This document shows positions 1 to 64,000 of a DNA stretch of 64,000 nucleotides, piece by piece. The DNA is taken from contig JARBTQ010000002.1 in the NCBI GenBank assembly GCA_029240075.1, positions 75,218 through 139,217 on the forward strand, given 5' to 3'. The stretch's first letter is position 1; each line of letters opens with the position of its first letter. The translations under genes were made by a program, and so were the position numbers. Source of the stretch: Chlamydiales bacterium (GTDB taxonomy: Bacteria > Chlamydiota > Chlamydiia > Chlamydiales > JARBTQ01). The notes under the pieces were generated by a model, which saw nothing but the letters and a program-made list of their open reading frames with translations, ran no database searches and had not been told where the DNA came from.

Positions 1-1028
1 GAGGGATGCAATGTAATAGTATTGGATTTACAATTCACAACCTAGAGTATCAAGGAGCGTGCGGAGCAGACCTCTTTTATAAAGTAGGGCTTGATGGCTT
101 CAAATATTTGTCTATGGACAAACTTCAAGATAATGCCTACCCTTCTAATTTGAATCTGCTAAAAGGGGGAATTGTCTATGCTAACTTTGTGACTACAGTG
201 TCTCCTACTTATGCTAAAGAATCTTTAACAAGTATAGGGGGGCGGGGGCTTGATCTTACCCTTCTTTATTACAGTCATAAATTCAGCGGGATATTAAATG
301 GCCTTGACTATGTATATTGGAACCCACACATCGATCGATATTTGCCAGTGCATTATAATGGGGAAACTGAAAAGGGGTTATGCGGTAAATATGAAATTCA
401 GAAACGATTAAAGACGCGATTAGGTTTGGATCTGGATGATTCCAAGCATCTTATGGGATGTATTACTCGTTTAGTCCCTCAAAAAGGGATCGATCTAATC
501 AAAAGAGCAATTTTTCGTACTTTGGAGCAGGGAGGACAATTTGTTTTATTAGGGACAAGCCCCGATCCAGAAATTCAAGCTCAGTTTGAATCTTTAAAGC
601 ATGAGTTGCAAGGAAATCGCGATGTACATCTAGAGCTTAAGTATAATGAAGAACTCTCTCATTGGATTTATGCCGGCTGTGATTCCTTTATTGTTCCTTC
701 TTTATTCGAGCCATGTGGATTGACTCAGATGATTGCTTTAAGGTATGGTACTGTCCCAATCGTTAGAAAAACAGGAGGATTGGCTGACTCTGTATTTGAT
801 ATTGAATATAGTGGAAAACCTTTTAGTCTAACAAATGGTTTTGTATTTGAGCATCCAGATACTAATGCAATCGATTGGGTAGTTGATAGGGTGCTGCGTC
901 TGTGGAAGTGTGATAAGAAAAAATGGCAACAATTAGTTCTTCAGGGAATACGTTCTGATTTTAGTTGGCAACAATCCGCTCAATCATATCTCAAGCTGTA
1001 TCAAAAATATAGTACTTCTAATTCTTAA
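1..1028 (+). CDS. glgA: Glycogen/starch synthase (GT5), C-terminal part; the 5' end lies upstream of the window
   Basis: Reading frame is open from the window edge (frame of nt 3). Motifs GLDYVYWNP, RLVPQKGIDL and SLFEPCGLTQMIALRYGTVPIVRKTGGLADSV are typical of ADP-glucose-dependent GT5 glucan synthases. Confidence 0.9.
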   Translation, partial: GMQCNSIGFTIHNLEYQGACGADLFYKVGLDGFKYLSMDKLQDNAYPSNLNLLKGGIVYANFVTTVSPTYAKESLTSIGGRGLDLTLLYYSHKFSGILNGLDYVYWNPHIDRYLPVHYNGETEKGLCGKYEIQKRLKTRLGLDLDDSKHLMGCITRLVPQKGIDLIKRAIFRTLEQGGQFVLLGTSPDPEIQAQFESLKHELQGNRDVHLELKYNEELSHWIYAGCDSFIVPSLFEPCGLTQMIALRYGTVPIVRKTGGLADSVFDIEYSGKPFSLTNGFVFEHPDTNAIDWVVDRVLRLWKCDKKKWQQLVLQGIRSDFSWQQSAQSYLKLYQKYSTSNS

Positions 1029-1036
1029 TGTATATG

Positions 1037-1068
1037 CAGAGGTGGGGAGTTCTCCTCTTCCCCCTCTG
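1037..1068. terminator. GC-rich hairpin between convergent glgA and DAHP synthase genes (possible bidirectional terminator)
   Basis: cagaggtgggga...tccccctctg imperfect inverted repeat, followed by tatttgc. It sits in the 64-nt gap between two convergent stop codons. Confidence 0.4.
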
Positions 1069-1092
1069 TATTTGCAATCTTTGCTAAGTATT

Positions 1093-2166
1093 TCAATGGA
1101 TAGATAAATTTTGCGGATACCTTCCCTTATCTTCTATATGAGCTGCTTGTATATTTAAAACCATTTTTTCTGTGGTTTCCCAGTCTAAGCAAGGGTCTGT
1201 AATTGAAACTCCATATCGCAAATGAGAGGAAAGGGGTTGGTTCCCTGCAAATAAATTACTCTCTAACATTAATCCTATAATACCTGAATTTTTTTGCGCT
1301 ATGTGATCTAAAGTATATTGCCATGCAATCTGCTGATCATAAGGTTTATGTTTAGAGTTCCCATGTGCACAGTCAATCATAAGTCGTACAGGGAGGCCTT
1401 TATCTATCAATAATTGTTTAGCATGTTCTATGGACTCTTTATCGTAATTAGGCCCTTTATTTCCCCCTCTTAATATAAGGTGGGTGTCTAAATTTCCTTT
1501 AGAACGAGCTTTTGCTAAACTGCCTGAAGGAGCCATGGTTAGGAAATCGTGTCTTTGTTGTGCAACCATTAGCGCATGAATAGCAGGAAGGCAATCCCCG
1601 TCTAATGTGTTCTTAAATCCAATCGGTAAGGGTAGACTAGAGGCAAGTTGACGGTGTAAAGGACATTTTACAGTGCGAGCTCCAATGGCGCCCCAAGTAA
1701 TTAAATCAGCAATGTATGGACTTATCAAAGGATCTACAAATTCGATCGCAGCAGGTATATTAAGGTTTGCAAGTTTTAGCAAAAAAGCACGCGCAGTATA
1801 AAGGCCTGTTTCTATATTATGTGTTTGATCAAGAAAAGGATCAGATATCCAACCTCTCCAACCAATTCCTGTACGAGGTTTCATGAAATAAGCCCGCATT
1901 ACTAATAAGCAATGGTTTGTTACTTTTTCCGATAACGATTTAACTTGTAATGCATACTCTTCCGCCGCTGTCAAATCGTGAATGGAACAAGGACCCAAAA
2001 CAATCAATAAGCGCTGATCAATCCCATCTAATATGTTCTTTACCTGTTGCCGCGATTCACATACAAACCGTTGCATCTTTAATGATGCAGGGAGATCCTC
2101 CCATACTTTTTGCATAGAAGGGAAAGTTTCATAGGTGAGATTAAAGGCTGCTGTATCCATATTCAA
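1093..2166 (-). CDS. aroG: 3-deoxy-7-phosphoheptulonate (DAHP) synthase, class I
   Basis: 357 aa. Motifs LGPCSIHD and KPRTGIGWRGWISDP, with length and overall pattern of AroF/G/H-type DAHP synthases. Confidence 0.85.
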   Translation of the reverse strand: MNMDTAAFNLTYETFPSMQKVWEDLPASLKMQRFVCESRQQVKNILDGIDQRLLIVLGPCSIHDLTAAEEYALQVKSLSEKVTNHCLLVMRAYFMKPRTGIGWRGWISDPFLDQTHNIETGLYTARAFLLKLANLNIPAAIEFVDPLISPYIADLITWGAIGARTVKCPLHRQLASSLPLPIGFKNTLDGDCLPAIHALMVAQQRHDFLTMAPSGSLAKARSKGNLDTHLILRGGNKGPNYDKESIEHAKQLLIDKGLPVRLMIDCAHGNSKHKPYDQQIAWQYTLDHIAQKNSGIIGLMLESNLFAGNQPLSSHLRYGVSITDPCLDWETTEKMVLNIQAAHIEDKGRYPQNLSIH

Positions 2167-2411
2167 TACTCAAGTTCTAGTTTTATAGTCTATGTAAAAG
2201 TGGAGAAACTCATTACTATGTACAACAAGTCTCTAACAATAGATTTTCATTAATTCTCCCGATAAGAAAAAAAATTAAAGGAGGTTTAACTCTTTAAAGT
2301 TTGGCTTAAGTCAAAGCAGACCTCCCTAACTAATTCTCTGGAAGTAGAATTAACAGAAGAATATTGTATAGACTGATATATAAAACACTCTCCATAAAAT
2401 TAGCTACTAAG

Positions 2412-4151
2412 ATGAAAGAAAAAATAGACTGCATTGATACCTTATGGGCTCATTACCCTCCCCTTTTTTTAGGAAAGAGCTTGAATTGGCAACTTCGCAT
2501 CAAAGCACGAGCCGATTCAGAAAGTTATCATGTGGAATATGCATCTGGGACACTTTATGTTGAAGCTGGTAGTAAAAGCACTGCAGAACATGCGGCATGG
2601 CAGCTTTACTATGCGGCAAAAGCTGGTTGTCTTTGTGAATGGTTGGGAGATCGAAAGCCTTTAGTCGGTACTCGCATTTTCTGGGTTGGTTGCTCAAAAT
2701 TAGTTCCGTTAAGTGAATTTTTAGCTTTGGCTGTGCCTTCTTGGTGGGGCAAAACATCTCAAATGGAATTTTTTTATAAAAGTCTTATGCGTTGGGGTTA
2801 TAATAGTGTCATTTTAGGATGGCTTCCTTATATGGGAGCTCTAAAAGAGGGGGAAGTTAACGACCAAAGTTGTTTGCAGTCAGGAATCTCTTATTTAAAA
2901 GAAAAAGGAATCAAAATTTTCGTAAAATTTTATTTTTTACAGAATTCATTCAAAGAGAATCATTTACTGGAAGAAAAAAAGCGTAAGGTTTTTGAAGAGC
3001 AATTATCTCATATTCAGCAATTTATATCTTTTTTGGGTGGTGTGGTTTGGGAAGGGAATGGAGGAATTGCTTACAGAAAGCTAAAGAATTTAAATGAATT
3101 TACCGAAATAGATATTGTCTTGAAGGAGATTCAGCTTTTAGAGCTACTGTTACCTCCTTCACAAGAGTTGATTTATTTGTTACCTAGTTTGACAAGCGAT
3201 TTAACAGAACAACAGGCAGTAGCACTTAACCGGCTAGAAGCAGGGATTAGTGCTCGCGTTACTTTAGCCTTTTCCTCTCGTATGGGAGAGCCTATTAGCG
3301 ATTACTTGCCACCACATCCTATTTGGCAGAAGGTTCGCTCTTCTTTAGGTAATAGGAAAAGTTTATCCCCTATCCTGAATGGAGGTTTGATTAATCAGGG
3401 AGAGGGGATATGGCCATTGGCTCCATATGACACGATTACTGATATGATGGGAAAAGCCACTTGTAGTTATTTTAAAAGTACAATTGTTTTAGGGCGTTAT
3501 TTGCCTTTAAAAGGAAGTTTATTAGATCTTTCTCTATGGCTACACGGGATTGTTCAATGGGACGTAGAACAAGTAAATGATTTACTGCGTATAGGAATGT
3601 GTGAGTGTTTTCCCGGAGTTAACGATGATAAGGCAAGGAAAATATTTGTACAGGTTCGCCAAATCGCGTTAGAGTATCATTATTTAAGCCTACAAGGGGT
3701 TAATATTCCCAGGGATCTTAGCGAAAAGTTATATAATAGATTGATATTTCAAGTGAAAAGCTTGGATTTATTTCTTGAAACTTTAGAAATCTATGATGGA
3801 ATAGTGCAACAAACAATAAATGATACGCTGAAAGACAAAAAACTATTGTGGAATGCTTATACGGCAGCATTTAGCAATGCTATTAAACCTGTGATACTCA
3901 GGTTAGGACAGGAATTACAAGTTTCAACGTCATTAATGGCCTGGCCAGATGACAAAAAAAACAACTTTTGTTATATTGGTCTTTTTTACAGTCTTCCCTA
4001 TTATCAAATAGAAATAGAAAATGAAGGGGAAGATCAAAAAAAACGGGTTTATGCTGACAGATCTGCCTTTAATATTAAGGAAGAAAGCCTAGGTAAAGAG
4101 CAACACGGTTTGGCACATATTTGGAATTTAAATCGCTATTTAGACATTTAG
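2412..4151 (+). CDS. Hypothetical protein (about 579 aa), no confident family assignment
   Basis: Long uninterrupted ORF. ATG at 2412 is preferred over the TTG at 2364 used by the ORF track. No motif I can name with confidence. Confidence 0.6.
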   Translation: MKEKIDCIDTLWAHYPPLFLGKSLNWQLRIKARADSESYHVEYASGTLYVEAGSKSTAEHAAWQLYYAAKAGCLCEWLGDRKPLVGTRIFWVGCSKLVPLSEFLALAVPSWWGKTSQMEFFYKSLMRWGYNSVILGWLPYMGALKEGEVNDQSCLQSGISYLKEKGIKIFVKFYFLQNSFKENHLLEEKKRKVFEEQLSHIQQFISFLGGVVWEGNGGIAYRKLKNLNEFTEIDIVLKEIQLLELLLPPSQELIYLLPSLTSDLTEQQAVALNRLEAGISARVTLAFSSRMGEPISDYLPPHPIWQKVRSSLGNRKSLSPILNGGLINQGEGIWPLAPYDTITDMMGKATCSYFKSTIVLGRYLPLKGSLLDLSLWLHGIVQWDVEQVNDLLRIGMCECFPGVNDDKARKIFVQVRQIALEYHYLSLQGVNIPRDLSEKLYNRLIFQVKSLDLFLETLEIYDGIVQQTINDTLKDKKLLWNAYTAAFSNAIKPVILRLGQELQVSTSLMAWPDDKKNNFCYIGLFYSLPYYQIEIENEGEDQKKRVYADRSAFNIKEESLGKEQHGLAHIWNLNRYLDI

Positions 4152-4489
4152 TTAGCAGCAGTTTTTCAAAAAGATAGTAGATAAAGAAACTAGTTTATTT
4201 GACAATAAACCCGCAGAAGAAGTTTAATGTTTATTTTCCATCAGACAGGTGGTAATGCAATTTTGAAATTTAATGATTATGATAGGCTAAAGGGTAACTT
4301 TTCACACGTAGCTGTAGAGAAAGGTTTAATAGGCAAAAATCGTGTTATGATAAAAGTTATTGTATAATTAAATTGAGAACGTATAAAATGCCTTGCATTA
4401 ATGTTGATCTTGAGTTATTGTAGTCATCAAAAAATATAACGACATTTAAGAAATTATAAACAAAAAAAAATGACTTGAAGGAGTCTCAA

Positions 4490-5254
4490 ATGAATAAAAA
4501 GATTTTATTAGCTATTGTTGGATTATTATCCGCTTCTGCTATACAAGCTGAAAACGTATTTAACGCTGGTATGAGCGTTGGTTACAGACAAACTGGAGTC
4601 AAATCTACTAAGAAAAGCGACACTGAAAAATACTCATCCGAGATGAAAGGCGCTAAAAATGTCATGTTAAACGGACATTTTAATGGTTTAATTGATGACC
4701 AGTTCTATGTAGAAGGTGGAATTCATTATGGCGTCCATACAGGAAAAACAAAGAACGTTAATAAAAGAAATGGCGTTAAGTTAAATCAAAATAAGTCTAA
4801 GAGTAAGTTAAACCCATTTGAAGGGGAAGCTCTTTTTGGATACCAATTCAACATTGCTGAAGGTGTTAGCTTAACTCCTGTAGTAGGTTATGGTTTCCAA
4901 CGTTTACACGTAAGACACGGTAAAGATACATTAAAAACATTGCACACTCCTGTTGCTGGTCTTAAAATGACTGTAAAGCCTTCAGATGATTTTGCAATCC
5001 GTGCTAGTTTTACTTACGGGAAGCCAAAAGTGAAATCAAAATTCAAAGACATGAACCTCGAGAAAAGAGCTAACCAGTTTAAGACTACTTTAGGCTTAGA
5101 TTATAAGATGGATGAAGCTTGGGGATTAAGCTTAGAAGGTAGTTATGCTCATGCTAAAGCTAAGAAGCAAACAAAGCCTGCTGGTGTTAAAGTAAAAAGT
5201 GAAGCTAAGGTTTGCCACTGGGATGTTGCTTTCGGTGCAACTGTAGGCTTCTAA
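4490..5254 (+). CDS. Outer-membrane beta-barrel protein (porin/OmpA-like barrel), lysine-rich loops
   Basis: Signal peptide MNKKILLAIVGLLSASAIQA-EN. Alternating-hydrophobic strands, aromatic C-terminal residue (…ATVGF). gaaggag Shine-Dalgarno 7 nt upstream of the ATG at 4490 (ORF track starts at TTG 4475). Confidence 0.7.
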   Translation: MNKKILLAIVGLLSASAIQAENVFNAGMSVGYRQTGVKSTKKSDTEKYSSEMKGAKNVMLNGHFNGLIDDQFYVEGGIHYGVHTGKTKNVNKRNGVKLNQNKSKSKLNPFEGEALFGYQFNIAEGVSLTPVVGYGFQRLHVRHGKDTLKTLHTPVAGLKMTVKPSDDFAIRASFTYGKPKVKSKFKDMNLEKRANQFKTTLGLDYKMDEAWGLSLEGSYAHAKAKKQTKPAGVKVKSEAKVCHWDVAFGATVGF

Positions 5255-5288
5255 TCAAAGCTCGATTTTTTAGCTTTTAAAAAGTTCA

Positions 5289-5320
5289 CCGCAAGAGAAA
5301 TCTCTTGCGGTTTTTCATTT
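5289..5320 (+). terminator. Rho-independent terminator downstream of the outer-membrane protein gene
   Basis: Perfect inverted repeat ccgcaagaga/tctcttgcgg followed by tttttcatttt. Confidence 0.8.
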
Positions 5321-5526
5321 TATAGCTTCTTATAAAGAAATGGAATCTTCTTTCTTATATTATCTTTTCTTCCAATAAATTTTACAAATTACTCCAATAT
5401 CAAGTAGCTGTCAGCCAAGCAGAATTAAATCTTTCTCACCACACAATTTCCTCTTATATGATTTGGAAATCGCTTTACCACTTACACAATAATGCCGAGG
5501 GATTAATCGAATTAACTTTAATTTTA

Positions 5527-5800
5527 GCAGTCTACAGCCTAGGCTTGGTATTGTAGCACAGTACAAGACGGTATCTTAGGTGCAACGCAGCGCTGTGAAG
5601 ACCAATTTTCCAAAAAGAGAGCGCTGCATCGCACCGCTCGTTATCCTTATTTCATGCTATTCACAACATAAAGTCTTTCAGGGAGCAGTGTATCGTAATC
5701 TAAAAGAAGATACAACCTACTTAACTATTGTCACTACAAGTAAGCCTCAGATGAGGCGTAACCTTCTCTCTCTAGCCCCGCACTTCAGTGTGAGGGATAG
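5527..5800 (-). ncRNA. Structured non-coding RNA candidate, possibly RNase P RNA (rnpB-like); ends uncertain
   Basis: Locally GC-rich, helix-rich segment in a 740-bp non-coding gap. A 15-bp helix (5579-5593 with 5621-5635) is fully paired only as minus-strand RNA (two G-U pairs there, A-C mismatches on plus). Minus-strand motifs are collinear with RNase P conserved regions (GAAGTGCGGGGCT, AGGTTACGCC, AGTGACAATAG, ATAAGGATAACGAGCGGTGCG, ACAATACCAAGCCTA) but diverge from consensus. Confidence 0.4.
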
Positions 5801-5996
5801 ATGACAAAATAAAAATGCACTAGGGGCCTAGTGCTAGAAACAAAACTTCTAGTTTATTTTAAACCATAAGAACGGTTATCTGGCATTGCTCCAGTTAAAT
5901 TACCAATAATAATTTATTGCAAATATTGAATGCTTAAGACCAGGTATGTCATAATCGTTTTAAAAATCAAAACAATATAAAACAAATGATACAAAA

Positions 5997-7676
5997 ATGA
6001 ACACATATCTCCTTCGTTTACTTAGTCTTGTATTCTCGTGGCTCATTGTCGCCTATGGACAAGAAGCAAACTATCCTATCCTAGGGCCTATTGCTGCTAT
6101 CTTTGGATATACCCTCTTTTGGGCCGCATTACCACAAGACTCTCCCAAACGTACGCGCTTTATCCTCTCTTTGGTGTGGTACATAGCTGTGCAACTTGTT
6201 CAGTTTTCCTGGTTTGGCAAGCATTATTATTCAGAACTTTACCTATATGCGGCCTATGGGATCCTTGTTACAGCGATGGCTTTTCAATTTGCGGTGTTTA
6301 CCAACTTCATTCCATTACAACTTTATCGGTGGAAGCTTTACCATTTTCTAGTTCTACCTGGATTTTGGGTGCTACTGGAGCTTATGCGGTTACTTCCAAT
6401 GACGGGGTCGACTTGGTCTCCTGCCGGTCTAGCACTAGCTTCAACCTTGCCAGGAGCACAGCTAGCAGCTATTGGAGGGGTATATCTCCTTTCTTATTGG
6501 GTGATTCTTACCAATCTATTGACATTCTATTTGTGGCAACGACTGGTTTCAACTAAAACAGATCTCAGAATGATCTTTGTAACGTTTTTTTTCTTAGCGC
6601 TTACCCCTTATCTCTATGGATGGGGACACATAGGTTGGCATCAACATAGAATAGCAACTCAATCTAACGATCTAAAAAAAATAGACGTCGTTCTACTCGA
6701 TACCCACTTTACAGTCCCTGAAAAGCATGCTGTATCGGAAAACTGGCAGCAGGAGATGATACACCCTCTAGAACAGTGGCGCTCTATGTTGCAAGCTTTA
6801 AAGCCTTTGCAACATCAAAAGATAGATTTGCTATTACTTCCAGAAGGGGCTTTCCCTTTTGACCTTTGCTATCCTTTTTATTCTTTTGCTGAAATGGAAA
6901 AGATTTTCTTTGAAGAAACAGGAGCAATCTTTCCTCTCCCAGATCTAGTAGCTCCTTGGGTTTTTGAAAAAAAACAGGAGAATAAATCCTCCATTTGGGG
7001 CATCAACAATGGATACCTTGCCCAGGTTTTAGCTCTATGGCTGAGTACAGAGGTTGTGATTGGCTTAGGTGATGATGGGATCTATAATAGTGCTTTCCAT
7101 TTTGCAGCAACAGGAGAATTACGTGATCGCTACGCTAAAAGAGTCCTAGTGCCTATGGGGGAGTATATCCCATATGATTGGGTTAAAGAATTGAGTGCAA
7201 TCTATGGAGTATATGACTCTTTTCAGGTAGGGGAAAAAGCACAGATTTTTAAAGGGGCAACTCCTATGGGTATTTCTATTTGCTACGAGGAGACCTATGG
7301 GCACCTCATGCGAGAAAATCGTCATTTAGGCGCAGAAGTCCTCCTTAATTTGACTAGCGATGTATGGTTCCCTAATTCAGGCTTGGATAAGCAACACTTA
7401 GCTCATGCGCGTTTACGTACAGTAGAAAATGGCTTCCCTTTGTTACGTTCATGTAATATGGGGATAAGTGCAGTCATAGATGCCGTAGGAGAATCGGTCA
7501 AATACGATCAAAAGACCTCTTCACAGCAAAACAAGGTGCATGCATTCTATTACGCTAACCTACCTATTTATCATTATTCAACCCTTTACACTTATTGGGG
7601 TGATTATTTTATAAGTGGCATCTCTTTATTAGGGATGTTACTGGGGTTAATTCAATCTCGTCGCTTTTATCATTAA
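5997..7676 (+). CDS. lnt: Apolipoprotein N-acyltransferase
   Basis: 559 aa. N-terminal multi-TM region followed by a CN-hydrolase domain with GISICYEETYG and LLNLTSDVWF motifs. Confidence 0.85.
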   Translation: MNTYLLRLLSLVFSWLIVAYGQEANYPILGPIAAIFGYTLFWAALPQDSPKRTRFILSLVWYIAVQLVQFSWFGKHYYSELYLYAAYGILVTAMAFQFAVFTNFIPLQLYRWKLYHFLVLPGFWVLLELMRLLPMTGSTWSPAGLALASTLPGAQLAAIGGVYLLSYWVILTNLLTFYLWQRLVSTKTDLRMIFVTFFFLALTPYLYGWGHIGWHQHRIATQSNDLKKIDVVLLDTHFTVPEKHAVSENWQQEMIHPLEQWRSMLQALKPLQHQKIDLLLLPEGAFPFDLCYPFYSFAEMEKIFFEETGAIFPLPDLVAPWVFEKKQENKSSIWGINNGYLAQVLALWLSTEVVIGLGDDGIYNSAFHFAATGELRDRYAKRVLVPMGEYIPYDWVKELSAIYGVYDSFQVGEKAQIFKGATPMGISICYEETYGHLMRENRHLGAEVLLNLTSDVWFPNSGLDKQHLAHARLRTVENGFPLLRSCNMGISAVIDAVGESVKYDQKTSSQQNKVHAFYYANLPIYHYSTLYTYWGDYFISGISLLGMLLGLIQSRRFYH

Positions 7677-7951
7677 TTTTCCTAAAGTGAGTGGATAGGA
7701 TAGTATTCATATCCAATCCATCACTGCAAGTATATATAGGGTGTCTCCTTTGAATTTTTTTGTATGACTTATACGAATGACTCATATTTTGTATCTACAA
7801 TAATTCTCGCTGTAAAAAATGAGATATAGGATAATATCTATATTATATTGAGCCTCTTTGGATTCCTAATAATTTTGATGGCCTAATAGCTTTTTAGCAA
7901 ATTAGCTTAACCAAATTTAATTCTAATATTAATAGAACTAAGGATCATTCT

Positions 7952-8551
7952 ATGTTGCGTTATCCAGCTCCATTAGCACGATTGATCGAAATTTTTCGCA
8001 AATTACCAGGAGTAGGAGTTAAAAGTGCTGAGCGATTTGCATTTCATCTCCTCTCAGAACCTGAGACTGTCTCTCATGAAGTGATTACCGCTATTTTACA
8101 AGCTAGAGAGCATTTGCATAATTGCCCAGTATGTGGGTGTCTAATTGGAAAAAAAATTTGTGACTATTGTAATACAAAAAACCGGGATTCCTTGCAGTTA
8201 TGTATTGTTGCGCATGCAAAGGATGTTTTTATTATAGATTCAACTGGGGAATACCAAGGATTATACCATGTTCTAGGAGGGCTTTTATCTCCGATGAAGG
8301 GGTATCATCCAGAGGATTTATTTCTTAATAATCTGAAAGATCGTATACAGCTGCTTAATATTCAAGAGGTTGTTATCGCTTTAGATTCAACATTAGAGGG
8401 AGATGCAACAGCTTGGTACCTTAAAAGAGAATTAGCAGCTTGCAAAGTTAAATTATCTCGGTTAGCTTTCGGTTTACCAATTGGTAGTTCTTTTGAATTT
8501 GTAGACAGTGGAACTTTGGCGCGCGCATTTATGGGACGAGGGCAATTTTAA
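7952..8551 (+). CDS. recR: Recombination protein RecR
   Basis: 199 aa. N-terminal HhH (LPGVGVKSAERFAF), C4 zinc finger (CPVCGC...CDYC), Toprim segment (VVIALDSTLEGDATAWYL). Confidence 0.95.
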   Translation: MLRYPAPLARLIEIFRKLPGVGVKSAERFAFHLLSEPETVSHEVITAILQAREHLHNCPVCGCLIGKKICDYCNTKNRDSLQLCIVAHAKDVFIIDSTGEYQGLYHVLGGLLSPMKGYHPEDLFLNNLKDRIQLLNIQEVVIALDSTLEGDATAWYLKRELAACKVKLSRLAFGLPIGSSFEFVDSGTLARAFMGRGQF

Positions 8552-8574
8552 TAGTTTATTTAAGGTGATTTGTT

Positions 8575-9390
8575 GTGTTTATAGAATATATCAGTCGATT
8601 AGGCTCCATTAAAGATCGTATTTCTGATCTGATTTGTGGGATAGGTGAATTTATACTTTTTATTATGGAAGTATTCAAGGTTGTAGTAGCGAAACGTCCT
8701 AATTGGCATCTTTTGCGTGATCAACTCTATCAAGTTGGGGTCCTTTCTCTTCCTGTAGTTGCTTTAACAGGACTTTCAACAGGATTAGTATTAGCTGCTC
8801 AATCATTTTACCAGTTATCAGATAAAGGATTAACCAGTGTTACAGGGTTAATGGTTGCTAAATCAATGATCGTAGAATTAGGCCCTGTTTTAACAGCCTT
8901 TATGATTACAGGGAGAATTGGGGCCTCCATGTGTGCTGAAATTGGAAGTATGAAAGTCACGGAACAAATTGATGCTTTAAGGTCAATGTCTATTAATCCA
9001 CTACGCTACTTAGTGGCCCCTCGGCTCATTGCAGGAATTTTAATGGCTCCTTTATTGACTATTTTTAGTAATTGCATGGGAATTTTAGGTGCTTATGGGA
9101 TCTCTATTTACCATTTTGGAATGACCCCTGCTAACTTTTATGACCCGATTATTAATCAGTTGACTCATTTTGACTATTTCATCAGCATGTCGAAAGCTCT
9201 CTTATTTGGACTTTTGATCGTTTCAATCTGTTGTTATAAAGGAATGTCTACGAAAGGGGGCGCTGCGGGGGTTGGAAGAATTACTACCAATAGCGTCGTG
9301 ATTTGTTACACTGTTATTCTATTTAGTAACTTTTTACTAACTATTACTCTAAATCTTATTCGAATCACCCTTAATCTTAGAAATATATGA
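8575..9390 (+). CDS. mlaE: MlaE-family ABC transporter permease (lipid transport)
   Basis: 271 aa polytopic membrane protein with EIGSMKVTEQIDALRSMSINP, typical of MlaE/TGD1. Its stop overlaps the next gene's start by 4 nt. Confidence 0.8.
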   Translation: MFIEYISRLGSIKDRISDLICGIGEFILFIMEVFKVVVAKRPNWHLLRDQLYQVGVLSLPVVALTGLSTGLVLAAQSFYQLSDKGLTSVTGLMVAKSMIVELGPVLTAFMITGRIGASMCAEIGSMKVTEQIDALRSMSINPLRYLVAPRLIAGILMAPLLTIFSNCMGILGAYGISIYHFGMTPANFYDPIINQLTHFDYFISMSKALLFGLLIVSICCYKGMSTKGGAAGVGRITTNSVVICYTVILFSNFLLTITLNLIRITLNLRNI

Positions 9391-10178
9391 TTGTTGTTAA
9401 TAATTTATGGAAAAGCTTTGGTAAGCAGACAGTCCTCAAGGGGTTAACGCTTAAAGTCGAAAAAGGGGAAACCTTAGTTATCTTAGGCCGCTCTGGAGAA
9501 GGAAAAAGTGTCTTATTAAGACAAATCATTGGTATAGAAACCTTGGATGAAGGTTTTGTCGAAGTTTCTGGAAAAGTGATTACAGGATTAAATGAAAAAG
9601 ACCTTTATGAAGCTTTAAAAAATATTGGAATGTTATTCCAGAGCGGAGCCCTCTTTGATTCAATGACTGTAAAAGATAATGTGGCCTTCTACTTACGAGA
9701 GCACGGGGACCCCCAAACAGGGGAAGTGATGTCTGAGGCTGAGATTTCTCAACGAGTCAAGGACGTTTTAGAGCAAGTTGGGTTAGCTGGAACTGAAGAT
9801 AAGATGCCTGCTAATTTGTCTGGAGGTATGAAAAAAAGGGCCGCTTTTGCACGTTTGATTGCTTATCGTCCACCTATTCTTTTATACGATGAACCTACTA
9901 CAGGGCTTGATCCTATTATGTCGAACCAGATGGGGGATTTGATTGTAGAGATACAAAAGCAGCTTGATGCAACAAGCATTGTGGTTACTCACGATATCCC
10001 TGTAGCCCTTAAAGTCGCAGATCGCATAGCTATCTTAGACGGAGGGAAAGTGGGTTATATTGATACGAAAAAAAACTTTTTAAAAGGGGAGCACCCTTTA
10101 ATTCCACAATTTCTTAAGAATGCTTTTTTTAATTATAATGATAAAATAACTCAACAGGAGAAAGGAGCGCAATCGTAG
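9387..10178 (+). CDS. mlaF: MlaF-family ABC transporter ATP-binding protein
   Basis: Walker A GRSGEGKS, signature LSGGMKKR, Walker B ILLYDEPTTGLD. Lies in an operon with the MlaE- and MCE-domain genes. Confidence 0.85.
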   Translation: MIVVNNLWKSFGKQTVLKGLTLKVEKGETLVILGRSGEGKSVLLRQIIGIETLDEGFVEVSGKVITGLNEKDLYEALKNIGMLFQSGALFDSMTVKDNVAFYLREHGDPQTGEVMSEAEISQRVKDVLEQVGLAGTEDKMPANLSGGMKKRAAFARLIAYRPPILLYDEPTTGLDPIMSNQMGDLIVEIQKQLDATSIVVTHDIPVALKVADRIAILDGGKVGYIDTKKNFLKGEHPLIPQFLKNAFFNYNDKITQQEKGAQS

Positions 10179-10181
10179 GTT

Positions 10182-11549
10182 ATGACAACTATAAATAAAA
10201 ATTTTTCTATAGGGTTATTTGTATTAACAGCGCTTAGCATTGCGGTAGCTGCTCTATTATTTATACGTCCTTCAGCTGGAGATGGTAAAGAAACTTTGAA
10301 AGTTCGTTTTACATCTATCGATAAAGTAAGTGTAGGCACTCGTGTTGCTTTTGCGGGGAAACCTGTTGGAGACGTCACTGCTATCCATACAGTCGAAAAT
10401 GCACGGCAACAGAAAGCTGATGCTACAGGGCGTCTATTTGTTTATGAACTAGTTTTAAGACTTGATTCTCGTGTACAAGTATATCCTTCAGATGAGATTA
10501 GTCTACAAACAGCTGGTTTTTTTGGAGAAAAGGTAATAGCAATTACTCCCAGAAAGCCATTATTAAATCAACCTACAGGCGAGCCTTTCAAATCTGGTGA
10601 TGTGATCTATGCAAGTTCGAATGAGGTGATCAATGAAGCGCTAGAGCAGATTATGACTGTTACAGATCGAATTAGTACTACTTTTGAGAATTTGTCTGAT
10701 TTGATTAAAGATAATAGTGATGAGTTTGCATCGACAATTAAGGGCGCTAAGTCCTCATTTACCCAGTTACAACAAGCCTTAGAAAGAGGAAACCAACTAG
10801 ACCTCGTGGGATCGCTGCACCAAGCAAGTCAACAATTTGGTACTGTAATGGAAACTTTAGGTAAGCAGATGCATGAAGCTGAAGAACTCAAGCTCATTGA
10901 AACTTTAGCTAAAACAACTGAAAACTTGAGCCAAATTACAACTGCTTTTAATCAGCCAGAACGCCTTGAAGCTATTGTTACTAATATTGAAACTTTGTCC
11001 CTGGGATTAGGAAGGTTGCAAAGTCAATTGGAAAAGAGTTGGCCTGCATTGGATACTTCCTTAACTAACTTAGCTGTGACTATGGATAATGCCAAAGTAG
11101 CTTCTGAAAATGTCAAAAAAATAGTGGATGAAGTGGCAGAAGGCAAAGGTAATGTAGGGAAATTCTTAAAACAAGATGATCTATATTTACAAGTTGAAGC
11201 CGTTTTAACAAAAGTAGAAACTTTGATGAACGATTTGAATCAATATGGTCTTTTATTCCATAATAATAGAACTTGGCAAAAGCAGCGTTCTCAGCGTATG
11301 GTTGAGATGTCTAAAATCAAAACATCAGAGCAGATGGTCTCCTTTTTTGAACAAGAGATAGACCAAATTTCAACAGCCCTTTCTCGTATGAGTAAAATGG
11401 CTAAAATTGCTGAAAGTCAGACTAAAGGGGTTAATGTTGAGGAACAGCAGCAATTTAATAAAGCGTTTCGTGAGATATTTAATAAGCTAGAACATGTGCA
11501 GGATATGATCAAACTTTATAACGAAAATGCTTACGGGAAGGCTAAATAA
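10182..11549 (+). CDS. MCE-domain (MlaD-like) protein with a long C-terminal helical extension
   Basis: N-terminal TM anchor (FSIGLFVLTALSIAVAALLFI). One MCE domain (LKVRFTSIDKVSVGTRVAFAGKPVGDVTAI...). Then about 320 aa of heptad-like, low-complexity helical sequence. Confidence 0.8.
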   Translation: MTTINKNFSIGLFVLTALSIAVAALLFIRPSAGDGKETLKVRFTSIDKVSVGTRVAFAGKPVGDVTAIHTVENARQQKADATGRLFVYELVLRLDSRVQVYPSDEISLQTAGFFGEKVIAITPRKPLLNQPTGEPFKSGDVIYASSNEVINEALEQIMTVTDRISTTFENLSDLIKDNSDEFASTIKGAKSSFTQLQQALERGNQLDLVGSLHQASQQFGTVMETLGKQMHEAEELKLIETLAKTTENLSQITTAFNQPERLEAIVTNIETLSLGLGRLQSQLEKSWPALDTSLTNLAVTMDNAKVASENVKKIVDEVAEGKGNVGKFLKQDDLYLQVEAVLTKVETLMNDLNQYGLLFHNNRTWQKQRSQRMVEMSKIKTSEQMVSFFEQEIDQISTALSRMSKMAKIAESQTKGVNVEEQQQFNKAFREIFNKLEHVQDMIKLYNENAYGKAK

Positions 11550-11610
11550 ACTAGTTATGTAGCTCAAGAGCCACTAAAACAAGAACTCTTAAATAAAAAA
11601 GCTCGAAGAA

Positions 11611-11646
11611 ATAAAAAACCCACACTTATCCTGTGTGGGTAAAAAA
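11611..11646 (-). terminator. Rho-independent terminator immediately 3' of tRNA-Leu (minus strand)
   Basis: Stem acccacac/gtgtgggt with a 7-nt loop. On the minus strand it is followed by a T-run (plus-strand aaaaaa at 11613-11618). Confidence 0.7.
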
Positions 11647-11730
11647 TGCGGCCAAGATGACTCGAACATCCACCGAGTTTCCTCGACTAGAACCTGAATC
11701 TAGCGCGTCTACCAATTCCGCCATGGCCGC
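11647..11730 (-). tRNA. tRNA-Leu (anticodon CAG), type II with long variable arm
   Basis: The reverse complement folds as a cloverleaf: acceptor GCGGCCA/TGGCCGC, anticodon stem CTAGA/TCTAG with loop TTCAGGT, long variable arm, T-arm GGATG-TTCGAGT-CATCT. CCA is not encoded. Confidence 0.95.
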
Positions 11731-12031
11731 AAAGCTAGGCAATGAATAAAATCTAACAATAAGTTACGCAAATTCCTGATTTTTAATCAATAGATCTGTT
11801 GAAGAACCTAGTTGCAAGCATCTATTTGTCTATCCAATAAAGTGTTTATGCATAAAATTTTATCTACTCCTTCATAATAAGTTATAATGATGAAAAACTG
11901 TTTTAGCTTGTTTAGAACCAAATTTATTTAGAGTAGTAAGAGGTCTAGGTGTAACTATCAGAAACTTTAAAAGCTCTGGTAATTTAAGGTGGAAATAAGA
12001 AGTGTAAAAGGAAAATAGTGCGTTGTAGCAC

Positions 12032-12841
12032 CTATGACTCCTTATCCTTACCAAAATTATGGCGAGAATCAATCTGTTTTTTCAGTATATAGGCAATGAG
12101 TCGACGGGGTAAAAAATTGTTTGCTAATCGAATAGCCCAGCGAGTACGCCAATCGAAAATATAGAGAGGAATTTTTTCCTCAATCTGCTTCCAGATTTTA
12201 ACCGCAGCAAGTTGAGGAGACATTGTATAAAATTCCTCTTTTTGAGGAAAACCGCGAGAAGAACGCTCTCGAAATTTCGTAGCTACTTGCCCTGGACATG
12301 CTGTTAGTACACGAATGTTATATGGCTGTAGCTCCGTATCTATAGAAAGGGAAAATTGATTCAAAAAAGCTTTGCTAGCTGAGTAAGTTGCAAAGCTAGG
12401 AAATGGTAGAAATGCTGCTGCGGAAGAGACATTTAAAATAATTCCTGATAAGTGTTGTTTTTTTAGCGTTTCTGCAGCAACTAAAGTGAGTTCTAATACC
12501 GCTTTAACATTTACATCCAAAAGTTCAGAGTGAGTTTCTAGAGAGTGTAGGATAGCGTCTCCATATAGACCACATCCAGCGTTATTGATCACGAGGTTAG
12601 GGGACTGAGTTCTAATTAGTTGTTGTAATGCTATTCGATCCTCTCTTTTTCCTAAATCAAAGCTATAAATCTGAGAAGAGACCCCTAAAGGATTTAGTTC
12701 AGCCTGTAATTGGTCTAGTCTGTTGCGGTCACGACCTGTTAAAAGCAAATCAATTCCTTTAGAGGCTAATAGCTTAGCCAGTTCATAGCCAATACCTGAA
12801 GAGGCTCCTGTGATCAAAGCTTTTTTAAACTGTTTTGTCAT
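12032..12841 (-). CDS. Short-chain dehydrogenase/reductase (SDR) family oxidoreductase
   Basis: TGASSGIGYELA (TGxxxGxG) and YSASKAF (YxxxK) motifs. 269 aa. Confidence 0.85.
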   Translation of the reverse strand: MTKQFKKALITGASSGIGYELAKLLASKGIDLLLTGRDRNRLDQLQAELNPLGVSSQIYSFDLGKREDRIALQQLIRTQSPNLVINNAGCGLYGDAILHSLETHSELLDVNVKAVLELTLVAAETLKKQHLSGIILNVSSAAAFLPFPSFATYSASKAFLNQFSLSIDTELQPYNIRVLTACPGQVATKFRERSSRGFPQKEEFYTMSPQLAAVKIWKQIEEKIPLYIFDWRTRWAIRLANNFLPRRLIAYILKKQIDSRHNFGKDKES

Positions 12842-12842
12842 A

Positions 12843-13325
12843 TTAAACTTCAGCTAGTTCTACGTAAGAAGCGGTCCAATAGTTTTTTAGAATTTCAAGT
12901 TGTTCAATTGTCAAGGGGTAGCGATGAAGTTCTTGTTCTTTAATCCAATTAGCATCTCTGTAGTGCTGGGAATTAAGTTTTATGGAATCAGCTGCATCTA
13001 CTATTACAGGGATAACTACTAGCTGGGTTTGTGGACCCTTTGCAGATGTGTGAATGCTAGAATAGATGCAAGGATCTATTCGGGATACTTCTAAGCCAGT
13101 CATTGACTTGACAATATAAGGAAATAATTCTTCACAAGTATCGCGAGCTTCTAAATGAATGGAAAGAAGGTCGTAAGGGCAAGCTAAATTAGGAGTATAA
13201 GCTGGTTGCATGAGGAGGATTTGTTCTTGATAACAAATACAAAGCTTTGCTAAAAAGCGTGAGATCCCTTTTTCCCAACCATTCTTAAATAGCTTTTGTA
13301 TATTAAGTGTTGTGTGTTGTTCCAT
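12843..13325 (-). CDS. Hypothetical protein, 160 aa (weak Nudix-like resemblance only)
   Basis: ORF packed tightly between the MVD-like and SDR genes (1-nt and 22-nt gaps). The segment EARDTCEELFPYIVKSMTGLEV is only loosely Nudix-box-like. Confidence 0.55.
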   Translation of the reverse strand: MEQHTTLNIQKLFKNGWEKGISRFLAKLCICYQEQILLMQPAYTPNLACPYDLLSIHLEARDTCEELFPYIVKSMTGLEVSRIDPCIYSSIHTSAKGPQTQLVVIPVIVDAADSIKLNSQHYRDANWIKEQELHRYPLTIEQLEILKNYWTASYVELAEV

Positions 13326-13347
13326 CTGGTCCTCTCCTTTATCTAAG

Positions 13348-14385
13348 TTAATGGGAGTTAAAAGGTATGAAAATTTCTGCCTTTGGAAATGTTTTTTTGA
13401 CCTTTTCTAAATCTTTTTCTAAAAATAAAATTTTTAAATCGGCGCTCTGATCCATAGTGAAATAAAGAGGGATACCAGAATTTCGTATTCGCCATATTTC
13501 ATGGATGCATTCAATCGTCTGGGGTGAGCAGTACAAGAGAGTTGGGATTGATGATAGAGCGAGTGCTTGTAAAGTTAGACCATTATTCTCACTTACTTGT
13601 CCTACTCTCTCAAACTGTTTAAAATTGAGAGCTTCTTTAAACTCTATTACATCTCTTATAGCTGCGGCTTCCCACGCAGTGTACAGTGAGGAGGTTTCTT
13701 GTATTAGTTGCGCTTCTTTTATATATTGCTGTGAACGCTTTGCTTTTTCTGTGCTTAAGGGTAAATGCCCTACTAAAAGTTCATCCCACCAGATTGATAA
13801 GGGACTAGCGTAGCTATCCCAACCATTAGGGGAAACTCCTTTATCCCATTCTACAAATCCTGAGTAAAGAGAAATACAAGCCTCTCCTGCCAAAATTCGG
13901 GTTAAAATACAAAGTTGTGTTCTATCAAGCTTCCAGTCGAAAAAATCGCGCAAGGCCAATAAAAGCGCTGCAATTTTAGATCCTAGGGGATTAGAAGTTA
14001 GCCTTTCTAAATCTGAAATCGTATCGTTAATTATAATAGTAAAGTAAAAGTCGGGATAAGGACGTACCAGATCTAAAATCTGTTTGAAAAATTCAATTTC
14101 AGGAGCTGCTGAAATTCCTAACTTTTCGTTGAGTCTAATACTATCATGGTTATAGCCTAATTGGACGCAAACATTGGAGCCAAAAGGAAGAGATAAGCTG
14201 ATGCTAGGGGCTATTGGTAAATTAAGTTCTTTGTTTCTTAGCCCCCAAGCCTTACAAAGATGAAGATGTGCTGGTGCAAAAGCATGAGCTTCCTCTAGGC
14301 GAGGATGAAATCGCTGTGGAAGTAATTTTTGAATCATTTGCTGTTTGATCAATTTCATCCCATTTTTCATATCATTTATTACCAA
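13348..14385 (-). CDS. Diphosphomevalonate-decarboxylase-like GHMP-family protein with degenerate motifs
   Basis: APAHLHLCKAWGLRNKELNLPIAPSISLSL matches the MVD N-terminal pattern (NIA.IKYWGKRD..LNLP.NSS.S.TL). TRILAGEACISLYSGFVEW matches ARKGSGSACRSLFGGYVAW. YFTMDQSADLKILF matches AYTFDAGPNAV. The glycine/serine-rich ATP motif is poorly conserved. Confidence 0.6.
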   Translation of the reverse strand: MVINDMKNGMKLIKQQMIQKLLPQRFHPRLEEAHAFAPAHLHLCKAWGLRNKELNLPIAPSISLSLPFGSNVCVQLGYNHDSIRLNEKLGISAAPEIEFFKQILDLVRPYPDFYFTIIINDTISDLERLTSNPLGSKIAALLLALRDFFDWKLDRTQLCILTRILAGEACISLYSGFVEWDKGVSPNGWDSYASPLSIWWDELLVGHLPLSTEKAKRSQQYIKEAQLIQETSSLYTAWEAAAIRDVIEFKEALNFKQFERVGQVSENNGLTLQALALSSIPTLLYCSPQTIECIHEIWRIRNSGIPLYFTMDQSADLKILFLEKDLEKVKKTFPKAEIFIPFNSH

Positions 14386-15490
14386 GAATGAGTAAATCTT
14401 TACTTCGACGAGTTAAAATTTCGTAACTTTGATCTGTAACTACTATAGTATCTTCTATACGCACTCCTCCAATATCAGGCAAATAAATACCGGGTTCAAT
14501 TGTAATCACCATACCCGAGTGCAATTCTAAGTCTTTGTCTGTAGATAATTGACTGACTTTAGGAGATTCATGGATCTCTAATCCTAAACCGTGACCTAAG
14601 CTATGATTAAAGAAATCTTTATATCCAGCCTCGCCAATCATTTGTCTTGCGGCTTCGTCCAATTGTCCTAGCTTGATTCCTGGTTTGCAAAGATCTAAAG
14701 CTACTTGTTGTGCTTGTTTCACAATAGAATAAATCTCTTTAATTTTAGGATGGGGGTCTCCCCAAAATACAACGCGTGTCATATCAGAATGGTATTGGTT
14801 TAGCACCACACCGATATCAATTAGAACTGTATCTCCCTCCGTTAATTTTTTTTCCCCAGAGCGGTAATGGGGCATGGAGCTATTTTTACCAAATGCAATG
14901 ATTGGTTCAAAAGCTAAACGCTCACCCTGGTGTCTTTTCCAAAAAATTTCTAATTCAGTAGCTAATTCTTTTTCAGAGATTCCAGTTTTTAAATTCTTAC
15001 AGATAAAATCAAACCCTTGGGCTCCTAATTCTGCAGCTTGTTTGAGGTATTCAATTTCTATGCTATCTTTACTAGAACGCAGAAATTCAATGATTCCTTC
15101 AGTTGGAATAAGTACCCAAGTTATTGTATGTTTAGTTTCTGTTCCTATCTCTCCTGTCCTTTTAGTCCATCGTAAATAATCGCTGTAAGTAATACGATTA
15201 CTGTCGATTCCCAAAGATTTGACACGGTCAGACGACTGTTCTGTCAGATATTTTTTGATTTTTTGATCAGATGTTAATTCTACACGAATAGGGGCTTGTT
15301 TAATACATGTCTCAATATAACGGCCATCCACAAAAAGTTGAGCATCGGTTTGTGTAATGATAAGAGTGCCGGCACTTAGATTTAGATTTAAAAAGTAGAA
15401 CAGATTGATTGAGTCCTCAATAACGAAACTATCAAGTTCTCTCTCTTTAAGAATTATTTGTAATCGATTAATACGATTAAGAGAATTCAT
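14372..15490 (-). CDS. pepP: Xaa-Pro aminopeptidase (M24B family)
   Basis: 372 aa. HSLGHGLGLEIHE and GGVRIEDT metal-ligand motifs. Creatinase-like N-terminal domain. Confidence 0.85.
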   Translation of the reverse strand: MNSLNRINRLQIILKERELDSFVIEDSINLFYFLNLNLSAGTLIITQTDAQLFVDGRYIETCIKQAPIRVELTSDQKIKKYLTEQSSDRVKSLGIDSNRITYSDYLRWTKRTGEIGTETKHTITWVLIPTEGIIEFLRSSKDSIEIEYLKQAAELGAQGFDFICKNLKTGISEKELATELEIFWKRHQGERLAFEPIIAFGKNSSMPHYRSGEKKLTEGDTVLIDIGVVLNQYHSDMTRVVFWGDPHPKIKEIYSIVKQAQQVALDLCKPGIKLGQLDEAARQMIGEAGYKDFFNHSLGHGLGLEIHESPKVSQLSTDKDLELHSGMVITIEPGIYLPDIGGVRIEDTIVVTDQSYEILTRRSKDLLILGNK

Positions 15491-15838
15491 GGTAATCCTT
15501 TTTATTGGAGTGAGTTTGTTTTATACAAATAACTTTAAATAGTAGTTGAAGTTATTGTTTTTATTTTAAAAGCAGCGAATTAAGTTTTGTTTTGTTTCAT
15601 GTTTTAATTTTGTTTTTTTTGTTGTATCTTTCATAGCTCAGTTTAAGTAATAATTGAGTTTACCTAGAAGCGATTAAGATACAATAATATTTCATTGATT
15701 TGTTGTTGAGCTCTATTTGCAACAAAATATCTATTATGGACTCTAAGCAAAATTCTAGAAGAATCGATTTCCATTTAAGATTGCCTTTTTTATTTATTGA
15801 TGATATGTTAAATTCAAAAAGTAAAGGAGAAAAAATTA

Positions 15839-17545
15839 ATGCCGCAAAACCATGCTTACAGTTGGGATGACAACAATGTCCTTGATGATGTTGAGTTTGC
15901 ATCTCAAGATGCCGAAATCTTCCGTAACCTTTTAGGTTCTTCAGAAGGGGAAGGGGAAGAGGGCTCACTCTCTCTCGCTGCTTCAGGGCGAGTTTTAAAA
16001 GGGACTATTATTGATGTTTTAAAAGACTTCGCAGTCATTGATGTTGGTCTTAAGTCAGAAGGTCTAGTTTCTGTATCTGAATTCACAGATCCAACAGAGC
16101 TCGTTGTAGGGAATCAGATCGATGTATTCTTAGAAAATGCTGAAGATGCTAATGGTCAAATCGTTCTTTCTAAAGAGAAAGCAGATCGTCAGAAGCAATG
16201 GGAATTCATCATCAACAACTGTGTTGAGGGATCTATTGTTACCGGTAAGGTCCTACGCAAAGTTAAGGGTGGACTCATGGTGGATGTGGGCGTCGAAGCT
16301 TTCCTACCAGGATCTCAAATTGATAACAAACGTATCAAAAATATCGATGAATATCTGGGCGAAACGTTTGAATTTAAAATTATCAAGATCAACATCGATC
16401 GCAAAAATATTGTTCTTTCTCGTAGAGAGTTACTTGAAGCTGAGAGAATATCTAAGAAAACTGAGATGCTCGAAACTATCCAAACTGGAGAAGTTCGCAA
16501 AGGTATCGTAAAAAATATTACAGACTTTGGTGTGTTCTTAGATCTCAACGGTATCGATGGACTTCTGCATATCACTGATATGACATGGAAGCGTATTAAG
16601 CATCCTTCTGAAATGGTAGCTATTGGTCAAGAAATCGAAGTAGTTATTCTTAGTGTGGATAGAGACAAAGGGCGTGTAGCTTTAGGTCTTAAGCAAAAAG
16701 AAGCTAATCCATGGCAACATATTGCTGACAGATATCCTCCAGGAACTCGTGTTAAAGGTAAGATCGTTAATCTTGTACAATACGGTGCTTTCATTGAAAT
16801 TGAACCTGGTATTGAAGGATTGATTCACTCTTCTGAAATGTCTTGGGTTAAGAACGTAACTGATCCTAGCGAGATTGTAGTCAAGGGACAAGAAGTTGAA
16901 GCTATTGTCAAGGAAGTTTTAATTGAAGAGGGTAAAATCTCTTTAAGTATCAAGCAAACAGAAGCTAATCCATGGGATAAAGTGGAATCTCTCTATCCAG
17001 TAGGAAAGAAAGTGGAAGTGGAAGTTCGCAACCTTACAATTTATGGTGCGTTTGTTGAATTAGAGCCTGGAATTGATGGATTGATCCATATTTCAGATCT
17101 AAGCTGGGGTAAGAAAATTTCCCACCCATCAGAAGTTTTAAAGAAAGGCGATAAATTAGAAGCTGTTATATTGAGTATTGATAAGCCAAGCCGTAAGATT
17201 ACTTTGGGAGTTAAGCAACTAACAGAAAATCCATGGGAAAAGATTAAAGAAAAAGTACCTGTCGGATCTTATGTTAAAGGTGTTGTTACAAAGACAACAG
17301 CGTTTGGAGCTTCTGTAGAAATTGGTTATGGTATTGAAGCTGTTATTCAAGTTTCAGAGCTTTCTGATCAGCCATTTGGTAAAGTTGATGATGTGATTAC
17401 TAAGGGTAGTGAAATCCAAGCTAAAGTGATTCGTGTCGACCCAGAGCATAAAAAGATCTATATTTCTATCAAAGAGTATCTGCAAGATCATAATCAGCCT
17501 AGTCGCGATGATATTATTATCTCCTCACAAGGGGGGAATGAGTAA
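15839..17545 (+). CDS. rpsA: 30S ribosomal protein S1
   Basis: 568 aa with six S1 OB-fold repeats (e.g. G.V...T.FG.F..L..GIDGL.H.S). Sits upstream of nusA-infB as in Chlamydia. Confidence 0.95.
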
Positions 17546-17594
17546 GAAAGAGCTGCTTATCTTATGGAAATAGGATAGGAGCAACTTTCTACCC

Positions 17595-17651
17595 GATGAT
17601 GCCTTCAGTGAATGCTATTTATAGTAGTCACTGCAAGGCATCATGCTTTTT
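17595..17651 (+). terminator. Rho-independent terminator downstream of rpsA
   Basis: Long stem gatgatgccttcagtga / tcactgcaaggcatcat (one bulge) followed by gcttttt. Confidence 0.75.
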
Positions 17652-17929
17652 AGCAAAAAAATGGTGGAGAGGAATTAGAATTGTTTATAAAATTTGTAGG
17701 AGTCAACGTTAGACTACCTTGATTTTAAGCATAAACTAAGACAAAGCCCCATTCTTTAAAATTTTAAAGTAATAAAGATATCAGTCGTAGTTATTAATAT
17801 CTTAGGTCATACATAGTTAAGAGGTAGCTACTCAAATTTTTTGCAGTCTTTAAGCAAGAAACACTTCGTTAAAGTATTGAAAATTTTTTGAGTGGCTATC
17901 ATAAAGTTAATTTAAGAACTGGGCATAAA

Positions 17930-19204
17930 ATGAATAAAGAGCTTATTGCAATTTTTGAGTACTTAGAAAAGGAAAAAGGAATTAAAAAAGACGTTATTAT
18001 TAGTGCTATTGAGGAATCTCTACTCATAGCAGCTAGAAATAACTCCCCAGAAGGTAGTAATATCTCTGTTCAAATCAATCCTAAAACAGGTGACGTTGAA
18101 GTTTTTAGTGAGAAAGAGATTGTCGAAGATAAAGCACAAACTCATACCGAAATCTCTATTGAAGATGCTAGAGTAATCGACCCTGAGTGTGAAATAGGAC
18201 AATATATTGATGTTCCTATACCAGCTCAAGATTTGGGGCGTATCGCAGCGCAAAAGGCACGGCAATTCATTACTCAAAAATTACGACATGCAGAGCGCGA
18301 TGTAATTTATCAAGAATACCGCAATCGAGTTAACGAAATTGTATCGGGGACAGTAAAACGGTTTTTAAAAGGTAATGCATTAGTTATAGACCTAGGGAAA
18401 GTAGAAGCTGTGTTATCTACTAGAAATTACCCTAAAACAGAGACTTACAATGTAGGGGATCGTATTCGAGCGTTGTTACTCTGCGTGCGTGATACTGAAA
18501 ATGGTGGGGCAGAAGTCGTTTTAACTCGTTCCCATCCAGAATTTGTTAAGCAATTATTAATTCAAGAGGTTCCTGAAATAAATGATGGAATCATCTCTAT
18601 TCAAACTATTGTGAGGGAAGCCGGATACCGTACAAAGTTAACAGTTCAATCAACCGATCCTCGTATCGACCCTGTCGGTGCTTGTATAGGGATGAGGGGT
18701 AATCGTATTAAGAATGTATTGCGCGAAATCAATAATGAAAAAATAGATGTTATACATTACTACGAAGATCCTGTACAATTGCTACAAAAATCATTAGGTT
18801 CTATTGCTATCAGAAAACTTCAGATATCTCCAGATCAAAATAAAATAACGATTGTTGTAGATGATGAAGACTTTCCTGTAGTTGTAGGAAAACGCGGAGC
18901 CAATAGTCGTTTAAATAGCGAGTTGATTGGCAGAGAACTTCAGGTTTGGAAAATGAGTGAGTATACTCGCTTTATGAACGAGCAATCTGCACAATGGGCT
19001 GACTCTGATGATCCAGTACTTGATCAGAGCTTAGATCAGATCGCAGGAGTGAATCCATTAATAGTTCCTTCTGTCATTGATGCCGGATATACAACGTTGC
19101 GAGATATCTTATTAGCGCAGCCTGAAGAAATTGCAAGAAAAGCGGGCATAAGTACAGATGCCGCTGACAAGCTATTAGAAGAAATACGTAAACAAAGGAT
19201 GTAA
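17930..19204 (+). CDS. nusA: Transcription termination/antitermination factor NusA
   Basis: [19 protein letters not shown]-terminus, S1 domain, two KH domains ([14 protein letters not shown]). ATG at 17930 is preferred to the upstream TTG at 17888. Confidence 0.95.
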
Positions 19205-19208
19205 AGCC

Positions 19209-22200
19209 TTGGCTAAGAATTTAAAGATTAATATTAAAAATACGCAAATTGCAGAAGCTATCAATCTTAAAGGGTTGAAGGCTAAGCTTAGCAAGCCAGG
19301 AGCAGAGCAAGAAGACTCGCAAGCTGTTGTTTCACAAGAGCCTGTTATAGCAAAAGAACTTGTAAAGCAAAAAGAAGACGCTTCTAAGAGTTCTACAGCT
19401 CATGCAGGGGATGAAAATTCACAAAGAAAAATTAAAGCTAAATCAAAATCCTCTTTTGCTACTCCTGTGGCTCCTGTGGAACAGCCTATAGAGATGCAGG
19501 CTGAACCAATCAAAGATTCACCAGCTTTACAATTAGTAAAAGGTCCGACTCTTATGCCTAGTATAGGAGAGTCTAAAGTACCAAAAATATCAAAAGAAAT
19601 AAAAGTACCTAAATTAGAAGAGGTTGTTAAAGAAACTACCCCTTCTGCTATAGAACAGAGTGCCGAAGTGGTCATGCCTCCTGTTGAGAAAGTTGTAGCA
19701 CAGGACTTTGTCCCCCCTACATCCGTGGTTCCTGAAAAATCACACGTCAGCAGTGAAAAGAGTAGTGTAAACGTGAAGCCCGAAGTAAAACAGGAGATCC
19801 CTGAAATTATTAAAGAAGATTTATCTGTAGCAAAAGTTACAGAGGAACGAATAGAGAAAGCGGTTGCTTCAGCAGCTCCCGCACCTGCAGCTCCAACTAT
19901 AAAATTGGGCCCAACAGGAAAGCATGTTAACGATCTACTAACAGCTCCTAAAAAAGTAACACCTCCTCCGATTGCTGCTAAAGAAAATACTGAAACTAGA
20001 AATAGTAATTTTCATAGGGATGATCAACGTACAGGAACAGCTCGAACAGAAAGACGATTTGAGCAGCGCTTTGAGAGACCTGAAAACCGAGAGCCTAGAG
20101 AAGAAAAAGGGGAGCGTTTTGAGCGATCGGAAAGGCCAGAAAGGTCTGAATTCCGTGATATGCAAAGCGATCGACCCAACAACTATCGTGATAGTCGAGG
20201 AGAAAGACCTGATTTTAGAGAACCTCGAGGCGAAAGAAATAGTGAGTTTAGACAGACTGTAGTTGATAGAGGACCAAGACCTGACAGAGGAGATAATAGG
20301 CCTGAACGCAGCTTTGCTCCTCGTGATGGACAGCAATTTCAAGGACCTCGGCCTCAAGGTCAATGGGAAGGATTCCGTGGACCTCGATCTGAAGGTCAGG
20401 GGGAAGGATTCCGTGGACCTAGGCCTCAAGGTCAAGGAGAGGGATACCGTGGGCCTCGGCCTCAGGGTCAAGGAGAGGGATACCGTGGACCTCGACCTGA
20501 AGGTCAGGGAGAAGGATTTCGAGGACCTCGACCTCAAGGAGAAGGGTTTCGTGGGCCTCGGCCTCAAGGAGAAGGGTTTCGTGGGCCTCGGCCTCAAGGT
20601 CAAGGAGAAGGGTTTCGTACTGGAGCTCCTAGACCGCCAGGTCCTGGAGGTGGATTTAACCGTAGACCCCCTGCTCCCGTTGCTCAGATCTATACTATAG
20701 AAGAGCTCGCTGAAATTGAGGAGAGAAAGAAAGCCGCCTTGCTTAAGAAAAAAGGTAAGGATGAGCAAGCTGAAGCTGAAGCAAATAGCAAAAAAGGGCT
20801 TAAGAGTAAAGACGGACGCGAAAATAAGTTTGGGGCAAAAGGTTTTGATGGACGTGATCGCCAAGGCTTACGTGGAGTTTCAAATGATGGAGACGAGTTT
20901 TCACATTGGCGTAAAAGGAAATCAAAGGATCGTAAAGCTCAAGAAGAGGAAGATACAACGATAAGACCCACTCAGCTTAAGATCCGCTTACCAATAAGTA
21001 TAAAAGATCTGGCAGCCGAGATGAAGTTAAAGGCTTCTCAGCTTTTATCTAAATTATTCCTGCAAGGGATGGTTATCACTCTTAACGACTTGCTTGATGA
21101 TGATACAGTAGTACAACTTCTAGGACAGGAATTTGGATGCGAGATTACAATTGATACCTCGGAAGAGGAGCGAATTCGTATAACCAACCAAACTATTAAG
21201 CAAGAAGTTGCTAGTTCAGCCCCAGAGCAATTAGTACCTCGGGCTCCTGTTGTAACATTTATGGGCCACGTAGACCACGGTAAGACAAGCTTGATAGATG
21301 CTATTCGCAAAAGTAATCGTGTTTCTACTGAAGCAGGGGCTATCACACAGCATATCGGAGCTTTCCGTTGTACTACCTCTGTAGGTGATATAGCTATTTT
21401 GGATACCCCCGGTCATGAAGCTTTCTCTGCTATGCGTGCTAGAGGTGCCAGTGTCACCGACATTGTAGTGCTTGTGATTTCTGGGGAAGAAGGAATGAAG
21501 CCTCAAACAATCGAAGCAATTCGGCAAGCTCGAGAAGCTCAAGCAACTATTGTTGTAGCTATTAATAAATGTGACAAACCTAATTTCAATGTAGAAACTG
21601 TATACCGTCAACTTGCTGAGCAGGAATTATTGCCTGAAGCTTGGGGAGGATCAACAATTACTGTAAATTGCTCTGCTGTTACAGGAGAAGGGATTCCTGA
21701 ATTATTAGAAATGGTTGCGCTACAGTCAGAAGTATTAGAGTTAAAAGCAAACTTGAATACTCGTGCGAGGGGAACTGTTATAGAATCAGAGATGCACAAA
21801 GGCTTAGGTGCTATTGCTAGGATCTTAGTCCAAAATGGAACACTACGCCATGGAGATGCTGTTGTTTTTGACTACCAATGGGGTAAAGTAAAAACAATGC
21901 ATGATGAATATAACAATTCGATTCAGGAAGCAGGTCCATCAACGCCTGTTGCTATTACTGGCTTGGCTGGTTTACCTAAAGCAGGTGATGAATTTGTTGT
22001 TGTTGCCAATGAAAGGGAAGCTCGTGAAATTGCGGAAGCTCGCCTTGAAGGAATGAAAGAAAAACTAGCACTACAAAAACAAGCCTTTTCTATGGAGCAT
22101 TTAATGCAACATGCATCCAATATAGAGAAGAAAGTATTCAACTTGATTTTACGTACAGACGTACAAGGCTCTTTAGATGCTCTTAAAACAGCTCTAAGCA

Positions 22201-22742
22201 AAATTAAGTCTGACAAGATTAAGTTAGAGATTATTTCTGCAGGAGTAGGGGAAGTATCTGAATCAGACGTAGAAATGGCAGCCACTTCTAAGTCTGTAAT
22301 TTTAGGTTTCCATACTCGTATAGAATCTCATGCAGAAGAGGTTATTAAAGAGCAGGGTATCCAAGTTAAGATGCACGATATCATCTATCATGCTGTAGAC
22401 GATATTATTACCTTGATGACAGATAAGCTTGATAAGATACCAGAAGAGCATGATCGTGGTTTAGTCGAAGTACGTGCAGTATTTAAATCCTCCCAAGTTG
22501 GTATTATTGCAGGTTGCTATGTAACAGAAGGATCTATTATTCGTAGCCACTCTGTAAGAGTAATACGTGATAAGGAAGTTGTCTGGAAAGGGTCGATCTC
22601 TTCACTTAAGAGAGTTAAGGAAGATGTAAGGGAAGTCCAAAAAGGATTTGAATGTGGTATAGTTCTTAATGGATTTAATGAGATTAAAGAAGGAGACCAA
22701 ATTCAATCTTATGAAGTGGTCTACCGTACGCAAACCCTCTAA
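19209..22742 (+). CDS. infB: Translation initiation factor IF-2 with an expanded repeat-containing N-terminal region (1177 aa)
   Basis: G-domain [25 protein letters not shown]-terminal IF-2 domains. TTG start 5 nt after the nusA stop. Confidence 0.95.
20343..20618 (+). repeat. In-frame tandem repeat inside infB: eight units of 36 or 30 nt encoding [12 protein letters not shown]-type peptides
   Basis: Units read directly: [36 protein letters not shown] (x2), [22 protein letters not shown] (x2), [12 protein letters not shown]. Preceded by an R/E/P-rich low-complexity tract. Confidence 0.9.
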
Positions 22743-22767
22743 TTCTTCTTTTAATAATACATCTCTG

Positions 22768-22795
22768 CGAAACGAGTTTTGAAAGAGATCTATTA
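22768..22795. repeat. Partial copy of the dispersed repeat just downstream of infB
   Basis: cgaaacgagttttgaaagagatctatta matches the 5' part of the 64-nt repeat, including the agagatctat core. A second aagagatct follows at about 22807. Confidence 0.5.
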
Positions 22796-22838
22796 AGTTT
22801 CAAAAAAGAGATCTGAAAGTAAATTACTTATCCATGAT

Positions 22839-22880
22839 AATACGCTATGTTTGTCAAAGACGACATAGCGTGTTATTTTC
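22839..22880 (+). terminator. Hairpin plus T-tract between infB and rbfA (terminator/attenuator or processing site)
   Basis: 12-bp stem aatacgctatgt / acatagcgtgtt (one G-U pair), 12-nt loop, followed by attttc. Confidence 0.5.
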
Positions 22881-22923
22881 TAATCCTTTTTATAAAATAT
22901 ATTTCTAAAAATAGGAGCGATTT

Positions 22924-23289
22924 ATGAAACCAGAACGTACAGATCGATTAAATTCATTATTAGTCGAAGTAATCTCTGAAGTTATTCGCAAAGAGGTTCG
23001 AAATCCCCACGTTCATGTCCTTTATACAGTTATGAGCGTTAATATTTCGCGGGATTTACAACATGCAACTGTTTATGTGAGTGTAATGGGAACAGATCAG
23101 GAAAAAGCAGAAACAATACAAGCTTTGCAGTCTGCAGCAGGATTTATAGCAGTACAAGCATCTAAAAAAGTTACTATGCGTTATTTTCCTAATCTCTTGT
23201 TTAAGTTGGATAACTCTGTAGACAAGCAAATTCGTATTCACGACATTTTGACAGAGCTAGAAACGGAGCGTAACTCACGCAATGTATAA
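22924..23289 (+). CDS. rbfA: Ribosome-binding factor A
   Basis: 121 aa. R..R....L.E.IS..I pattern at the N-terminus and conserved position between infB and truB. Confidence 0.85.
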   Translation: MKPERTDRLNSLLVEVISEVIRKEVRNPHVHVLYTVMSVNISRDLQHATVYVSVMGTDQEKAETIQALQSAAGFIAVQASKKVTMRYFPNLLFKLDNSVDKQIRIHDILTELETERNSRNV

Positions 23290-23959
23290 AGGAATTTTAC
23301 CTGTAAATAAACCTAAAGGGATCACATCTTTTAAATTGATCCCTGTCTTAAGGAAGCTTTGCAATGAAAAAACTGTTGGACATGCAGGGACCTTAGACCC
23401 TTTTGCAACAGGGGTTCTCATTCTTTTGATTGGTCGTGAATATACTAAACTGTCAGATAAACTATTAACCCAAGATAAAGCTTATAAAGCGCGCTTATTA
23501 TTAGGTATTAGTACTGATACTTTTGATTGTGAAGGACAAGTCGTAGCAAAAAATGAGCTAGTACCCACATTATCTCAGATAGAAGAGACTCTCAGCTGTT
23601 TTCAAGGAGAGGTTGAGCAAATTCCCCCTATGTTTTCAGCTAAAAAAATAGGGGGCAAAAAACTTTATGACCTAGCCCGTCAAGGCGTCGTTGTAGAAAG
23701 GCAAGCAGTTAAAGTTAATATGAAAACACAATTTATTTCTTACAATTACCCTTATATTGACATTGAAGTTAAATGCTCTAAAGGTACCTACATTCGGTCA
23801 ATTGCGGATGATATGGGGAAAATGTTGGGTTGTGGTGCTCATCTTATAGCTTTGGAGCGGACTCACAGTGGTTCTTTTAGTTTAGAACAGTGCTTGGATG
23901 GCGAGCTTTTATTAGATCGTTCCTCAAATATTGATCTTAACTTATGGCTACAAAAATAG
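23282..23959 (+). CDS. truB: tRNA pseudouridine(55) synthase
   Basis: GHAGTLDPFATGVL catalytic-Asp motif. 225 aa. Overlaps the rbfA stop by 8 nt. Confidence 0.9.
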   Translation: MYKGILPVNKPKGITSFKLIPVLRKLCNEKTVGHAGTLDPFATGVLILLIGREYTKLSDKLLTQDKAYKARLLLGISTDTFDCEGQVVAKNELVPTLSQIEETLSCFQGEVEQIPPMFSAKKIGGKKLYDLARQGVVVERQAVKVNMKTQFISYNYPYIDIEVKCSKGTYIRSIADDMGKMLGCGAHLIALERTHSGSFSLEQCLDGELLLDRSSNIDLNLWLQK

Positions 23960-24212
23960 ATCTTTTTTGAATCCCTCTCTCGATGAGATGGGGTTCATAA
24001 TTCTTAAATTTTTCTAAGTATAAAGCTAGTTTTTAATTAGCATTAAATACGTTTATGTCAAAAATCTTAAAGTTTTTTACTTTTTTCATAGAGGATTTTC
24101 CTTGTTTGACATACCGAGAATTGGATTTAATACTATATTTTGTTACTATGCTCTTTTTGCACTTTGCAATATTACCTTACCAATATTTTACAACCCATAA
24201 GAAGTTTATAGT

Positions 24213-26600
24213 ATGGACAGAAGAACTATTCTTTTTGTAGTCTCTTTGTCTCTCGTTTTGATGCTTATTAACGGTTATTTTGACCGCCAAAGGCAAAATG
24301 AGATACGTCACCGAAGAGAACAACAGGTACAAACCGAGCTTTTAGCACAGCAAAAGCTTCAAGAGTCAATCCAACGACGAACCGTATCGATTGCTCAAAT
24401 CCCTTTATTTGAGGTTTATGCAGATCCTGAAGCACAACAACGTCTGGGTGTTGTCGTAAAAAGTGGACGTCTTTTTTTTACAGCAGAAGCTCCTGTTCAG
24501 TCCCAACAAAAAATATACATCAAGCAAAAAGATGGAACTCTGACAGAAGTTGTTCGAACTAAACAAGCTGAAAAATGGGATAATTTAGTAGGAATCTATA
24601 GTTCTAATGCTGACTACAAATTACCAAAAGTTGCTAGCCTAACTTCTGTTGGATTATTTGATCTCCATCTAGTCTCATTTCCTGAAGCTACTGACATGAA
24701 CCAAAGTGTTTCACTAGCTGAATACCGAGATGGAAAATTTCAGCTATTAGGCCCTCAGTTGAATGCTGATGCTATTGCTTTCCTTCAAGTTAACGGGGAA
24801 TTTTTACCGGTAGGTTTATACCAAATTAAAGAGCAAACATTTAGGCTATTTCCTCAGGTTTTAAAAGGGGGTAATGGTAATATAAGTGCGTTTGATAGGC
24901 CTGAAGAGTACTACGTTTTAGAAAACGATTATGTGCAGTTAGTTTTTTCAAATAAGGGTGGAGCTTTGACAGAAGTCAATTTGCCCCTTATGGATAAAAA
25001 AAACAAAAACAGCCTTGTTAGGGAAATTGAATTTGATCGTAAAATTGCACAACAGTCTCCATCAAATGCTCAATTTCCTTTGTATCCAGCACAAAGAGGA
25101 GAACAACTCAAGATAGAAGGGGAATCAACAGGACAATATTATCCCTTGTTGCGTCGAGATCTTAAAACTGCCCAAGGAAACGTCAACCGAATTTCTGCTC
25201 GTTATTACGGTTTAAATATTGTTTCCAAATATCCTGAAGTAGCAGAGCTCAGTTATCATGTGAAATCATTTGATAAAAGTCACATCACTTTTGAGGCCGT
25301 TCAACCCTATCGTAGAATTACTAAGACGTTTATTTTAAATGATCAACAACAGAATGCCCCCTATTGCTTTGAAGTGAAGATTAAAGTGGAAGGGGATAGC
25401 CGTAATTTATGGTTAACCTCGGGGGTTCCTGAAGTGGAATGGATGACAGGCGCTCCATCACCAGTTTTAAAATATAGAGCCTCTATTGGTAGAAAAAGTG
25501 AAGTTCGTAAGATTGACCTTCCTAATCAAGATATAGAATCATCATCATTCCAGCCAGATTGGATTTGTAATTCAAACGGATTCTTAGGATTAATCATAGA
25601 TCCTTTAACAAAGAATGCACCCGGTTATAAAGTGGAATATGTTCCAGGAGAACATGCAGCGAGTCGATTAACTCTACTGGAGTCTCAGTATTCACAATTT
25701 AATATGAAAGGTTTACCTGGTTACAATGTGATGCTTCCTTTACAGCCTGATCATTCCGGTGAATTACATTTCCGCGTGTATGCAGGCCCTTTGGCAGAAG
25801 AACCACTTAAGGCAGCTGATGCTTTTTTTAAAGATCCCAAAACAGGGGAAAGCCATTCATATATTAGTACTCAAGAATATCATGGTTGGTTTGCGTTTTT
25901 GACTTACCCAATAGCAAAAGTTCTTTTCTTTTTAATGAAAGGATTTCACTATTTGACTCACTCTTGGGCCATTTCAATTATCTTATTGACTTTAGTGCTC
26001 AGAGTCGTCTTATATCCTCTGAATACTTGGTCAATGCGCTCTATGCAAAAAATGAAATTCATTTCGCCTAAAATTGCAGAGATTCAAGAGCGTTATAAAA
26101 AGGATCCGCAAAAAGCGCAAATGGAAGTGATCCAACTTTACCGTAAGGAAAAGGTAAATCCTTTTGGCGGATGCCTCCCTATTTTAATCCAGATGCCTTT
26201 TTTGTTTAGCATGTTTGACTTGCTTAAGTCCTCGTTTGAATTACGAGGGGCTGGGTTTATTCCGGGCTGGATCGATAATCTTACAGCTCCTGATGTGTTG
26301 TTTGAATGGGGAACTCCTCTTATTTTCTTTGGCTCACAATTTCATCTATTGCCTTTTATGTTAGGGGGAGTAATGTGGTTACAGCAAAAAATGTCTTCAG
26401 CACTTCCTACTACAGGTGGTTCTGAGCAGCAGAGACAACAACAAGCTGTTATGAGTCTCATGACTATTGTATTTACTTTTATGTTCTATAATTTCCCTTC
26501 AGGTTTAAATATCTATTGGCTATCGTCTATGCTTCTTGGAATAGCGCAACAGTGGTGGATTAAACGAAAAATGGAAGGGCAACCAGTTGTTATTATCTAA
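24213..26600 (+). CDS. yidC: Membrane protein insertase YidC (long periplasmic domain form)
   Basis: 795 aa. N-terminal TM, large periplasmic domain, C-terminal 60-kDa-IMP core (SPKIAEIQERYKKDPQKAQMEVIQLYRKEKVNPFGGCLPILIQMPF). Confidence 0.9.
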   Translation: MDRRTILFVVSLSLVLMLINGYFDRQRQNEIRHRREQQVQTELLAQQKLQESIQRRTVSIAQIPLFEVYADPEAQQRLGVVVKSGRLFFTAEAPVQSQQKIYIKQKDGTLTEVVRTKQAEKWDNLVGIYSSNADYKLPKVASLTSVGLFDLHLVSFPEATDMNQSVSLAEYRDGKFQLLGPQLNADAIAFLQVNGEFLPVGLYQIKEQTFRLFPQVLKGGNGNISAFDRPEEYYVLENDYVQLVFSNKGGALTEVNLPLMDKKNKNSLVREIEFDRKIAQQSPSNAQFPLYPAQRGEQLKIEGESTGQYYPLLRRDLKTAQGNVNRISARYYGLNIVSKYPEVAELSYHVKSFDKSHITFEAVQPYRRITKTFILNDQQQNAPYCFEVKIKVEGDSRNLWLTSGVPEVEWMTGAPSPVLKYRASIGRKSEVRKIDLPNQDIESSSFQPDWICNSNGFLGLIIDPLTKNAPGYKVEYVPGEHAASRLTLLESQYSQFNMKGLPGYNVMLPLQPDHSGELHFRVYAGPLAEEPLKAADAFFKDPKTGESHSYISTQEYHGWFAFLTYPIAKVLFFLMKGFHYLTHSWAISIILLTLVLRVVLYPLNTWSMRSMQKMKFISPKIAEIQERYKKDPQKAQMEVIQLYRKEKVNPFGGCLPILIQMPFLFSMFDLLKSSFELRGAGFIPGWIDNLTAPDVLFEWGTPLIFFGSQFHLLPFMLGGVMWLQQKMSSALPTTGGSEQQRQQQAVMSLMTIVFTFMFYNFPSGLNIYWLSSMLLGIAQQWWIKRKMEGQPVVII

Positions 26601-26675
26601 ACATTATTTAGTTTTCCTATGTTCGCATAGGAGAATTAAGTGAACACAAAGATTTTAAATCTGTCTTTTCTTTTT

Positions 26676-26702
26676 AAGATAAGGGGAATTCCCCCTTATC
26701 TT
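26676..26702 (+). terminator. Strong hairpin downstream of yidC (terminator-like, weak T-tract)
   Basis: 11-bp perfect stem aagataagggg / ccccttatctt with loop aattc, followed by catatttcc. Confidence 0.45.
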
Positions 26703-26836
26703 CATATTTCCATATTATCATAATTTGCTTAATGTAGCTTTATAATTAAAAATTAATTTAATTATGATTGAATAGTTTTTATTGAAATTTAAACTGATTA
26801 ATTATAATTGTTATTTAATTATTTGGTGAGGTGGAT

Positions 26837-28567
26837 ATGGGATCTGAATTAAATAGTGTTGGTCTAGGTCAATTAAGCAGTATTAATCATGTTAATCAAT
26901 TTCAAATTGATAATAGTGATAGTTCTCCAAGCTTATCTATAAATCATTCAGTTTTGCAGACTAGAAATCCTAAATCTGATCCTGAAAAAATATTTCAGTC
27001 AATTGTAACTGATTGTAAATCAGCAATAAATCAAATTGATAGACAAACTCAGTCATTAAAAGGATCGCAAGAAAGCGAAGCTAAAGGCCAACCTAATGCT
27101 CTATTTGAGAAATTAATTTCTACAGCAGATGTTAGTGGAAAATACGTGGCTCCAGTTATAAGTTTGACATCAGGTACAATAAGCAATGCCCCAGAATTTC
27201 TTCGTAAAGAGCTTTTTATGGGGAGTATGTATCTTATGCAAGGGGGACTAAGTGTTTTTTCCTTGCTTGCTAATGGAGCAAAGATTGGGAGCAATATCCA
27301 TCAGTTTATCAAGTTAACACAACAAATTAATAAACTTACAAAAGAGTTTAAAGCGCAACCGACTAACGATAAGTTTATGGAAAAAATTGACTTTTTAAAT
27401 CAACAAAAGGAAGAGATTAGAAAGCAAGCTAAAGCTAACATAATTTCTGCAGCTAATAGTGCGATTAGCTCTTTTGCAGGAACAATCAAAGGGGTAGCTA
27501 AGTTTACAGGAAAAATTGCAGTTCATGGGACTAATATTGTACCCATTATTGGTCTGGCTGCAAATGCAGCAACAGTAGGTTTCAATGCGCATAAACTAAT
27601 CAAAGCTTCACAAGCTTTAAGCAAAGCAGAGGATGAGATTATTGCTCTTGAGAATCAAGCAGACTTACTTAATTCTTCTGCGATAAGGGGATCTAATACC
27701 GAAGATGGGAACACGGGGCAGGCTTTGGTAGAAAATAGTCTACCGTCTGCTTACTATATTCAAAAATTATATAATTTACGTATAAAAGCTCTAAATAAAC
27801 AGAAAAAAGATCTATTTGTAGAAAAAGTAAGGAGTGGCCTCTCCTTTGCCTCATCTATAGTAGGATTAGGCTCTGCAAGTCTTTACTTAGCAACTGCGGC
27901 AGGAATTGCTGTTAGTGCGACTGGGATCGGGGCTTTAGCATTAGCGGGTATTAGTTTTGGGATAGGTATTGGTTATCTTATCTATAAAAATCGACGAAAA
28001 ATTCAAGCAAGGTTCAATCAGGTCAAACAATATGCGTATAACACTCAAAGTAAGACAAGCTTACAAGCTTCCTTTCTCGCAGAAAAAACTTTATTAAAAT
28101 TAGACTACCAGTTACGAAAAAATACGATTATCCTGCGTTCTATTCTTCGCCAGGTTCCAATAGGAAAAAGTCAGATGTTTGCGACAGAGCTCAAAATATT
28201 ACAAAGAGATTACAGACAGAAAGAAAAAGATTTAAGAGGGGTGATACAGGAGAGGTTAGAAAGTTTAAATCAGAGAAAAGCTTATACTAATAAAATACCT
28301 GAAGGTCTGGTAGAAAAACAGCAATCTCATAATAGATATGCACATCAAAAAGAAGATTTAGAGCAATTTAGCACAAGCTTTATAAGTTTTCTAAGAAAAG
28401 AGCAGGATAAAACAAATTCTAGCGAAGAAGTGCATAGAGAGCCAAGACTATTTGATATTGTCGTTCAACTTGGTTTGGATCCTATCACTTTAACTTCTGA
28501 ACAGCTATTTAGTTATATCAGAAGTGCGCCTAAAAAATATGATTTTATGAGTCTTGGAGCTGTGTAG
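26837..28567 (+). CDS. Putative inclusion-membrane (Inc-like) / type III secreted membrane protein
   Basis: About 50-aa bilobed hydrophobic segment GLSFASSIVGLGSASLYLATAAGIAVSATGIGALALAGISFGIGIGYLIY. Further glycine-zipper-like hydrophobic stretches. Polar N-terminus with no signal peptide. Coiled-coil C-terminal part. ggtgagg SD precedes the ATG at 26837. Confidence 0.55.
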   Translation: MGSELNSVGLGQLSSINHVNQFQIDNSDSSPSLSINHSVLQTRNPKSDPEKIFQSIVTDCKSAINQIDRQTQSLKGSQESEAKGQPNALFEKLISTADVSGKYVAPVISLTSGTISNAPEFLRKELFMGSMYLMQGGLSVFSLLANGAKIGSNIHQFIKLTQQINKLTKEFKAQPTNDKFMEKIDFLNQQKEEIRKQAKANIISAANSAISSFAGTIKGVAKFTGKIAVHGTNIVPIIGLAANAATVGFNAHKLIKASQALSKAEDEIIALENQADLLNSSAIRGSNTEDGNTGQALVENSLPSAYYIQKLYNLRIKALNKQKKDLFVEKVRSGLSFASSIVGLGSASLYLATAAGIAVSATGIGALALAGISFGIGIGYLIYKNRRKIQARFNQVKQYAYNTQSKTSLQASFLAEKTLLKLDYQLRKNTIILRSILRQVPIGKSQMFATELKILQRDYRQKEKDLRGVIQERLESLNQRKAYTNKIPEGLVEKQQSHNRYAHQKEDLEQFSTSFISFLRKEQDKTNSSEEVHREPRLFDIVVQLGLDPITLTSEQLFSYIRSAPKKYDFMSLGAV

Positions 28568-28720
28568 AGTGAGAAGCTGTTAGGTAGAGGAAAGGACAAA
28601 TTTAAGTTCTCTATCAAGAGATCCTTTTTATAGATAGTTTGCTTGAAAAGGTTACATAACCAGGTAACATCAGATAGCTACAAAATAATCAAATTAATCA
28701 TGGAGAAAGAGGAAACTAAA

Positions 28721-29290
28721 ATGACTAAAATTTCATTACACTCTCTAGAAGAAATGTTTCAAACAGAAAACTTTGATTGTTTCATCACAGAAGAGATAGA
28801 AGAAAGTGGAAAAAAAGGGGAAAAACGTCTTTCTATTCCTATCGGAACGGATAGTAAGGAGCGGCCACTTTTTTTAGAAATCAAAATAACTCAGGAATAT
28901 CCTAGTGAGACTTTACCTAAGGATGATCTATTAGCTCACGAACAACTTCATGCGGTTAAAAATTATTATTTCTTGCACTTCTTTGTGATGCTCCCTTTTG
29001 ATGTCAAAGGTGATGCCTTAGGAGATACAGCTCGCCTCCTGCTTCTACTAAATAAATCACTTGATTTGCCAGGATTTGATATGAGTGAAGTCAACCAGGT
29101 TGTTTTTTACCGTTACACTTGGGCTTCCCCTTCGTTGGAAGTAGACAAATTATTTCTTTTGTCAATAGTGGGCATGATTATGCTAATTATAGATAGTTTA
29201 AGTTATACAATTGAAAAGGTTGCAAGTGGGGAAGCCTCTCTGATGCAAATTGTAGAACAGGCACAAGCAGAAGTGAAGCAACAAAACTGA
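28721..29290 (+). CDS. Putative type III secretion chaperone-like protein (CesT/YbjN-like pattern)
   Basis: Small acidic protein. TARLLLLLNKSLDLPGFDMSEVNQVVFYRYTW resembles the core pattern of class I T3S chaperones. Lies directly downstream of the Inc-like gene. ATG at 28721 with an agagga SD is preferred to the upstream TTG at 28643. Confidence 0.4.
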   Translation: MTKISLHSLEEMFQTENFDCFITEEIEESGKKGEKRLSIPIGTDSKERPLFLEIKITQEYPSETLPKDDLLAHEQLHAVKNYYFLHFFVMLPFDVKGDALGDTARLLLLLNKSLDLPGFDMSEVNQVVFYRYTWASPSLEVDKLFLLSIVGMIMLIIDSLSYTIEKVASGEASLMQIVEQAQAEVKQQN

Positions 29291-29746
29291 TTTTTAGCTT
29301 TAAATATATTTTTCTAGTTTATCTAGTTGCCTAGCTTGACTTCCACTCTGAAATAGGGTTTAGGAAGCGCCTCTTTCAAGAATTTGAATAGGTTGGTAAC
29401 TATGTATCTTAGGGGGCTTCTCTTTGAGCTCAATCCTTTGTACTTGCCGCATTTGCACAGCTAAAAGCTGCAAACAGGGGCTATGCAATTCACTACGAAA
29501 AAGAGAGGTTTCTCAGAAAATAGTTTTACTTTGCCTTAATTCCCCTCCTACATAAAAAATTCTTTAATCATGTTTGAATTTGAACAAAATAGATAAAAAT
29601 GGCATCCTATCTTAGGGGTTATTCTGAGCCATTGGATCTCTTACATAATTTTCTGTGGTTACTTTGTTAAATTTCTGTAACAAGGGTTTTTTAAGAGATC
29701 TAATTGGCTGATTTAAGATTATTTTATCGCGATAAGGAGATTTAAA

Positions 29747-30094
29747 ATGGGAATATTGGCCTTTATACTATTTTTATTTTTGATGCTTTTTTTCTGGTGG
29801 GTTCCAACACTTCTTATAGCTATTGTAGGAGTTTTACGCATTGTAGCCTTCTGGTGGTATTTTACAAAACAGCTGTTTGATAAGAAAAAATATAGGGAAA
29901 ATCCTGCGGAGCAAACAGTTTTTATTAAGGATCAACAGCTTTTCTGCTCTCATTGCCGTCATGATCTGTTTTTTAAAAGATTAACTCTCTTACCGGGAAT
30001 GTGGAAGACATTACTTATGGCGCAATATTTCACTAAGCCTACCAGTAGTTTTATTTGTTGCAAATGCGGCTTACATCATATCTTTGAAGCATAG
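29747..30094 (+). CDS. Small membrane protein with N-terminal double TM and C-terminal CxxC...CxxC zinc-ribbon-like motif
   Basis: MGILAFILFLFLMLFFWWVPTLLIAIVGVLRIVAFWWYF hydrophobic hairpin, then CSHC...CCKC. aaggag SD upstream. Confidence 0.55.
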   Translation: MGILAFILFLFLMLFFWWVPTLLIAIVGVLRIVAFWWYFTKQLFDKKKYRENPAEQTVFIKDQQLFCSHCRHDLFFKRLTLLPGMWKTLLMAQYFTKPTSSFICCKCGLHHIFEA

Positions 30095-30166
30095 GAAGAT
30101 TCTTTTCAAATTGTCTCTTGATAGATGGACAAAGGGATTAAGAAGTTTAGGTACACCACGTTGTAA

Positions 30167-30568
30167 CTACTCTTCTATGCTCTTCCAAGGAATTCTAAAA
30201 CCTAAAAAAGCCATAGTAACGCTTGTTCCAAGGTATTTCATGGATGTTTCTAAAGCTATTGTATAATTACCAGCAAGTAAAGGTTCTGCGATTTCAGAAG
30301 GAAAAGAGAGAAGGGGGAATAAGCTACTTAAAATGCCTGTAGCTATCAATAAATGAATAATTGTAAAAATCCCAATTCCATAAAGGATGAGACGTAAAAT
30401 AACGCCCAGAATATAGGAACCAATCAAGTTAGCTATAAATTTTGTAGCCCATGGATAGGTTAGGATAGCCGTATGAAAATGTTCATTTAATGAACCATTC
30501 CAATACTTTCCTAATAGGGCCCCAAGTAAAATAGTTGCAAATTTTTTAGACAAAAACATCCTCTTCAT
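30167..30568 (-). CDS. CrcB/FluC-like small membrane protein (divergent)
   Basis: 133 aa. YPWATKFIANLIGSYILGV compares with PLGTLAANLIGAFIIG of CrcB. ATGILSSLFPLLSFPSE compares with TTGFCGGLTTFSTFSAE. The Phe-box is not conserved. Confidence 0.45.
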   Translation of the reverse strand: MKRMFLSKKFATILLGALLGKYWNGSLNEHFHTAILTYPWATKFIANLIGSYILGVILRLILYGIGIFTIIHLLIATGILSSLFPLLSFPSEIAEPLLAGNYTIALETSMKYLGTSVTMAFLGFRIPWKSIEE

Positions 30569-30850
30569 TATTCTTTCTGCTTGTATTGGCTTTTATACAC
30601 GCTTTTGCAAAGTGCTTTTTGCTGAGGCCTGCACTTAAGGATACTTTTAAAATAATATTTTCAAACTTACAAAGCAATGCTTTTGGATTTTTTTAATTAA
30701 GCTTCTTGCATAAGGCGAGTTTTGAATAACTAATAAGCCTTTACAAAAGGAACTTTATGAGAGCTTCATTAAGCTAAATCTTTTGTAAGAAATAAAAAGA
30801 GGGGGTATGATCTTGAGTAACTCCTTAAGGTTTAAAAAGAGGTCTTTAAA

Positions 30851-31261
30851 ATGAGTTCTTCAGATGATAATCAGTCTTACTTAGAAGATGATAGTTTTAT
30901 TCCTGTTCCCAAAATAGCCTTTGCTCTGTTAAGCGGTTGGCCTTTAATTGTATATATACAATTGCTTAATGAGTTTTACAATACAGATGAAGAGTACTTA
31001 GATATGAGTCTCGATGACATCGCAGTTTTATGCGACACTGAAGTTGAGGATGTTGAAGCTGCTATACAAGAAATTTTGACAGAGTCATTTCCTGAGCTAA
31101 ATGGCAAATCCTTTTTAGAAATTGAAGAAGTAGCTTTTGACAATTCTTCTTCTGATGAATCAGAAGAGGAGGAGCAAGAACCTTTATATAGGATTCAATT
31201 AGTAGATATTACAGAAGAAGCTAATGCTTATAGTGGTATAAGCGGAGATTTAACAGATTAA
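30851..31261 (+). CDS. Highly acidic hypothetical protein (136 aa)
   Basis: ORF with an upstream aagagg SD-like sequence. D/E-rich throughout. No recognisable domain. Confidence 0.5.
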   Translation: MSSSDDNQSYLEDDSFIPVPKIAFALLSGWPLIVYIQLLNEFYNTDEEYLDMSLDDIAVLCDTEVEDVEAAIQEILTESFPELNGKSFLEIEEVAFDNSSSDESEEEEQEPLYRIQLVDITEEANAYSGISGDLTD

Positions 31262-31319
31262 AATAGATCAAAATTTACAAAACTTATCAATTTTATCAGT
31301 GTTAGGTTAAACCGTTTAT

Positions 31320-32558
31320 ATGCTCAATAGCCATTATCTATCTTTGCAAGAGAATTACTTATTTCCGCTTATAGCTCAAAAAGTAAAAGAGTTTTCCCGT
31401 AAATTACCAGAAACCGATATTCTAAAGCTCGGAATAGGGGACGTTTCCCTCCCTTTGCCAAAAGTTGTTGTTAATGCTTGTATTGAAGCTGTGACAGCAA
31501 TGGGGACTTCCGAGGGTTTCAAAGGATATGGCCCAGAACAAGGTTATCCATTTTTAAGAGAAGCTATTGTAAAAAACGAATATGCTAACTTGGGGATAAC
31601 AGCTGACGATATCTTTATTTCAGATGGAACAAAATGTGATATTGCTAATATACAAGAATTATTCGGTATTGAGGCTACTATTGGGATTACAGATCCAACT
31701 TATCCTGTATACACTGATTCCAATGTTATGGCAGGTAGAGGGGGTAATTTTGACCCTGTTCGGGGGTATGAAAAATTTGTTTATTTCTCCTGCAAAGAGG
31801 AAACTGGTTTTCTTCCAGAGCTTCCAAAACAACATTGTGATTTAATTTATATTTGCTCTCCAAATAACCCTACTGGTATCGCAATGTCTAAACAAGAATT
31901 ACAGCAATGGGTTGAATATGCTGAGCGAGAAAATGCTTTAATTCTTTATGATGGTGCATATGCTCCTTTTATACAAAGCAAAGATGTAGTCAAATCAATC
32001 TATGAAGTTCCCGGTGCTTGTAAAGTAGCTATAGAGTTTCGTAGTTTCTCTAAAAGCGCGGGCTTTACAGGGCTAAGATGTGCTTATTGTGTAGTTCCTC
32101 AATCAATTCAAGTAGTTTGCAAAAGCAATAAAGTGTCTTTAAATGCTTTATGGAAAAGAAGGCAAACGACAAAATTCAATGGAGTGGCTTATCCTATACA
32201 ATATGCGGCAGCTGCGACTTATACCCCAGCAGGGAAAAATGAAATACAGCTGCTAATCGATTATTATATGAGAAATGCAGCAAAGCTAAAAATGGCTTTG
32301 CAGGAGCTAGGTTATACTTGTTACGGGGGTGAGGATTGCCCTTTTATATGGTGGAAAGTTCCAATTAATATCTCATCTTGGCAATTTTTTGATATTTTAT
32401 TGGAAAAATTACAAATTGTAACTACTCCAGGTAGTGGATTCGGCCCCTGTGGGGAAGGGTTTATTCGACTTTCAGCTTTTAGTAAGGAAGATGCTCTGGA
32501 TAAAGCGATCACTCGCTTAAAGAAGCTACCTGAAATTTTAGCAAATCAATATTCTTAA
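31320..32558 (+). CDS. dapL: LL-diaminopimelate aminotransferase
   Basis: 412 aa. NYLFPLIAQKV...LGIGDVSLPLP N-terminal pattern and PLP-lysine motif SFSKSAGFTGLR. This enzyme family is characteristic of Chlamydiae and plants. Confidence 0.85.
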   Translation: MLNSHYLSLQENYLFPLIAQKVKEFSRKLPETDILKLGIGDVSLPLPKVVVNACIEAVTAMGTSEGFKGYGPEQGYPFLREAIVKNEYANLGITADDIFISDGTKCDIANIQELFGIEATIGITDPTYPVYTDSNVMAGRGGNFDPVRGYEKFVYFSCKEETGFLPELPKQHCDLIYICSPNNPTGIAMSKQELQQWVEYAERENALILYDGAYAPFIQSKDVVKSIYEVPGACKVAIEFRSFSKSAGFTGLRCAYCVVPQSIQVVCKSNKVSLNALWKRRQTTKFNGVAYPIQYAAAATYTPAGKNEIQLLIDYYMRNAAKLKMALQELGYTCYGGEDCPFIWWKVPINISSWQFFDILLEKLQIVTTPGSGFGPCGEGFIRLSAFSKEDALDKAITRLKKLPEILANQYS

Positions 32559-32607
32559 ATTTAGATTATAATAGGGTTTAAGTTTTAAAAAGGGATAGAG
32601 TGAATTT

Positions 32608-33174
32608 ATGAATAAAAATAGATATGGATTATGGGGATTTTTCCTTTTTGTAGGTATAGCAATTATATGGTCTATTGGTTCGTATAATAGCTTATTAGTC
32701 TATAAGCAAGATGTCGATCATCAATGGTCACAAGTGGAAACACAATATCAAAGGCGTTTAGATCTTATTCCTAATCTGGTTGCGGCCACTAAGGGGTATA
32801 TGAAGCATGAACAGGGGGTTCTAGAAAATTTAGCGAATGCGCGCAAAGGGTATGCTAATGCTAGAAATACAGCGGATCAAATAAATACTATATCGGAAAT
32901 GGATGGAGCTTTAAGCCGTTTATTAATGGTTGTAGAGAACTACCCCGATTTAAAGGCAAATCAAACGATACATGCATTAACAGATGAAATCGCAGGTACT
33001 GAAAATCGTATCGCTGTAGAAAGAAAAAGATTTAATGATACAGTAAGGCGTTACAACCTGCGGGTACAAACGTTTCCAAGCAAAATAGTCGCTTCTATTT
33101 TTAATTTTGAACAATATCCCTACTTAAAGGCTCAAGTGGAAGCAGCACAAGCTCCTAAAATTAGCTTTGATTAA
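32608..33174 (+). CDS. lemA: LemA family protein
   Basis: 188 aa. N-terminal TM followed by the LemA pattern (QVETQYQRRLDLIPNLV...VENYPDLKAN...RRYN). Confidence 0.85.
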   Translation: MNKNRYGLWGFFLFVGIAIIWSIGSYNSLLVYKQDVDHQWSQVETQYQRRLDLIPNLVAATKGYMKHEQGVLENLANARKGYANARNTADQINTISEMDGALSRLLMVVENYPDLKANQTIHALTDEIAGTENRIAVERKRFNDTVRRYNLRVQTFPSKIVASIFNFEQYPYLKAQVEAAQAPKISFD

Positions 33175-33307
33175 AATCTATAAAGATATTTTAAAACATT
33201 TCATCACTACTAAGCTGCTTTCAAGTATTACTTATCAGATTACATATAAGATTATACCAAGCTAATATTGAAGCAGCAAAGTCTGTTTAAAGCCCCTCAA
33301 GGATTTC

Positions 33308-34243
33308 ATGCGCACAAAAGCTATTACCTTTTTTCTAGTAAGACTATTTATAATTTGTATAGCTTCGACAATTTATTCAGAAAATATAAATTGGCCTCAG
33401 CCTGTAGGGCGAGTCAATGACTTTGCACATGTATTAAGTCAAAAGGAGTTATTACAAGTTAAAACTTTTTTAGACGAATTTTACAGTAAAAGAGGGATTG
33501 ACATAGTTGTCGTGATTCTGCCCCATTTAATTGCAAATAATACAATTGAGGAGGATGCTGTAATTTTATTCGAGAAGTGGGGAATTGGTGATAGAGAACG
33601 GGATGACGGTATTTTACTTCTTTTAAGTTTGAAAGAGCGCAGAGTAAGGATTGAAACTGGATATGGAGCTGAGGCTTTGATCTCTGACGCTGTTGCAGGG
33701 CGCATTATAAGAGAAGTCATTGTCCCAGAGCTTAAAAAAGAAGATTTTGGAAAAGCTATTTATAAAGGAGCCCATGCAATAGTTGAGCTTTTAGGGGATA
33801 AAGAGCTGCAGGTAGATAGTAAGTATCTAAGGAGCCAAGGCTTAGAGGAGCCTCTACTAGATGAAGTTAGTGAGAAACAAATTTTAGCATGGCTGTTATT
33901 TATTATATTTATGTTCTTATGGTTTCCCCTTACTAAAAAATGGTTCAAAAAATATCAGGGTTGGAACGCTCCCCCTATTTATGTCTTTTTCTTTTGTATA
34001 CTAGATCTTTTGATTCCCATCATTATTTTAAATGTAGCTTTGTCTCTACTAGCTTTTTTACTTACAGATTTTCGCTATTGGCAGCGTCAATTTCAGCAAA
34101 ACCAGCGTAGTGCACACCGCGGTAGAGGTTTCAAATATGGGAAGTCAGGTTTAAGTGGATGGGGCGGCTCTGATGGCTCAAGTAGTAGTGGTGGATTTAG
34201 AGGTGGGCGCAGCGGCGGCGGCGGAGCATCTGGTAGTTGGTAA
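33308..34243 (+). CDS. TPM-domain (YgcG-like) membrane protein with Gly-rich C-terminus
   Basis: Signal/TM, then TPM phosphatase-like domain (VNDFAHVLS...IVVVIL...DDGILLLLSLKERRVRIETGYG), TM segments and a GGSDGSSSSGGFRGGRSGGGGASGSW tail. Typical partner of lemA. Confidence 0.8.
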   Translation: MRTKAITFFLVRLFIICIASTIYSENINWPQPVGRVNDFAHVLSQKELLQVKTFLDEFYSKRGIDIVVVILPHLIANNTIEEDAVILFEKWGIGDRERDDGILLLLSLKERRVRIETGYGAEALISDAVAGRIIREVIVPELKKEDFGKAIYKGAHAIVELLGDKELQVDSKYLRSQGLEEPLLDEVSEKQILAWLLFIIFMFLWFPLTKKWFKKYQGWNAPPIYVFFFCILDLLIPIIILNVALSLLAFLLTDFRYWQRQFQQNQRSAHRGRGFKYGKSGLSGWGGSDGSSSSGGFRGGRSGGGGASGSW

Positions 34244-34332
34244 TGCTCTCTTACCAACTTTTAGATATCAAAACTCAAGCATAGACCTCTATTAAATGTC
34301 ATTGTAGACTTTGGTAAAAGAGTTTTACAAAT

Positions 34333-35316
34333 TTAATTTTTGAAAGGATTTAAGCTAAGGAATTTGTTTAAAAGATTTCCAAAATCGACTTGCAGATCAC
34401 CCTCTAAAGTGACGGGTGTCTTCCTGGTTTTAGTCAAAGGCCCGTTAGCATAAGGGCGAGTTTCTTCACAGTCTGGCAATCCTTTTAGAATAATCACATT
34501 TCCTTTTTGTTTAACATATGATTGCACAATGTACTCTAGCCAATAAGTTGTAGACTTGCCGTAATGCATATGCTCTGCAAGGCGATGTTCTACCCCTAAA
34601 GTATTAGGTATAATTGATTGTCTTTTAAAATAGTCAAGCCATTCCTGCTCTTTATGCCCTGTTAAGATGTAGGGTGTAGTTGCAGATGTATAGTAAGCGC
34701 ATTGATACTCGGGAAGAGGGGGGAGTAATCTTATATACCAAAGTTCCCCTTTTTTAATTCCTTTCAATTCATTAGGATCTTTAACTTCGTAAACCTTTTT
34801 AGTTACGATATCTTCTAATAATAAAATATCATTAGGGCCTTTACCTATATACTTGTATATACCTGCATAAGACGTGTTTGCAAGTTTGATAAGTTCTATG
34901 ACCTCTAGTGGGTAAGAAAACATATCTTTAAGAGCAAGTATCATGTCTGCTAATGAATATCCTTCAATCTTATAATCGAAAAGGAGCCACATATTGTAGT
35001 AAGATTCAAATATAGGACTTAGTGGAGGACCAGAAGGGTTATAAAGGTCTTCTATTTTATTTAATTTCTTAGCATGTTTCTTAAGTTCTGTAGAATCCAA
35101 TAAAAAATTAGCCGTAATATAAAGAAGCTCAATTGCTGAGATATAGATCATAAAACTACGGTTAAAATCATTCATTTCCTCCATCCTAGCATGCTGTTCC
35201 TTAGCAATATCTTCAAACTGAAATTCAATATCTTGCAACTCTTGCATGCTAACTACTTTATTGGGTTTAAAGTCTGCTATTTCTTTTTTTATATTTTCAA
35301 GGATAGGAGGAATCAT
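34333..35316 (-). CDS. Hypothetical protein (327 aa)
   Basis: Long ORF convergent with the TPM gene. No recognisable motif. Confidence 0.55.
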   Translation of the reverse strand: MIPPILENIKKEIADFKPNKVVSMQELQDIEFQFEDIAKEQHARMEEMNDFNRSFMIYISAIELLYITANFLLDSTELKKHAKKLNKIEDLYNPSGPPLSPIFESYYNMWLLFDYKIEGYSLADMILALKDMFSYPLEVIELIKLANTSYAGIYKYIGKGPNDILLLEDIVTKKVYEVKDPNELKGIKKGELWYIRLLPPLPEYQCAYYTSATTPYILTGHKEQEWLDYFKRQSIIPNTLGVEHRLAEHMHYGKSTTYWLEYIVQSYVKQKGNVIILKGLPDCEETRPYANGPLTKTRKTPVTLEGDLQVDFGNLLNKFLSLNPFKN

Positions 35317-35625
35317 ATAATAGCTAAGGGGTAAATGTTAGTTTGTCTAGCATTATATTACTGTCTTTTTCTAAATTGCAACACAAAGTAAACTATCAAT
35401 TAAAACATTTTTGCATTTATAGATGATCTTATGCTATGATAAGTTTACTGTATATTTTATGTGTCAGACTAAATCTAATGTGGAGCGTTATATGTTCAAG
35501 CATTCTTCTTCCCATCACAATTTCTACCATTGGCATCTCCTATGGCATCCCCATTTTACTAAGCTAACTTTTAGAAATTTTAAGAAGAACATTTATACAT
35601 TAGATTTTACCCAAGGCCCTTTCCC

Positions 35626-36633
35626 ATGTTACAAAGACGATTTTTTGCGGACAACATAACGAAACTTTTATACTTACTACTACCTTTATTCGTTCTTAGT
35701 TCATCTCTCTTTTCTTCTACAGCACCTACTTTAAAATCAATCCCTACAGTCTGCATTACTCAAATTACACATCACCCCTCTTTGGATACAATTCGTGAGG
35801 GAGTTGTAGATGAATTGAAATCTCAAGGCTTTTTAGAGGATCAATCTTTTAAATTAATATACGACAATGCCCAAGGTAGCTCTGTTACTGCAGCACAGAT
35901 TGCTCAAAAATTTGCATCATACAATCCAAACGTTATGGTTGCAATTACAACTCCCTCTACGCAATCTTTGTTACGGATCTCTAAAGAGTACCAAATTCCT
36001 GTTGTTTTTGCAGGGGTTACAGATCCTGTCAAAGCAAAAATAGTCAAGAGTATAGATGAAAGTAATCCTTTAATAGTTGGCGTTAGTGATTTTCAACCTA
36101 TAGAAGATCAACTAAAACAAATTAAGTCTCTTTTGCCCCATATTAAAACATTAGGCGTTTTGTATAATTCAAGTGAAACTAATTCTCAAAGCCAGGTTAA
36201 AGCTTTAAAACAATATGTAACAGGTCACAATATATCAATCATTGAAGCAACAGTGAGCAAGATTAGCGATACCTCTGCAGCAGCACGCTCTCTTTTACCT
36301 AAAGTAGACGCTATCTTTGTTCCTAATGACAACCTTATCGTATCAAGTATTGACCATCTGATTGTATTGTGCCTACAGCATAGCAAGCCCCTTTTTGCTA
36401 GTGATAATGATTCAGTGCAGAAAGGGGCGTTAGCGGCTGTATGCTTTGACCAATATGAAATAGGAAGGCAAGCAGGCAAGCTTGCTGTAAAATACCTAAA
36501 CGGAGGTAAAACTTCCCAACTATCTGTTCAACCAGCAGAAAAAGTTGTAAGATATATTAACCAATCCACAGCGCGTAGTATGGGAATTAAAATTCCCGAA
36601 GCCTATTTAAACAATAGCAATATTATTCAATAA
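35626..36633 (+). CDS. ABC transporter substrate-binding protein (ABC_sub_bind / ABC.X4 type), paralogue 1
   Basis: Signal peptide. ITQITHHPSLD...YDNAQGS..TAAQIAQKFAS...PVVFAGVTDP pattern. About 40% identity by eye to the next gene. Confidence 0.75.
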   Translation: MLQRRFFADNITKLLYLLLPLFVLSSSLFSSTAPTLKSIPTVCITQITHHPSLDTIREGVVDELKSQGFLEDQSFKLIYDNAQGSSVTAAQIAQKFASYNPNVMVAITTPSTQSLLRISKEYQIPVVFAGVTDPVKAKIVKSIDESNPLIVGVSDFQPIEDQLKQIKSLLPHIKTLGVLYNSSETNSQSQVKALKQYVTGHNISIIEATVSKISDTSAAARSLLPKVDAIFVPNDNLIVSSIDHLIVLCLQHSKPLFASDNDSVQKGALAAVCFDQYEIGRQAGKLAVKYLNGGKTSQLSVQPAEKVVRYINQSTARSMGIKIPEAYLNNSNIIQ

Positions 36634-36651
36634 TTATAAGTTAGGTCAAAA

Positions 36652-37635
36652 ATGTTATTAAGTAGAAAATTATCCAATTTATTATTTCTTATTCAGATTG
36701 TACTTTGCACGCCTTGGCTGCAAGCTCAAAACAAAGAATTGCCCGTAGTAGCTATTACACAGATTATTGAGCACGGAGCTCTTAATGAAACTCGTAGAGG
36801 AATTATAGAAGAGTTAGAGGCGCAAAACTATAATTCAAATAATATCCAAATTATCTATCAAAATGCTCAAGGTAATTTAGTAACCGCGACACAGATCGCC
36901 CAAAAATTTGCCAGTCAAAAGCCTGCAGTAATTGTTGCGTTAGCAACTACTTCCGCACAAACTGTTAAGAAAGCAACAGCTTTGACTAAAATTCCAGTTG
37001 TGTTTGCTTCAGTTACAGACCCTATAGGGGCCCATATTGTTGCAAATGCTGATAGACCAGAAGCGAACGTTACAGGGACATCAAACTTCATAGAAACTAG
37101 TAATCAATTGGAGTTTTTCAAAAAAGTACTTCCTAGTATGACACGCTTAGGAATTGTCTACAATCCAGGTGATGCTAATTCAGTAATTTTGTTGAAGAAA
37201 ACTCAAGAGGCGGCAACTACTTTAGGAATTCAGCTCTTTGTAGCAAGTGCCAACCGTACAACAGAGGTTAGCTCAGCCACTAAAAGTTTAGTAGGAAAGG
37301 TGGATGCCATTTTTATCAACAATGATAACACAAGTTTATCTGCTTTTGATACAGTAACACAGGTAGGTATGGAAGCAAAGATCCCTATATTTTGTAGTGA
37401 TACAGATATGGTACAAAAAAAAGCGCTTGCAGCTTTAGGGTGTAATCAATATCAATTAGGACGTCAAACTGGAGCAATGGTTGTTCGCCTTTTACGAGGA
37501 GAAGCTATTGCTAATATCCCTATTGAGCTTCCTTCTAAAGTGGAAAGCTATTTAAATGCAGAGGTTGCAGAGAAACTAGGGATTACTTTTTCAGAGGAAA
37601 TTATAAAACAGTCGACGTTAGTTGACGTAAAATAG
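36652..37635 (+). CDS. ABC transporter substrate-binding protein (ABC_sub_bind / ABC.X4 type), paralogue 2
   Basis: ITQIIEHGALN...YQNAQGNLVTATQIAQKFAS...PVVFASVTDP. Tandem paralogue of the preceding gene. Confidence 0.75.
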   Translation: MLLSRKLSNLLFLIQIVLCTPWLQAQNKELPVVAITQIIEHGALNETRRGIIEELEAQNYNSNNIQIIYQNAQGNLVTATQIAQKFASQKPAVIVALATTSAQTVKKATALTKIPVVFASVTDPIGAHIVANADRPEANVTGTSNFIETSNQLEFFKKVLPSMTRLGIVYNPGDANSVILLKKTQEAATTLGIQLFVASANRTTEVSSATKSLVGKVDAIFINNDNTSLSAFDTVTQVGMEAKIPIFCSDTDMVQKKALAALGCNQYQLGRQTGAMVVRLLRGEAIANIPIELPSKVESYLNAEVAEKLGITFSEEIIKQSTLVDVK

Positions 37636-37646
37636 AGTCGTCTAAC

Positions 37647-38552
37647 ATGAACGCAATACAATTTTATGGAGCTATTGAGCTTGGCTTAATTTTTGGCTTA
37701 GTAGCTTGGGGAGTTTATTTTTCCTTACGAGTATTACAATTTCCTGATTTGACAATTGATGGAAGTTTTCCCTTAGGAGCTGGTGTAGCAGCAATACTTA
37801 TAGTTAATGGAGTTGACCCTTGGTTAGCTTCATTACTAGCAACTTTTGCAGGTGGATGTGCGGGATTTGTGACAGCTTGGTTGTCAATAAAGTGGAATAT
37901 CCTTAATCTGCTAGCCGGCATATTGACTATGACAGCATTAATGTCGATTAATCTAAGGATCATGCAAGGGCCTAATATTGCTCTTTTTCAACAGCGCTCT
38001 ATCTTTAGTTATTGGATTGAGAACGGAATAAGTGCGCAAACAGCTATTCTAAGTATCTGTGGGATCCTAATTTTTCTTCTTTGGATTGGTTTGTATAAAT
38101 TCTTAACCTCCCATATTGGACTTGCGATGCGTGCTGCTGGCTGCAATCTACGAATGGCGCAAGCTCAGGGAATTGAAACCAATCGTATAATTTTATGGGG
38201 AATGGTTTTAAGTAATGCTTTAGTTGCTTTTTCGGGGGCTTTATATGCACAATCACAAGGCTTTGCTGATGTTAGTATGGGCATAGGAACAATGATCATA
38301 GGTTTGGCAGCTGTAATTATAGGAGAGGCTCTTTTACCTAGTCGACACCTTTTAGTAGTGCTTTTGCGTTGTCTCATTGGTTCTATTGTCTATCGTCTTA
38401 TGATTACCTTTTCGCTTAATATGGACTTTCTTGGCATGCAAGCCTCTGACTTGAATTTAGTGACAGCTATACTTGTTGGATTAGCAATGTCCTTTCCTCG
38501 ACTTCGAGTTTACATTACAAATCAACTTAAAAAAGAAAGAGGGCCTTTATGA
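37647..38552 (+). CDS. ABC transporter permease (branched-chain/ABC.X4 permease type)
   Basis: 301-aa polytopic membrane protein. Its 3' end overlaps the ATPase gene start by 4 nt. Confidence 0.8.
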   Translation: MNAIQFYGAIELGLIFGLVAWGVYFSLRVLQFPDLTIDGSFPLGAGVAAILIVNGVDPWLASLLATFAGGCAGFVTAWLSIKWNILNLLAGILTMTALMSINLRIMQGPNIALFQQRSIFSYWIENGISAQTAILSICGILIFLLWIGLYKFLTSHIGLAMRAAGCNLRMAQAQGIETNRIILWGMVLSNALVAFSGALYAQSQGFADVSMGIGTMIIGLAAVIIGEALLPSRHLLVVLLRCLIGSIVYRLMITFSLNMDFLGMQASDLNLVTAILVGLAMSFPRLRVYITNQLKKERGPL

Positions 38553-39301
38553 TAGAAATGAATAATTTGGTCGTTTATTTCAATAAAGGAACTCCTTCTC
38601 AAATGCAGGCTTTAAAAGGGTTGTCTCTCCATTTAAAAAAGGGGCAATTTACCATTGTGATTGGAGGAAACGGAGCAGGAAAATCGACGCTACTCAATAG
38701 CTTATCTGGCGAGATTAAACTGGATCAGGGTGAAATCAGGATTGATGGTTCAGATGTTACCAGTTGGTCTACCGCAAAACGAGCGTCGGTAATTGGCAGA
38801 GTATTTCAAGACCCCATGATAGGAACTTGCTCAGATTTATCCATTGAAGATAATTTAAGTTTAGCATGTAGTCGTGGGCAAACTCGTACTTTAAGCTGTG
38901 CTATACACAAAAAGGAGCGGGAGCTTTTTCGGGAAGCTTTATCAAAGCTAAATCTAGGGCTTGAGAATCGATTAAAAGATCCAATAGGGCTACTTTCGGG
39001 TGGGCAGCGTCAGGCGATTAGCCTTATTATGAGTACTATAAGCCCTCTTAAAGTTTTATTACTCGATGAGCACACCGCAGCACTTGATCCAAAGACTGCA
39101 GCTTTCATTTTACAGTTAACTAAGGAGCTTATTGAAGAACAGCAGTTAACAGTGATGATGGTTACTCATAGCCTGCATCAAGCGATCGATTTTGGTGATA
39201 GGTTAATCATGCTTAGTCAGGGTAACGTAGCATTGGACGTCGAGGGTGATCAAAAAAAATCTTTGCATATAGAAGATTTGTATCAAGCCTTTGAAAGTTA
39301 G
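38549..39301 (+). CDS. ABC transporter ATP-binding protein
   Basis: Walker A GGNGAGKST, signature LSGGQRQA, Walker B LLLDEHTAALD. Confidence 0.9.
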   Translation: MIEMNNLVVYFNKGTPSQMQALKGLSLHLKKGQFTIVIGGNGAGKSTLLNSLSGEIKLDQGEIRIDGSDVTSWSTAKRASVIGRVFQDPMIGTCSDLSIEDNLSLACSRGQTRTLSCAIHKKERELFREALSKLNLGLENRLKDPIGLLSGGQRQAISLIMSTISPLKVLLLDEHTAALDPKTAAFILQLTKELIEEQQLTVMMVTHSLHQAIDFGDRLIMLSQGNVALDVEGDQKKSLHIEDLYQAFES

Positions 39302-39422
39302 CCTTAATGCTCTAATTTCTATTGTAATAGAAAAGGTCGATTACAAAACATTTGAGCTTATTATAATGCTTTGTGTACAATTTGGAGCTTGATTTTTAGA
39401 AAGGGGCCATTGCGTAGATTTC

Positions 39423-40337
39423 ATGGCAAAGCGTATACAGAAAAAGCATTATCTTAAGCCAAAGTTAACATCGTTAAAATTATTTATTCTAGGAACTGTT
39501 ATCGGTTCTATTCTAACTTTTGTAGCGTTGAACATAGATGTTATAAAAGTGCAGCCAAATGCAATCAACGTCCCAACATACATTAAGCCTAAAGAAGCAA
39601 ACTCCTCTTTTCAAGCAGAGATAAAGCCTCTAGATCTTGAATTAGAACGATTTGGAGCTCCCATTGTTGCTATCCCCGTGCAAAGATCTAATTATAAGTT
39701 AGCTTATGATGGTCGCAATCATACCGCTTTTTGGGTTATGGAGCATTTAACAGCTGATAAGCTTAAGGGAAATACCAGTCGTTCTTCTAATTTTAAAGAG
39801 GATCCTAGCATCCCTATTGAGGTGCGTTCCACTTTAGATGATTACAAAGGATCAGGCTTTGATCGAGGTCACTTAGCTCCAGCTGCTAATCATAAGTCCT
39901 CAGCACAAGCAATGGATGATACTTTTTATCTATCAAACATGAGTGCACAAGTCCCTGAATTTAATCGAGGGTACTGGTCTAAATTAGAATCTTATGTAAG
40001 AGGTTTAGTTTCTAAGCACAAAAATTTGTATGTAGTAACTGGACCTCTTTACCTTCCAGAATTAGACAAGGATGGTAAAAAATATGTGAAGTACCAAGTT
40101 ATTGGACCTCACAACGTTGCAGTTCCTACTCATTTCTTCAAGGTTATCCTTGCTGAAAAACCTAGTGGACATCTTAAATTTGAAGCTTATGTCCTCCCTA
40201 ATAAAAAAATTGATGATTATATTCCTTTAGAAAAATTTTCAACTACAGTTCAGCAGGTAGAAAAATTAGCAGGTCTTATCTTTTTCAATAAAATTGATAA
40301 TGGGCTTAAAAAAATTGGGGGACAAGCTAAAATATAA
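39423..40337 (+). CDS. DNA/RNA non-specific endonuclease (NucA/EndoG family), membrane-anchored or secreted
   Basis: N-terminal TM (LKLFILGTVIGSILTFVAL). Catalytic DRGHLAPAANH motif and downstream SNMSAQVPEFNRGYW. Confidence 0.85.
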   Translation: MAKRIQKKHYLKPKLTSLKLFILGTVIGSILTFVALNIDVIKVQPNAINVPTYIKPKEANSSFQAEIKPLDLELERFGAPIVAIPVQRSNYKLAYDGRNHTAFWVMEHLTADKLKGNTSRSSNFKEDPSIPIEVRSTLDDYKGSGFDRGHLAPAANHKSSAQAMDDTFYLSNMSAQVPEFNRGYWSKLESYVRGLVSKHKNLYVVTGPLYLPELDKDGKKYVKYQVIGPHNVAVPTHFFKVILAEKPSGHLKFEAYVLPNKKIDDYIPLEKFSTTVQQVEKLAGLIFFNKIDNGLKKIGGQAKI

Positions 40338-40822
40338 GAGCTTATTACTCGATCCGTTACTAGTTGATTCTCGAGGCTTACCATACTTTATCTATTGGAA
40401 AGCCTTCAAATCTTTATTAAATTCTCATGTCCAAAATCTTATCCTTGATAGGTTTAAATTACATCTAGGATGTGGGTAACCTTTAGCGCTCTATTTAAAT
40501 ATATCATCCCAAAAATAGATTTTTTGCAAACCCTTCTTTATAAAGGTTTATTAGATCAATCAATAGAGAACTATACAGGAAATTCAATAACAAAAGCTTG
40601 CTATTTTAAGCTGATTCTTATATTGCACAGGTAATAATTTTGGTTTCTTTAATGGTCACCAAGTGCTCCCGTTTGCTCTATTTATTAGGAGCACTTTGAG
40701 TGAAAAGTTGAATAGAACCTCTAAAATGGAGCCTAGACTCCGCAATATGATATAAAGCTAAAGCCAGGATCTCTGCATCTACGGAGGTACATGCGTTTTA
40801 AAGGTATAAGAGGTTAATCATT

Positions 40823-42109
40823 ATGACTGTTGATATGAATCGTATAGCCAGCATTATCTTGGGTGGTGGGCAAGGAACACGCCTATTCCCTTTAACATAT
40901 AGTAATTGCAAGCCGGCTATCTCTTTTGGTGGGAGATATCGTTTAATAGATGTTCCCGTATCTAATTCGATTAATTCTCAAATTCGTAAAATCTTTATTA
41001 TTACTCAATTTCTCTCTTCTTCTCTACATCGACACTTAATGCATACCTACCATTTTGATCAATACTCCTCAGGGTTTATTGAACTGCTTTCTCCAGAACA
41101 GTGTCCCACAGGTGAGCACTGGTTTCAAGGTACGGCAGATGCGGTGCGTCAAAATGTAAAATATTTTATAGAGACCCCTGTCGATTATTTTCTGATTCTA
41201 TCAGGTGATCAACTTTATAATATTGAATTTGAGAAGATGCTTGACTTTGCACAAAAGACAGATGCAGATTTAGTTATTGCATCTCTACCTGTAAATAAGC
41301 AGGATGCTCAACGTATGGGAATCATGCAAATCGATGAAAATGCGCATGTCATAGATTTCTATGAAAAGCCTAAAAGTGACGAAATTTTAAATCGTTTGCA
41401 TGCTGATAGCAAAGCCTTAGAAAAATGGGGATTTAGCATTTCTCCAGACAAACCTTTCTTAGGTTCTATGGGGATCTATGTCTTCAAAAGAGAGGCTTTA
41501 CTACGTTTGCTTCAAGAAGATCAACGTGAGGATTTTGGAAAACATCTTATTCCTACACAAATCAAAAAAGGAAAGGTAGCATCCTTCCTTTACACCGGAT
41601 ACTGGGAAGATATCGGAACAATTGATGCTTTTTATAAAGCCAATTTAGCTTTAACAGAGCCTAATCCTTTATTTGATTGTTACGATCCAAAAAACAAAAT
41701 TTATACAGAAATTCTAAACTTGCCCGGACCCAAGTTTTCAAACACGAAAGTGTCCCAAGCTATTATATGTGAAGGGTCAATTGTAGAAGCTGATGAGGTA
41801 ACGCACAGTATCTTAGGCCCTCGTACTGTAATCAAGAAAGGCACTATAGTAAGAAATTCATTCTTGATGGGGAATGATTTTTATGAACCGCCTGTAATGC
41901 AAACAGAAAGCCTTCCAGAATTTCTTCACATTGGAGAAAACTGTGAGATTGATAAGTGTATTATTGATCGTAATGTGCATATAGGAAATAACGTTAAATT
42001 GAAAAATCCACAAAATCTAGAGCATTACAACGGGGAAAAGATCTACATTAGGGACGGAATTATCATTGTAACGCGTGGTGCACGTATACCAGATGGATTC
42101 AAACTCTAA
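40823..42109 (+). CDS. glgC: Glucose-1-phosphate adenylyltransferase
   Basis: ILGGGQGTRLFPLT nucleotide-binding motif, FQGTADAV, and a C-terminal left-handed beta-helix region. 428 aa. Confidence 0.9.
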   Translation: MTVDMNRIASIILGGGQGTRLFPLTYSNCKPAISFGGRYRLIDVPVSNSINSQIRKIFIITQFLSSSLHRHLMHTYHFDQYSSGFIELLSPEQCPTGEHWFQGTADAVRQNVKYFIETPVDYFLILSGDQLYNIEFEKMLDFAQKTDADLVIASLPVNKQDAQRMGIMQIDENAHVIDFYEKPKSDEILNRLHADSKALEKWGFSISPDKPFLGSMGIYVFKREALLRLLQEDQREDFGKHLIPTQIKKGKVASFLYTGYWEDIGTIDAFYKANLALTEPNPLFDCYDPKNKIYTEILNLPGPKFSNTKVSQAIICEGSIVEADEVTHSILGPRTVIKKGTIVRNSFLMGNDFYEPPVMQTESLPEFLHIGENCEIDKCIIDRNVHIGNNVKLKNPQNLEHYNGEKIYIRDGIIIVTRGARIPDGFKL

Positions 42110-42134
42110 CTTCAAGCTGTTAGATAGGATGGCT

Positions 42135-42175
42135 AAATAGATCTCTTGCGAAGTAATGTACGAAGAGATCTATTT
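42135..42175. terminator. 15-bp inverted repeat hairpin 25 nt after the glgC stop (no U-tract); carries the AGAGATCTAT repeat core
   Basis: aaatagatctcttgcg / cgaagagatctattt, one bulge, 10-nt loop. Confidence 0.45.
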
Positions 42176-42433
42176 AACAGTAAGATGCAAAAGGGGGCTA
42201 ATACAGCAGCACGCTTTACACGTTGTTTTGGAAGTCGCGATTTCAAGCTCGGAACGCCTGTTTTGCGAACTTCTGCATACTCCCTAAGATGTTGCTTAGC
42301 TACTCTTTCAAGACGTGTTTCCTCTAGTTTAGCCCCTTCAGTAAATGGCCTAGCTGCAAATTCCCCAGTATCCACGGTAAAGCTAGCGATTCCTTTAACT
42401 GTTTCGATAGGTTGCGTAACCAATAGGTCTCTC

Positions 42434-42497
42434 TCGAAACTTGTTTCGAAGAGATTTATCGAGCCACCGACAGTAAAGATTTGAAAGAGGCTCAATC
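42434..42497. repeat. 64-nt dispersed repeat copy inside the orphan module ORF
   Basis: tcgaaacttgtttcgaagagatttatcgagccaccgacagtaaagatttgaaagaggctcaatc. On the minus strand it encodes LSLFQIFTVGGSINLFETSFE. Confidence 0.75.
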
Positions 42498-42700
42498 TAG
42501 TCAGATTATTAGTCGCACCAACGATATTATCATTGTACTTAGCTTGTAGACGAGCAATCTCTCTATTATTTGATTGGACCACGGGATTGGCTTCACTTGG
42601 AACATAAACTTTAGCATTTTCTAACGTTCCGTGTACTTTATTATAAGCCCACTCCCTACCTTGATCAATGATATTTGTCTTTGGTTGTGTCTTGCTATCG

Positions 42701-42855
42701 GGAGCATGGACAAGACCGGGATTGCCCTTAGTCACAGCAATAGAATCTTGCTGATTAGCTACGCTTATAAATGCAGGACCACAATAGGCTTTGTTTTCAT
42801 CAATTACTGCTTGACCGTGTTCAAAATCCTCCTTAGAGACCACATCATCAGGATG
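42701..42855. repeat. 155-bp repeat copy 1 (partner 45370-45524, same orientation)
   Basis: Hand alignment gives 7 mismatches in 155 nt, with sharp loss of similarity on the low-coordinate side. Confidence 0.85.
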
Positions 42856-43093
42856 CAAGCCAACAGCTGTAGGCTTAGATTCTATAGGAGCAGGCTTTTC
42901 TGGGACTTATAAATCACGATGTGGAGGTTTTAGAGACTCCTCAGGCAGATTAGCTTTTTTAATAGGTTGAGGTTCTACAGAGCTAGGCTTGCCTGCAGGA
43001 GGTAGCTCTAGGGCAGCTTTATTCTGTCTTTATAGAGAGTTAAATGTTGCCACTAGAACTGAATTCCAGACTCGCCTTATGAAACTACGTTTA

Positions 43094-43669
43094 TTACTGA
43101 CTCGATGAAGGTGATGGGACGAGATGACGAGCTTCTTCATATGGTTCTTGCAGTATGACTTCTAAATTCCGTATTTCTTCGTTAAAACGTTCATAGGTAA
43201 TGATGCCATCACGTAATGTTGCCATAGCTACATAGTTCCCTCGAATGAATAGCTGATCATTATCTAGTTGGCGGAAGGTCCAGCGTAACTGTAGTCGTTC
43301 TAAACCAAAGGTAGGGGTTGTAATAAGTTCTTTAATTTCGTTAGAATCATTCAGAAGCTTGAGGTACCAGTCTGTACTCTCTACAATCATTTTTCGTGCT
43401 TGAGAAACATCATTAGCTTCTTGCCCTTCATAATACATGCGTAGCCAATAGATTTTGTCACCCCAATGCGCTGTTATCAAAAACGGGGTATAGTGATAAA
43501 CCTTCTCCATCTGCTCAACATGTTCAGCTTGGTATTTTCCAATATAATATTTTTGAGGCGGCCAATACCATTTCTTATGGGGCGGCGGCAAATCTGCATA
43601 GCATTGTAAACTGTTTATAAATAGTATCGCTATTAGTGATATAGAATAGATTTTTAGTTGATATATCAT
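43094..43669 (-). CDS. Small exported protein, paralogue B (candidate immunity/partner protein)
   Basis: 191 aa. Signal-like N-terminus MIYQLKIYSISLIAILFINSLQCYA-D. Shares ...AR..(I/Y)......(Y)L.LLN...EI/KI...L..(L/V)E/Q.R..F...EPYEEAR architecture with the preceding gene. Its ATG overlaps the upstream stop (ATGA). Confidence 0.7.
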   Translation of the reverse strand: MIYQLKIYSISLIAILFINSLQCYADLPPPHKKWYWPPQKYYIGKYQAEHVEQMEKVYHYTPFLITAHWGDKIYWLRMYYEGQEANDVSQARKMIVESTDWYLKLLNDSNEIKELITTPTFGLERLQLRWTFRQLDNDQLFIRGNYVAMATLRDGIITYERFNEEIRNLEVILQEPYEEARHLVPSPSSSQ

Positions 43670-44259
43670 GATTTATCCCCCAAAGCTAACTTCAAATGGT
43701 TAAATTCTTTAGTACGTGCCTCTTCATAGGTTTCTTTATGTATATTTTTTAGAGGGTTATGTATACCGTAGCCTTTCTTAGTATCGTAATAAATATATTT
43801 ATTGTTATTAAAGATACAACAGATATGCGTTCCATCACTAACTAGTCGTTGATTGGCATCATAAAACTCTAAACGTATTTCAACATTAGCCAGAGTAAGT
43901 GGGTAATTTGCTAGATAGGGCCTAATCTTTTCATTATTGTTAAATAGTTCTAAAAAGGTATTTAGATAGGTCAAATAGATGCCACGCGCAGTCTCCACAT
44001 CACACAATGAAGACATTAGCAATCTAAATTCCACTTCTTTTATATCATGCATCATAGATCCGCCGCCGCCGCCGTAGCTTACCGGAAAAAAATTGTTGAT
44101 TTTACTCACAAATTCCCGCTCTAATTGAGCGGAAAGGTTAATATACTTGTAAGCTTTTCTTTTTGGCAAAATATCTTCAGGAGTAATATATCTTTCGCGA
44201 TCCATACACGAAAAACAAAGCAAAGGGCAGATTAGGAACATTCTCAATATATTTCTCAC
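43666..44259 (-). CDS. Small exported protein, paralogue A (candidate immunity/partner protein, possible lipoprotein)
   Basis: 197 aa. MRNILRMFLICPLLCFSC signal with an atypical lipobox-like Cys. Internal GGGGGS. Ends ...KETYEEAR.... Its GTG start overlaps the stop of the 1277-aa gene (GTGA). Confidence 0.7.
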   Translation of the reverse strand: MRNILRMFLICPLLCFSCMDRERYITPEDILPKRKAYKYINLSAQLEREFVSKINNFFPVSYGGGGGSMMHDIKEVEFRLLMSSLCDVETARGIYLTYLNTFLELFNNNEKIRPYLANYPLTLANVEIRLEFYDANQRLVSDGTHICCIFNNNKYIYYDTKKGYGIHNPLKNIHKETYEEARTKEFNHLKLALGDKS

Positions 44260-47200
44260 GAATTATCCTCTCTTATAAATGCTTCACATTTAACCTGTAA
44301 AGGTTCGAAGTAAACCTTAGATAACATACTGTGAGCAAACCCTTCTTGTGAAATCGAACATTCCATGCCATCCTCAATGTTTTGAGCATGCATTTCCATT
44401 AATTCATCCGTTTTATTATCTATCCACTGTTTTTTGTGGTTATTGAACAAAGGAGTTGAGTAAATAATATCATCTTGATGCTCAAAATAGTATAAGTTTT
44501 CCGCATACTGTCTTAAAGTTTTTTGAACTTGCTCAGATGTTTTTAAACCATATGTTTTTTCTAAGATGTCAATTCGGTTATTATTTAATAGTTTTGGAAT
44601 AGGATCTAGATTACATATGATATTGGACACCTTTCCTAAATTCATTTTAGGAATAATGTCAGCGCCTCCCATACTAATTACAGAGATTCTATCTTGTTCT
44701 TTATCCGGCAGAGTTGCGACAGCATTTTTAAAAATTAGCGATCCAAGACTATGCGTTATAAAAATTGCCTTCTCGTTTTCGTTCAAAATGTCTTTCATCC
44801 ATGCTCTACAAAATTGAATGTGAGAGTTATTATTATCTTGCAACATTGTGAGAAGCTGAGGCACTTGCAAATTAAAATAACAACCTTGCACTTCATGTTT
44901 CCCACCAAAAAGAGAGTGAACAAATTGATGCTTTTGCTTTGCTTCGTCAGGACTATTAAACATTCCTGATATGACACAAATAGAGGTCGTTTCCTTATTT
45001 CTGATAAATTTTTCCCCTTCAATCTTATACAGGCCTTCATCTTTAAACTTATAGCCTAGTCTATTTTCAAAGTAAGCAGTAGTAGGAAATTTGGTATTCA
45101 TCTCTTTATTATCAATTTTTTCGATATCCTCAAAGCCATAGCCTGTAGTTATGTGGCTTTGTCTTTCTAAAGCTTCCAAGAAAGGTTTTACTAATTTTGA
45201 GGTATAGGAGTCTAGTTGAGTCATGTTTGTTAAGCCGATTATCTCAGCCTTACTGTTAGCATCTTGATCTGCTATCTCATGAACGTGTTTCTTCTCTCCC
45301 AATAACTCCTTTTTAGTTTCCAAAGGAGGATTTCCCTCTGCGTCATTTTGAGGTCTACTAACGGGGTCAGGAGCATGGACAAGACCTGGGTTGCCCTTAG
45401 TCACAGCAATAGAATCTTGCTGATTAGCTACGCTTTTAAATGCAGGACCACAGTAGGCTTTGTTTTCATCAATTACTGCTTGACCATGTTCAAAATCCTC
45501 CTTAGAGACCACATCATCGGGATGAGCTACAGCTTTGTTTGAACCGGCAAGACCGGAGAGCGTGCCTGAGTCATGCCCATAACTCGGATTTGCGCTTGAC
45601 CCTTGATGAGCTGCAGGATAAGGTAACCCAGCCTCCATTCTAGCGACATAGGCTGGATCATCCGTCTTGTTTTGGTACACTCGAGGTGTAGGTTTGGCTA
45701 CAGGCTGAGTTTCAGATACAACAGTAGGATCATAGCTTGTGGTTTTAGTCGTATTGCTCGTACTCGCTGGTTGTAGATTAATTGGTTCTAAATTATCAAG
45801 TGGAGGTATAGGATTACTTGAATATTTACCTGGACCAGAATTGCCTGTGGAATTTGTTTTTGCATTAGAATTAGTAGCTAGTTTTTGTAATGCCTTAATA
45901 TTTTCTATCTTTGCATCTATTCGAGCCATTGATTCTTCAAAAGAAATTTCATCAGGATCTACCAATAGCCCTGCAGAAGATTTGATTTTATATATGCTAG
46001 CATCGATCTCAGTCATCTTACTAGAAAAAGAATCTTTTTTTAGCAGCTGTTGTGCTTGTGCTTGTATTCTATCAGCTTGAAGGCACATATATTCAAATTC
46101 AAGCTTATTTGACTCAAAATCAGCTACATCAAAATCTGCTTTCATTCGTGCCATAGTCGCTTCTTGATTAAGCTCTTCCGCTAAATTTATAAGCCCTTGC
46201 TCATACTCTTGCTTTTTTAAATCCATATAGAATTCAAATTTTTCTCGATCATTATCTTCTAAATTTTGAATCCTATCATCTAAACGATTAAGTGCATGTT
46301 CCGCTTGATTTAATTCTTGTCTAGCATTGGATTCCAACTCTGTCAGTATAAGACCTGTGGTCGCAATTTTAAGCTCTGATAATTGTGTGTGAAGATGCTC
46401 TGTTTGCGCATCGCTGGCAATTTGATCTGCTTGCTTATCTAATCGCTCTAATTCTTCTGTTGTTTTTTGCGCATTTTCTTGTTGTTGCTGATTTTGGATC
46501 AACACTTCAGTATGCTGACTGTCTGCATAATCGACTGAGTTGATATGATTTAAAAGAGTGACTCTACGCTGCTCCCAACCCACTTTTAATGCTCTATCAA
46601 CTTCACTTAGAGTCTGAGTGGACTTATAGTATTGTCCTGTTACTTCAGCTATCTTTTTACTATTATTTTCGATCTGTTTAGCAAGTGTTTCCACTTTTTT
46701 TAGCTCACTTTCACTATGAGAGGACCGATACTTATCAGCAGAAGTGTTCAGCTCGTGTGCTAATTGTTGGGTTTCTGTGCGAAGCTTTTGCATTTCTGAT
46801 GATTGTGAAAGACCTTGGTTTGATAAAGCGTGATAGCGCGATAGATTTTGCTCATTTTGTTGGTGTTGCTGTCTCAATTCAGAACTAAGACTGGATTGCT
46901 GTCTTTGTAGTTCTTGATAGCTCTGCTGTATTTTTTCGGCAGTATGATTCAATTGGTGCTGGATCTTCTGAGCTTGCTCTGGAGCCTCTTTTGCCTCACA
47001 AACAACGCTTTGCATCTTATGCGTTAAGTCTTGAAATTTACGTTCATGCCCTGTGCGCTCTTGTTCGTTATTTTCTAATTTTTTGCACTGCTGTATTGAT
47101 TGTTCTTTGTTTTCCTGTATGCGTTTTTCAATATTTCCTATACGGTTCTTTTCATTATTTATTTGAGTTTGGTGTATGTTACGATCTTGTTGCGCACTAG

Positions 47201-48089
47201 CAGTATAGGCAGAATCCCATTGCTGCGGGTTAAAATTTTGAGTCTGTGTTATTTTTAGTTTAGCTAAATAACGTATCGCATCTAGTTTCAGATCCTGTTG
47301 AGCATTTTTTTTTGCACATTCTAGAATTTGTGAATGCATTTGCTGTATGTAAGCTGGTGAGCCAAATACTGGTTTTTGTCCAAATCCTCCTGCTGTCTGT
47401 GTAAAAAGAGGTTGAGGTTGTGCAAAGATTGGATTGCGAGGTGGCGGCGGGCTGAGCGAACGAGGATTCCGTGATTGGGCATTATGCAATGAGTTGGAAA
47501 CATGGCCTGCTTGAGTTTGAATGCTACTTGCTGTTCCTTTGCCATGTCGTACCCGTAGTTCTGTGCTTTCCTTAGTCGCTGCTTGATAAGTCTGTTTTTG
47601 ACTGATGCTATGATATTTTGCTTCCGATTGACTTTTTACATGATCAGCTTTTGTCTTAAGTTTTGCAGACACAGGATTAGCTGGACCGCTAGGACTATTA
47701 CCAGAAGGTCCTTTAGGGTCTGGTGAATTTGCAAAAAACTCTACTTTCCTTCTAGCAAAAGCGTTAGCTTGAGCATAGCCTTGGTTATGGGAAGAATTGG
47801 CAAAAGCTCCAGGAACACCTGTTAGATCTGAGGCAATAATTCCTATTTCTTGCAGCTTTTTAGTGGCAAAGTCTTGATAAGCTTTGATCTTTTCAAGATT
47901 TTCCTGCTGCTTAATCTCTTCTTGTGAAGGCCCACTGTAACTTCTTTGGGGGGCCTGATTACGACTGCGGCGAGCATAAGGCCAGGCAGGCCCGCCTCTA
48001 TTACCCGAAGATCCTCCATATAACCAAGCGTATCCGATTTCAAAACTATAACCTTTTCGACTATAACTTCCTTTACTTCGCCAACCCAT
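44256..48089 (-). CDS. Large multidomain protein: disordered N-terminus, Q-rich coiled coil, P/S/T linker, C-terminal lipase-like alpha/beta-hydrolase domain (putative secreted effector/toxin)
   Basis: 1277 aa with no signal peptide. Residues about 300-720 are heptad-rich (QQ.., LE..). The C-terminal roughly 280 aa carry a nucleophile elbow AIFITHSLGSL (GxSxG-like), an Asp motif ICNLDPIPKL (resembles the D.VP of class-3 lipases) and EGFAHSM (candidate His). Confidence 0.75.
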   Translation of the reverse strand: MGWRSKGSYSRKGYSFEIGYAWLYGGSSGNRGGPAWPYARRSRNQAPQRSYSGPSQEEIKQQENLEKIKAYQDFATKKLQEIGIIASDLTGVPGAFANSSHNQGYAQANAFARRKVEFFANSPDPKGPSGNSPSGPANPVSAKLKTKADHVKSQSEAKYHSISQKQTYQAATKESTELRVRHGKGTASSIQTQAGHVSNSLHNAQSRNPRSLSPPPPRNPIFAQPQPLFTQTAGGFGQKPVFGSPAYIQQMHSQILECAKKNAQQDLKLDAIRYLAKLKITQTQNFNPQQWDSAYTASAQQDRNIHQTQINNEKNRIGNIEKRIQENKEQSIQQCKKLENNEQERTGHERKFQDLTHKMQSVVCEAKEAPEQAQKIQHQLNHTAEKIQQSYQELQRQQSSLSSELRQQHQQNEQNLSRYHALSNQGLSQSSEMQKLRTETQQLAHELNTSADKYRSSHSESELKKVETLAKQIENNSKKIAEVTGQYYKSTQTLSEVDRALKVGWEQRRVTLLNHINSVDYADSQHTEVLIQNQQQQENAQKTTEELERLDKQADQIASDAQTEHLHTQLSELKIATTGLILTELESNARQELNQAEHALNRLDDRIQNLEDNDREKFEFYMDLKKQEYEQGLINLAEELNQEATMARMKADFDVADFESNKLEFEYMCLQADRIQAQAQQLLKKDSFSSKMTEIDASIYKIKSSAGLLVDPDEISFEESMARIDAKIENIKALQKLATNSNAKTNSTGNSGPGKYSSNPIPPLDNLEPINLQPASTSNTTKTTSYDPTVVSETQPVAKPTPRVYQNKTDDPAYVARMEAGLPYPAAHQGSSANPSYGHDSGTLSGLAGSNKAVAHPDDVVSKEDFEHGQAVIDENKAYCGPAFKSVANQQDSIAVTKGNPGLVHAPDPVSRPQNDAEGNPPLETKKELLGEKKHVHEIADQDANSKAEIIGLTNMTQLDSYTSKLVKPFLEALERQSHITTGYGFEDIEKIDNKEMNTKFPTTAYFENRLGYKFKDEGLYKIEGEKFIRNKETTSICVISGMFNSPDEAKQKHQFVHSLFGGKHEVQGCYFNLQVPQLLTMLQDNNNSHIQFCRAWMKDILNENEKAIFITHSLGSLIFKNAVATLPDKEQDRISVISMGGADIIPKMNLGKVSNIICNLDPIPKLLNNNRIDILEKTYGLKTSEQVQKTLRQYAENLYYFEHQDDIIYSTPLFNNHKKQWIDNKTDELMEMHAQNIEDGMECSISQEGFAHSMLSKVYFEPLQVKCEAFIREDNS
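45370..45524. repeat. 155-bp repeat copy 2, inside the 1277-aa gene (partner 42701-42855)
   Basis: Same alignment as copy 1. Encodes HPDDVV...GLVHAPD just upstream of the lipase-like C-terminal region. Confidence 0.85.
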
Positions 48090-48312
48090 TCTATCCTCTC
48101 TTTAAAAAATGTGCCTATAAATATACATTAGCTTTACTTTTATTCTCATTTTATTCTTTATTACCTAGCCAGTTTACAGAAAATAGTTGGGCTAAGGTAA
48201 AAAGGTTATCGTTTGTATACATAGGCCTAAAGCATTAAATGAAATTTAGGATTATAGGCCCAGATCTGTGTATAGCTTCCTTTCTTAAAAATACAGTCCC
48301 GTGTCTATACGT

Positions 48313-49302
48313 TTAGCGCTCATCTAAGCGAGGAATAATATTGAAATTAGGGATCATCTTTGTTCCCAAGCGTGGTTGCGAAGGTATAGCAGGTTCTATG
48401 GTTTGAGTTGTTCGAGCTCCTCTCATATAGCTTGCTTGTAATTCTAAAAACTTTTGCGTTAATAATTGTCTCTCTGCACGTTCAGCAATGAGCTCATTTT
48501 TTAGCAACTCTAATATTTCTGAAGTCTGATTTGATCCTGAAGGTTGCCATTGAGTTACAGTATTTGTAGAAGATCTTTGCAAAGCTTCTTTATCTTTTTC
48601 TAACTCGCTAATCTTATTTAAAGCTGTATCTAATCGGGATGATAAATTTGTTTTATCTGTATAGAAGTCTCCCCTTTGCCTTTCTACGTCACGCAAAGTT
48701 TCCGTTAAAGCTGAGACTTTTTGTTTACTTTCATTTAGTAAAGATTCATTTTCTTGGAACTTTTTTTCAAGTTTTGAAACAATTTCTTTTTGTTCTTTAA
48801 GAGCTTCTTCTAGAGACTTTAGATCCAGGTCCTTTTTAATGTTTTGCTCATCTAAAGATTTCTTAAGAGCTGACCACTCCTCTTTATCCCTATGATGACT
48901 TTCCCTCTCAGTATTGAGCTGTGCTTGAAGCCTGCTATTGTCTTCTGCCCGATAGTACCGTTCGTCATTTAAAGAGCGTTCTAATCGTTCCTCAGCAATC
49001 TTAGAATGGCGTAAAGATTCGACAGATTCATCCAAATAATAAAGATGTGTGGCTAGATGTTTACAATCTTCTCCATCTAAGACATAGTCAAGTTGTGCCC
49101 ATATAGTATTTTTGCTTGCTCGCGATTCGATAGCTGCCTTTAGCTTTATGCTTGCATTTTCTCCTCTACTTTTATGGAGATCATATTCAGGAAAAGGGAT
49201 TGGTTGATGACAAACAGGGTTTGGCTCTGGTTCTTTTTCCTCATTAGGGGGGGTAATCATTTCCTCATATAATTCTCTACGTTTTGATCTAGATGTAAAC
49301 AT
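48313..49302 (-). CDS. Coiled-coil protein (329 aa), hypothetical
   Basis: Central roughly 180 aa of charged heptad repeats (SLDEQNIKKDLDLKSLEEALKEQKEIVSKLEKKFQENESLL...). No signal peptide. Confidence 0.65.
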   Translation of the reverse strand: MFTSRSKRRELYEEMITPPNEEKEPEPNPVCHQPIPFPEYDLHKSRGENASIKLKAAIESRASKNTIWAQLDYVLDGEDCKHLATHLYYLDESVESLRHSKIAEERLERSLNDERYYRAEDNSRLQAQLNTERESHHRDKEEWSALKKSLDEQNIKKDLDLKSLEEALKEQKEIVSKLEKKFQENESLLNESKQKVSALTETLRDVERQRGDFYTDKTNLSSRLDTALNKISELEKDKEALQRSSTNTVTQWQPSGSNQTSEILELLKNELIAERAERQLLTQKFLELQASYMRGARTTQTIEPAIPSQPRLGTKMIPNFNIIPRLDER

Positions 49303-49367
49303 TGTGATAAAGTCCTTTTTTGAAGTTAATTGAGAAGCTATTTTGACTGGGGACGATTGATATCTAA

Positions 49368-50615
49368 TTAGGTTATTAAAAAATCATCAGAAAGAGCTGC
49401 TAATGCAGATAGCTGTTCAATGATTAGCGATAAGGGATCTATAAGATCTAGCTCAATTTTTTGAATTAATTCATTCGAATTCAACGAATCTACTTTCTCA
49501 GTCAAAATTCCTAGATGCTGTAATAAGGCTTTTACCTGAGAAATGAGCTCATCAAAACTTGCATATCGTTTTTGTGTTATTGTAACGCAATGCTCTATCT
49601 CTTTTTGATAATCGGAAATTTTTTTATTCAATGCATCCTTAGCTTGGAGTTGCTGTTGTACATTTTGCTGAAAAAAGTGCAGTTTATTTTGTTGCTGCTT
49701 AGCTAAGATTTGCTGATGTTGCCTTGTTAAGGCTTGTTCCTGCATCAAGCTTTCTAGATTTTCAATAGTTTGCAAAGTCGTAAGATATAGATTCCTAAAA
49801 ACTTCTATTGCTTGTTTTATTGCATGTAATCGCATTTCAGCAGTATCAAAACAGTTTAGAACCTCCGGATTAAACAAAGAACGAGTAGAATCGTACCTTG
49901 CGCTCATATTTGTCACTTTGATTTGGATGTCGGATAATAGTGGTACGAGGGCACCATCTATTGTTTCAGATGAGCGATAATTTCTTGTATGCACCGTATT
50001 CCCTGTTTGTAGCGATTGTGGCAAAGATTCAGATAGCTTAATAAGAGCATCCTTCAATTGGCCACCATGCTCACTCAACAGTAGAGGTAAGGAGGTCATT
50101 TTTTCTGTAATTGTTTTAAAAGACTCATGACTATTATTCAAACGCTCCCGTAACTCATTACAAGATTGTAAATGATGGAGACTACTGAGTTCCTGTTTTA
50201 TGTCTTTAAAGAGATTTAAAGTTGTCTTGAGATTATTCAAGATAAAAAGAGAATAAGAGCGTAGAGAAGGAAGGGTTTCATTCGACTCTTTCAGCACAAA
50301 AGTAAGTTGTTCCGTGTTGGCTGTTAAATTATGAAATTCCATTTTAAAACTTTGCATCTTTTGCTCTTGTGCACTCCATAGACGAGCCTCAAAATTAAAC
50401 CTTGTATCTTGCTCCTGATAAAGACGCAGTTGATCTTGTAAATGTTGTAAAGCTTGTTTTACTGCTAAGCCAATCTGGTATGCTTTACAATAAGTACGTT
50501 GTTCTAATACCAAATCTTCTTTTGAACTAGCATGATCTACTATAGCTGCTTCTAAAGTTAATTGTGGACTACTTAAAGGCTTATTTTGGAAAATAGTTTG
50601 TATAGAAGGGTTCAT
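49368..50615 (-). CDS. All-helical hypothetical protein (415 aa)
   Basis: Long ORF with Q/L-rich helical sequence. Same strand as, and 65 nt upstream of, the 329-aa coiled-coil gene. Confidence 0.65.
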   Translation of the reverse strand: MNPSIQTIFQNKPLSSPQLTLEAAIVDHASSKEDLVLEQRTYCKAYQIGLAVKQALQHLQDQLRLYQEQDTRFNFEARLWSAQEQKMQSFKMEFHNLTANTEQLTFVLKESNETLPSLRSYSLFILNNLKTTLNLFKDIKQELSSLHHLQSCNELRERLNNSHESFKTITEKMTSLPLLLSEHGGQLKDALIKLSESLPQSLQTGNTVHTRNYRSSETIDGALVPLLSDIQIKVTNMSARYDSTRSLFNPEVLNCFDTAEMRLHAIKQAIEVFRNLYLTTLQTIENLESLMQEQALTRQHQQILAKQQQNKLHFFQQNVQQQLQAKDALNKKISDYQKEIEHCVTITQKRYASFDELISQVKALLQHLGILTEKVDSLNSNELIQKIELDLIDPLSLIIEQLSALAALSDDFLIT

Positions 50616-51469
50616 GTATCCTCATGACGTATTAAATTGAATATTAGGCTTGTTGCATACATAGCTAGCGGCTATTCCGATTACTTGTTGGTGCATGCGT
50701 TGTTTTGTAAGGATACTAAAAATAGGGTACTCATATAGATTAACCTCTGAAAAATAGGGGTATTTTAGTAAAACTGTGTAAGAAATTTGTCAAACCGGTT
50801 TTAATCGTTTTGGTTAGTTAGGAATTATGACTAAAATAAAATTTGCTTGCAAAATAAATTAAAGATAATAAACGGATTTTTTGGTTTTTGTATACGGTTT
50901 ACATGTAAATTTTTTAGATCTATGAGTTTAAGATGAAGTCTATTTTTCATGTATAAAAAAGGATATGCCCTAAATACACTCTAAGGTAAATATGCCCCTG
51001 TTTTAAATCTGTTTGGACTTTGTCTGAGCAGGGGATAAATTTTGTTTTAAATGGTTTTTTAAATAGGGATTAGAGATTATTTTTGCAGTAAGTTTTATAG
51101 AGATATAACGTAATGCTCTTTTTAGAGATCTATTTTTTTAATCGTGTATTAAATCTTAACGCTGGAACAGAAAAAGCTTATACCTCCGCCAATGAGCAGG
51201 AAAGAAAAGTATGGAGGAGTTCTGCATCAAATGTAAATAAGGCGTTGTCCTGAAAATGTAAGAGATCGTGCCCACAGCATAAGTTTTCTACTGTAATTCA
51301 TTTAGGATTGTGTATGAAGCAATGTACTTTAATGAATTTTTACATATCTCTTTGCCTTAAAACGAAAAGCTCAGCTTTTACTGGAAAATAAACAAGTTTG
51401 GTTTAATATAGGAGCTATTAGCCTATTAATAGGCTTTTCAATTAATTAAGAATTACAAATGAGTAAAAT

Positions 51470-52225
51470 ATGCCAGCAGTATGGGCGTTAGCAGATTTGC
51501 ATTTAGCTATAAGTAAACCAGAAAAGAGAATGGATGTCTTTGGACCTATTTGGCATGACTACGATAAGAAGATAGCTGAAGAGTGGCACAGATGTGTTAA
51601 ACCTGATGATCTAGTACTATTAGCTGGGGATATTTGTTGGGCCATGAAATTAGAGCAAGCTTTACAAGATTTACGTTGGATTGACGCTTTACCAGGCACA
51701 AAAGTGATGATTAAAGGAAACCATGATTATTGGTGGGATTCTTACACTAAAATGTGTAAAATCTTGCCTGCTAGTATCCATGCTATCCAAAATAATGTGT
51801 TTAATTACGATTCTATTTCGATAGGGGGGGCACGATTATGGGATACTACTGAGTATAGTTTTGGTAATTGCATAGAGTATAGAGAGAATCCTTTGGCTCA
51901 CACTAAAGATTATGAATTAGATTTGGAAGAACAACAAAAGATTTACAACCGGGAATTAATGAGACTGGAAATGAGCCTGAAAGAATTAAACCCGCATGCT
52001 AAATGGCGCATTGCTATGACCCATTATCCGCCTCTTAGTATAGATTTGCAGAATTCACGTGTAACAGCATTGCTAGAAAAATATCAAGTTGATATGTGTG
52101 TTTTTGGGCATTTACATAGTCTTAAGCCTGGCTTAAACATGTTTGGTAAAAAGAATAATATAGCTTACCATTTTACAGCTTGTGATTATTTGGAATTTAA
52201 ACCTTTACACCTTTTAGATTTTTAG
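51470..52225 (+). CDS. Metallophosphoesterase (calcineurin-like phosphoesterase family)
   Basis: Motifs ALADLHL, AGDICW, GNHDYWW, MTHYPP, VFGHLH in canonical order. Confidence 0.85.
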   Translation: MPAVWALADLHLAISKPEKRMDVFGPIWHDYDKKIAEEWHRCVKPDDLVLLAGDICWAMKLEQALQDLRWIDALPGTKVMIKGNHDYWWDSYTKMCKILPASIHAIQNNVFNYDSISIGGARLWDTTEYSFGNCIEYRENPLAHTKDYELDLEEQQKIYNRELMRLEMSLKELNPHAKWRIAMTHYPPLSIDLQNSRVTALLEKYQVDMCVFGHLHSLKPGLNMFGKKNNIAYHFTACDYLEFKPLHLLDF

Positions 52226-52231
52226 TGATTC

Positions 52232-52519
52232 ATGAAAAGTTATAATAAAGAACCAAGTAAAGAGGAAATTATACAGAAGCTAAGAGATAATAAAATTTTA
52301 TTGGAGCAACTCAAGTCTGTAGGCTTTTGCCAGTTAGATGGATTTTGTCTTGGCCTTGATAAAAAAACTGGAAAAATCATTTTACTCAGTAAAGGTAACG
52401 ATAAGAATTCTCTTCTATTGACTCAATTTCAAAAAACTATGGGCCAATTTTTGGACGAGCAGGGAGCTGGAAAAATAGCATCTTTGATATCACAAATAAT
52501 TTCTAGCGATCAAAATTAG
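52232..52519 (+). CDS. Hypothetical protein (95 aa)
   Basis: ORF starting 6 nt after the phosphoesterase stop. No motif recognised. Confidence 0.45.
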   Translation: MKSYNKEPSKEEIIQKLRDNKILLEQLKSVGFCQLDGFCLGLDKKTGKIILLSKGNDKNSLLLTQFQKTMGQFLDEQGAGKIASLISQIISSDQN

Positions 52520-52697
52520 TTTCTTTAATTAAGCAATTATTCTTTTAAGTATACCTAGGTCTTTATACAGAGTATGTTTTCAGTAGTTTATATTTTTTAT
52601 CTGTAGTTGATTTTTTTTATTTTGTTGATTTAAATTTTGTTAAATGGCACTTAGTTAATTAGATTGATAATATTAATGCTTTTAATTGGGGGAGCTA

Positions 52698-55286
52698 ATG
52701 GAATTTAATATAGAGCAGAAAGCCGAAATATTAATACAGAAGATTAGACATTACTTAATGACAGAAAGAGGACATAAAATAGAAGAAGCTTCAGATGAAG
52801 ATCTATATCAAGCTGTATCTTATGCTCTGCGTGAAGAGATTATGATTCATTGGGCAGCTACAATGGATACTGTAGCTAAAAATAAAGCTCGTACAATCTA
52901 TTATCTTTCCCTTGAATATCTTACTGGAAGATTTTTAAGTAATAATATTTCTAATTTGCAGGCTATAGACCTCATGCAATTAGTTGTAAAGAAAATGGGG
53001 CGCGATCTTAGAAAAATTTTATGGGTAGAACCAGATCCTGGTCTAGGTAATGGGGGATTAGGACGCTTGGCTGCTTGCTTTATGGATTCTTTAGCAACTC
53101 TTCAATATCCTGCTATGGGTTATGGGCTGAGATACCAATATGGAATATTTGAGCAACAACTTTGCCAAGGAGCTCAAATGGAACGCCCAGACTGCTGGCT
53201 TCTGCGAGCTCAACCCTGGGAATTTCGTCGAGATAACCGTGCTGTTCCAGTAAAGTTTTGTGGACGAACAGCCCTTAAAACTAACAAAGCTGGTGAGCAA
53301 GTTTACGAATTAGAAGATGCTGAAGAAGTGAGAGCATTACCTTTCGATATTCCAATCATTGGTTACAGTAAGCATCACCCTTTTTCAGTGAACACGTTAC
53401 GTTTATGGTCCACTAAAGAATCTCCTCGTAATTTCCAACTGCAGCGTTATAATGCAGGAGAAATATCAAGTGCTTCTGAAAATACAATGCTAACAGATGT
53501 CTTGTATCCTAATGACAACCATGAAACAGGCAAGCGTATTCGTCTTAAGCAAGAGTTTTTATTAGTTTCAGCTTCTATAGAAGATATTTTGAGACGTCAT
53601 TTAGCAAACTATGGCAATTTAAAAGATGTCGCTGATAAAGTTCGCATCCAAATTAATGATACTCACCCAGCACTAGCAGTTGCAGAAATGATGCAGCAAT
53701 TGACCAAGTGCCATAACTTTACATGGAATCAAGCTTGGGAAGTTACACAACAATGTCTTAGCTATACCAACCATACTGTATTAGTAGAAGCTTTAGAACA
53801 ATGGAATCAAGGTCTCGTCTACTATCTACTACCACGTCAGTACCATATTATTGAGCGTCTTAATATGGAGTTTTGCGGTAAAATACGCAGCCATTTTCCT
53901 AATGATGAAGAGCGTGTAAGAAGGATGTCTATTCTGGAAAATGGGCAAGTTAGAATGGCTAACTTATCAGTATATGGTTCGCACCATGTTAATGGAGTGG
54001 CAGCTCTTCATACGGATATTATCAAAAAATCTGTATTTAAAGATTTTTATGAAATGTACCCAGAGCGGTTTATTAATGTAACTAACGGGGTTACTCAAAG
54101 GCGTTGGTTATTAAGTGCTAATCCTCGTCTAGCAGATTTCATTACTAAGCGAATAGGGGATAAATGGATTACTGATTTTAGCCAAATTCGAAATTTAGCT
54201 AAATTTGCTGATGATGCTACAGCTCAAAAAGAGTTTTTGGAAATCAAGAAACAAAATAAACTCGACCTTATCGATATGCTCAACGAAGCAAGAGTTTGTC
54301 GCGACAAAAAATGCAATCCAACGGCAGATTATATGTTCCCTCAAATAGACCCTAATTCGCTATTTGACGTACAAGTAAAGCGTATTCATGAGTATAAGCG
54401 ACAATTAATGAATGCGATCCATGTTCTTATGGTTTATCAAGACCTATTAGAAAATCCAGATAGCCGCAAAATTAAGCGCACTGTATTTATTGGTGGTAAA
54501 GCAGCTCCTGGTTATCAGATGGCAAAAAATATTTTACGGCTAATTTATTGTATTGGACGTAAGATTAATAACGATCCTAAAATTAAAGATAAGCTCAAGC
54601 TGATCTTTATTGAAAACTATAATGTTTCAAAAGCTGAGGTCATCATTCCAGCAGCAGAGCTTTCAGAACAGATCTCTACAGCAGGACTAGAGGCTTCAGG
54701 TACAGGTAATATGAAGTTTTCGATGAATGGAGCCTTGACAATTGGTACTGATGATGGTGCTAACGTAGAGATGAGAGAAGAAGTCACGAACCAATGGTGG
54801 CCATTCCTATTTGGAGCTTCTGCAGAGCGTATTGAAACTCTAAAGCGCTCTCATACGTATAATCCTTGGGATGTATACAATAAGCATCTACAAGTTAAAA
54901 AAGCGATTGATATGCTGAAGGATAATTCTTTAACTCAAAATGATGAAGAAAGAGAAGCTTTAAATCAAATTTACAATGCTCTTATGAATGGTATCAATGG
55001 ACAACGAGCTGACCGCTACTTTGTTCTTGAAGATCTTCCTGAATACTATGAAATGCATAAAAAAGTAGAAGCTTTGTACCAAGACCAAGCTGTTTGGGCT
55101 AAATATGCTCTTCACAATATAGCGGGTATGGCTAAGTTTTCTACGGATAACTCTATCACTACTTATGCTAAAAAAATCTGGAATATTCAACCATGCCCTA
55201 TCGATAAAGAGCTGTTGAAAGAGATTAATTTTGACTATACAGCAGCGTATCATGCTATTTGTAATATTCCAAAAAGAGGCTCATAA
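52698..55286 (+). CDS. glgP: Glycogen phosphorylase
   Basis: About 860 aa. GLGNGGLGRLAACF and the PLP-lysine region EASGTGNMKFSMNGALTIGTDDGANVEM. ATG at 52698 is preferred to TTG at 52686. Confidence 0.95.
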   Translation: MEFNIEQKAEILIQKIRHYLMTERGHKIEEASDEDLYQAVSYALREEIMIHWAATMDTVAKNKARTIYYLSLEYLTGRFLSNNISNLQAIDLMQLVVKKMGRDLRKILWVEPDPGLGNGGLGRLAACFMDSLATLQYPAMGYGLRYQYGIFEQQLCQGAQMERPDCWLLRAQPWEFRRDNRAVPVKFCGRTALKTNKAGEQVYELEDAEEVRALPFDIPIIGYSKHHPFSVNTLRLWSTKESPRNFQLQRYNAGEISSASENTMLTDVLYPNDNHETGKRIRLKQEFLLVSASIEDILRRHLANYGNLKDVADKVRIQINDTHPALAVAEMMQQLTKCHNFTWNQAWEVTQQCLSYTNHTVLVEALEQWNQGLVYYLLPRQYHIIERLNMEFCGKIRSHFPNDEERVRRMSILENGQVRMANLSVYGSHHVNGVAALHTDIIKKSVFKDFYEMYPERFINVTNGVTQRRWLLSANPRLADFITKRIGDKWITDFSQIRNLAKFADDATAQKEFLEIKKQNKLDLIDMLNEARVCRDKKCNPTADYMFPQIDPNSLFDVQVKRIHEYKRQLMNAIHVLMVYQDLLENPDSRKIKRTVFIGGKAAPGYQMAKNILRLIYCIGRKINNDPKIKDKLKLIFIENYNVSKAEVIIPAAELSEQISTAGLEASGTGNMKFSMNGALTIGTDDGANVEMREEVTNQWWPFLFGASAERIETLKRSHTYNPWDVYNKHLQVKKAIDMLKDNSLTQNDEEREALNQIYNALMNGINGQRADRYFVLEDLPEYYEMHKKVEALYQDQAVWAKYALHNIAGMAKFSTDNSITTYAKKIWNIQPCPIDKELLKEINFDYTAAYHAICNIPKRGS

Positions 55287-55315
55287 ATAATTTTAAAGGT
55301 AGTTTATAGTTTTGA

Positions 55316-55349
55316 CAGCCCTCTTTTTTTATAGAAAGGGGCTGTTTTT
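55316..55349. terminator. Hairpin with flanking T-tracts between convergent glgP and the F-box/LRR gene (bidirectional terminator)
   Basis: cagccc...gggctg stem with a T/A-rich loop, followed by ttttt on the plus strand. The loop and 5' flank supply T-runs for the minus strand. Confidence 0.6.
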
Positions 55350-55379
55350 GCATTAAAAAAAGGGTCTTCAAAGCTATGA

Positions 55380-57206
55380 TTAAGTGCCTTTAGAATCACT
55401 CAAAGTATTTAAAACACCTTGGAAATAATTTTTGATTTTGCCTTGTTCTAACGGTTCGACTTCATACAAGTTTAGAGCTTCTAATTGCTCAGAAAATGCC
55501 TTTAAACATTGAAAATCATCCGGTAGAAGTAACGTTTGGCGTGCAAGTTTCATAAACGCCTGCGTTGTATCAAACTTATAAAATTCGAATAGCATCTGAT
55601 TTTTTATGTAGTCAATTGGTCGTTTAGATTGAAAGAAATCTAAAGCTATCTTTTCCAAACGTTTAATTTGTACTTCAATGAATTTCAAGTCGATAAATTG
55701 TTTATCAAAGTCAACCAAACTTGGGTTTAGTTTAATGTACTTTAAAGGACTAGAACGAGATCGATTTATAGGATTTCCATAGGTATACAATTTAAAATGG
55801 CTCAAACTTAAACCTTGAGACAGAGTTTCAATTTGGTTGGTGTGGATATCAAGAAATTCAAGACATAACGGAAAAGAGCTTGGTCGTCTATTTAATTTAC
55901 GCAGCAGGTTGTGACTTAAATCAACGGCTTTTAATGTCTCAATTTTCCAGAATTTTGAAGGAACAGAGTCTATTTTGTTATGGTTTAGTACCAAATACTC
56001 TAAATTTCTAAGTTTGACTAATGCTCTAGGAAAGGCTTCAAATCTATTATAGTCTAAATGCAAAAATTTTATTTGCTTAAGATGGTGAAAATGACGGGGT
56101 AACTTTTTCAAATGATTATGATCTAATCTAAGGCTCGATAGAGTCTGTAATTTAGTAAATGTCTGAGGGAAGTGGGTAATTTGATTATGGCTTAGTTCGA
56201 GGGTACTCAATGATGTCAACTGTTCTATGTTTGATAGAAGCCCTGACATTTGATTGTAGTTAATCTTCAAGATTTGTAGACTGGTAAGTTGCCCCATTTC
56301 TTGTGGTAATTCAGTCAGTTGATTGAATGATAAGTCTAATGCTTTGAGTTTTGATAATCTTCCTATATTAGGAGATAAGGTCTTTAATTGATTGTGTCTT
56401 AAAGAAAGAGTTTCCAAACGATCAAACTGTCCAATTGCAGCAGGTATTGTTTGCAGCTTGTTATATGCCAGATCTATTCTCAGTAGATGCCTTAAAAGGC
56501 AGCTTTCTTCTGGAAAAAATGTAATTTCTTTATTGGATAACTCTAAAGACTTTTTGAGAAAGGAATAACTACTTTTATTGCTATTTTCAGAGAAATTCTT
56601 TTTAATGTTTAAAATTTGCAATCCTTTTTGATACAAGGAAAGATTAGGATAGCTAGCATAGTTAGAATGAAACGAAGAGTAAATTGTAAACAAGTTTTTC
56701 AACTTTTCTGTTACACGCCAGGTTTGTAGTTCCATGTAAATTTGAGAAAGGTCTAGTCTATCCTTGTTAGCATTGGCTGCTAATTTCCGTATAAAGGAAT
56801 CTCCCCCAGCTATAGCCAGAATCTCTCCAATAACCTTTGTAAAGATAGCCTTCACCCTAATGCATTCTTTTGAAAATGACATTTTGAGAATTTTATCTTC
56901 TGGTAGTAAAGGGGATAAATAGAGATCGATAATGTATTTAACTTGATCATATTGTTCACTATGATACTTAAAATTGTAACCCGTTGATTCATTGCGTAAG
57001 CTTGATATAGGATCGAGGACTTGTCTATATAAAACTCTCTCTATTTTTTCACGGATTTTTATAAAACGGTAATCTTCAGTATCCTTGATAGTACGTAATC
57101 TCTTAGAACAGCTCCCTACTGCTATGGGATTAACGTCTTCATAGCTACAAATTATATCTAAGATTTCGTCAGGCAACTGTTCTAAAAGACTTAGTGGAAA
57201 ATTCAT
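55380..57206 (-). CDS. F-box plus leucine-rich-repeat (eukaryote-like) protein, putative host-targeting effector
   Basis: N-terminal F-box LSLLEQLPDEILDIICSY. About ten 23-aa LRRs of the L..L.L..N.L..LP..IG.L..L type. ATG at 57206 with a gaagga SD is preferred. The ORF track's TTG at 57299 directly abuts the asd stop. Confidence 0.8.
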   Translation of the reverse strand: MNFPLSLLEQLPDEILDIICSYEDVNPIAVGSCSKRLRTIKDTEDYRFIKIREKIERVLYRQVLDPISSLRNESTGYNFKYHSEQYDQVKYIIDLYLSPLLPEDKILKMSFSKECIRVKAIFTKVIGEILAIAGGDSFIRKLAANANKDRLDLSQIYMELQTWRVTEKLKNLFTIYSSFHSNYASYPNLSLYQKGLQILNIKKNFSENSNKSSYSFLKKSLELSNKEITFFPEESCLLRHLLRIDLAYNKLQTIPAAIGQFDRLETLSLRHNQLKTLSPNIGRLSKLKALDLSFNQLTELPQEMGQLTSLQILKINYNQMSGLLSNIEQLTSLSTLELSHNQITHFPQTFTKLQTLSSLRLDHNHLKKLPRHFHHLKQIKFLHLDYNRFEAFPRALVKLRNLEYLVLNHNKIDSVPSKFWKIETLKAVDLSHNLLRKLNRRPSSFPLCLEFLDIHTNQIETLSQGLSLSHFKLYTYGNPINRSRSSPLKYIKLNPSLVDFDKQFIDLKFIEVQIKRLEKIALDFFQSKRPIDYIKNQMLFEFYKFDTTQAFMKLARQTLLLPDDFQCLKAFSEQLEALNLYEVEPLEQGKIKNYFQGVLNTLSDSKGT

Positions 57207-57299
57207 TTTAATGAATCCTTCTTTGTGAATGAATGATTTTAATGGATTTAAATATACATTAATAGGTTGGGAAATAAAAAATTTACTAGCAATAGACAA

Positions 57300-58421
57300 C
57301 TATATAATTAAGCCTTTAGTAAGGGCTAATTCTGTTGCCCACACAGCTCCTCCTGCAGCACCTAAGATGGCGTTATGAGCTAAAGCAGAAAATTCTATGC
57401 GTCCATCATTGGCAAGCCGTAACTGCCCAATAGAAACAGCCATCCCATTTTCTCTCATAACATCTAACTGGGGCTGAGGCCGGTTTGTTTCCGTTAAGTA
57501 ATAAATAGGCTTTTTGGGAGATGATGGAAGTAAGGGAGTGGCAGTTACCTGATTCCAGAGGTTGATAATGGACTTTAAAGAAGGGGGATTACGAAATTTT
57601 ATAGAGACATGAGCCATATGCCCATTAGCAACACCTACTCGCACGCAACGAGCTTTGATTATAGGGTTTTGCGCTGGTATGATTCCCTCTTCTGTAAGCT
57701 TTCCCCAAACTTTTAATGGTTCGTTTTCTGATTTTTGTTCTTCCCCTTCAATATAGGGAATAAGATTGTCCTGCATAGCAGGCCAGGTTTGAAATGTCTT
57801 TCCTGCGCCTGAAATAGCCTGCTGACTAAACACTGTAATTTCGTCTATACCGTATTGACGTAAAGGTTCGAGAGCGATGACATAACTTTGAATAGAGCAA
57901 TTACTTTTGGTAATAATAGCCCCTGTTGAAAATCCTTTGTTTTTACGCTGTAGAGTTATAATCTCAAAATGATGGGGATTTACAACAGGTAAGATCATAG
58001 GGATTAAAGGGTCGGAACGGCACGCAGAAAGACAAGATGTTACCCATACTCCAGCTGAAGCATAGCTATGCTCAAGTTTGTAAGCTTCTTGCTTATCTAA
58101 ATCAATTGCGCAAAATATAATTTTGACAAGGGGAGCAATAGCTTCAACATCTAAAGCGTTTTTGACTTGTAGTACAGCTATTTCTGGAGGGATTTCAAAA
58201 TCCATATGCCAACGTCGTGCTACAGCATCTCCGTAGGTTTTTCCCTCAGAGTCTAGGGAAGCCGCAATTACTTTGATTTCAAACCATGGATGATCCCTTA
58301 AAATTCTTATAAGATGCTGGCCAACCATTCCAGTCGCGCCTAAAATTGCTATAGGAATTTTTTTTGATAGGTAACTGTTTTTCTCAGAAATGAAGTTTGT
58401 TTTTTCAATCTTTGCTGACAT
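57300..58421 (-). CDS. asd: Aspartate-semialdehyde dehydrogenase
   Basis: ILGATGMVGQ NAD motif and active-site SNCS cysteine. 373 aa. Confidence 0.9.
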   Translation of the reverse strand: MSAKIEKTNFISEKNSYLSKKIPIAILGATGMVGQHLIRILRDHPWFEIKVIAASLDSEGKTYGDAVARRWHMDFEIPPEIAVLQVKNALDVEAIAPLVKIIFCAIDLDKQEAYKLEHSYASAGVWVTSCLSACRSDPLIPMILPVVNPHHFEIITLQRKNKGFSTGAIITKSNCSIQSYVIALEPLRQYGIDEITVFSQQAISGAGKTFQTWPAMQDNLIPYIEGEEQKSENEPLKVWGKLTEEGIIPAQNPIIKARCVRVGVANGHMAHVSIKFRNPPSLKSIINLWNQVTATPLLPSSPKKPIYYLTETNRPQPQLDVMRENGMAVSIGQLRLANDGRIEFSALAHNAILGAAGGAVWATELALTKGLII

Positions 58422-58722
58422 TTTATTTTTCTCTAAAAATAATCGACTTTCGTTTATTCTTATCCTTCAATTTTGTTAGGCTAAACTTTATAAGCTCTGC
58501 TTCACTAATTTAAGTTTGTGGATTTCAAGCTTACTAGACTTGTTGCAAATAGTTGAATCAACATCCGCAAACTTACCTTTGCAAAATTTTGATTCACATA
58601 AGAAAAAGCATTGCACTACGTTATCTTAGTAATTTATAAAGCTTTTAACGTATAGATTAGCCCTATTTTTAAATAATTAAAAGATAAGTCTAACCAAGAA
58701 TTTTACAATAATATAATAAAAT

Positions 58723-59613
58723 ATGAATTCACAGAAAATTCCTCGTAGCTTTGGCACTCATAGCGGTACATTTCATGCTGATGAAGTAACAGCTTGCAGC
58801 TTGCTACTCCTATTTAATCTTATTGACCATGATAAAATTGTACGTTCCAGAGACCCCATAAAGCTGGCTCCTTCAGAGTACTTATGTGATGTGGGAGGAA
58901 TCTATGATCCTGAGCAATTACTGTTTGATCACCATCAAGCTGGTTACCAAGGTAAATTGAGTAGCGCTGGTATGATTCTTTTGTATTTATATAAACAGAA
59001 CAAAATTACGCAAGAAGAGTATGATTTTTTGAACCAAAGTCTGGTAAAAGGTGTTGATGAACATGATATTGGAATTGCACCACAGCTTCCGGGTTATGCC
59101 TATTTTTCACATATTGTGGCCAATTTTGCCCCTATTAACTACGACTCAACAGAAGAGGAGCAAAATGAAGCCTTTTCTCAAGCTTTACAATTTGTCTATG
59201 GACACTTAAGTCGTTTATGGAAAAGGTATCAGTATACGAAAGGTTGTCGTGAGCTTGTTGCTAAATGTATGGAAGAGTCTTCTGAAGTTCTCATGTTTGA
59301 TAGAGAACTTCCCTGGTTAGAAAACTTTTTTGCGCTTGGGGGAGAACACCATCCTGCAAAATTTGTCATTATGCCTGCGGGCAAACATTGGAAGCTTAGA
59401 GGAATTCCTCCTAGTTTATCAGATCGTATGAATGTCCGTATTCCGTTACCTGAAACTTGGGGTGGTTTATTACAAGAACAACTGAGTCAAGCTTCTGGGA
59501 TAAAGGGTGCCATATTTTGCCATAAGGGCAGGTTTATTTCTGTATGGGAGACAAAAGAGGATGTTCTTAAAGCCTTAGACTATACACTTAACTATGCAAG
59601 GAGAAGAGAATGA
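58723..59613 (+). CDS. MYG1/UPF0160 family metal-dependent hydrolase
   Basis: GTHSGTFHADEV N-terminal motif and FDHHQ. 296 aa. Confidence 0.8.
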   Translation: MNSQKIPRSFGTHSGTFHADEVTACSLLLLFNLIDHDKIVRSRDPIKLAPSEYLCDVGGIYDPEQLLFDHHQAGYQGKLSSAGMILLYLYKQNKITQEEYDFLNQSLVKGVDEHDIGIAPQLPGYAYFSHIVANFAPINYDSTEEEQNEAFSQALQFVYGHLSRLWKRYQYTKGCRELVAKCMEESSEVLMFDRELPWLENFFALGGEHHPAKFVIMPAGKHWKLRGIPPSLSDRMNVRIPLPETWGGLLQEQLSQASGIKGAIFCHKGRFISVWETKEDVLKALDYTLNYARRRE

Positions 59614-59951
59614 GCACGATTTTCAGCAAAATCATAGCAGGTGAATTGCCTTGTGAAAAGGTATTTGAAAATGAAAGGATTTTAGCTTTCAAAGATATCC
59701 ACCCTGTTGCTGCTGTACATATTCTTATCATACCTAAAAAAGAGATCAAAGACTTACAGAGTGTAGCGCCCGAGGATCTTCCTCTGATTGCAGAAATCGT
59801 ACAGGTAGCTCAGCAATTAGCAGAAGAGCTTGAAATTGAGGATAGTTACAGGCTTGTTACAAATATTGGGCCGGGTGGAGGACAAGTGATATTTCATTTA
59901 CACTTTCATTTGATTAGTGGAAAAGGGCGACCTTTAGGAACAATAGGGTAA
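59610..59951 (+). CDS. HIT-family (histidine triad) nucleotide hydrolase
   Basis: 113 aa. Histidine triad HLHFHLI. 4-nt overlap with the upstream gene. Confidence 0.9.
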   Translation: MSTIFSKIIAGELPCEKVFENERILAFKDIHPVAAVHILIIPKKEIKDLQSVAPEDLPLIAEIVQVAQQLAEELEIEDSYRLVTNIGPGGGQVIFHLHFHLISGKGRPLGTIG

Positions 59952-59971
59952 AAATTTAGGTACAATAATAT

Positions 59972-60973
59972 ATGATAAAAAAGATCGCTTGCTTAGGTGC
60001 AGGAGCCTGGGGATTTTGTTTGGCTGTACTTTTAGCTAAAAAAGGTTTTAATGTTACAGTATGGTTGAACGATGCTGAAAGAGCAGCATGGCTTCAACAG
60101 GGGAAAGAGCATCCTTATCTTGCTGGTGCAAAGGCTATAGAGGGGATGAAATTTACCACTAACTTAGCGGAAGTATTAGATAGAGCAGAATTAATTGTGG
60201 AATCTGTGACCTCCGCAGGGGTACGTCCTGTCTTTGAAGCTGTAAAAGAACAGGGAATTCCCGATTGTCCTATTGTAGTAACATCCAAGGGGATAGAACA
60301 GAATACAGGGATGCTTCTTAGTGAAGTGCTAATCGATGTATTGGGAGAGGATCATTTACATTTAGTTGGATGTTTAAGTGGTCCTAGCTTAGCGGAGTAT
60401 GTATTCCAAGGGCAACCAACCTCAGTAGTAAGTGCTAGCTATGCGTCAAACTTAGCTCGTTTAATTAGTACAACTTTTACTACATCTACTTTCCGCGTTT
60501 ATCCCAATACTGACATTAATGGTGTTCTATTTGGTGGAGCAATGAAGAATGTCATTGCAATTGCTTGCGGTATGTCTGATGGTTTAGGCTTTGGAGATAA
60601 TTCAAAAGCTGCTCTTATGACACGAGGCCTACATGAAATGCGTAAGTTATCAGTGACAAAGCAATGTAATCCTGAAACTTTAAATGGATTAGCTGGTTTA
60701 GGCGATCTGTGTGTTACCTGCCTTGCGAACAGTCGTAATTACCGCTTTGGCCGTTTATTGGCACAAGGATTATCAGTTGAGGAAGCAAAACTTAAGATTG
60801 GGATGGTTGTTGAAGGGGTTTATTCATGTTTATCAGCCATCCAACTAGCAGAAAAAAATGGAATTCCGATTCCCATCAGTCAAATGACGTATCAAATCTT
60901 GTATGAAGGAATGAAGCCCATAGATGCAGTAAAAGCACTCATGACTCGTACCATTAAGGAGGAACATCTATAG
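59972..60973 (+). CDS. gpsA: NAD(P)H-dependent glycerol-3-phosphate dehydrogenase
   Basis: KIACLGAGAWG Rossmann motif, GAMKNVIAIA and GLGDL motifs. 333 aa. Confidence 0.9.
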   Translation: MIKKIACLGAGAWGFCLAVLLAKKGFNVTVWLNDAERAAWLQQGKEHPYLAGAKAIEGMKFTTNLAEVLDRAELIVESVTSAGVRPVFEAVKEQGIPDCPIVVTSKGIEQNTGMLLSEVLIDVLGEDHLHLVGCLSGPSLAEYVFQGQPTSVVSASYASNLARLISTTFTTSTFRVYPNTDINGVLFGGAMKNVIAIACGMSDGLGFGDNSKAALMTRGLHEMRKLSVTKQCNPETLNGLAGLGDLCVTCLANSRNYRFGRLLAQGLSVEEAKLKIGMVVEGVYSCLSAIQLAEKNGIPIPISQMTYQILYEGMKPIDAVKALMTRTIKEEHL

Positions 60974-61040
60974 CACTTATAATTTAGTGCTTGAGAAAAA
61001 AAATAAGCTTACATACAATAAGCTTATATTTCCTCTTTAT

Positions 61041-61113
61041 GGGGCGTTAGCTCAGTTGGTAGAGCGCTACAATGGCATTGTAGAGGTCAGCGGTTCGACC
61101 CCGCTACGCTCCA
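61041..61113 (+). tRNA. tRNA-Ala (anticodon GGC)
   Basis: Cloverleaf: acceptor GGGGCGT/ACGCTCC with a G3-U70 pair, D-arm GCTC-AGTTGGTA-GAGC, anticodon stem CTACA/TGTAG with loop ATGGCAT, T-arm AGCGG-TTCGACC-CCGCT. CCA is not encoded. Confidence 0.95.
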
Positions 61114-61215
61114 AATCTTTCTTATTTAAATCAAAAATTCCAAAGTTTTTTTAGATGCGATTATGCTAAAAGATTCTTTTAGTGTTTCTCATTTACAAGT
61201 TCATAATAATCTTTT

Positions 61216-61279
61216 TCGAAACTCGTTTCGCAGAGATCTATCGAGTCACCAAACGTAAAGATTCGAAAGAGACTCAATC
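61216..61279. repeat. 64-nt dispersed repeat copy downstream of tRNA-Ala (partners 42434-42497 and partial 22768-22795)
   Basis: tcgaaactcgtttcgcagagatctatcgagtcaccaaacgtaaagattcgaaagagactcaatc aligns with 42434-42497 at 55/64 identical positions by hand. Confidence 0.75.
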
Positions 61280-61429
61280 AATATAGTACGTTAAATAATG
61301 TGTTAAAAAGGGAAGTTCTTCTGTTTAGTATGCTATGGCCAGTTTAAATAGTAATCATGCTAAAGCAATTGCTATAACTTCTTTTAGGATAAGGCTTAAA
61401 TTTAGTTCTATTAATATAGAGAAGAGATA

Positions 61430-61452
61430 AGGCTCCCTATTTGAGGGAGCCT
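61430..61452 (-). terminator. Hairpin downstream of the glgA-like gene (minus strand), weak T-tract
   Basis: 9-bp stem aggctccct/agggagcct with loop atttg, about 45 nt 3' of the stop at 61497. Confidence 0.45.
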
Positions 61453-61496
61453 AGAGAATGGAAAGTTACTTAGACTATATCTGCTATCGTGTCATT

Positions 61497-64000
61497 TTAT
61501 ACAAAGTTTGCATCCTTGATAGCTTTATCATATACACAAAAATATTGTGATATAGGGGACAATTTACCATTTATACCACTAGTCCAGCTGGATTGAGCTG
61601 CATTTTTCATAACATTTCTTAGCCTATTATTTTTGTCACTAGAACTCATGGTTTTCCAGTTTTTGAATGTATCATAAATAGCATATTTTAACCGTTCTGA
61701 GTTTCCTTGCGAGTCATTAGGTTTTCTCTCAAATAGTGTTCCATTTTCAGCGGTAACTGTATCAGCTAATCCACCTAGTTTGCTTGCAATCACTTGGGAA
61801 CCAAAAAGCCATCCTTCGTATTGTACTAATCCACAAGGCTCAAATCTTGAAGGAACGACCATAAAGTCAGATGCCGCACGGATTAATGCCCCTATTTGCC
61901 CTTGAATTTTATATGCCTCTCCATTCTTTTCATCATTGATAACACACGTATCATTCCTCATATTTCCCTGAGCACATTTTTCTTGTAATGAACGCACAGC
62001 CTTACTGCCGTCTTGATCATCAGGGTTATGTGGTCCTACGCTAATAAATTGTCCCCCCTGCTTTAATACTTCTTCTGCAGCAGCGGGTAGAAGGTCTAGG
62101 CCTTTTTGCCCTGTATAACGGCCAATAAAATAGACTAAAGGCTTGTTTGGATCTATCTTGATATGGAATCCATACTGGTTACCATACTTTGTAAACCATT
62201 TTTTTAACTGCTCTTTAATAATGCGCTTTTTACCCATTATATCTGGATCATCAGCGGAGAATGTGAGATCAATTGGTTTTCCTGTTTCTGGGTCTTTCCA
62301 TTCTCTTAATTGTTGGTTTGTTGCGGGATTCCATGCTTTAGGATTACTACCATTAGTAATTCCTGTCAGTTTGTTCTGTTTTGCTATATCGCGGATATCA
62401 TTATCTATATGAAAACCATAGTCGGGAGACATCGATTCTTTAGCATAAGATTTTGATACTGTAGTTATATGATCAGCATTTTGTAAACCAATTCTGAACA
62501 GGTTATCTCCCTTCATTCCAAATCGAGAATCCTTTTCTTCGCCATTACTATATATCCCTTGTGCGCCATAATCATTGTTATGGTAAGTGTATACAACTGG
62601 TAATGTTTTGTTTTTTTGTTTAATTAATTGTGCAGCTCCAGCAGCATGCCAGTCATGTAGATGTACTAAAGGAATGTTTCCCTTACTCTTTATACGGTCA
62701 GACATTTTTAGACTTAAATCTGCTGCATGACTAGAGAAGCAAGCAAACCTTGTTTTTATACTAGCAGTGCCTGAACCATAAACAGAGGGTTTCTGTTCTG
62801 AAAGTCTAAACCGTCCTCTTTTGTCATCTATAAGATAAAGGTTAACTCCATCTAGTTTAGTCTTGAAAACATTGTAGTCTGGTGTTGAAAACTTAGGAAC
62901 AGGTTTCAATTGAAGATTCTTTTTCTGAAGGATGCTGTCTAAACTGCTGTATTTTGGTAAGATAACACGAGCTTTCCCTTTTTGGCGTTCTTGTTGCGAG
63001 ATCGCCTCTGCCATACCTGTTATAGCTTCAGCCAATCCTCCTTCAGAACAAAGCCCTTTGTATTCAACGCCTACTAAGATAGGTCTTACCTTACTAACAT
63101 TGTCTGGAAGTGTTTGACTTAGTCTTTCAGCCTCGCAGTTTATAAAGGTTGTCTTTAACTTGCCTAAAAATGTCTCTTTATTTTCACCTAAAGCTGAATG
63201 AACCTTATCTAATAAATAATCAATTGCTGATTTTTGTCCATTAGGGCCTTTTTGGTGTAAAAGTGCTGGGTTCTCTCTAAGAGCTTTTTCTCCGTCAAAT
63301 TTTTTTCCTGTATTTTCGTAAACATAATAACCCAAATATTTTTGGTCATGCTCATCTAGACTTGAGACTATTTGGTTGATACTTGACTTTAAATCTTCTA
63401 TCCTAGGATGTTTTGCTAAAATTGATAGTTTACCTAATAGAAAACGCACATACACTTTTTCATCATCGGACAGAGGTAAGTGTTCTATGCTACTATACAC
63501 TTGTCTTATACTACCGGCTAAATTATGTAAGTTACTATCAAGGATGATGCCTAAAGAGTGCAATTCCTTAGCTGTCTCATGTGCTAGAGATTGTATCCCG
63601 TTGGATTTTAATGCCTCCTGGTATAATTTGCCGAAGTCAGAAAGAACAGATATTTTAATTAACTTTTCTTTAAGGGGTTTTTGCCATTGAAAAAACTTAA
63701 TCATTTCTGGTAGCATGGCTGAATTGCTGTTGTTATTAGCATGAAATGTAGTATTAAAAATTTCTTTTAAGTCATTATTCAAAAGAACTGTCCTTCCAAA
63801 ACAATAGTCTGTTTCCATTTCTTTAAGGCGACTTCCACTGTTTCTAAATGCACGATAAATAGACTCCTCTATTAGATATCCAGTAGATTTCTTCAAATCC
63901 TTATAAGAGTTCCTAATTTCCTGTGCGGACTTACCAGCTTTTAAATCATCCCAAAAACGTTCCAGTTGCTGTAATTTTGTAGGAGCGTTACCAGAAGGCG
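61497..64000 (-). CDS. Divergent GT5 glycogen-synthase-like protein with a long N-terminal extension; the 5' end lies beyond the window
   Basis: The frame stays open from 63896 to nt 64000 (…PSGNAPTKLQQLERFWDDLKAGKSAQEIRNSYKDLKK…). GT5 core begins near VGVEYKGLCSEGGLAEAI. Also HLHDWHAAGA, GRYTGQKGLD and SRFEPCGLVQYEGWLFGSQVIASKLGGLADTV. Confidence 0.8.
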   Translation of the reverse strand, partial: PSGNAPTKLQQLERFWDDLKAGKSAQEIRNSYKDLKKSTGYLIEESIYRAFRNSGSRLKEMETDYCFGRTVLLNNDLKEIFNTTFHANNNSNSAMLPEMIKFFQWQKPLKEKLIKISVLSDFGKLYQEALKSNGIQSLAHETAKELHSLGIILDSNLHNLAGSIRQVYSSIEHLPLSDDEKVYVRFLLGKLSILAKHPRIEDLKSSINQIVSSLDEHDQKYLGYYVYENTGKKFDGEKALRENPALLHQKGPNGQKSAIDYLLDKVHSALGENKETFLGKLKTTFINCEAERLSQTLPDNVSKVRPILVGVEYKGLCSEGGLAEAITGMAEAISQQERQKGKARVILPKYSSLDSILQKKNLQLKPVPKFSTPDYNVFKTKLDGVNLYLIDDKRGRFRLSEQKPSVYGSGTASIKTRFACFSSHAADLSLKMSDRIKSKGNIPLVHLHDWHAAGAAQLIKQKNKTLPVVYTYHNNDYGAQGIYSNGEEKDSRFGMKGDNLFRIGLQNADHITTVSKSYAKESMSPDYGFHIDNDIRDIAKQNKLTGITNGSNPKAWNPATNQQLREWKDPETGKPIDLTFSADDPDIMGKKRIIKEQLKKWFTKYGNQYGFHIKIDPNKPLVYFIGRYTGQKGLDLLPAAAEEVLKQGGQFISVGPHNPDDQDGSKAVRSLQEKCAQGNMRNDTCVINDEKNGEAYKIQGQIGALIRAASDFMVVPSRFEPCGLVQYEGWLFGSQVIASKLGGLADTVTAENGTLFERKPNDSQGNSERLKYAIYDTFKNWKTMSSSDKNNRLRNVMKNAAQSSWTSGINGKLSPISQYFCVYDKAIKDANFV

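Follow-up and report, generated by a model that had tools for sequence, protein, structure and literature searches.

Earlier records from environmental Chlamydiae include both polymorphic toxin domains and Rhs proteins (PMC3482391, PMC2811131, PMC7143554, PMC6520448). The described systems closest to the locus considered here are Rhs toxins with Tox-ABhydrolase ends (Zhang et al., 2012; PMC3482391), the Tle/Tli pairs of the T6SS, the FHA-type (TpsA) arrays of CDI, the DUF687 (PF05095) proteins CT326, CPn0066, CPn0069, CPn0381 and CPn0882, and colicin-type bacteriocins. The locus lies in a window of 64,000 nucleotides (the whole stretch of DNA that was analysed) from a Chlamydiales bacterium, presumably an obligate intracellular chlamydia, and its features are collected in Table 1. 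With a probability of roughly 65%, it is a polymorphic-toxin-type effector accompanied by immunity proteins, with a short pre-toxin module as exchange junction. An earlier sequence-only reading had proposed such a system in a phylum where it was aware of no described loci of this kind; since polymorphic toxins and Rhs proteins had already been recorded in Chlamydiae, this phylum-level novelty falls. The setting is chromosomal, with housekeeping and glycogen genes annotated as neighbors, and an LRR protein is encoded near the carrier.

Table 1. Features of the toxin locus and the adjoining orphan cassette, in window coordinates.
Feature	Position	Strand	Remarks
Carrier-toxin gene	44256..48089	minus	1277 aa; ORF read 48089..44256
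C-terminal alpha/beta-hydrolase toxin domain	44259..44990	minus	from alignment, model and triad
Catalytic codons	Ser1114 44748-44750; Asp1162 44604-44606; His1253 44331-44333	minus	
Pre-toxin module, copy 1	45366..45524	minus	53 aa (HPDDVV...GLVHAPD)
Immunity-type lipoprotein A	43666..44259	minus	197 aa; GTG start over toxin stop (GTGA)
Immunity-type protein B	43094..43669	minus	191 aa; ATG over preceding stop (ATGA); divergent paralogue
Spacer with 5' orphan remnant	42859..43093	minus	Pro-rich in-frame stretch cut by TAA 42907-42909
Orphan cassette ORF	42133..42858	minus	241 aa from TTG; NCBI 236 aa from GTG (P0002, K0S74_211)
Module copy 2, in orphan ORF	42697-42855	minus	followed by 186 aa of other sequence
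Dispersed repeat copy, ~70 nt, within orphan ORF	42428..42497	.	
Strong hairpin	42134..42176	.	between convergent orphan ORF and glgC

The composition of the carrier protein divides it into distinct zones. Residues 1-250 are rich in Gly, Pro and Ser, while in residues 251-745 Pro and Gly are nearly absent and Gln, Glu and Lys abound, and this second stretch is therefore presumed to form a long helical or coiled-coil stalk. A linker rich in Pro, Ser and Thr (746-855) leads to the module (856-908) and the hydrolase (approximately 1034-1277). The carrier has neither a signal peptide nor a TM segment, and its 1277 residues gave no match to a trafficking or secretion domain in Pfam, NCBIfam or PADLOC; no recognized N-terminal export feature of the kind that marks polymorphic toxins was found, and an export route for this signal-less protein is presumed. 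Secretion machinery was not found within the 64-kb window, in agreement with the sequence-only reading, which had seen no T6SS or CDI components there. Only one protein, a paralogue encoded in the same MAG (P0004), is related to the carrier over its full length; it retains the same module and the same type of hydrolase.

At the end of the carrier, the motifs ITHSLGS, NLDPIP and GFAHS mark Ser1114, Asp1162 and His1253. This triad is invariant across the 41 sequences of the domain-family alignment, as is the Gly of the G, S, D and H positions. An exhaustive phmmer search returned nine relatives, among them a 1778-aa Rhs protein with the domain at its C-terminus. The AF2 model built from the family alignment (pLDDT 83, pTM 0.83) has 99 Foldseek matches in the PDB at E<=1e-3 (best E 1.2e-5); the best 50 of these 99 are almost all alpha/beta-hydrolase-fold enzymes, and the top matches are esterases and other lipases. 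The C-terminus is thus modelled as an alpha/beta-hydrolase fold with nucleophile Ser, acid and His in the canonical order. A class-3-lipase-like fold with a Ser/Asp/His triad had been predicted, of which the fold and triad stand; a class-3 assignment is only weakly suggested by the family profile, in which HSLG and NxDPxP align with the class-3 DAG lipase 5xk2 at weak E-values of 0.024 and 0.89 (PDB-profile matches toward class-3 lipases span a weak E of 0.02-0.9), and the domain has no Lipase_3 match in Pfam.

The domain family also has distant sequence relatives in the DUF687 proteins, which share its alpha/beta-hydrolase fold and chlamydial distribution. DUF687 is matched by 9 of the 41 domain relatives (best E 3.7e-14), and the window's own hydrolase gives no match to it at E<=1. 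DUF687 proteins reportedly have no catalytic residues and end in a membrane bundle of six helices (PMC11878206), whereas the window family has an invariant triad and no TM bundle. These comparisons suggest that the family is a branch related to DUF687 yet distinct from it and catalytically intact.

Both of the small genes downstream are translationally coupled to what precedes them. The GTG start of the first (44259) overlaps the TGA stop of the toxin (44258-44256, read in ...aattcGTGAgaaat), and the ATG start of the second (43669) overlaps the TGA stop of the first (43668-43666, read in ...aaatcATGAtat), with purine-rich, Shine-Dalgarno-like stretches (GAGAGGA, GGGGGA) shortly 5' of the GTG and ATG. 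The 197- and 191-aa products are 27% identical over 97 aa in a pairwise comparison (E 2e-5), match the HMM of their family at 2e-48 and 3e-44, respectively, and each opens with a hydrophobic stretch resembling a signal sequence. A lipobox Cys occupies the corresponding column in most sequences of the 46-member family alignment, and the signal sequence MRNILRMFLICPLLCFSC of the 197-aa protein lines up with the lipobox found in related proteins, which favors the GTG start over the shorter 179-aa call of NCBI. The two genes are members of a single unannotated family whose small products are predicted to be exported lipoproteins. A role as lipase-specific foldase (Lif) was considered and finds no support, as the small proteins match no lipase chaperone family in Pfam or NCBIfam and no relative of their family profile was found in the PDB.

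The pairing of hydrolase and lipoprotein extends far beyond the window. Among the metagenome loci, 47 are informative, having at least 600 nt of upstream sequence, and in 43 of these an ORF of the hydrolase family ends where the first small gene starts; tandem arrays of two to five small genes occur in 33 of 80 loci. The paralogous carrier in the same MAG is followed by a 194-aa lipoprotein gene overlapping its stop by 4 nt. Most long carriers in the metagenome loci are Rhs-repeat proteins with 9-18 YD repeats. In one locus (L007), an Rhs-hydrolase gene precedes that of a 190-aa lipoprotein belonging to this small-protein family, and in another, from an uncultured Chlamydiae MAG (L008), the hydrolase of a 1737-aa Rhs protein follows directly upon a DPYGL motif and its gene is overlapped by 4 nt by that of a 173-aa lipoprotein. 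As in polymorphic toxins, the C-terminal toxin domain occurs on several architectures, namely Rhs, coiled-coil (the window and L002), TM/Pro-rich (L083/L084) and stand-alone proteins. The adjacency of the small genes, their arrays and the Rhs carriers support a toxin/immunity pair in which neutralization is proposed, and with them the effector/immunity interpretation first advanced from the window gained ground. The window carrier shares with Rhs-type toxins the immunity gene directly after the toxin and the occurrence of immunity arrays, and differs in lacking YD repeats and the DPxGL core end; with no YD motif, against 9-18 where this toxin sits on an Rhs protein, and no RHS_repeat match in Pfam, it was rejected as an Rhs toxin.

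T6SS Tle/Tli systems likewise combine a Ser-Asp-His lipase-type toxin with an immunity protein of lipoprotein type that is often duplicated and is exported, a trait seen here in the signal and lipobox Cys of most family members, and in both cases the site of action would be the periplasmic face of the membrane. The window protein differs in its nucleophile elbow, T-H-S-L-G as opposed to G-x-S-x-G. Membership in Tle/Tli was rejected, since no Tle-associated Pfam family is matched and the window holds no T6SS genes, VgrG, PAAR or Hcp that would provide linkage.

The module reappears downstream of the small genes, at the start of the orphan cassette. From the window alone, a repeat of 155 bp at about 95% identity had been described, some 235 bp further on and continuing into an unrelated C-terminus; alignment gives 158 nt at 96% (42698-42855 against 45367-45524; blastn E 6e-69) and 53 of 61 aa identical at the protein level (E 9e-35), with 235 nt between the stop of the 191-aa gene (43094) and the orphan TTG (42858). 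The hydrolase signature, the two stop/start overlaps and the paralogy of the signal-bearing small proteins, all named in the same reading, were borne out as well, and none of this would be expected by chance. The two module copies part abruptly after ...GLVHAPD; copy 1 carries the motifs NKxxCGPAF and (A/V)(V/L)TKG, which are common to the paralogue P0004 and to P0001, a cassette protein of a second locus (L001). Three different C-termini are found behind the module, the third of them in an orphan cassette of L001, with breakpoints that are sharp on both sides, and the proposal that the module is a recombination junction is supported by this mosaic. On the carrier itself, polymorphism or swapping would be no more than a possibility, as its one full-length relative has the same C-terminus.

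The suggestion that the orphan had been displaced from the big gene is not supported by comparison with L001, a locus from the same metagenome. L001 encodes an FHA/OTU giant protein (Fil_haemagg_2, 9e-26) together with DUF2247 immunity, and its three orphan cassettes have repeats in common that are 96-100% identical. L001 matches the window at 88% over 42701-42908 and at 86% over 45357-45524, and 1.3 kb of it recurs at 93% identity on a contig from the MAG to which the window belongs. Because the 5' flank of the orphan (42856-42908) matches the P0001 cassette of L001 and not the big gene, the orphan appears to derive from an FHA-type cassette. The locus resembles CDI/FHA arrays in this match of flank and module and in an orphan that retains a short conserved pre-toxin segment. 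It differs in that the orphan lacks an immunity gene, the big gene lacks FHA repeats and a VENN motif, and the window lacks a TpsB partner. The big gene was rejected as CDI, given that Fil_haemagg in Pfam is unmatched and only the orphan flank is homologous to an FHA-type array.

An alternative possibility, which we regard as doubtful, is that the pair is real and the polymorphism is not, the orphan being an inert, decaying insertion or duplication fragment and the 158 nt the trace of a gene conversion that occurred recently and plays no part in the swapping of C-termini. An in-frame TAA lies 16 codons upstream of the orphan module and neither an ATG nor another clear start is present; no immunity gene follows, glgC converging at 23 nt; and the metagenome-contig scan found no relatives of the 186-aa C-terminus. 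Without these three elements, the orphan may indeed be inert. Its ORF also ends inside the hairpin, probably a bidirectional terminator, and holds a dispersed 70-nt repeat also present in intergenic DNA (other copies at window 61210-61279 and L002 8478-8525), while in the paralogue module and hydrolase stay together. Against this, 186 codons stay open past the module in a genome of 37% GC (estimated chance ~1e-6), the sharply bounded module is attached to three unrelated C-termini, and the source array L001 has textbook orphan cassettes.

The small proteins might instead serve for self-protection, or as foldases or activators, beside a host-directed effector, a type III-secreted lipase whose targets would be membranes of the host or the inclusion; we consider this unlikely. 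The carrier has no signal peptide, and its disordered N-terminus leads into an extended helical region, a common look among chlamydial effectors, an LRR protein lies close by, and given the presumed obligate intracellular life the target could be the host. The DUF687 matches point the same way, as DUF687 is present in CT326 and CPn0066/0069/0381/0882, which are putative inclusion-membrane (Inc) proteins (PMC3048545), and amoeba symbionts deploy toxin-like domains on their hosts, including Tox-ABhydrolase-2 (Zhang et al., PMC3482391). However, toxins that endosymbionts direct at their hosts typically have no immunity gene beside them (PMC3482391), whereas one to five exported lipoprotein genes stand behind the hydrolase in nearly every locus, and the same pair caps Rhs proteins bearing signal peptides. 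The triad of the window family also sets it apart from DUF687 members, tandem paralogue arrays suit immunity better than a foldase, and Pfam gives no match to lipase chaperones.

Quite improbable is a colicin-like bacteriocin, released by lysis and taken up by related bacteria via a receptor and translocation, to which the periplasmic lipoproteins would give immunity. Like colicin-type proteins, the carrier lacks a signal peptide and has a disordered N-terminus, a long helical stalk and a toxin at its C-terminus with a coupled immunity gene, which here overlaps the toxin stop. For colicins that act in the periplasm, such as colicin M, the immunity proteins are likewise periplasmic and anchored to the membrane. 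The likeness is confined to this three-part layout, as Pfam reveals no similarity to colicin domains, no lysis gene was seen, and the locus is chromosomal, amid glycogen genes of an intracellular bacterium.

In the favored polymorphic-toxin reading, the effector would consist of a disordered N-terminus, a helical stalk of ~500 aa, a Pro-rich linker and, at its end, the Ser-Asp-His hydrolase with its intact triad. The hydrolase would attack envelope lipids as a lipase, phospholipase or esterase, presumably those of a competing bacterium rather than of the host, and in the producer and its kin the paralogous lipoproteins would bind and neutralize it from the periplasmic side. The 53-aa module would be the conserved junction at which C-terminal ends were exchanged, and the orphan a 5'-truncated, immunity-less remnant of an FHA-type-array cassette whose module was later homogenized with the big gene through gene conversion. 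With the window proteins as queries, no Pfam or NCBIfam model matches the hydrolase or the immunity family, and novelty is judged against these two libraries, outside of which the Tox-ABhydrolase-1/2/3 profiles lie. Ultimately, what appears to be new here is the toxin/immunity family and its carrier, while the kind of bacterial weapon system to which they would belong is already known.

The window is ordinary chromosome, with genes for infB, yidC, a non-specific endonuclease, glgC, glycogen phosphorylase, asd, a starch-synthase-type glgA and a leucine-rich-repeat (LRR) protein, and no secretion machinery was found in its 64 kb. Within it lie a 1277-aa carrier protein with a C-terminal alpha/beta-hydrolase signature, two small proteins and an orphan fragment, as the sequence-only reading had described. 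Direct inspection bears this description out: the stop and start codons of successive genes overlap (GTGA and ATGA), each with a purine-rich stretch on its 5' side, and the two small proteins are indeed paralogues (27% identity over 97 aa, E 2e-5). The downstream fragment also holds up, as a direct repeat of 158 nt at 96% identity (blastn E 6e-69) encodes the segment HPDDVV...GLVHAPD in both the carrier gene and the orphan, with 53 of 61 residues identical. The small proteins (K0S74_213 and K0S74_212) and the orphan (K0S74_211) are NCBI entries of a metagenome-assembled genome (MAG) labelled 'Chlamydiales bacterium'. Scans for promoter and terminator patterns did no better than on shuffled sequence. 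Among the neighbours, the endonuclease (Endonuclease_NS 2.7e-63, N-terminal hydrophobic segment) and the LRR protein (LRR_8, 4.6e-38) are candidate secreted factors. The 329-aa and 415-aa ORFs directly upstream of the toxin gene show weak SMC-like or coiled-coil matches only and have no counterpart upstream of the paralogous gene described below. GC content rises inside infB (IF-2), where an antisense ORF is probably spurious.

Coordinates of the features discussed (window positions unless a locus is named)
Feature	Position	Strand	Remarks
Carrier-toxin ORF, 1277 aa	48089..44256	minus	ORF reading
Small-protein ORF, 197 aa	44259..43666	minus	ORF reading
Small-protein ORF, 191 aa	43669..43094	minus	ORF reading
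Orphan ORF, 241 aa	42858..42133	minus	235 nt beyond 191-aa ORF
Direct repeat, 158 nt	42698-42855; 45367-45524
Near-perfect hairpin, 18-bp stem	42134-42176		-21 kcal/mol, z = -6.6; between convergent orphan ORF and glgC
Palindrome related to this hairpin	42422-42459
Dispersed repeat, about 70 nt	42428-42497; 61210-61279; L002 8478-8525		hairpin-forming core
Paralogous locus (P0004 carrier, single coupled 194-aa lipoprotein)	L002 10001-13932		48-kb contig, same MAG
Polymorphic toxin array, 15.9 kb	L001 1-15882		JGI 3300042923 Ga0456365_0005539; same JGI sample as window
Immunity-family genes with two fused domain copies, 325-377 aa	L003 609-2822; L015 5259-6356; L049 174-1304
329-aa ORF	48313-49302	minus
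415-aa ORF	49368-50615	minus
LRR protein, 639 aa	55380-57299	minus
Non-specific endonuclease, 304 aa	39423-40337	plus
infB	19209-22742
GC rise to 45.6%	20001-22000		about 36% elsewhere
Antisense ORF, 308 aa	19938-20864

The carrier begins with 250 G/P/S-rich residues, followed by about 500 residues that are nearly free of Pro and Gly and rich in Q, E and K, a P/S/T-rich linker, a 53-aa module (the HPDDVV...GLVHAPD segment) and the hydrolase. A paralogue of 1116 aa (P0004) has this layout as a whole, with the hydrolase of the same type, and shares 29% identity across 410 aa, a stretch that takes in a degenerate module copy. Its gene overlaps by 4 nt the one behind it, for a 194-aa protein, which has a textbook lipoprotein signal and is 36% identical to the 197-aa protein. 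The contig of this paralogue (L002) is placed in the same MAG as the window because it also holds K0S74_1334 (P0016), a further member of the small-protein family. Neither carrier has YD or FHA repeats, a signal peptide or a transmembrane segment; export may proceed by type III secretion or colicin-like release.

Scans of Pfam, NCBIfam and PADLOC gave no match for the four window proteins, and phmmer comparison of the hydrolase region with the PDB returned chance-level matches only. A word-indexed search with residues 856-1277 recovered the module (in P0001, an L001 cassette protein, and in the orphan, P0002) and no hydrolase relatives. Finding these took an exhaustive search with phmmer through 1.84 billion representatives, which yielded nine, among them P0004 and a 1778-aa Rhs-repeat protein (P0008; RHS_repeat 5e-66) that terminates in this domain. 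A single-sequence AF2 model was unusable (pLDDT 42.7), and a model built from the family alignment (pLDDT 83, pTM 0.83) was used instead. Foldseek matched it to 99 PDB structures at E<=1e-3 (best E 1.2e-5, TM about 0.4), and the best 50 of these 99 are almost throughout alpha/beta-hydrolase-fold enzymes such as esterases, lipases and haloperoxidases. Across 41 aligned domains just four columns are invariant: a Gly of the oxyanion region and the Ser, Asp and His that correspond to Ser1114, Asp1162 and His1253 of the carrier. Together, the structural matches and the invariant columns support a predicted hydrolase fold with a catalytic triad. Lipases top the profile searches against PDB sequences, although weakly (E 0.02), and the alignment with a class-3 diacylglycerol lipase covers HSLG and NxDPxPKL; a larger profile did no better. 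The sequence-only reading had expected a class-3-lipase-like fold with a triad; its fold and triad stand, whereas this weak match does not establish 'class 3'. That the domain is a lipase is a reasonable reading of these data.

The small proteins belong to a family of 52 members of about 165-205 aa recovered by profile search, the few named ones all from Chlamydiae/Chlamydiota MAGs, with no relative detected when the family profile was compared with the PDB. In an alignment of 46 members, most have an N-terminal signal and a lipobox Cys, and the motifs GxGGxM, EAR, NxNEKIRPYLANYPF and ETYEEAL recur. Homology within the family favours the GTG at 44259 as the likely start of the 197-aa gene over NCBI's shorter call. 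A scan of genome contigs with a 3-sequence small-protein alignment, limited by its narrow patterns, yielded a single locus, and a metagenome scan added 80 loci. HMMs of both families were applied to six-frame ORFs: of the 47 loci with 600 nt or more upstream, 43 have a hydrolase-ending ORF that stops at the first small gene. Two to five small genes stand in tandem in 33 of the 80 metagenome loci, and most of the long hydrolase carriers there contain 9-18 YD repeats. The same pairing occurs in L003, L004 and L005, and it caps Rhs proteins in two further loci. At L007, a 190-aa lipoprotein of the family is encoded behind the Rhs-hydrolase gene; in L008, from an uncultured Chlamydiae MAG, the hydrolase ends a 1737-aa signal-peptide-bearing Rhs protein just past the DPYGL motif, with a 4-nt overlap into the gene of a 173-aa family lipoprotein. 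Toxin/immunity pairs are recognised by just this arrangement, an Rhs C-terminal domain with arrays of a small exported protein behind it. By this context across loci, the effector-immunity interpretation first drawn from the window alone is well supported, with the hydrolase as toxin and the two lipoproteins as immunity proteins. Among other members of the immunity family, some genes carry two fused domain copies, up to five copies stand in tandem at L020, and those of L004 adjoin an integrase and lack an intact toxin.

The module is also present, at 81% identity, in P0001 of L001, and a profile search with a 4-sequence module alignment found nothing. L001 is a textbook polymorphic toxin array: its main protein (>2138 aa) combines haemagglutinin repeats (9e-26) with an OTU protease domain in its interior, behind its gene stand a DUF2247 immunity gene and three orphan toxin/immunity cassettes, and 300-nt repeats (96-100% identical) are common to cassettes and main gene. 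The C-terminal end of P0001 itself resembles Ntox28 weakly (E 0.054). Between L001 and the paralogue's contig, 1.3 kb match at 93% and 372 nt at 95-96%, and thus the same or a very close genome holds FHA-type arrays.

In a three-way DNA alignment, the resemblance between the orphan and L001 reaches ~50 nt beyond the module on its 5' side and spans the in-frame TAA of the orphan; similarity to the big gene sets in precisely at CAT CCx GAT; inside the module the orphan agrees with the big gene where L001 differs; and all three diverge abruptly past CAT GCT CCx GA. From these breakpoints, the orphan reads as a mosaic of an FHA-type-cassette 5' flank, a module homogenised with the big gene and a C-terminus unrelated to either. 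It lacks a proper start, with the TAA 16 codons upstream, and no immunity gene comes after it, since the convergent glgC lies 23 nt off. The ORF reads into a hairpin that is probably a bidirectional terminator, and its last 186 aa had no relatives in the metagenome-contig scan. The orphan is best seen as a truncated cassette, possibly inert. Of the proposed recombinational swapping of C-termini, it documents past recombination at the module and is not proof of ongoing exchange. A 28-aa match to the orphan at 61.2 kb was considered as a second decayed toxin fragment and dropped, being part of a ~70-nt repeat that is also intergenic on L002. Within the orphan this repeat encodes SINLFETSFERD; the other copies lie 95 nt past tRNA-Ala (intergenic, 84% identical) and 1.5 kb upstream of the paralogous toxin gene (81%). 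It may be a small mobile element, a regulatory element or the relic of a decayed cassette.

Nine of the 41 hydrolase relatives match Pfam DUF687 (PF05095), with a best E of 3.7e-14 (alignment A6, loci L007-L087). This Chlamydia-only family is found in putative inclusion-membrane proteins, including CT326 and CPn0066/0069/0381/0882 (PMC3048545), and recent work places it among alpha/beta hydrolases that are catalytically dead and carry a membrane bundle (PMC11878206). These matches suggest that the DUF687 proteins of Chlamydia may derive from an active toxin hydrolase lineage. The sequence-only reading had also taken such loci to be new to the phylum, a claim that falls to earlier records: polymorphic toxin domains were listed for Chlamydiae by Zhang et al. 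(2012), Protochlamydia and Waddlia have annotated Rhs proteins, and König et al. (2019) noted classical polymorphic toxin domains in P. amoebophila (PMC3482391, PMC2811131, PMC7143554, PMC6520448). What is new are the hydrolase toxin and lipoprotein immunity families, which are in no curated library (neither Pfam nor NCBIfam), the deployment of both on a helical carrier that lacks a signal and is not of Rhs type, the 53-aa junction module common to different carrier types, and the link to DUF687.

The locus is a real feature; beyond fold and pairing, its mechanism and target (bacterium or host) are what we infer. Rhs toxins use the same hydrolase/lipoprotein pair, whereas the window carrier has no YD repeats; likewise, the module and 5' flank of the L001 cassette resemble the orphan, whereas the window carrier has no FHA repeats. 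The broadest reading is that environmental Chlamydiota have an undescribed class of polymorphic-toxin delivery, in which carriers that lack a signal, have a disordered N-terminus and continue into a long helical stalk would be released through type III secretion or after the fashion of colicins, their C-termini would be exchanged at the new 53-aa module, which FHA toxin arrays in that genome also carry, and the catalytically dead DUF687 proteins of inclusion-membrane type in pathogenic Chlamydia would be descendants of this family of antibacterial lipase toxins. Taken jointly, this is a tentative proposal, to which we assign roughly one chance in four.

Other symbionts and pathogens live in the same host cells as obligate intracellular chlamydiae, whose means of bacterial competition are, to our knowledge, almost unstudied. 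The locus defines a testable toxin/immunity pair of one hydrolase family and one lipoprotein family, widespread on Rhs proteins in Chlamydiota-like metagenome sequences, and it points to a carrier type without a known export signal. Should the hydrolase be a phospholipase that acts on the envelope, chlamydiae would have in this pair a counterpart of the Tle/Tli lipase effectors and immunity proteins that works without the T6SS, which the 64-kb window lacks. The locus also suggests where the enigmatic DUF687 proteins of pathogenic Chlamydia may have come from.

Follow-up and report, generated by a model that had tools for sequence, protein, structure and literature searches.

The locus considered here raises the question of why a segment of some 155 bp within a large gene recurs at the head of a gene fragment farther downstream, and whether the recurrence is a working device for exchanging gene ends or the trace of past exchanges. 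It was analyzed within a stretch of 64,000 nucleotides (the window), which is part of the Chlamydiales MAG K0S74, an environmental chlamydia. A preliminary description had reported two copies with seven mismatches and no gaps. Exact alignment reproduced these figures over an interval longer by 3 nt, giving a two-copy direct repeat of 158 nt at 42698-42855 and 45367-45524, with 96% identity, seven mismatches, no gaps, a spacing of 2669, and perfect runs of 2/17/2/45/16/32/32/5 nt. Chance origin of the repeat was rejected, as a 32-mer from the block had exactly two occurrences in the 64-kb window, whereas 100 dinucleotide shuffles contained none.

The abrupt edge noted in the preliminary description was confirmed. 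Local alignments of the flanks of the two copies (30, 60, 150, and 300 nt on either side) scored no higher than shuffled sequence, and a MAFFT alignment of both copies with ~300 nt of flank showed identity confined to the block, with no gradual decay. The only resemblance past the edges is in short strings, namely an AGCTGT(T/A)G string (8 of 9 nt) beside a 3-nt indel past the upstream edge and a possible S-x-x-Q after a 6-nt indel past the downstream edge; neither was significant. An old duplication with gradual decay was rejected, since the flanks show nothing above shuffles. The two copies were also found, as had been claimed, in the same orientation and in frame with a coding sequence: both are read from the minus strand and share one codon phase (HPDDVVSKEDFEHGQ...LVHAPD). 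The first (45367-45524; HPDDVVSKEDFEHGQAVIDENKAYCGPAFKSVANQQDSIAVTKGNPGLVHAPD) forms residues 856-908 of a 1277-aa ORF (48089..44256), and the second (42698-42855) heads the orphan fragment at the start of the ORF 42858..42133. Besides this block, nothing homologous was found between the main and orphan ORFs.

The 1277-aa ORF (44256..48089, minus strand) was matched to the MAG protein K0S74_214, the putative main toxin gene of the locus. From its N-terminus, which is conserved, it runs through a long coiled coil and a P/S/T-rich linker (together about 750 aa) and the 53-aa junction block to a C-terminal alpha/beta-hydrolase, and the same layout was found in its paralogue K0S74_1341 (P0004). 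The C-terminal two thirds of the block in the main gene align with this paralogue (NICGPAF..ALTKG). The N-terminal ~95 aa (47805..48089, minus strand) are likewise common to the two proteins (BLASTP 32% identity, E 6e-5) and represent a candidate export or scaffold signal; a profile of the two N-termini yielded no matches and also missed the query proteins themselves. Searches of Pfam, NCBIfam, and PADLOC assigned K0S74_214 to no family, and no recognized secretion or trafficking domain was found among these, a point that runs counter to a toxin-delivery function. Specifically, it had no Pfam match to haemagglutinin-repeat, TPS, RHS_repeat, or YD-shell families and no VENN motif. A phage-defense system was rejected because PADLOC gave no match. 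In a word-indexed protein search, the full 1277-aa query retrieved only itself, the coiled-coil words having saturated the candidate list.

The hydrolase domain (44259..45068, minus strand) was modeled with AF2 at a pLDDT of about 80-95, and its best Foldseek matches were esterases, lipases, and other alpha/beta-hydrolases (probability 0.95-1.00), while similarity to DUF676 was weak and sub-threshold (E 0.03). Conserved HSxG, D, and H columns predict a triad of Ser1114 (44748-44750), Asp1162 (44604-44606), and His1253 (44331-44333), all on the minus strand. The putative toxin domain has, by model and conserved columns, a serine alpha/beta-hydrolase fold, esterase/lipase-like in character.

Two small genes on the minus strand directly follow the hydrolase. 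The first (43666..44259, 197 aa) has a start that overlaps the toxin stop codon and encodes a hydrophobic N-terminus ending in Cys, which appears lipoprotein-like by eye. The second (43094..43669, 191 aa) encodes a signal-like N-terminus and is a distant paralogue of the first (27% over 97 aa, E 4e-4). Pfam, NCBIfam, and PDB sequence searches with the small proteins and the toxin gave nothing usable, and the evidence for their function comes from other scaffolds. The hydrolase domain is also C-terminal in K0S74_1341 and in P0009 (locus L005), a protein with YD-shell and RHS_repeat matches, and it occurs in standalone proteins. On all three scaffolds a homologous small protein is encoded directly after the hydrolase: the 197-aa protein shares 35% identity with the product of the gene after K0S74_1341 (E 3e-30), where the toxin-then-small-gene order is mirrored, and is related to that of the gene after P0009 (E 8e-11). 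Two of the hydrolase-partner proteins have a clear lipobox. Such pairing across a paralogue and an Rhs/YD toxin is what characterizes toxin-immunity pairs. The 197-aa and 191-aa proteins are likely immunity proteins of the hydrolase, and by sequence comparison the hydrolase and its small partner behave as a mobile module of toxin and immunity gene. No alternative C-terminus was seen elsewhere on a scaffold of the K0S74_214 type, and the paralogue K0S74_1341 carries the same type of hydrolase.

The fragment downstream is organized differently. Its ORF (42858..42133, minus strand) is intact over 241 codons and was called as a gene by both NCBI and JGI (K0S74_211, 236-241 aa), with TTG and GTG starts used by the two annotations. 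It appears to be 5'-truncated and consists of a linker, the block, and a C-terminus unrelated to the hydrolase. The linker VPEKPAPIESKPTAVGL (42856..42907, minus strand) is absent from the main gene and common to related cassettes at two other loci, L001 and L004, which are described below. Immediately 5' of it, translation revealed a proline-rich in-frame coding remnant (42911..43030, minus strand) that ends at a TAA (42908-42910) and has an in-frame codon-usage score of 0.44, compared with a gene mean of 0.31. In a four-way DNA alignment of the cassettes, this TAA corresponds to GAA in L004 and AAA in L001.

Past the block, the orphan-specific C-terminal sequence (42498..42697, minus strand) has a coding-like codon-usage score of 0.29 and is followed by a palindromic repeat element (42421..42497) with a codon score of -0.17 and a fold z-score of -3.0. 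This element shares 84% identity with window positions 61210-61279, and its other copies, at that position and at 8478-8525 and 17675-17713 of L002, are all intergenic. The distal part of the ORF (42133..42420, minus strand) has no homologues and scores 0.24 in the ORF frame, so that coding-like codon usage flanks the element on both sides. That the ORF stays open for 241 codons with such usage is an observation that does not sit easily with a remnant. A strong hairpin (42134..42176; 16-bp stem, -21 kcal/mol, z-score -7.2) lies between the ORF and the convergent glgC and is a likely transcription stop. No immunity gene follows the orphan: its ORF ends at 42133, glgC ends at 42109, and no further minus-strand ORF is present there. 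The orphan C-terminus had no homologue besides the identical MAG ORF in the fetched loci and in protein searches that included 1.84 billion cluster representatives. With the orphan protein as query, only itself and a 26-aa match to P0003 were retrieved, and neither Pfam, NCBIfam, nor PDB gave a usable match; the sole structure prediction covering the block, made for this ORF with AF2, was uninformative (pLDDT 37) and was discarded.

Given the two gene calls, the intact ORF with coding-like codon usage, and a block dN/dS of ~0.04, K0S74_211 might be an independent small gene, expressed separately, with the block as its own N-terminal domain and the repeat resulting from domain sharing or gene conversion between functional genes. 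This is quite unlikely. While TTG and GTG starts are possible, the frame and its coding-type codon usage extend above any start codon and across a TAA that is sense in related cassettes, and the promoter and terminator scan did not rise above its shuffle background, with no promoter-like site exceeding it between 43094 and 42858. Furthermore, the linker above the proposed start is common to internal parts of longer toxin cassettes, and no homologue was found past the block. The fragment instead looks like a relic, because it combines an upstream nonsense codon, an embedded repeat of intergenic type, a missing immunity gene, and a C-terminus without homologues. Given the last two of these features, the orphan is only possibly a present or former toxin.

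The related cassettes provided further insight into the origin of the block. In the same metagenome sample, locus L001 contains a giant Fil_haemagg_2 gene followed by DUF2247, which is listed as Imm38 (Zhang et al., PMC3482391), and by three orphan fragments, which match the L001 main gene over 372-838 nt (95-99% identity); no PT-VENN match was found at this locus. The variable part of its second orphan opens with the same linker and block, at 88% nucleotide identity to the window fragment (blastn of window 42701-42908). The L004 contig, which is binned in MAG K0S74, has the linker and only the first eight block codons (91.6% over window 42832-42914) and then a different C-terminus. L001 itself is unbinned, and its membership in the same genome is based only on the shared sample and on 93% identity to L004 over 1.3 kb. 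The junctions fall at differing points in the window, L001, and L004, which indicates a mosaic family, and the linker and block also lie at the junctions of cassettes in other toxin arrays from this sample or MAG. The preliminary description had held that occurrence of the block in many unrelated paralogues would count against a recombination handle. It does occur in other genes, but these carriers are also toxin cassettes, and the finding supports cassette shuffling rather than refuting it. Outside this sample, the block profile had no matches in GTDB genomes, JGI metagenomes, and viral contigs, nor did the hydrolase profile scans or the exact block DNA in metagenomes, collections that evidently do not include the source sample.

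The presence of related cassettes on several contigs, together with assembly breaks at the toxin arrays of this sample (as on the L004 contig, which ends 296 nt upstream of a cassette), could suggest that the repeat arose by chimeric joining of similar cassettes during metagenome assembly. Such an artefact is very improbable, as the copies differ at seven sites and lie 2.7 kb apart in a 139.8-kb contig with ordinary flanking genes, and the toxin-then-immunity order is repeated at the paralogous locus.

Six of the seven differences between the block copies are synonymous, and dS between them is 0.20. This value argues against frequent ongoing gene conversion, which the preliminary description had raised as an alternative to cassette exchange. 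As the main and orphan ORFs share no other homologous sequence, block divergence was compared with the L001 copy. When polarized in this way, the orphan lineage of the block had three synonymous changes and one non-synonymous change, a pattern that fits past or present protein-level selection rather than a long-dead relic.

The geometry of the proposed deletion was borne out by computation: a crossover in the block would remove 2669 bp, comprising the hydrolase domain and both small genes, and leave an in-frame fusion of 1095 aa. The proposed role of the block as a handle for cassette exchange was upheld in part, by this geometry, the mobility of the module, and the block at other cassette junctions, while the absence of any recombinant in the collections scanned, the relic-like fragment, and the dS of 0.20 between the copies stand against it. 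In its strongest form, the proposal would make the fragment an active reserve cassette, with the block kept as a recombination handle, appreciable switching by the 2669-bp deletion, and a new C-terminus that acts on the eukaryotic host and needs no immunity gene. The direct in-phase repeat would serve this purpose, a crossover within it would bypass the upstream TAA, and both the mostly synonymous block substitutions and the open, coding-like orphan ORF are in keeping with it; toxins of intracellular bacteria often have no immunity genes (PMC3482391), and such switching is documented in Rhs and CDI systems (PMC3967940, PMC3150448). Nevertheless, it is unlikely. No recombinant or alternative arrangement was found in the collections scanned, which evidently exclude the source sample. 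The shared segment is short, at 158 nt (96% identity), against the 372-838 nt (95-99%) found in the haemagglutinin-type array of L001; an element whose other copies are intergenic lies inside the ORF; a search of 1.84 billion cluster representatives found no relative of the orphan C-terminus; and a dS of 0.20 indicates no recent homogenization.

Taken with the cassette comparisons, the repeat probably represents a junction module that two C-terminal cassettes have in common at their 5' ends, in a locus of the polymorphic-toxin type, and the fragment is probably the remnant of an orphan cassette. A delivery scaffold would be joined through the 53-aa block to the alpha/beta-hydrolase toxin, with the two small proteins directly downstream as immunity, and the orphan would be what remained after cassette displacement or recombination of the kind seen in rhs and cdi loci. 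The identity within the block, with perfect runs of 45, 32, and 32 nt, may suffice for RecA-type recombination, and a crossover there would put the orphan C-terminus onto the scaffold. Since the fragment has the look of a relic in decay, the most fitting reading of the repeat is a scar and by-product of cassette shuffling instead of a working switch, and the locus is probably decaying.

Comparison with known systems revealed both similarities and differences. Lipase effectors of the type VI system with periplasmic immunity proteins (Tle/Tli) were reportedly described by Russell and colleagues (Russell et al. 2013), and the outline of a serine alpha/beta-hydrolase effector with an immunity protein bearing an export or lipoprotein signal is similar here. 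However, the hydrolase matches neither DUF2235 nor any other Tle family, and its nucleophile motif is [TACS]HSxG and not GxSxG. Modular N-terminal sub-domains common to different toxins are said to occur in CdiA-CT regions (Willett et al. 2015); in the window, too, a short module of high identity opens the variable region before unrelated toxin ends, with sharp junctions, although the block is only 53 aa. Displacement of Rhs C-termini is a model attributed to Jackson et al. 2009, and it resembles the present locus in that an old C-terminus lies behind the current immunity genes and a short repeated junction segment is kept.

Recombination between main gene and orphan can also express the orphan in Rhs systems, where orphan rhs toxins are known (Koskiniemi et al. 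2014, PMC3967940), and the same hydrolase-immunity pair was found on the genuine Rhs/YD protein P0009. Unlike in Rhs systems, YD repeats and a DPxGL-type junction are absent from the window gene, and recombination here is a prediction from the geometry. Orphan cdiA-CT/cdiI modules were described for CDI loci (Poole et al. 2011, PMC3150448), and deletions that fuse an orphan to the main gene are documented for CDI and Rhs (PMC3150448, PMC3967940); for example, in Y. pestis Microtus 91001 the main gene has acquired an orphan through deletion between repeats (PMC3150448). Similarly, the window fragment follows the toxin-immunity genes on their strand, apparently without clear start signals of its own although TTG and GTG starts are possible, its homology to the main gene covers just the stretch immediately preceding the variable C-terminus and is then abruptly lost, the deletion between its repeats would load it onto the main gene, and a true haemagglutinin-type array is present in the same sample (L001). 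In contrast to CDI, the main gene lacks haemagglutinin repeats, a TPS domain, and a VENN motif, the shared block in the L001 array belongs to the start of the variable cassette rather than to the constant region, and the orphan has neither an immunity gene nor a C-terminus with relatives. Polymorphic toxin systems, including those of chlamydiae and other amoeba symbionts, comprise the alpha/beta-hydrolase classes Tox-ABhydrolase-1 to -3 (Zhang et al. 2012, PMC3482391). The locus shares their modular toxin organization with a variable enzymatic C-terminus, a candidate immunity gene next to the toxin, and standalone cassettes, as well as the same toxin domain on unrelated scaffolds (K0S74_1341 and P0009). 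It differs in that its scaffold and junction block match no Pfam trafficking or pre-toxin domain, and in that the toxin has two candidate immunity genes, which polymorphic toxins of intracellular bacteria mostly lack (PMC3482391).

The idea of a recombination handle is established biology and introduces no new principle, and the arrangement of the locus is already known from other bacterial toxin systems. Its value is in illustrating, for an environmental chlamydia, how a locus with an orphan cassette is built. It includes a likely toxin-immunity pair outside curated families, composed of an alpha/beta-hydrolase and a small exported-looking protein, and a carrier protein without a recognized secretion domain. 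A bolder reading, which we consider quite improbable, would take the linker and block as a selectively maintained adaptor that moves toxin cassettes between two scaffolds in a single chlamydial genome (a secreted filament of haemagglutinin type and a coiled-coil carrier not described before), with the hydrolase and two exported immunity proteins as a weapon against other bacteria sharing the host cell. If true, bacteria of an obligate intracellular lineage would be actively at war with other bacteria, and their arsenal would be switchable. Intracellular bacteria were inferred to be mostly without immunity genes, and hence not to engage in conspecific fighting (Zhang et al., PMC3482391). The chlamydial locus, with its two genes of immunity type, and the CdiA-like orphan array of the same sample together form a modest counter-example to this inference, one that also bears on the possible exclusion of co-infecting bacteria by amoeba symbionts (compare PMC6520448).

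A repeat search of the window identified a single two-copy family, in which positions 42698-42855 and 45367-45524 aligned over 158 nt at 96% identity without gaps. The two copies of this block differed by seven mismatches and their longest perfect runs were 45, 32, and 32 nt, while a 32-nt core was present at just two sites of the window, and no shuffled sequence contained it. As originally described, the direct repeat connects the main gene to a downstream fragment: one copy encodes amino acids 856-908 of a 1277-aa ORF (48089..44256), and the other heads a 241-codon ORF (42858..42133). The genes that carry the repeat are all on the minus strand, and both copies have the same orientation and codon phase. 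For flanks of 30 to 300 nt on each side, the best local alignment was no better than that of shuffled flanks, and identity was limited to the block in a MAFFT alignment that included the flanks. The edges of the block are therefore sharp, as the preliminary description had claimed, and the weak resemblance it had noted beside one edge was not significant. It is very improbable that the repeat represents an assembly artefact.

The main protein was identical to K0S74_214 of a "Chlamydiales bacterium" MAG (139.8-kb contig, JGI sample 3300042923) and matched no curated family. An exhaustive HMMER search with amino acids 831-1277 against 1.84 billion cluster representatives recovered ten proteins. 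These included K0S74_1341, a paralogue in the same MAG with the same layout, where an N-terminus homologous to that of the main protein (E 6e-5) is followed by an extended coiled coil, a divergent version of the block's second half (NICGPAF..ALTKG), and the C-terminal domain at 29% identity. The same C-terminal domain was found behind the core of a 1778-aa Rhs/YD-shell protein (P0009) and in several short standalone forms. An AlphaFold model of amino acids 909-1277 was confident across the last 270 residues, and Foldseek matched the modelled domain to esterases, lipases, and other alpha/beta-hydrolases (Foldseek probability 0.95-1.00). In addition, the HSxG serine, an aspartate, and a histidine (S1114, D1162, and H1253) were conserved in the family alignment. 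The model and the conserved residues support a serine alpha/beta-hydrolase, and the narrower label of lipase, under which the domain had first been described, is plausible.

Two small genes follow the main gene. The first (197 aa) overlaps its stop codon, shares 35% identity with the gene at the same position after K0S74_1341, and has a further relative in the gene behind the Rhs protein; the second (191 aa) is a distant paralogue of the first. Read by eye, a hydrophobic, cysteine-containing start was present in all four small proteins, with a clear lipobox in two. When one enzymatic C-terminal domain recurs on unrelated scaffolds and a matching small gene accompanies it each time, this is the signature of a toxin-immunity pair, and we infer that the hydrolase is toxic and that the small proteins protect against it. 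Two Logan assemblies (L006 3544-4470 and L007 4001-4927) contained a standalone hydrolase homologue of 308 aa (P0007) among the housekeeping genes PTS EIIA, dut, accD, and sod, without a small partner gene. Hence, the toxin domain also occurs outside toxin-immunity pairs, and P0007 is possibly a host-directed effector. Directly upstream of the toxin gene, also on the minus strand, are two genes for coiled-coil proteins of 329 and 415 aa (48313-49302 and 49368-50615), which had only weak SMC-like matches and are not conserved beside the paralogue.

Ahead of the TTG start, the frame of the 241-codon ORF stays open across a linker (VPEKPAPIESKPTAVGL), beyond which are a TAA (42908-42910) and, further upstream in the same frame, about 40 proline-rich codons. 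Codon usage in this frame was gene-like on each side of the TAA (0.44 and 0.46, versus a gene mean of 0.31 with an SD of 0.11). Since related cassettes in two comparison loci encode sense codons at this position (GAA in L004 and AAA in L001), the TAA appears to be a nonsense substitution in a once-longer reading frame. That the ORF is instead an independent small gene seems quite unlikely. After its block copy, this orphan fragment consists of about 66 unique coding-like codons, a 77-nt palindromic element (42421-42497), and about 94 further codons, and it ends in a strong hairpin just before the convergent gene glgC. Palindromic elements of about 75 nt, with the core ATAGRTCTCT..CGAAAC..GTTTCG..AGAGATYTAT followed by ..GTAAAGATTYGAAAGAG.., are scattered through the intergenic regions of this organism and resemble REP or MITE-like repeats. 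Other copies were found between genes at 61210-61279 of the window and at 8478-8525 and 17675-17713 of the locus L002, and the hairpin part only at 42134-42176 of the window. The embedding of such an intergenic-type repeat in the orphan suggests decay. No relatives of the orphan C-terminus were found in protein, family, structure-sequence, or fetched-locus searches, no second gene follows the fragment, and its AlphaFold model was uninformative. The converging glgC (40823-42109, plus strand) was confirmed by Pfam as a glycogen metabolism gene, and a 799-aa ORF on the minus strand (61497-63896) was judged by eye to be putatively glycogen/starch synthase-like.

The linker and block were also observed in other loci. 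One of these, L001 (Ga0456365_0005539, 1-15882), is a contig of 15.9 kb assembled from the sample that yielded the window. Its giant gene combines haemagglutinin repeats with an embedded OTU protease domain, and next to it comes a gene of the DUF2247 family, which PMC3482391 lists as immunity protein Imm38. Behind it are three gene fragments, the first two each followed by a small ORF, which match the giant gene over 372-838 nt at 95-99% and then diverge. L001 is a textbook CdiA-type orphan array on a chlamydia-associated contig; no transporter gene was visible on this incomplete contig. The second fragment departs from the constant sequence at "...ETAKVP", and the linker and block then open its variable part, where 208 nt match the window fragment at 88% nucleotide identity. 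In L004, the end of a 48-kb contig (Ga0456365_0001182) that also bears K0S74_1341, a fragment has the linker but, of the block, just the opening eight codons (HPDDVVSK), and then continues into a different C-terminus. A four-way DNA alignment revealed abrupt junctions at four points (before the linker, before HPDD, after VVSK, and after HAP), and such a mosaic is typical of cassette shuffling. Recurrence in many unrelated paralogues had been raised as a concern; the block did recur in the L001 and L004 cassettes, but within the representative library its high-identity form was limited to proteins of these and of the main and orphan genes. Scans of GTDB genomes, metagenomes, and viral contigs with block and hydrolase profiles and with block DNA recovered no related loci.

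The L004 contig breaks 296 nt upstream of its cassette fragment (K0S74_1847, L004 1-842), an indication that repetitive toxin sequence breaks up the MAG assembly and that the MAG lacks other arrays. Blastn self-hits at 1759-2973 show that a 765-aa minus-strand gene in L004 (1545-3842) has internal tandem repeats, about 216 nt long and 66-76% identical. Near K0S74_1341, an ORF of 140 aa and a DUF2247/Imm38 gene overlap (L004 5774-6746; L002 18985-19957), and about 1.3 kb of this locus is 93% identical to the L001 array. The locus represents another remnant of an orphan array, and the hydrolase toxin paralogue is a few kb away.

The two window copies of the block differed by six synonymous changes and one non-synonymous change (dS 0.20, dN 0.008), while either copy differed from L001 with dS 0.41-0.46 and dN 0.08-0.09. 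When the changes were polarised with L001, the orphan lineage had acquired three synonymous changes as well as the replacement (K to I), and the main-gene lineage two synonymous changes. These small counts point to protein-level selection on the block along both lineages, over most of the time since they separated. The copies were not recently homogenised, which argues against the frequent gene conversion initially proposed. Of about 20 block differences between the window and L001, 11 cluster within 19 nt with near-identical flanks (block positions 87-105; window 45420-45438 and 42751-42769; L001 10900-10918), encoding KSVANQQ in the window and KNISSIQ in L001. The cluster represents a hypervariable patch of small size or else a micro-mosaic within the block.

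The locus matches the pattern of polymorphic toxins in having a carrier, a junction, a variable enzymatic tip, candidate immunity genes, and an apparently promoter-less fragment in which the junction alone is repeated. Fragments of this kind are left in cdi and rhs loci after a new cassette has displaced the tip that was there before. The repeat is probably the scar of such a displacement and still a possible substrate for recombination. Re-attachment of an orphan across a repeated junction is documented as a 3,557-bp deletion in Yersinia pestis Microtus 91001 (PMC3150448) and in evolved Salmonella lineages (PMC3967940). Here, a crossover within the block would remove 2669 bp, bypass the upstream TAA, and yield an in-frame 1095-aa protein, in agreement with the geometry anticipated for the direct, in-phase copies. 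This geometry and the mosaic cassettes favor the proposed role as a handle for cassette exchange, while no recombinant arrangement turned up in the collection scans and the new tip has neither an immunity gene nor any sign of a functional domain. An active switch between the hydrolase and orphan tips is for this reason unlikely, and the scar is preferred, as the embedded repeat also suggests decay.

The closest known systems are the orphan cdiA-CT and rhs-CT cassettes, which the window locus resembles in operation. However, it contains neither the haemagglutinin repeats and VENN junction of CDI nor the YD repeats and DPxGL junction of Rhs, and it is therefore a member of neither. The combination of a hydrolase and an exported-looking partner, known here from sequence and a model, functionally resembles type VI Tle/Tli pairs, while the hydrolase matched none of the Tle family models. 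Polymorphic toxins of chlamydiae and other amoeba symbionts have already been catalogued (PMC3482391, PMC6520448). What these loci add is limited to a carrier, a junction block, and a hydrolase-immunity family, all three uncatalogued, and to a junction module that is common to two different carrier types within one sample.

Follow-up and report, generated by a model that had tools for sequence, protein, structure and literature searches.

Most of the described Imm families of immunity proteins are cytoplasmic. Polymorphic toxins were catalogued by Zhang et al. (2012), including the Tox-ABhydrolase-1/2/3 domains and chlamydial Rhs proteins, and polymorphic toxins with alpha/beta-hydrolase tips and chlamydial Rhs proteins are thus a known kind of system; orphan cassettes and polyimmunity arrays are patterns described for polymorphic toxins (PMC3482391). 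Among the pairs of Tle phospholipase effectors and Tli immunity proteins of the T6SS, Tli3 of AIEC is an outer-membrane lipoprotein that plugs the catalytic crevice of Tle3 (PMC9860674), and the Tli of E. cloacae has both an immunity role and a Tle-activating role (bioRxiv 10.1101/2023.03.28.534661). The family DUF687 (PF05095) is Chlamydia-specific and alpha/beta-hydrolase-like, is reported to be without catalytic residues and to carry a C-terminal TM-helix bundle (PMC11878206). DUF687 proteins are listed as putative Inc proteins (PMC3048545), and the members that have been named include Chlamydia CT326 and CPn0066/0069/0381/0882. Here we describe three overlapping genes in a 64-kb stretch of DNA from a Chlamydiales bacterium, referred to below as the window. 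Judging from their sequences and those of their relatives, the three genes probably constitute a cassette of the polymorphic-toxin kind, in which two periplasmic immunity proteins accompany the toxin much as in the Tle/Tli pairs.

We observed that the genes for the 1277-aa, 197-aa and 191-aa proteins follow one another head to tail, in that order, on the minus strand (Table 1). The first junction is the 4-nt overlap GTGA at 44256-44259 and the second the 4-nt overlap ATGA at 43666-43669. Both the start/stop overlaps and the two small tandem ORFs, which lie at exactly the coordinates given in Table 1, agree with the original prediction made for this DNA. The overlaps suggest that the three genes may be expressed in stoichiometric amounts. 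Pairwise BLASTP of the 197-aa protein against the 191-aa protein showed 27% identity over 97 aa (E=2e-5). We also scored both proteins with an HMM made from 91 other family members, from which the window proteins and their close paralogues had been left out. This gave 119 bits for the 197-aa protein and 61.5 bits (E=4e-21) for the 191-aa protein. Because an independent family HMM matches both of them nearly full length, we take the two proteins to be true paralogues whose resemblance goes beyond chance, as had been claimed. The 197-aa protein carries the motifs GGSMM, NNNEKIRPYLANYP and KETYEEA; the 191-aa protein is without GGSMM and EKIRPYL and keeps QEPYEEA. The KETYEEAR/QEPYEEAR similarity, which had been picked out from these two sequences alone, proved to be a family hallmark, E-x-Y-E-E-A, that is invariant or nearly so. 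Both small ORFs are intact and keep all invariant family residues.

Table 1 Positions in the window of the three cassette genes, the putative toxin domain, the direct repeat and the downstream ORF.
Feature	Position	Strand	Remarks
1277-aa carrier gene	44256-48089	minus	ATG start; upstream of both small ORFs
C-terminal alpha/beta-hydrolase (lipase-like) toxin domain, putative	44256-44987	minus	residues about 1035-1277
Predicted periplasmic immunity protein 1 (197 aa)	43666-44259	minus	GTG start; typical family form
Predicted periplasmic immunity protein 2 (191 aa)	43094-43669	minus	ATG start; divergent subfamily
158-nt direct repeat, copy 1	45367-45524	minus	codes residues 856-908 (HPDDVVSKEDFEHGQ...), just before the variable C-terminal region
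158-nt direct repeat, copy 2	42698-42855	minus	96% identity to copy 1
Displaced/orphan alternative C-terminal cassette, putative	42133-42858	minus	repeat copy 2, then about 180 unrelated codons

At the N-termini of both small proteins, 11-12 hydrophobic residues come after one or two basic ones, with 11-residue Kyte-Doolittle maxima of 2.4 and 2.5. This confirmed the signal-like segments that had been noticed in them; a canonical lipobox is absent from both window proteins. For the 191-aa protein, a type-I-like signal peptide is predicted (MIYQLKIYSISLIAILFINSLQCYA, followed by D), and its gene has a GGGGGA ribosome-binding site. The N-terminus of the 197-aa protein, MRNILRMFLICPLLCFSC, corresponds in the alignment to the signal/lipobox region of its homologues. 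In the public annotation (K0S74_213, Chlamydiales MAG), the 197-aa gene begins at Met19 and encodes 179 aa, so that the signal segment and the gene overlap are both lost. We favour the GTG start on two grounds: it is preceded, at a distance of 7 nt, by the Shine-Dalgarno sequence GAGAGGA, and the first 18 residues align with the signal/lipobox region mentioned above. The identical GAGAGGA sequence precedes the ATG of the 1277-aa gene.

Next to the handful of relatives (33-37% identity) returned by a word-indexed search with the small proteins, an exhaustive profile search over clusters at 50% identity yielded 3,705 family cluster representatives at E<=1e-3, and at the stricter E<=1e-30 there were still 546. 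Two-fold or four-fold internal repeats, that is, fused 2x or 4x proteins, are frequent among them. A strongly hydrophobic N-terminus was present in 133 of 152 family representatives and a PROSITE-type lipobox in 55 of the 152, and the family is predicted to be mostly of the signal-peptide or lipoprotein type and so exported. In Pfam, neither small protein of the window had a match at E<=0.1, nor did ten diverse family members at E<=0.01. NCBIfam gave nothing for the window small proteins and chance-level matches (E>=0.037) for two family members, and a PDB profile search with the small proteins likewise gave chance-level matches. The small proteins had no profile match to the described Pfam immunity families (Imm1-74, SUKH, SuFu) or to the Lif foldase, and none of our sources gives a name to any family member. 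AF2 modelled the 197-aa protein with good confidence (pLDDT 86, pTM 0.75); the model has a helix at either terminus, the C-terminal one starting at ETYEEA, and a mixed sheet with one long helix. When this model was compared by Foldseek with the PDB and with viral models, a step suggested along with the original prediction, no structure was significantly similar, those of solved immunity proteins included. The top matches were weak (TM<=0.33, E>=0.02); they included CamS (4hn3), a lipoprotein, and AspS (4ftf), a pilotin of the T2SS. The size of the small proteins and their alpha-beta-alpha layout had also raised the idea of type III secretion chaperones, which we rejected given the export signals of the family and the absence of any chaperone among the PDB Foldseek matches.

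The resemblance to a lipoprotein and a pilotin, weak as it is, bears on a different role for the small proteins. Lif foldases of Pseudomonas and Burkholderia have an N-terminal membrane anchor, are periplasmic and are encoded beside the lipase gene. By analogy, the small proteins might be helpers of the hydrolase, acting as a membrane-anchored periplasmic foldase, an activator or an export pilot (Lif- or pilotin-like). The adjacency and overlaps that the window genes share with the hydrolase gene recall the position of Lif beside lipase, and since the E. cloacae Tli is needed to activate Tle, helper and immunity roles can coexist (bioRxiv 10.1101/2023.03.28.534661). However, divergent copies arrayed in groups of 3 to 5, 2x to 4x fusions, stand-alone orphans and pairings with truncated, start-less toxin tips would all be unexpected of a helper. 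There is also no Pfam match to Lipase_chap or any other family, and with structural matches no better than those given above, we consider a helper role distinctly unlikely.

We next turn to the 1277-aa protein, which has no sequence match in Pfam, NCBIfam or PDB. Its C-terminal domain contains an oxyanion-type SGM motif, Ser1114 (THSLGS), Asp1162 (NLDPIP) and His1253 (FAHSML). In an alignment of 23 homologous domains, an NG(I/M) motif is present, the Ser of HSxG and the His are invariant, and the Asp is nearly so. The three window residues occupy these conserved triad columns, in alpha/beta-hydrolase order, and the lipase-like label first given to the gene is thereby upheld at the motif level. 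The Asp-to-His spacing in the window is about 100 residues longer than in the Rhs-borne homologues. Profile matches of the toxin domain and its homologues were weak and fell to DUF676, Lipase_3 and cutinase: Lipase_3 gave a sub-threshold match in two of the 23 homologous domains (E=4.7e-4), and the cutinase/lipase profile matches had E>=0.15. The N-terminal part of DUF687 matched 5 of the 23 homologues, with a best E of 6.5e-11. Against the DUF687 cut-off of 25 bits, the homologue at locus L022 alone scored above (41.9 bits, over no more than about positions 33-210 of the 537 in the profile) and that at L008 reached 24.8. A single-sequence AF2 model of the toxin domain was poor (pLDDT 43.7), and its Foldseek matches were nearly all alpha/beta hydrolases (esterases, cutinases and lipases). 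The profile matches and this low-confidence model weakly support the fold. Taken with the conserved triad columns, we regard the predicted assignment to the alpha/beta hydrolases as reasonably safe, and the weak profile and fold matches point to a putative lipase activity on a lipid substrate.

To place the small proteins in other genomes, we scanned species-representative genomes and obtained 29 loci, almost all from environmental Chlamydiota. These were retrieved by the single motif EKIRPYL, and they sample one subfamily. All frames of the loci were translated and searched iteratively, the seed being the C-terminal 303 residues of the 1277-aa protein. The hydrolase homologues came from this local iterative search, which detected the domain in about 30 loci; a word-indexed search missed even the query itself. 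In 26 of the 27 evaluable genome loci, that is, those with upstream sequence present, the start of a family member coincides with the end of the hydrolase ORF or is a few bases away from it. Conversely, when metagenomes were scanned with the hydrolase domain alignment, a family member lay directly downstream in 9/9 loci. Toxin and partner are linked in this way across about 35 loci. The original prediction tied the small proteins to hydrolase genes, and this part of it stood at the 26 loci; the tie is not exclusive, as a minority of family copies stand alone (the K0S74_1334 paralogue and copies at L004, L005 and L026). Such stand-alone copies are as expected for immunity genes.

The stand-alone copies raise the question of what the 191-aa protein does. 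K0S74_1334, its nearest relative, is a 66%-identical paralogue in the same genome that has no hydrolase neighbour, and family members persist without an adjacent toxin at the other three loci as well. In addition, the 191-aa protein belongs to the divergent subfamily that is without GGSMM and EKIRPYL. The 197-aa protein might then be the only cognate partner, and the 191-aa protein an orphan immunity protein against a toxin variant of other strains. This would refine the main reading and does not compete with it; we find it conceivable, if somewhat doubtful, since the 191-aa gene has the ATGA overlap as well as a GGGGGA ribosome-binding site, which couple its translation to the cassette, and since tandem family runs directly behind the toxin are common in relatives.

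Neither the Rhs and polymorphic-toxin context, nor the size of the partner family, nor a displaced cassette downstream was part of the original prediction. Most of the upstream ORFs in the related loci encode RHS-repeat proteins of 1,650-1,975 aa (PF05593, E 1e-47 to 1e-63) with an N-terminal DUF6531, and all of the large upstream ORFs are homologous across the Rhs core. The hydrolase domain starts directly after the DPxGL-type motif at the end of the Rhs core, which marks it as the toxin tip. Complete Rhs carriers have predicted Sec-type signal peptides, so that the toxin would pass through the periplasm and protection would be needed there. The hydrolase domain is also found on non-Rhs carriers, at L026 and L041. 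Toxin-tip fragments and family members alternate at L010/L013, L011, L017, L018 and L004; the array is clearest at L010/L013, which stand at either end of a single Neptunochlamydia chromosome record. At L022 and L023, as many as 4 to 5 family members follow one another in tandem, and orphan tips in related loci keep the last part of the Rhs core. The distances among toxin domains and among their adjacent partners correlate (Mantel r=0.82, p=2e-4, n=24), a value confounded by the shared ancestry of linked genes, and linkage alone could yield much of it. The co-divergence of toxin and partner is consistent with a partner that neutralises its toxin. Of the readings considered, comparative genomics gives the best support to the proposal that exported partners shield the cell's own membranes from a neighbour of the phospholipase type; this support comes from the linkage, the toxin tips, the arrays, the displaced C-terminal cassette described below and the type of export.

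We then considered the rest of the 1277-aa carrier. It has a Gly/Ser/Pro-rich low-complexity N-terminus and a Gln/Glu/Lys-rich centre, which is probably a coiled coil, ahead of the C-terminal hydrolase domain. We found no signal peptide and no TM segment in it (maximum 19-residue hydropathy 1.28), and no RHS repeats, YxYDxxG motifs or Rhs core homology. The carrier stands among other coiled-coil proteins and near an LRR protein, and the remainder of the window holds housekeeping genes (nusA, infB, yidC, rpsA, lnt and glycogen genes). No T6SS genes and no other delivery or secretion genes were present among the scanned ORFs of the window.

A protein with these features could also be an effector aimed at the host, secreted for example by a type III system, whose hydrolase acts on host membranes; the small proteins would then be cassette relics or envelope proteins with some other role. 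The carrier's lack of a signal peptide, its disordered N-terminus and coiled-coil-rich centre, and its coiled-coil and LRR neighbours all fit such a role, and intracellular bacteria often direct their polymorphic-toxin domains against the host (PMC3482391). A host-directed effector would make a periplasmic immunity protein unnecessary. Relics are expected to decay, whereas the two small ORFs are intact, with their invariant residues, good ribosome-binding sites and overlaps, and the linkage is kept across the related loci. We regard this host-directed reading as unlikely.

The carrier shares its 158-nt repeat with an ORF that lies downstream of the 191-aa gene (Table 1). The product of this ORF is 87% identical in amino acids to carrier residues 856-916, over 61 residues. 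TTG is the only start of the ORF, which has no ATG and no Shine-Dalgarno sequence, and it has no partner gene 3', where glgC converges at 42109. It has no match in Pfam or NCBIfam, and neither a relative nor an undisturbed allele ending in this cassette was found in metagenome contigs. The repeat together with a start-less alternative C-terminus is the mark of a toxin-tip displacement, and the cassette appears to have recombined onto a resident gene and to have displaced its 3' end. A promoter and terminator scan gave counts at chance level and no minus-strand terminator, and there is no tRNA beside the cassette. The GC content of the cassette is 0.33-0.35, compared to 0.40-0.45 in the adjacent DNA; as the cassette value falls within the range of the window, we discarded it as evidence for transfer.

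The same observations allow a variant in which an antibacterial Rhs-type lipase/immunity cassette was captured, through homologous recombination, onto a signal-less, coiled-coil, effector-like protein, and in which the 197-aa gene has two products. The form starting at GTG would be periplasmic and the form starting at Met19 cytosolic, and the toxin would be neutralised or activated in the cytosol before export, as for the E. cloacae Tli. We hold this combination to be improbable. If the captured-cassette part were true, interbacterial weapons and host-directed effectors would swap tips in this phylum.

In the reading that we prefer, a toxin cassette with periplasmic immunity, the last ~240 residues of the 1277-aa protein would act as a toxin of the serine alpha/beta-hydrolase type, probably with phospholipase or esterase activity towards lipids of the envelope. 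Sec would export both small proteins to the periplasm via a signal peptide or a degenerate lipobox, and there they would bind and block this type of toxin, whether the cell's own or that of sibling or rival chlamydiae. The 197-aa protein is the likely cognate inhibitor because it is adjacent to the toxin and has the typical family form. The divergent 191-aa protein may be a second inhibitor or orphan immunity against a variant toxin. The 158-nt homology would have let the toxin tip and the two immunity genes recombine with a resident non-Rhs gene at its 3' end, and the former 3' end of that gene would have been displaced and would survive downstream as a silent fragment. The observed basis of this proposal is the gene order, the overlaps, the paralogy, the family size, the export signals, the two-way linkage, the Rhs context in relatives, the triad and the repeat; binding, inhibition, the lipid substrate, the periplasmic site of action, the delivery route and the direction of recombination are what we infer. 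We count against immunity that the window carrier has neither a signal peptide nor an Rhs shell, and that the 64-kb window contains no delivery genes.

Chlamydiae are obligate intracellular bacteria, and the usual topic in their study is host manipulation. A large exported partner family tied to Rhs-borne hydrolase toxins, with its orphan cassettes and arrays of several copies, would imply a sustained conflict between bacteria, or sustained self-protection, probably at the envelope. The partner family, its periplasmic export, its size and its tie to a DUF687-related, putatively active hydrolase appear to be undescribed so far, and our literature searches returned no paper on chlamydial Rhs-lipase/immunity pairs. 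A name for the family would annotate thousands of hypothetical proteins, and the toxin domain would offer an active, triad-bearing relative for the enigmatic DUF687 (CT326) proteins of Chlamydia. As a simple toxin/antidote pair, the system would be testable in E. coli.

Compared to described systems, the locus is like the T6SS Tle/Tli pairs in that an alpha/beta-hydrolase toxin with a Ser nucleophile lies beside a small partner of the signal-peptide or lipoprotein type that is predicted to be periplasmic; the hydrophobic N-termini of both window proteins predict export of immunity as in these pairs. In contrast, the window proteins resemble no Tle or Tli family in sequence or in fold, and the 1277-aa protein is without the Pfam matches of Tle1-5 (e.g. 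DUF2235, Lipase_3). The nucleophile motif of the toxin domain is HSxG and not GxSxG as in Tle, and no vgrG, hcp, PAAR or other T6SS gene is present among the scanned window ORFs. The carriers differ as well: those of relatives are Rhs proteins with Sec signals, and that of the window is a non-Rhs protein lacking a signal. With the alpha/beta-hydrolase superfamily in general, the window domain shares Ser, Asp and His in that order. The alpha/beta-hydrolase-like N-terminal part of DUF687 matches some of the toxin-domain homologues, whereas the window domain retains the Ser-Asp-His triad, is without a TM bundle and gives no match to the DUF687 model. The small proteins are without homology to Lif, and their multi-copy, orphan and fused forms are ill-suited to a dedicated foldase. 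Unlike most of the described Imm families, the partners are predicted to be exported, and their family matches no Pfam Imm, SUKH or SuFu. RHS repeats (PF05593) are a feature of the carriers in related loci alone, and in this the window carrier is unlike Rhs/YD-repeat proteins.

In conclusion, the locus is like the polymorphic toxins of Zhang et al. (2012) in three respects. One toxin domain is found on differing carriers, namely Rhs proteins, the two non-Rhs proteins of related loci and the coiled-coil protein of the window. A conserved same-strand gene occupies the immunity position directly 3' of the toxin tip. The displaced tip shares a homology handle with the main gene, which is the 158-nt repeat in the window and the end of the Rhs core in relatives.

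The cassette, in which the gene of the 1277-aa toxin carrier is followed by those of its 197- and 191-aa partners, lies among glycogen metabolism genes that are dispersed on both sides of it, and this housekeeping region is the place where the toxin locus was inserted. The leucine-rich-repeat protein encoded in the same window is of a eukaryote-like type that is common among amoeba-associated bacteria. Immediately upstream of the 1277-aa gene and in the same orientation are two genes for putative coiled-coil proteins, neither of which has detectable similarity to the 1277-aa protein. Queried with the C-terminal 313 residues of the latter, a word-indexed protein collection returned no match, not even the protein itself, and it may lack this gene product.

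On the other side of the cassette, we observed an ORF without a start codon that shares a repeat with the 1277-aa gene. Past this repeat, its ~180 codons are unrelated to that gene and end in a short hydrophobic stretch. No homologue of this ORF was found. It looks like a former 3' end that has been displaced, or an orphan C-terminal cassette.

Features of the window and of related loci
Feature	Position	Strand	Remarks
glgC-like gene	40823-42109	+	
Start-less ORF	42133-42858	-	Downstream of cassette
158-nt repeat, copy in start-less ORF	42698-42855	-	96% identical copies
158-nt repeat, copy in 1277-aa gene	45367-45524	-	
197-aa partner gene	43666-44259	-	K0S74_213
1277-aa gene	44256-48089	-	
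Coiled-coil-like protein	48313-49302	-	Weak SMC/Cast-type matches only
Coiled-coil-like protein	49368-50615	-	Weak SMC/Cast-type matches only
Glycogen phosphorylase	52686-55286	+	
Leucine-rich-repeat protein, 639 aa	55380-57299	-	LRR_8, E=5e-38
Starch-synthase-like glycosyltransferase	61497-63896	-	
K0S74_1334 (locus L001)	10001-10573		Contig Ga0456365_0001182, same genome; 66% identical to 191-aa protein
Locus L003, homologue P0002	355-2498 and 4287-4802		

The public annotation of the 197-aa gene gives a 179-aa product that starts at Met19, immediately behind Cys18, and therefore lacks the signal-like segment. Were both starts in use, a periplasmic and a cytosolic form would result.

Elsewhere in the genome, the paralogue K0S74_1334 is solitary; it adjoins a GH3 glycosidase and has no hydrolase-toxin neighbour. 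A FliE-family gene is found on the same contig. At L003, the neighbours of a truncated toxin/partner pair are a DUF1016/YhcG gene and a phage-type integrase, and a protein of 171 aa encoded nearby has a faint match to RING (zf-rbx1). This setting suggests a mobile island.

Some members of the partner family carry C-terminal extensions of ~220 aa. These are of two unrelated types (P0083, P0088 and P0153; P0116, P0123 and P0128), neither with a Pfam match. LPGE...CPxP is the conserved pattern of one type; the other has GKIVxxRY(F/Y)xPxxIFSC. Finally, at the two ends of the Candidatus Neptunochlamydia chromosome record OZ247587.1 (L010 and L013), the array behind an Rhs gene comprises five or more units, in which toxin-tip fragments of ~135 aa alternate with family members of ~185 aa; it appears to span the start of the circular record.
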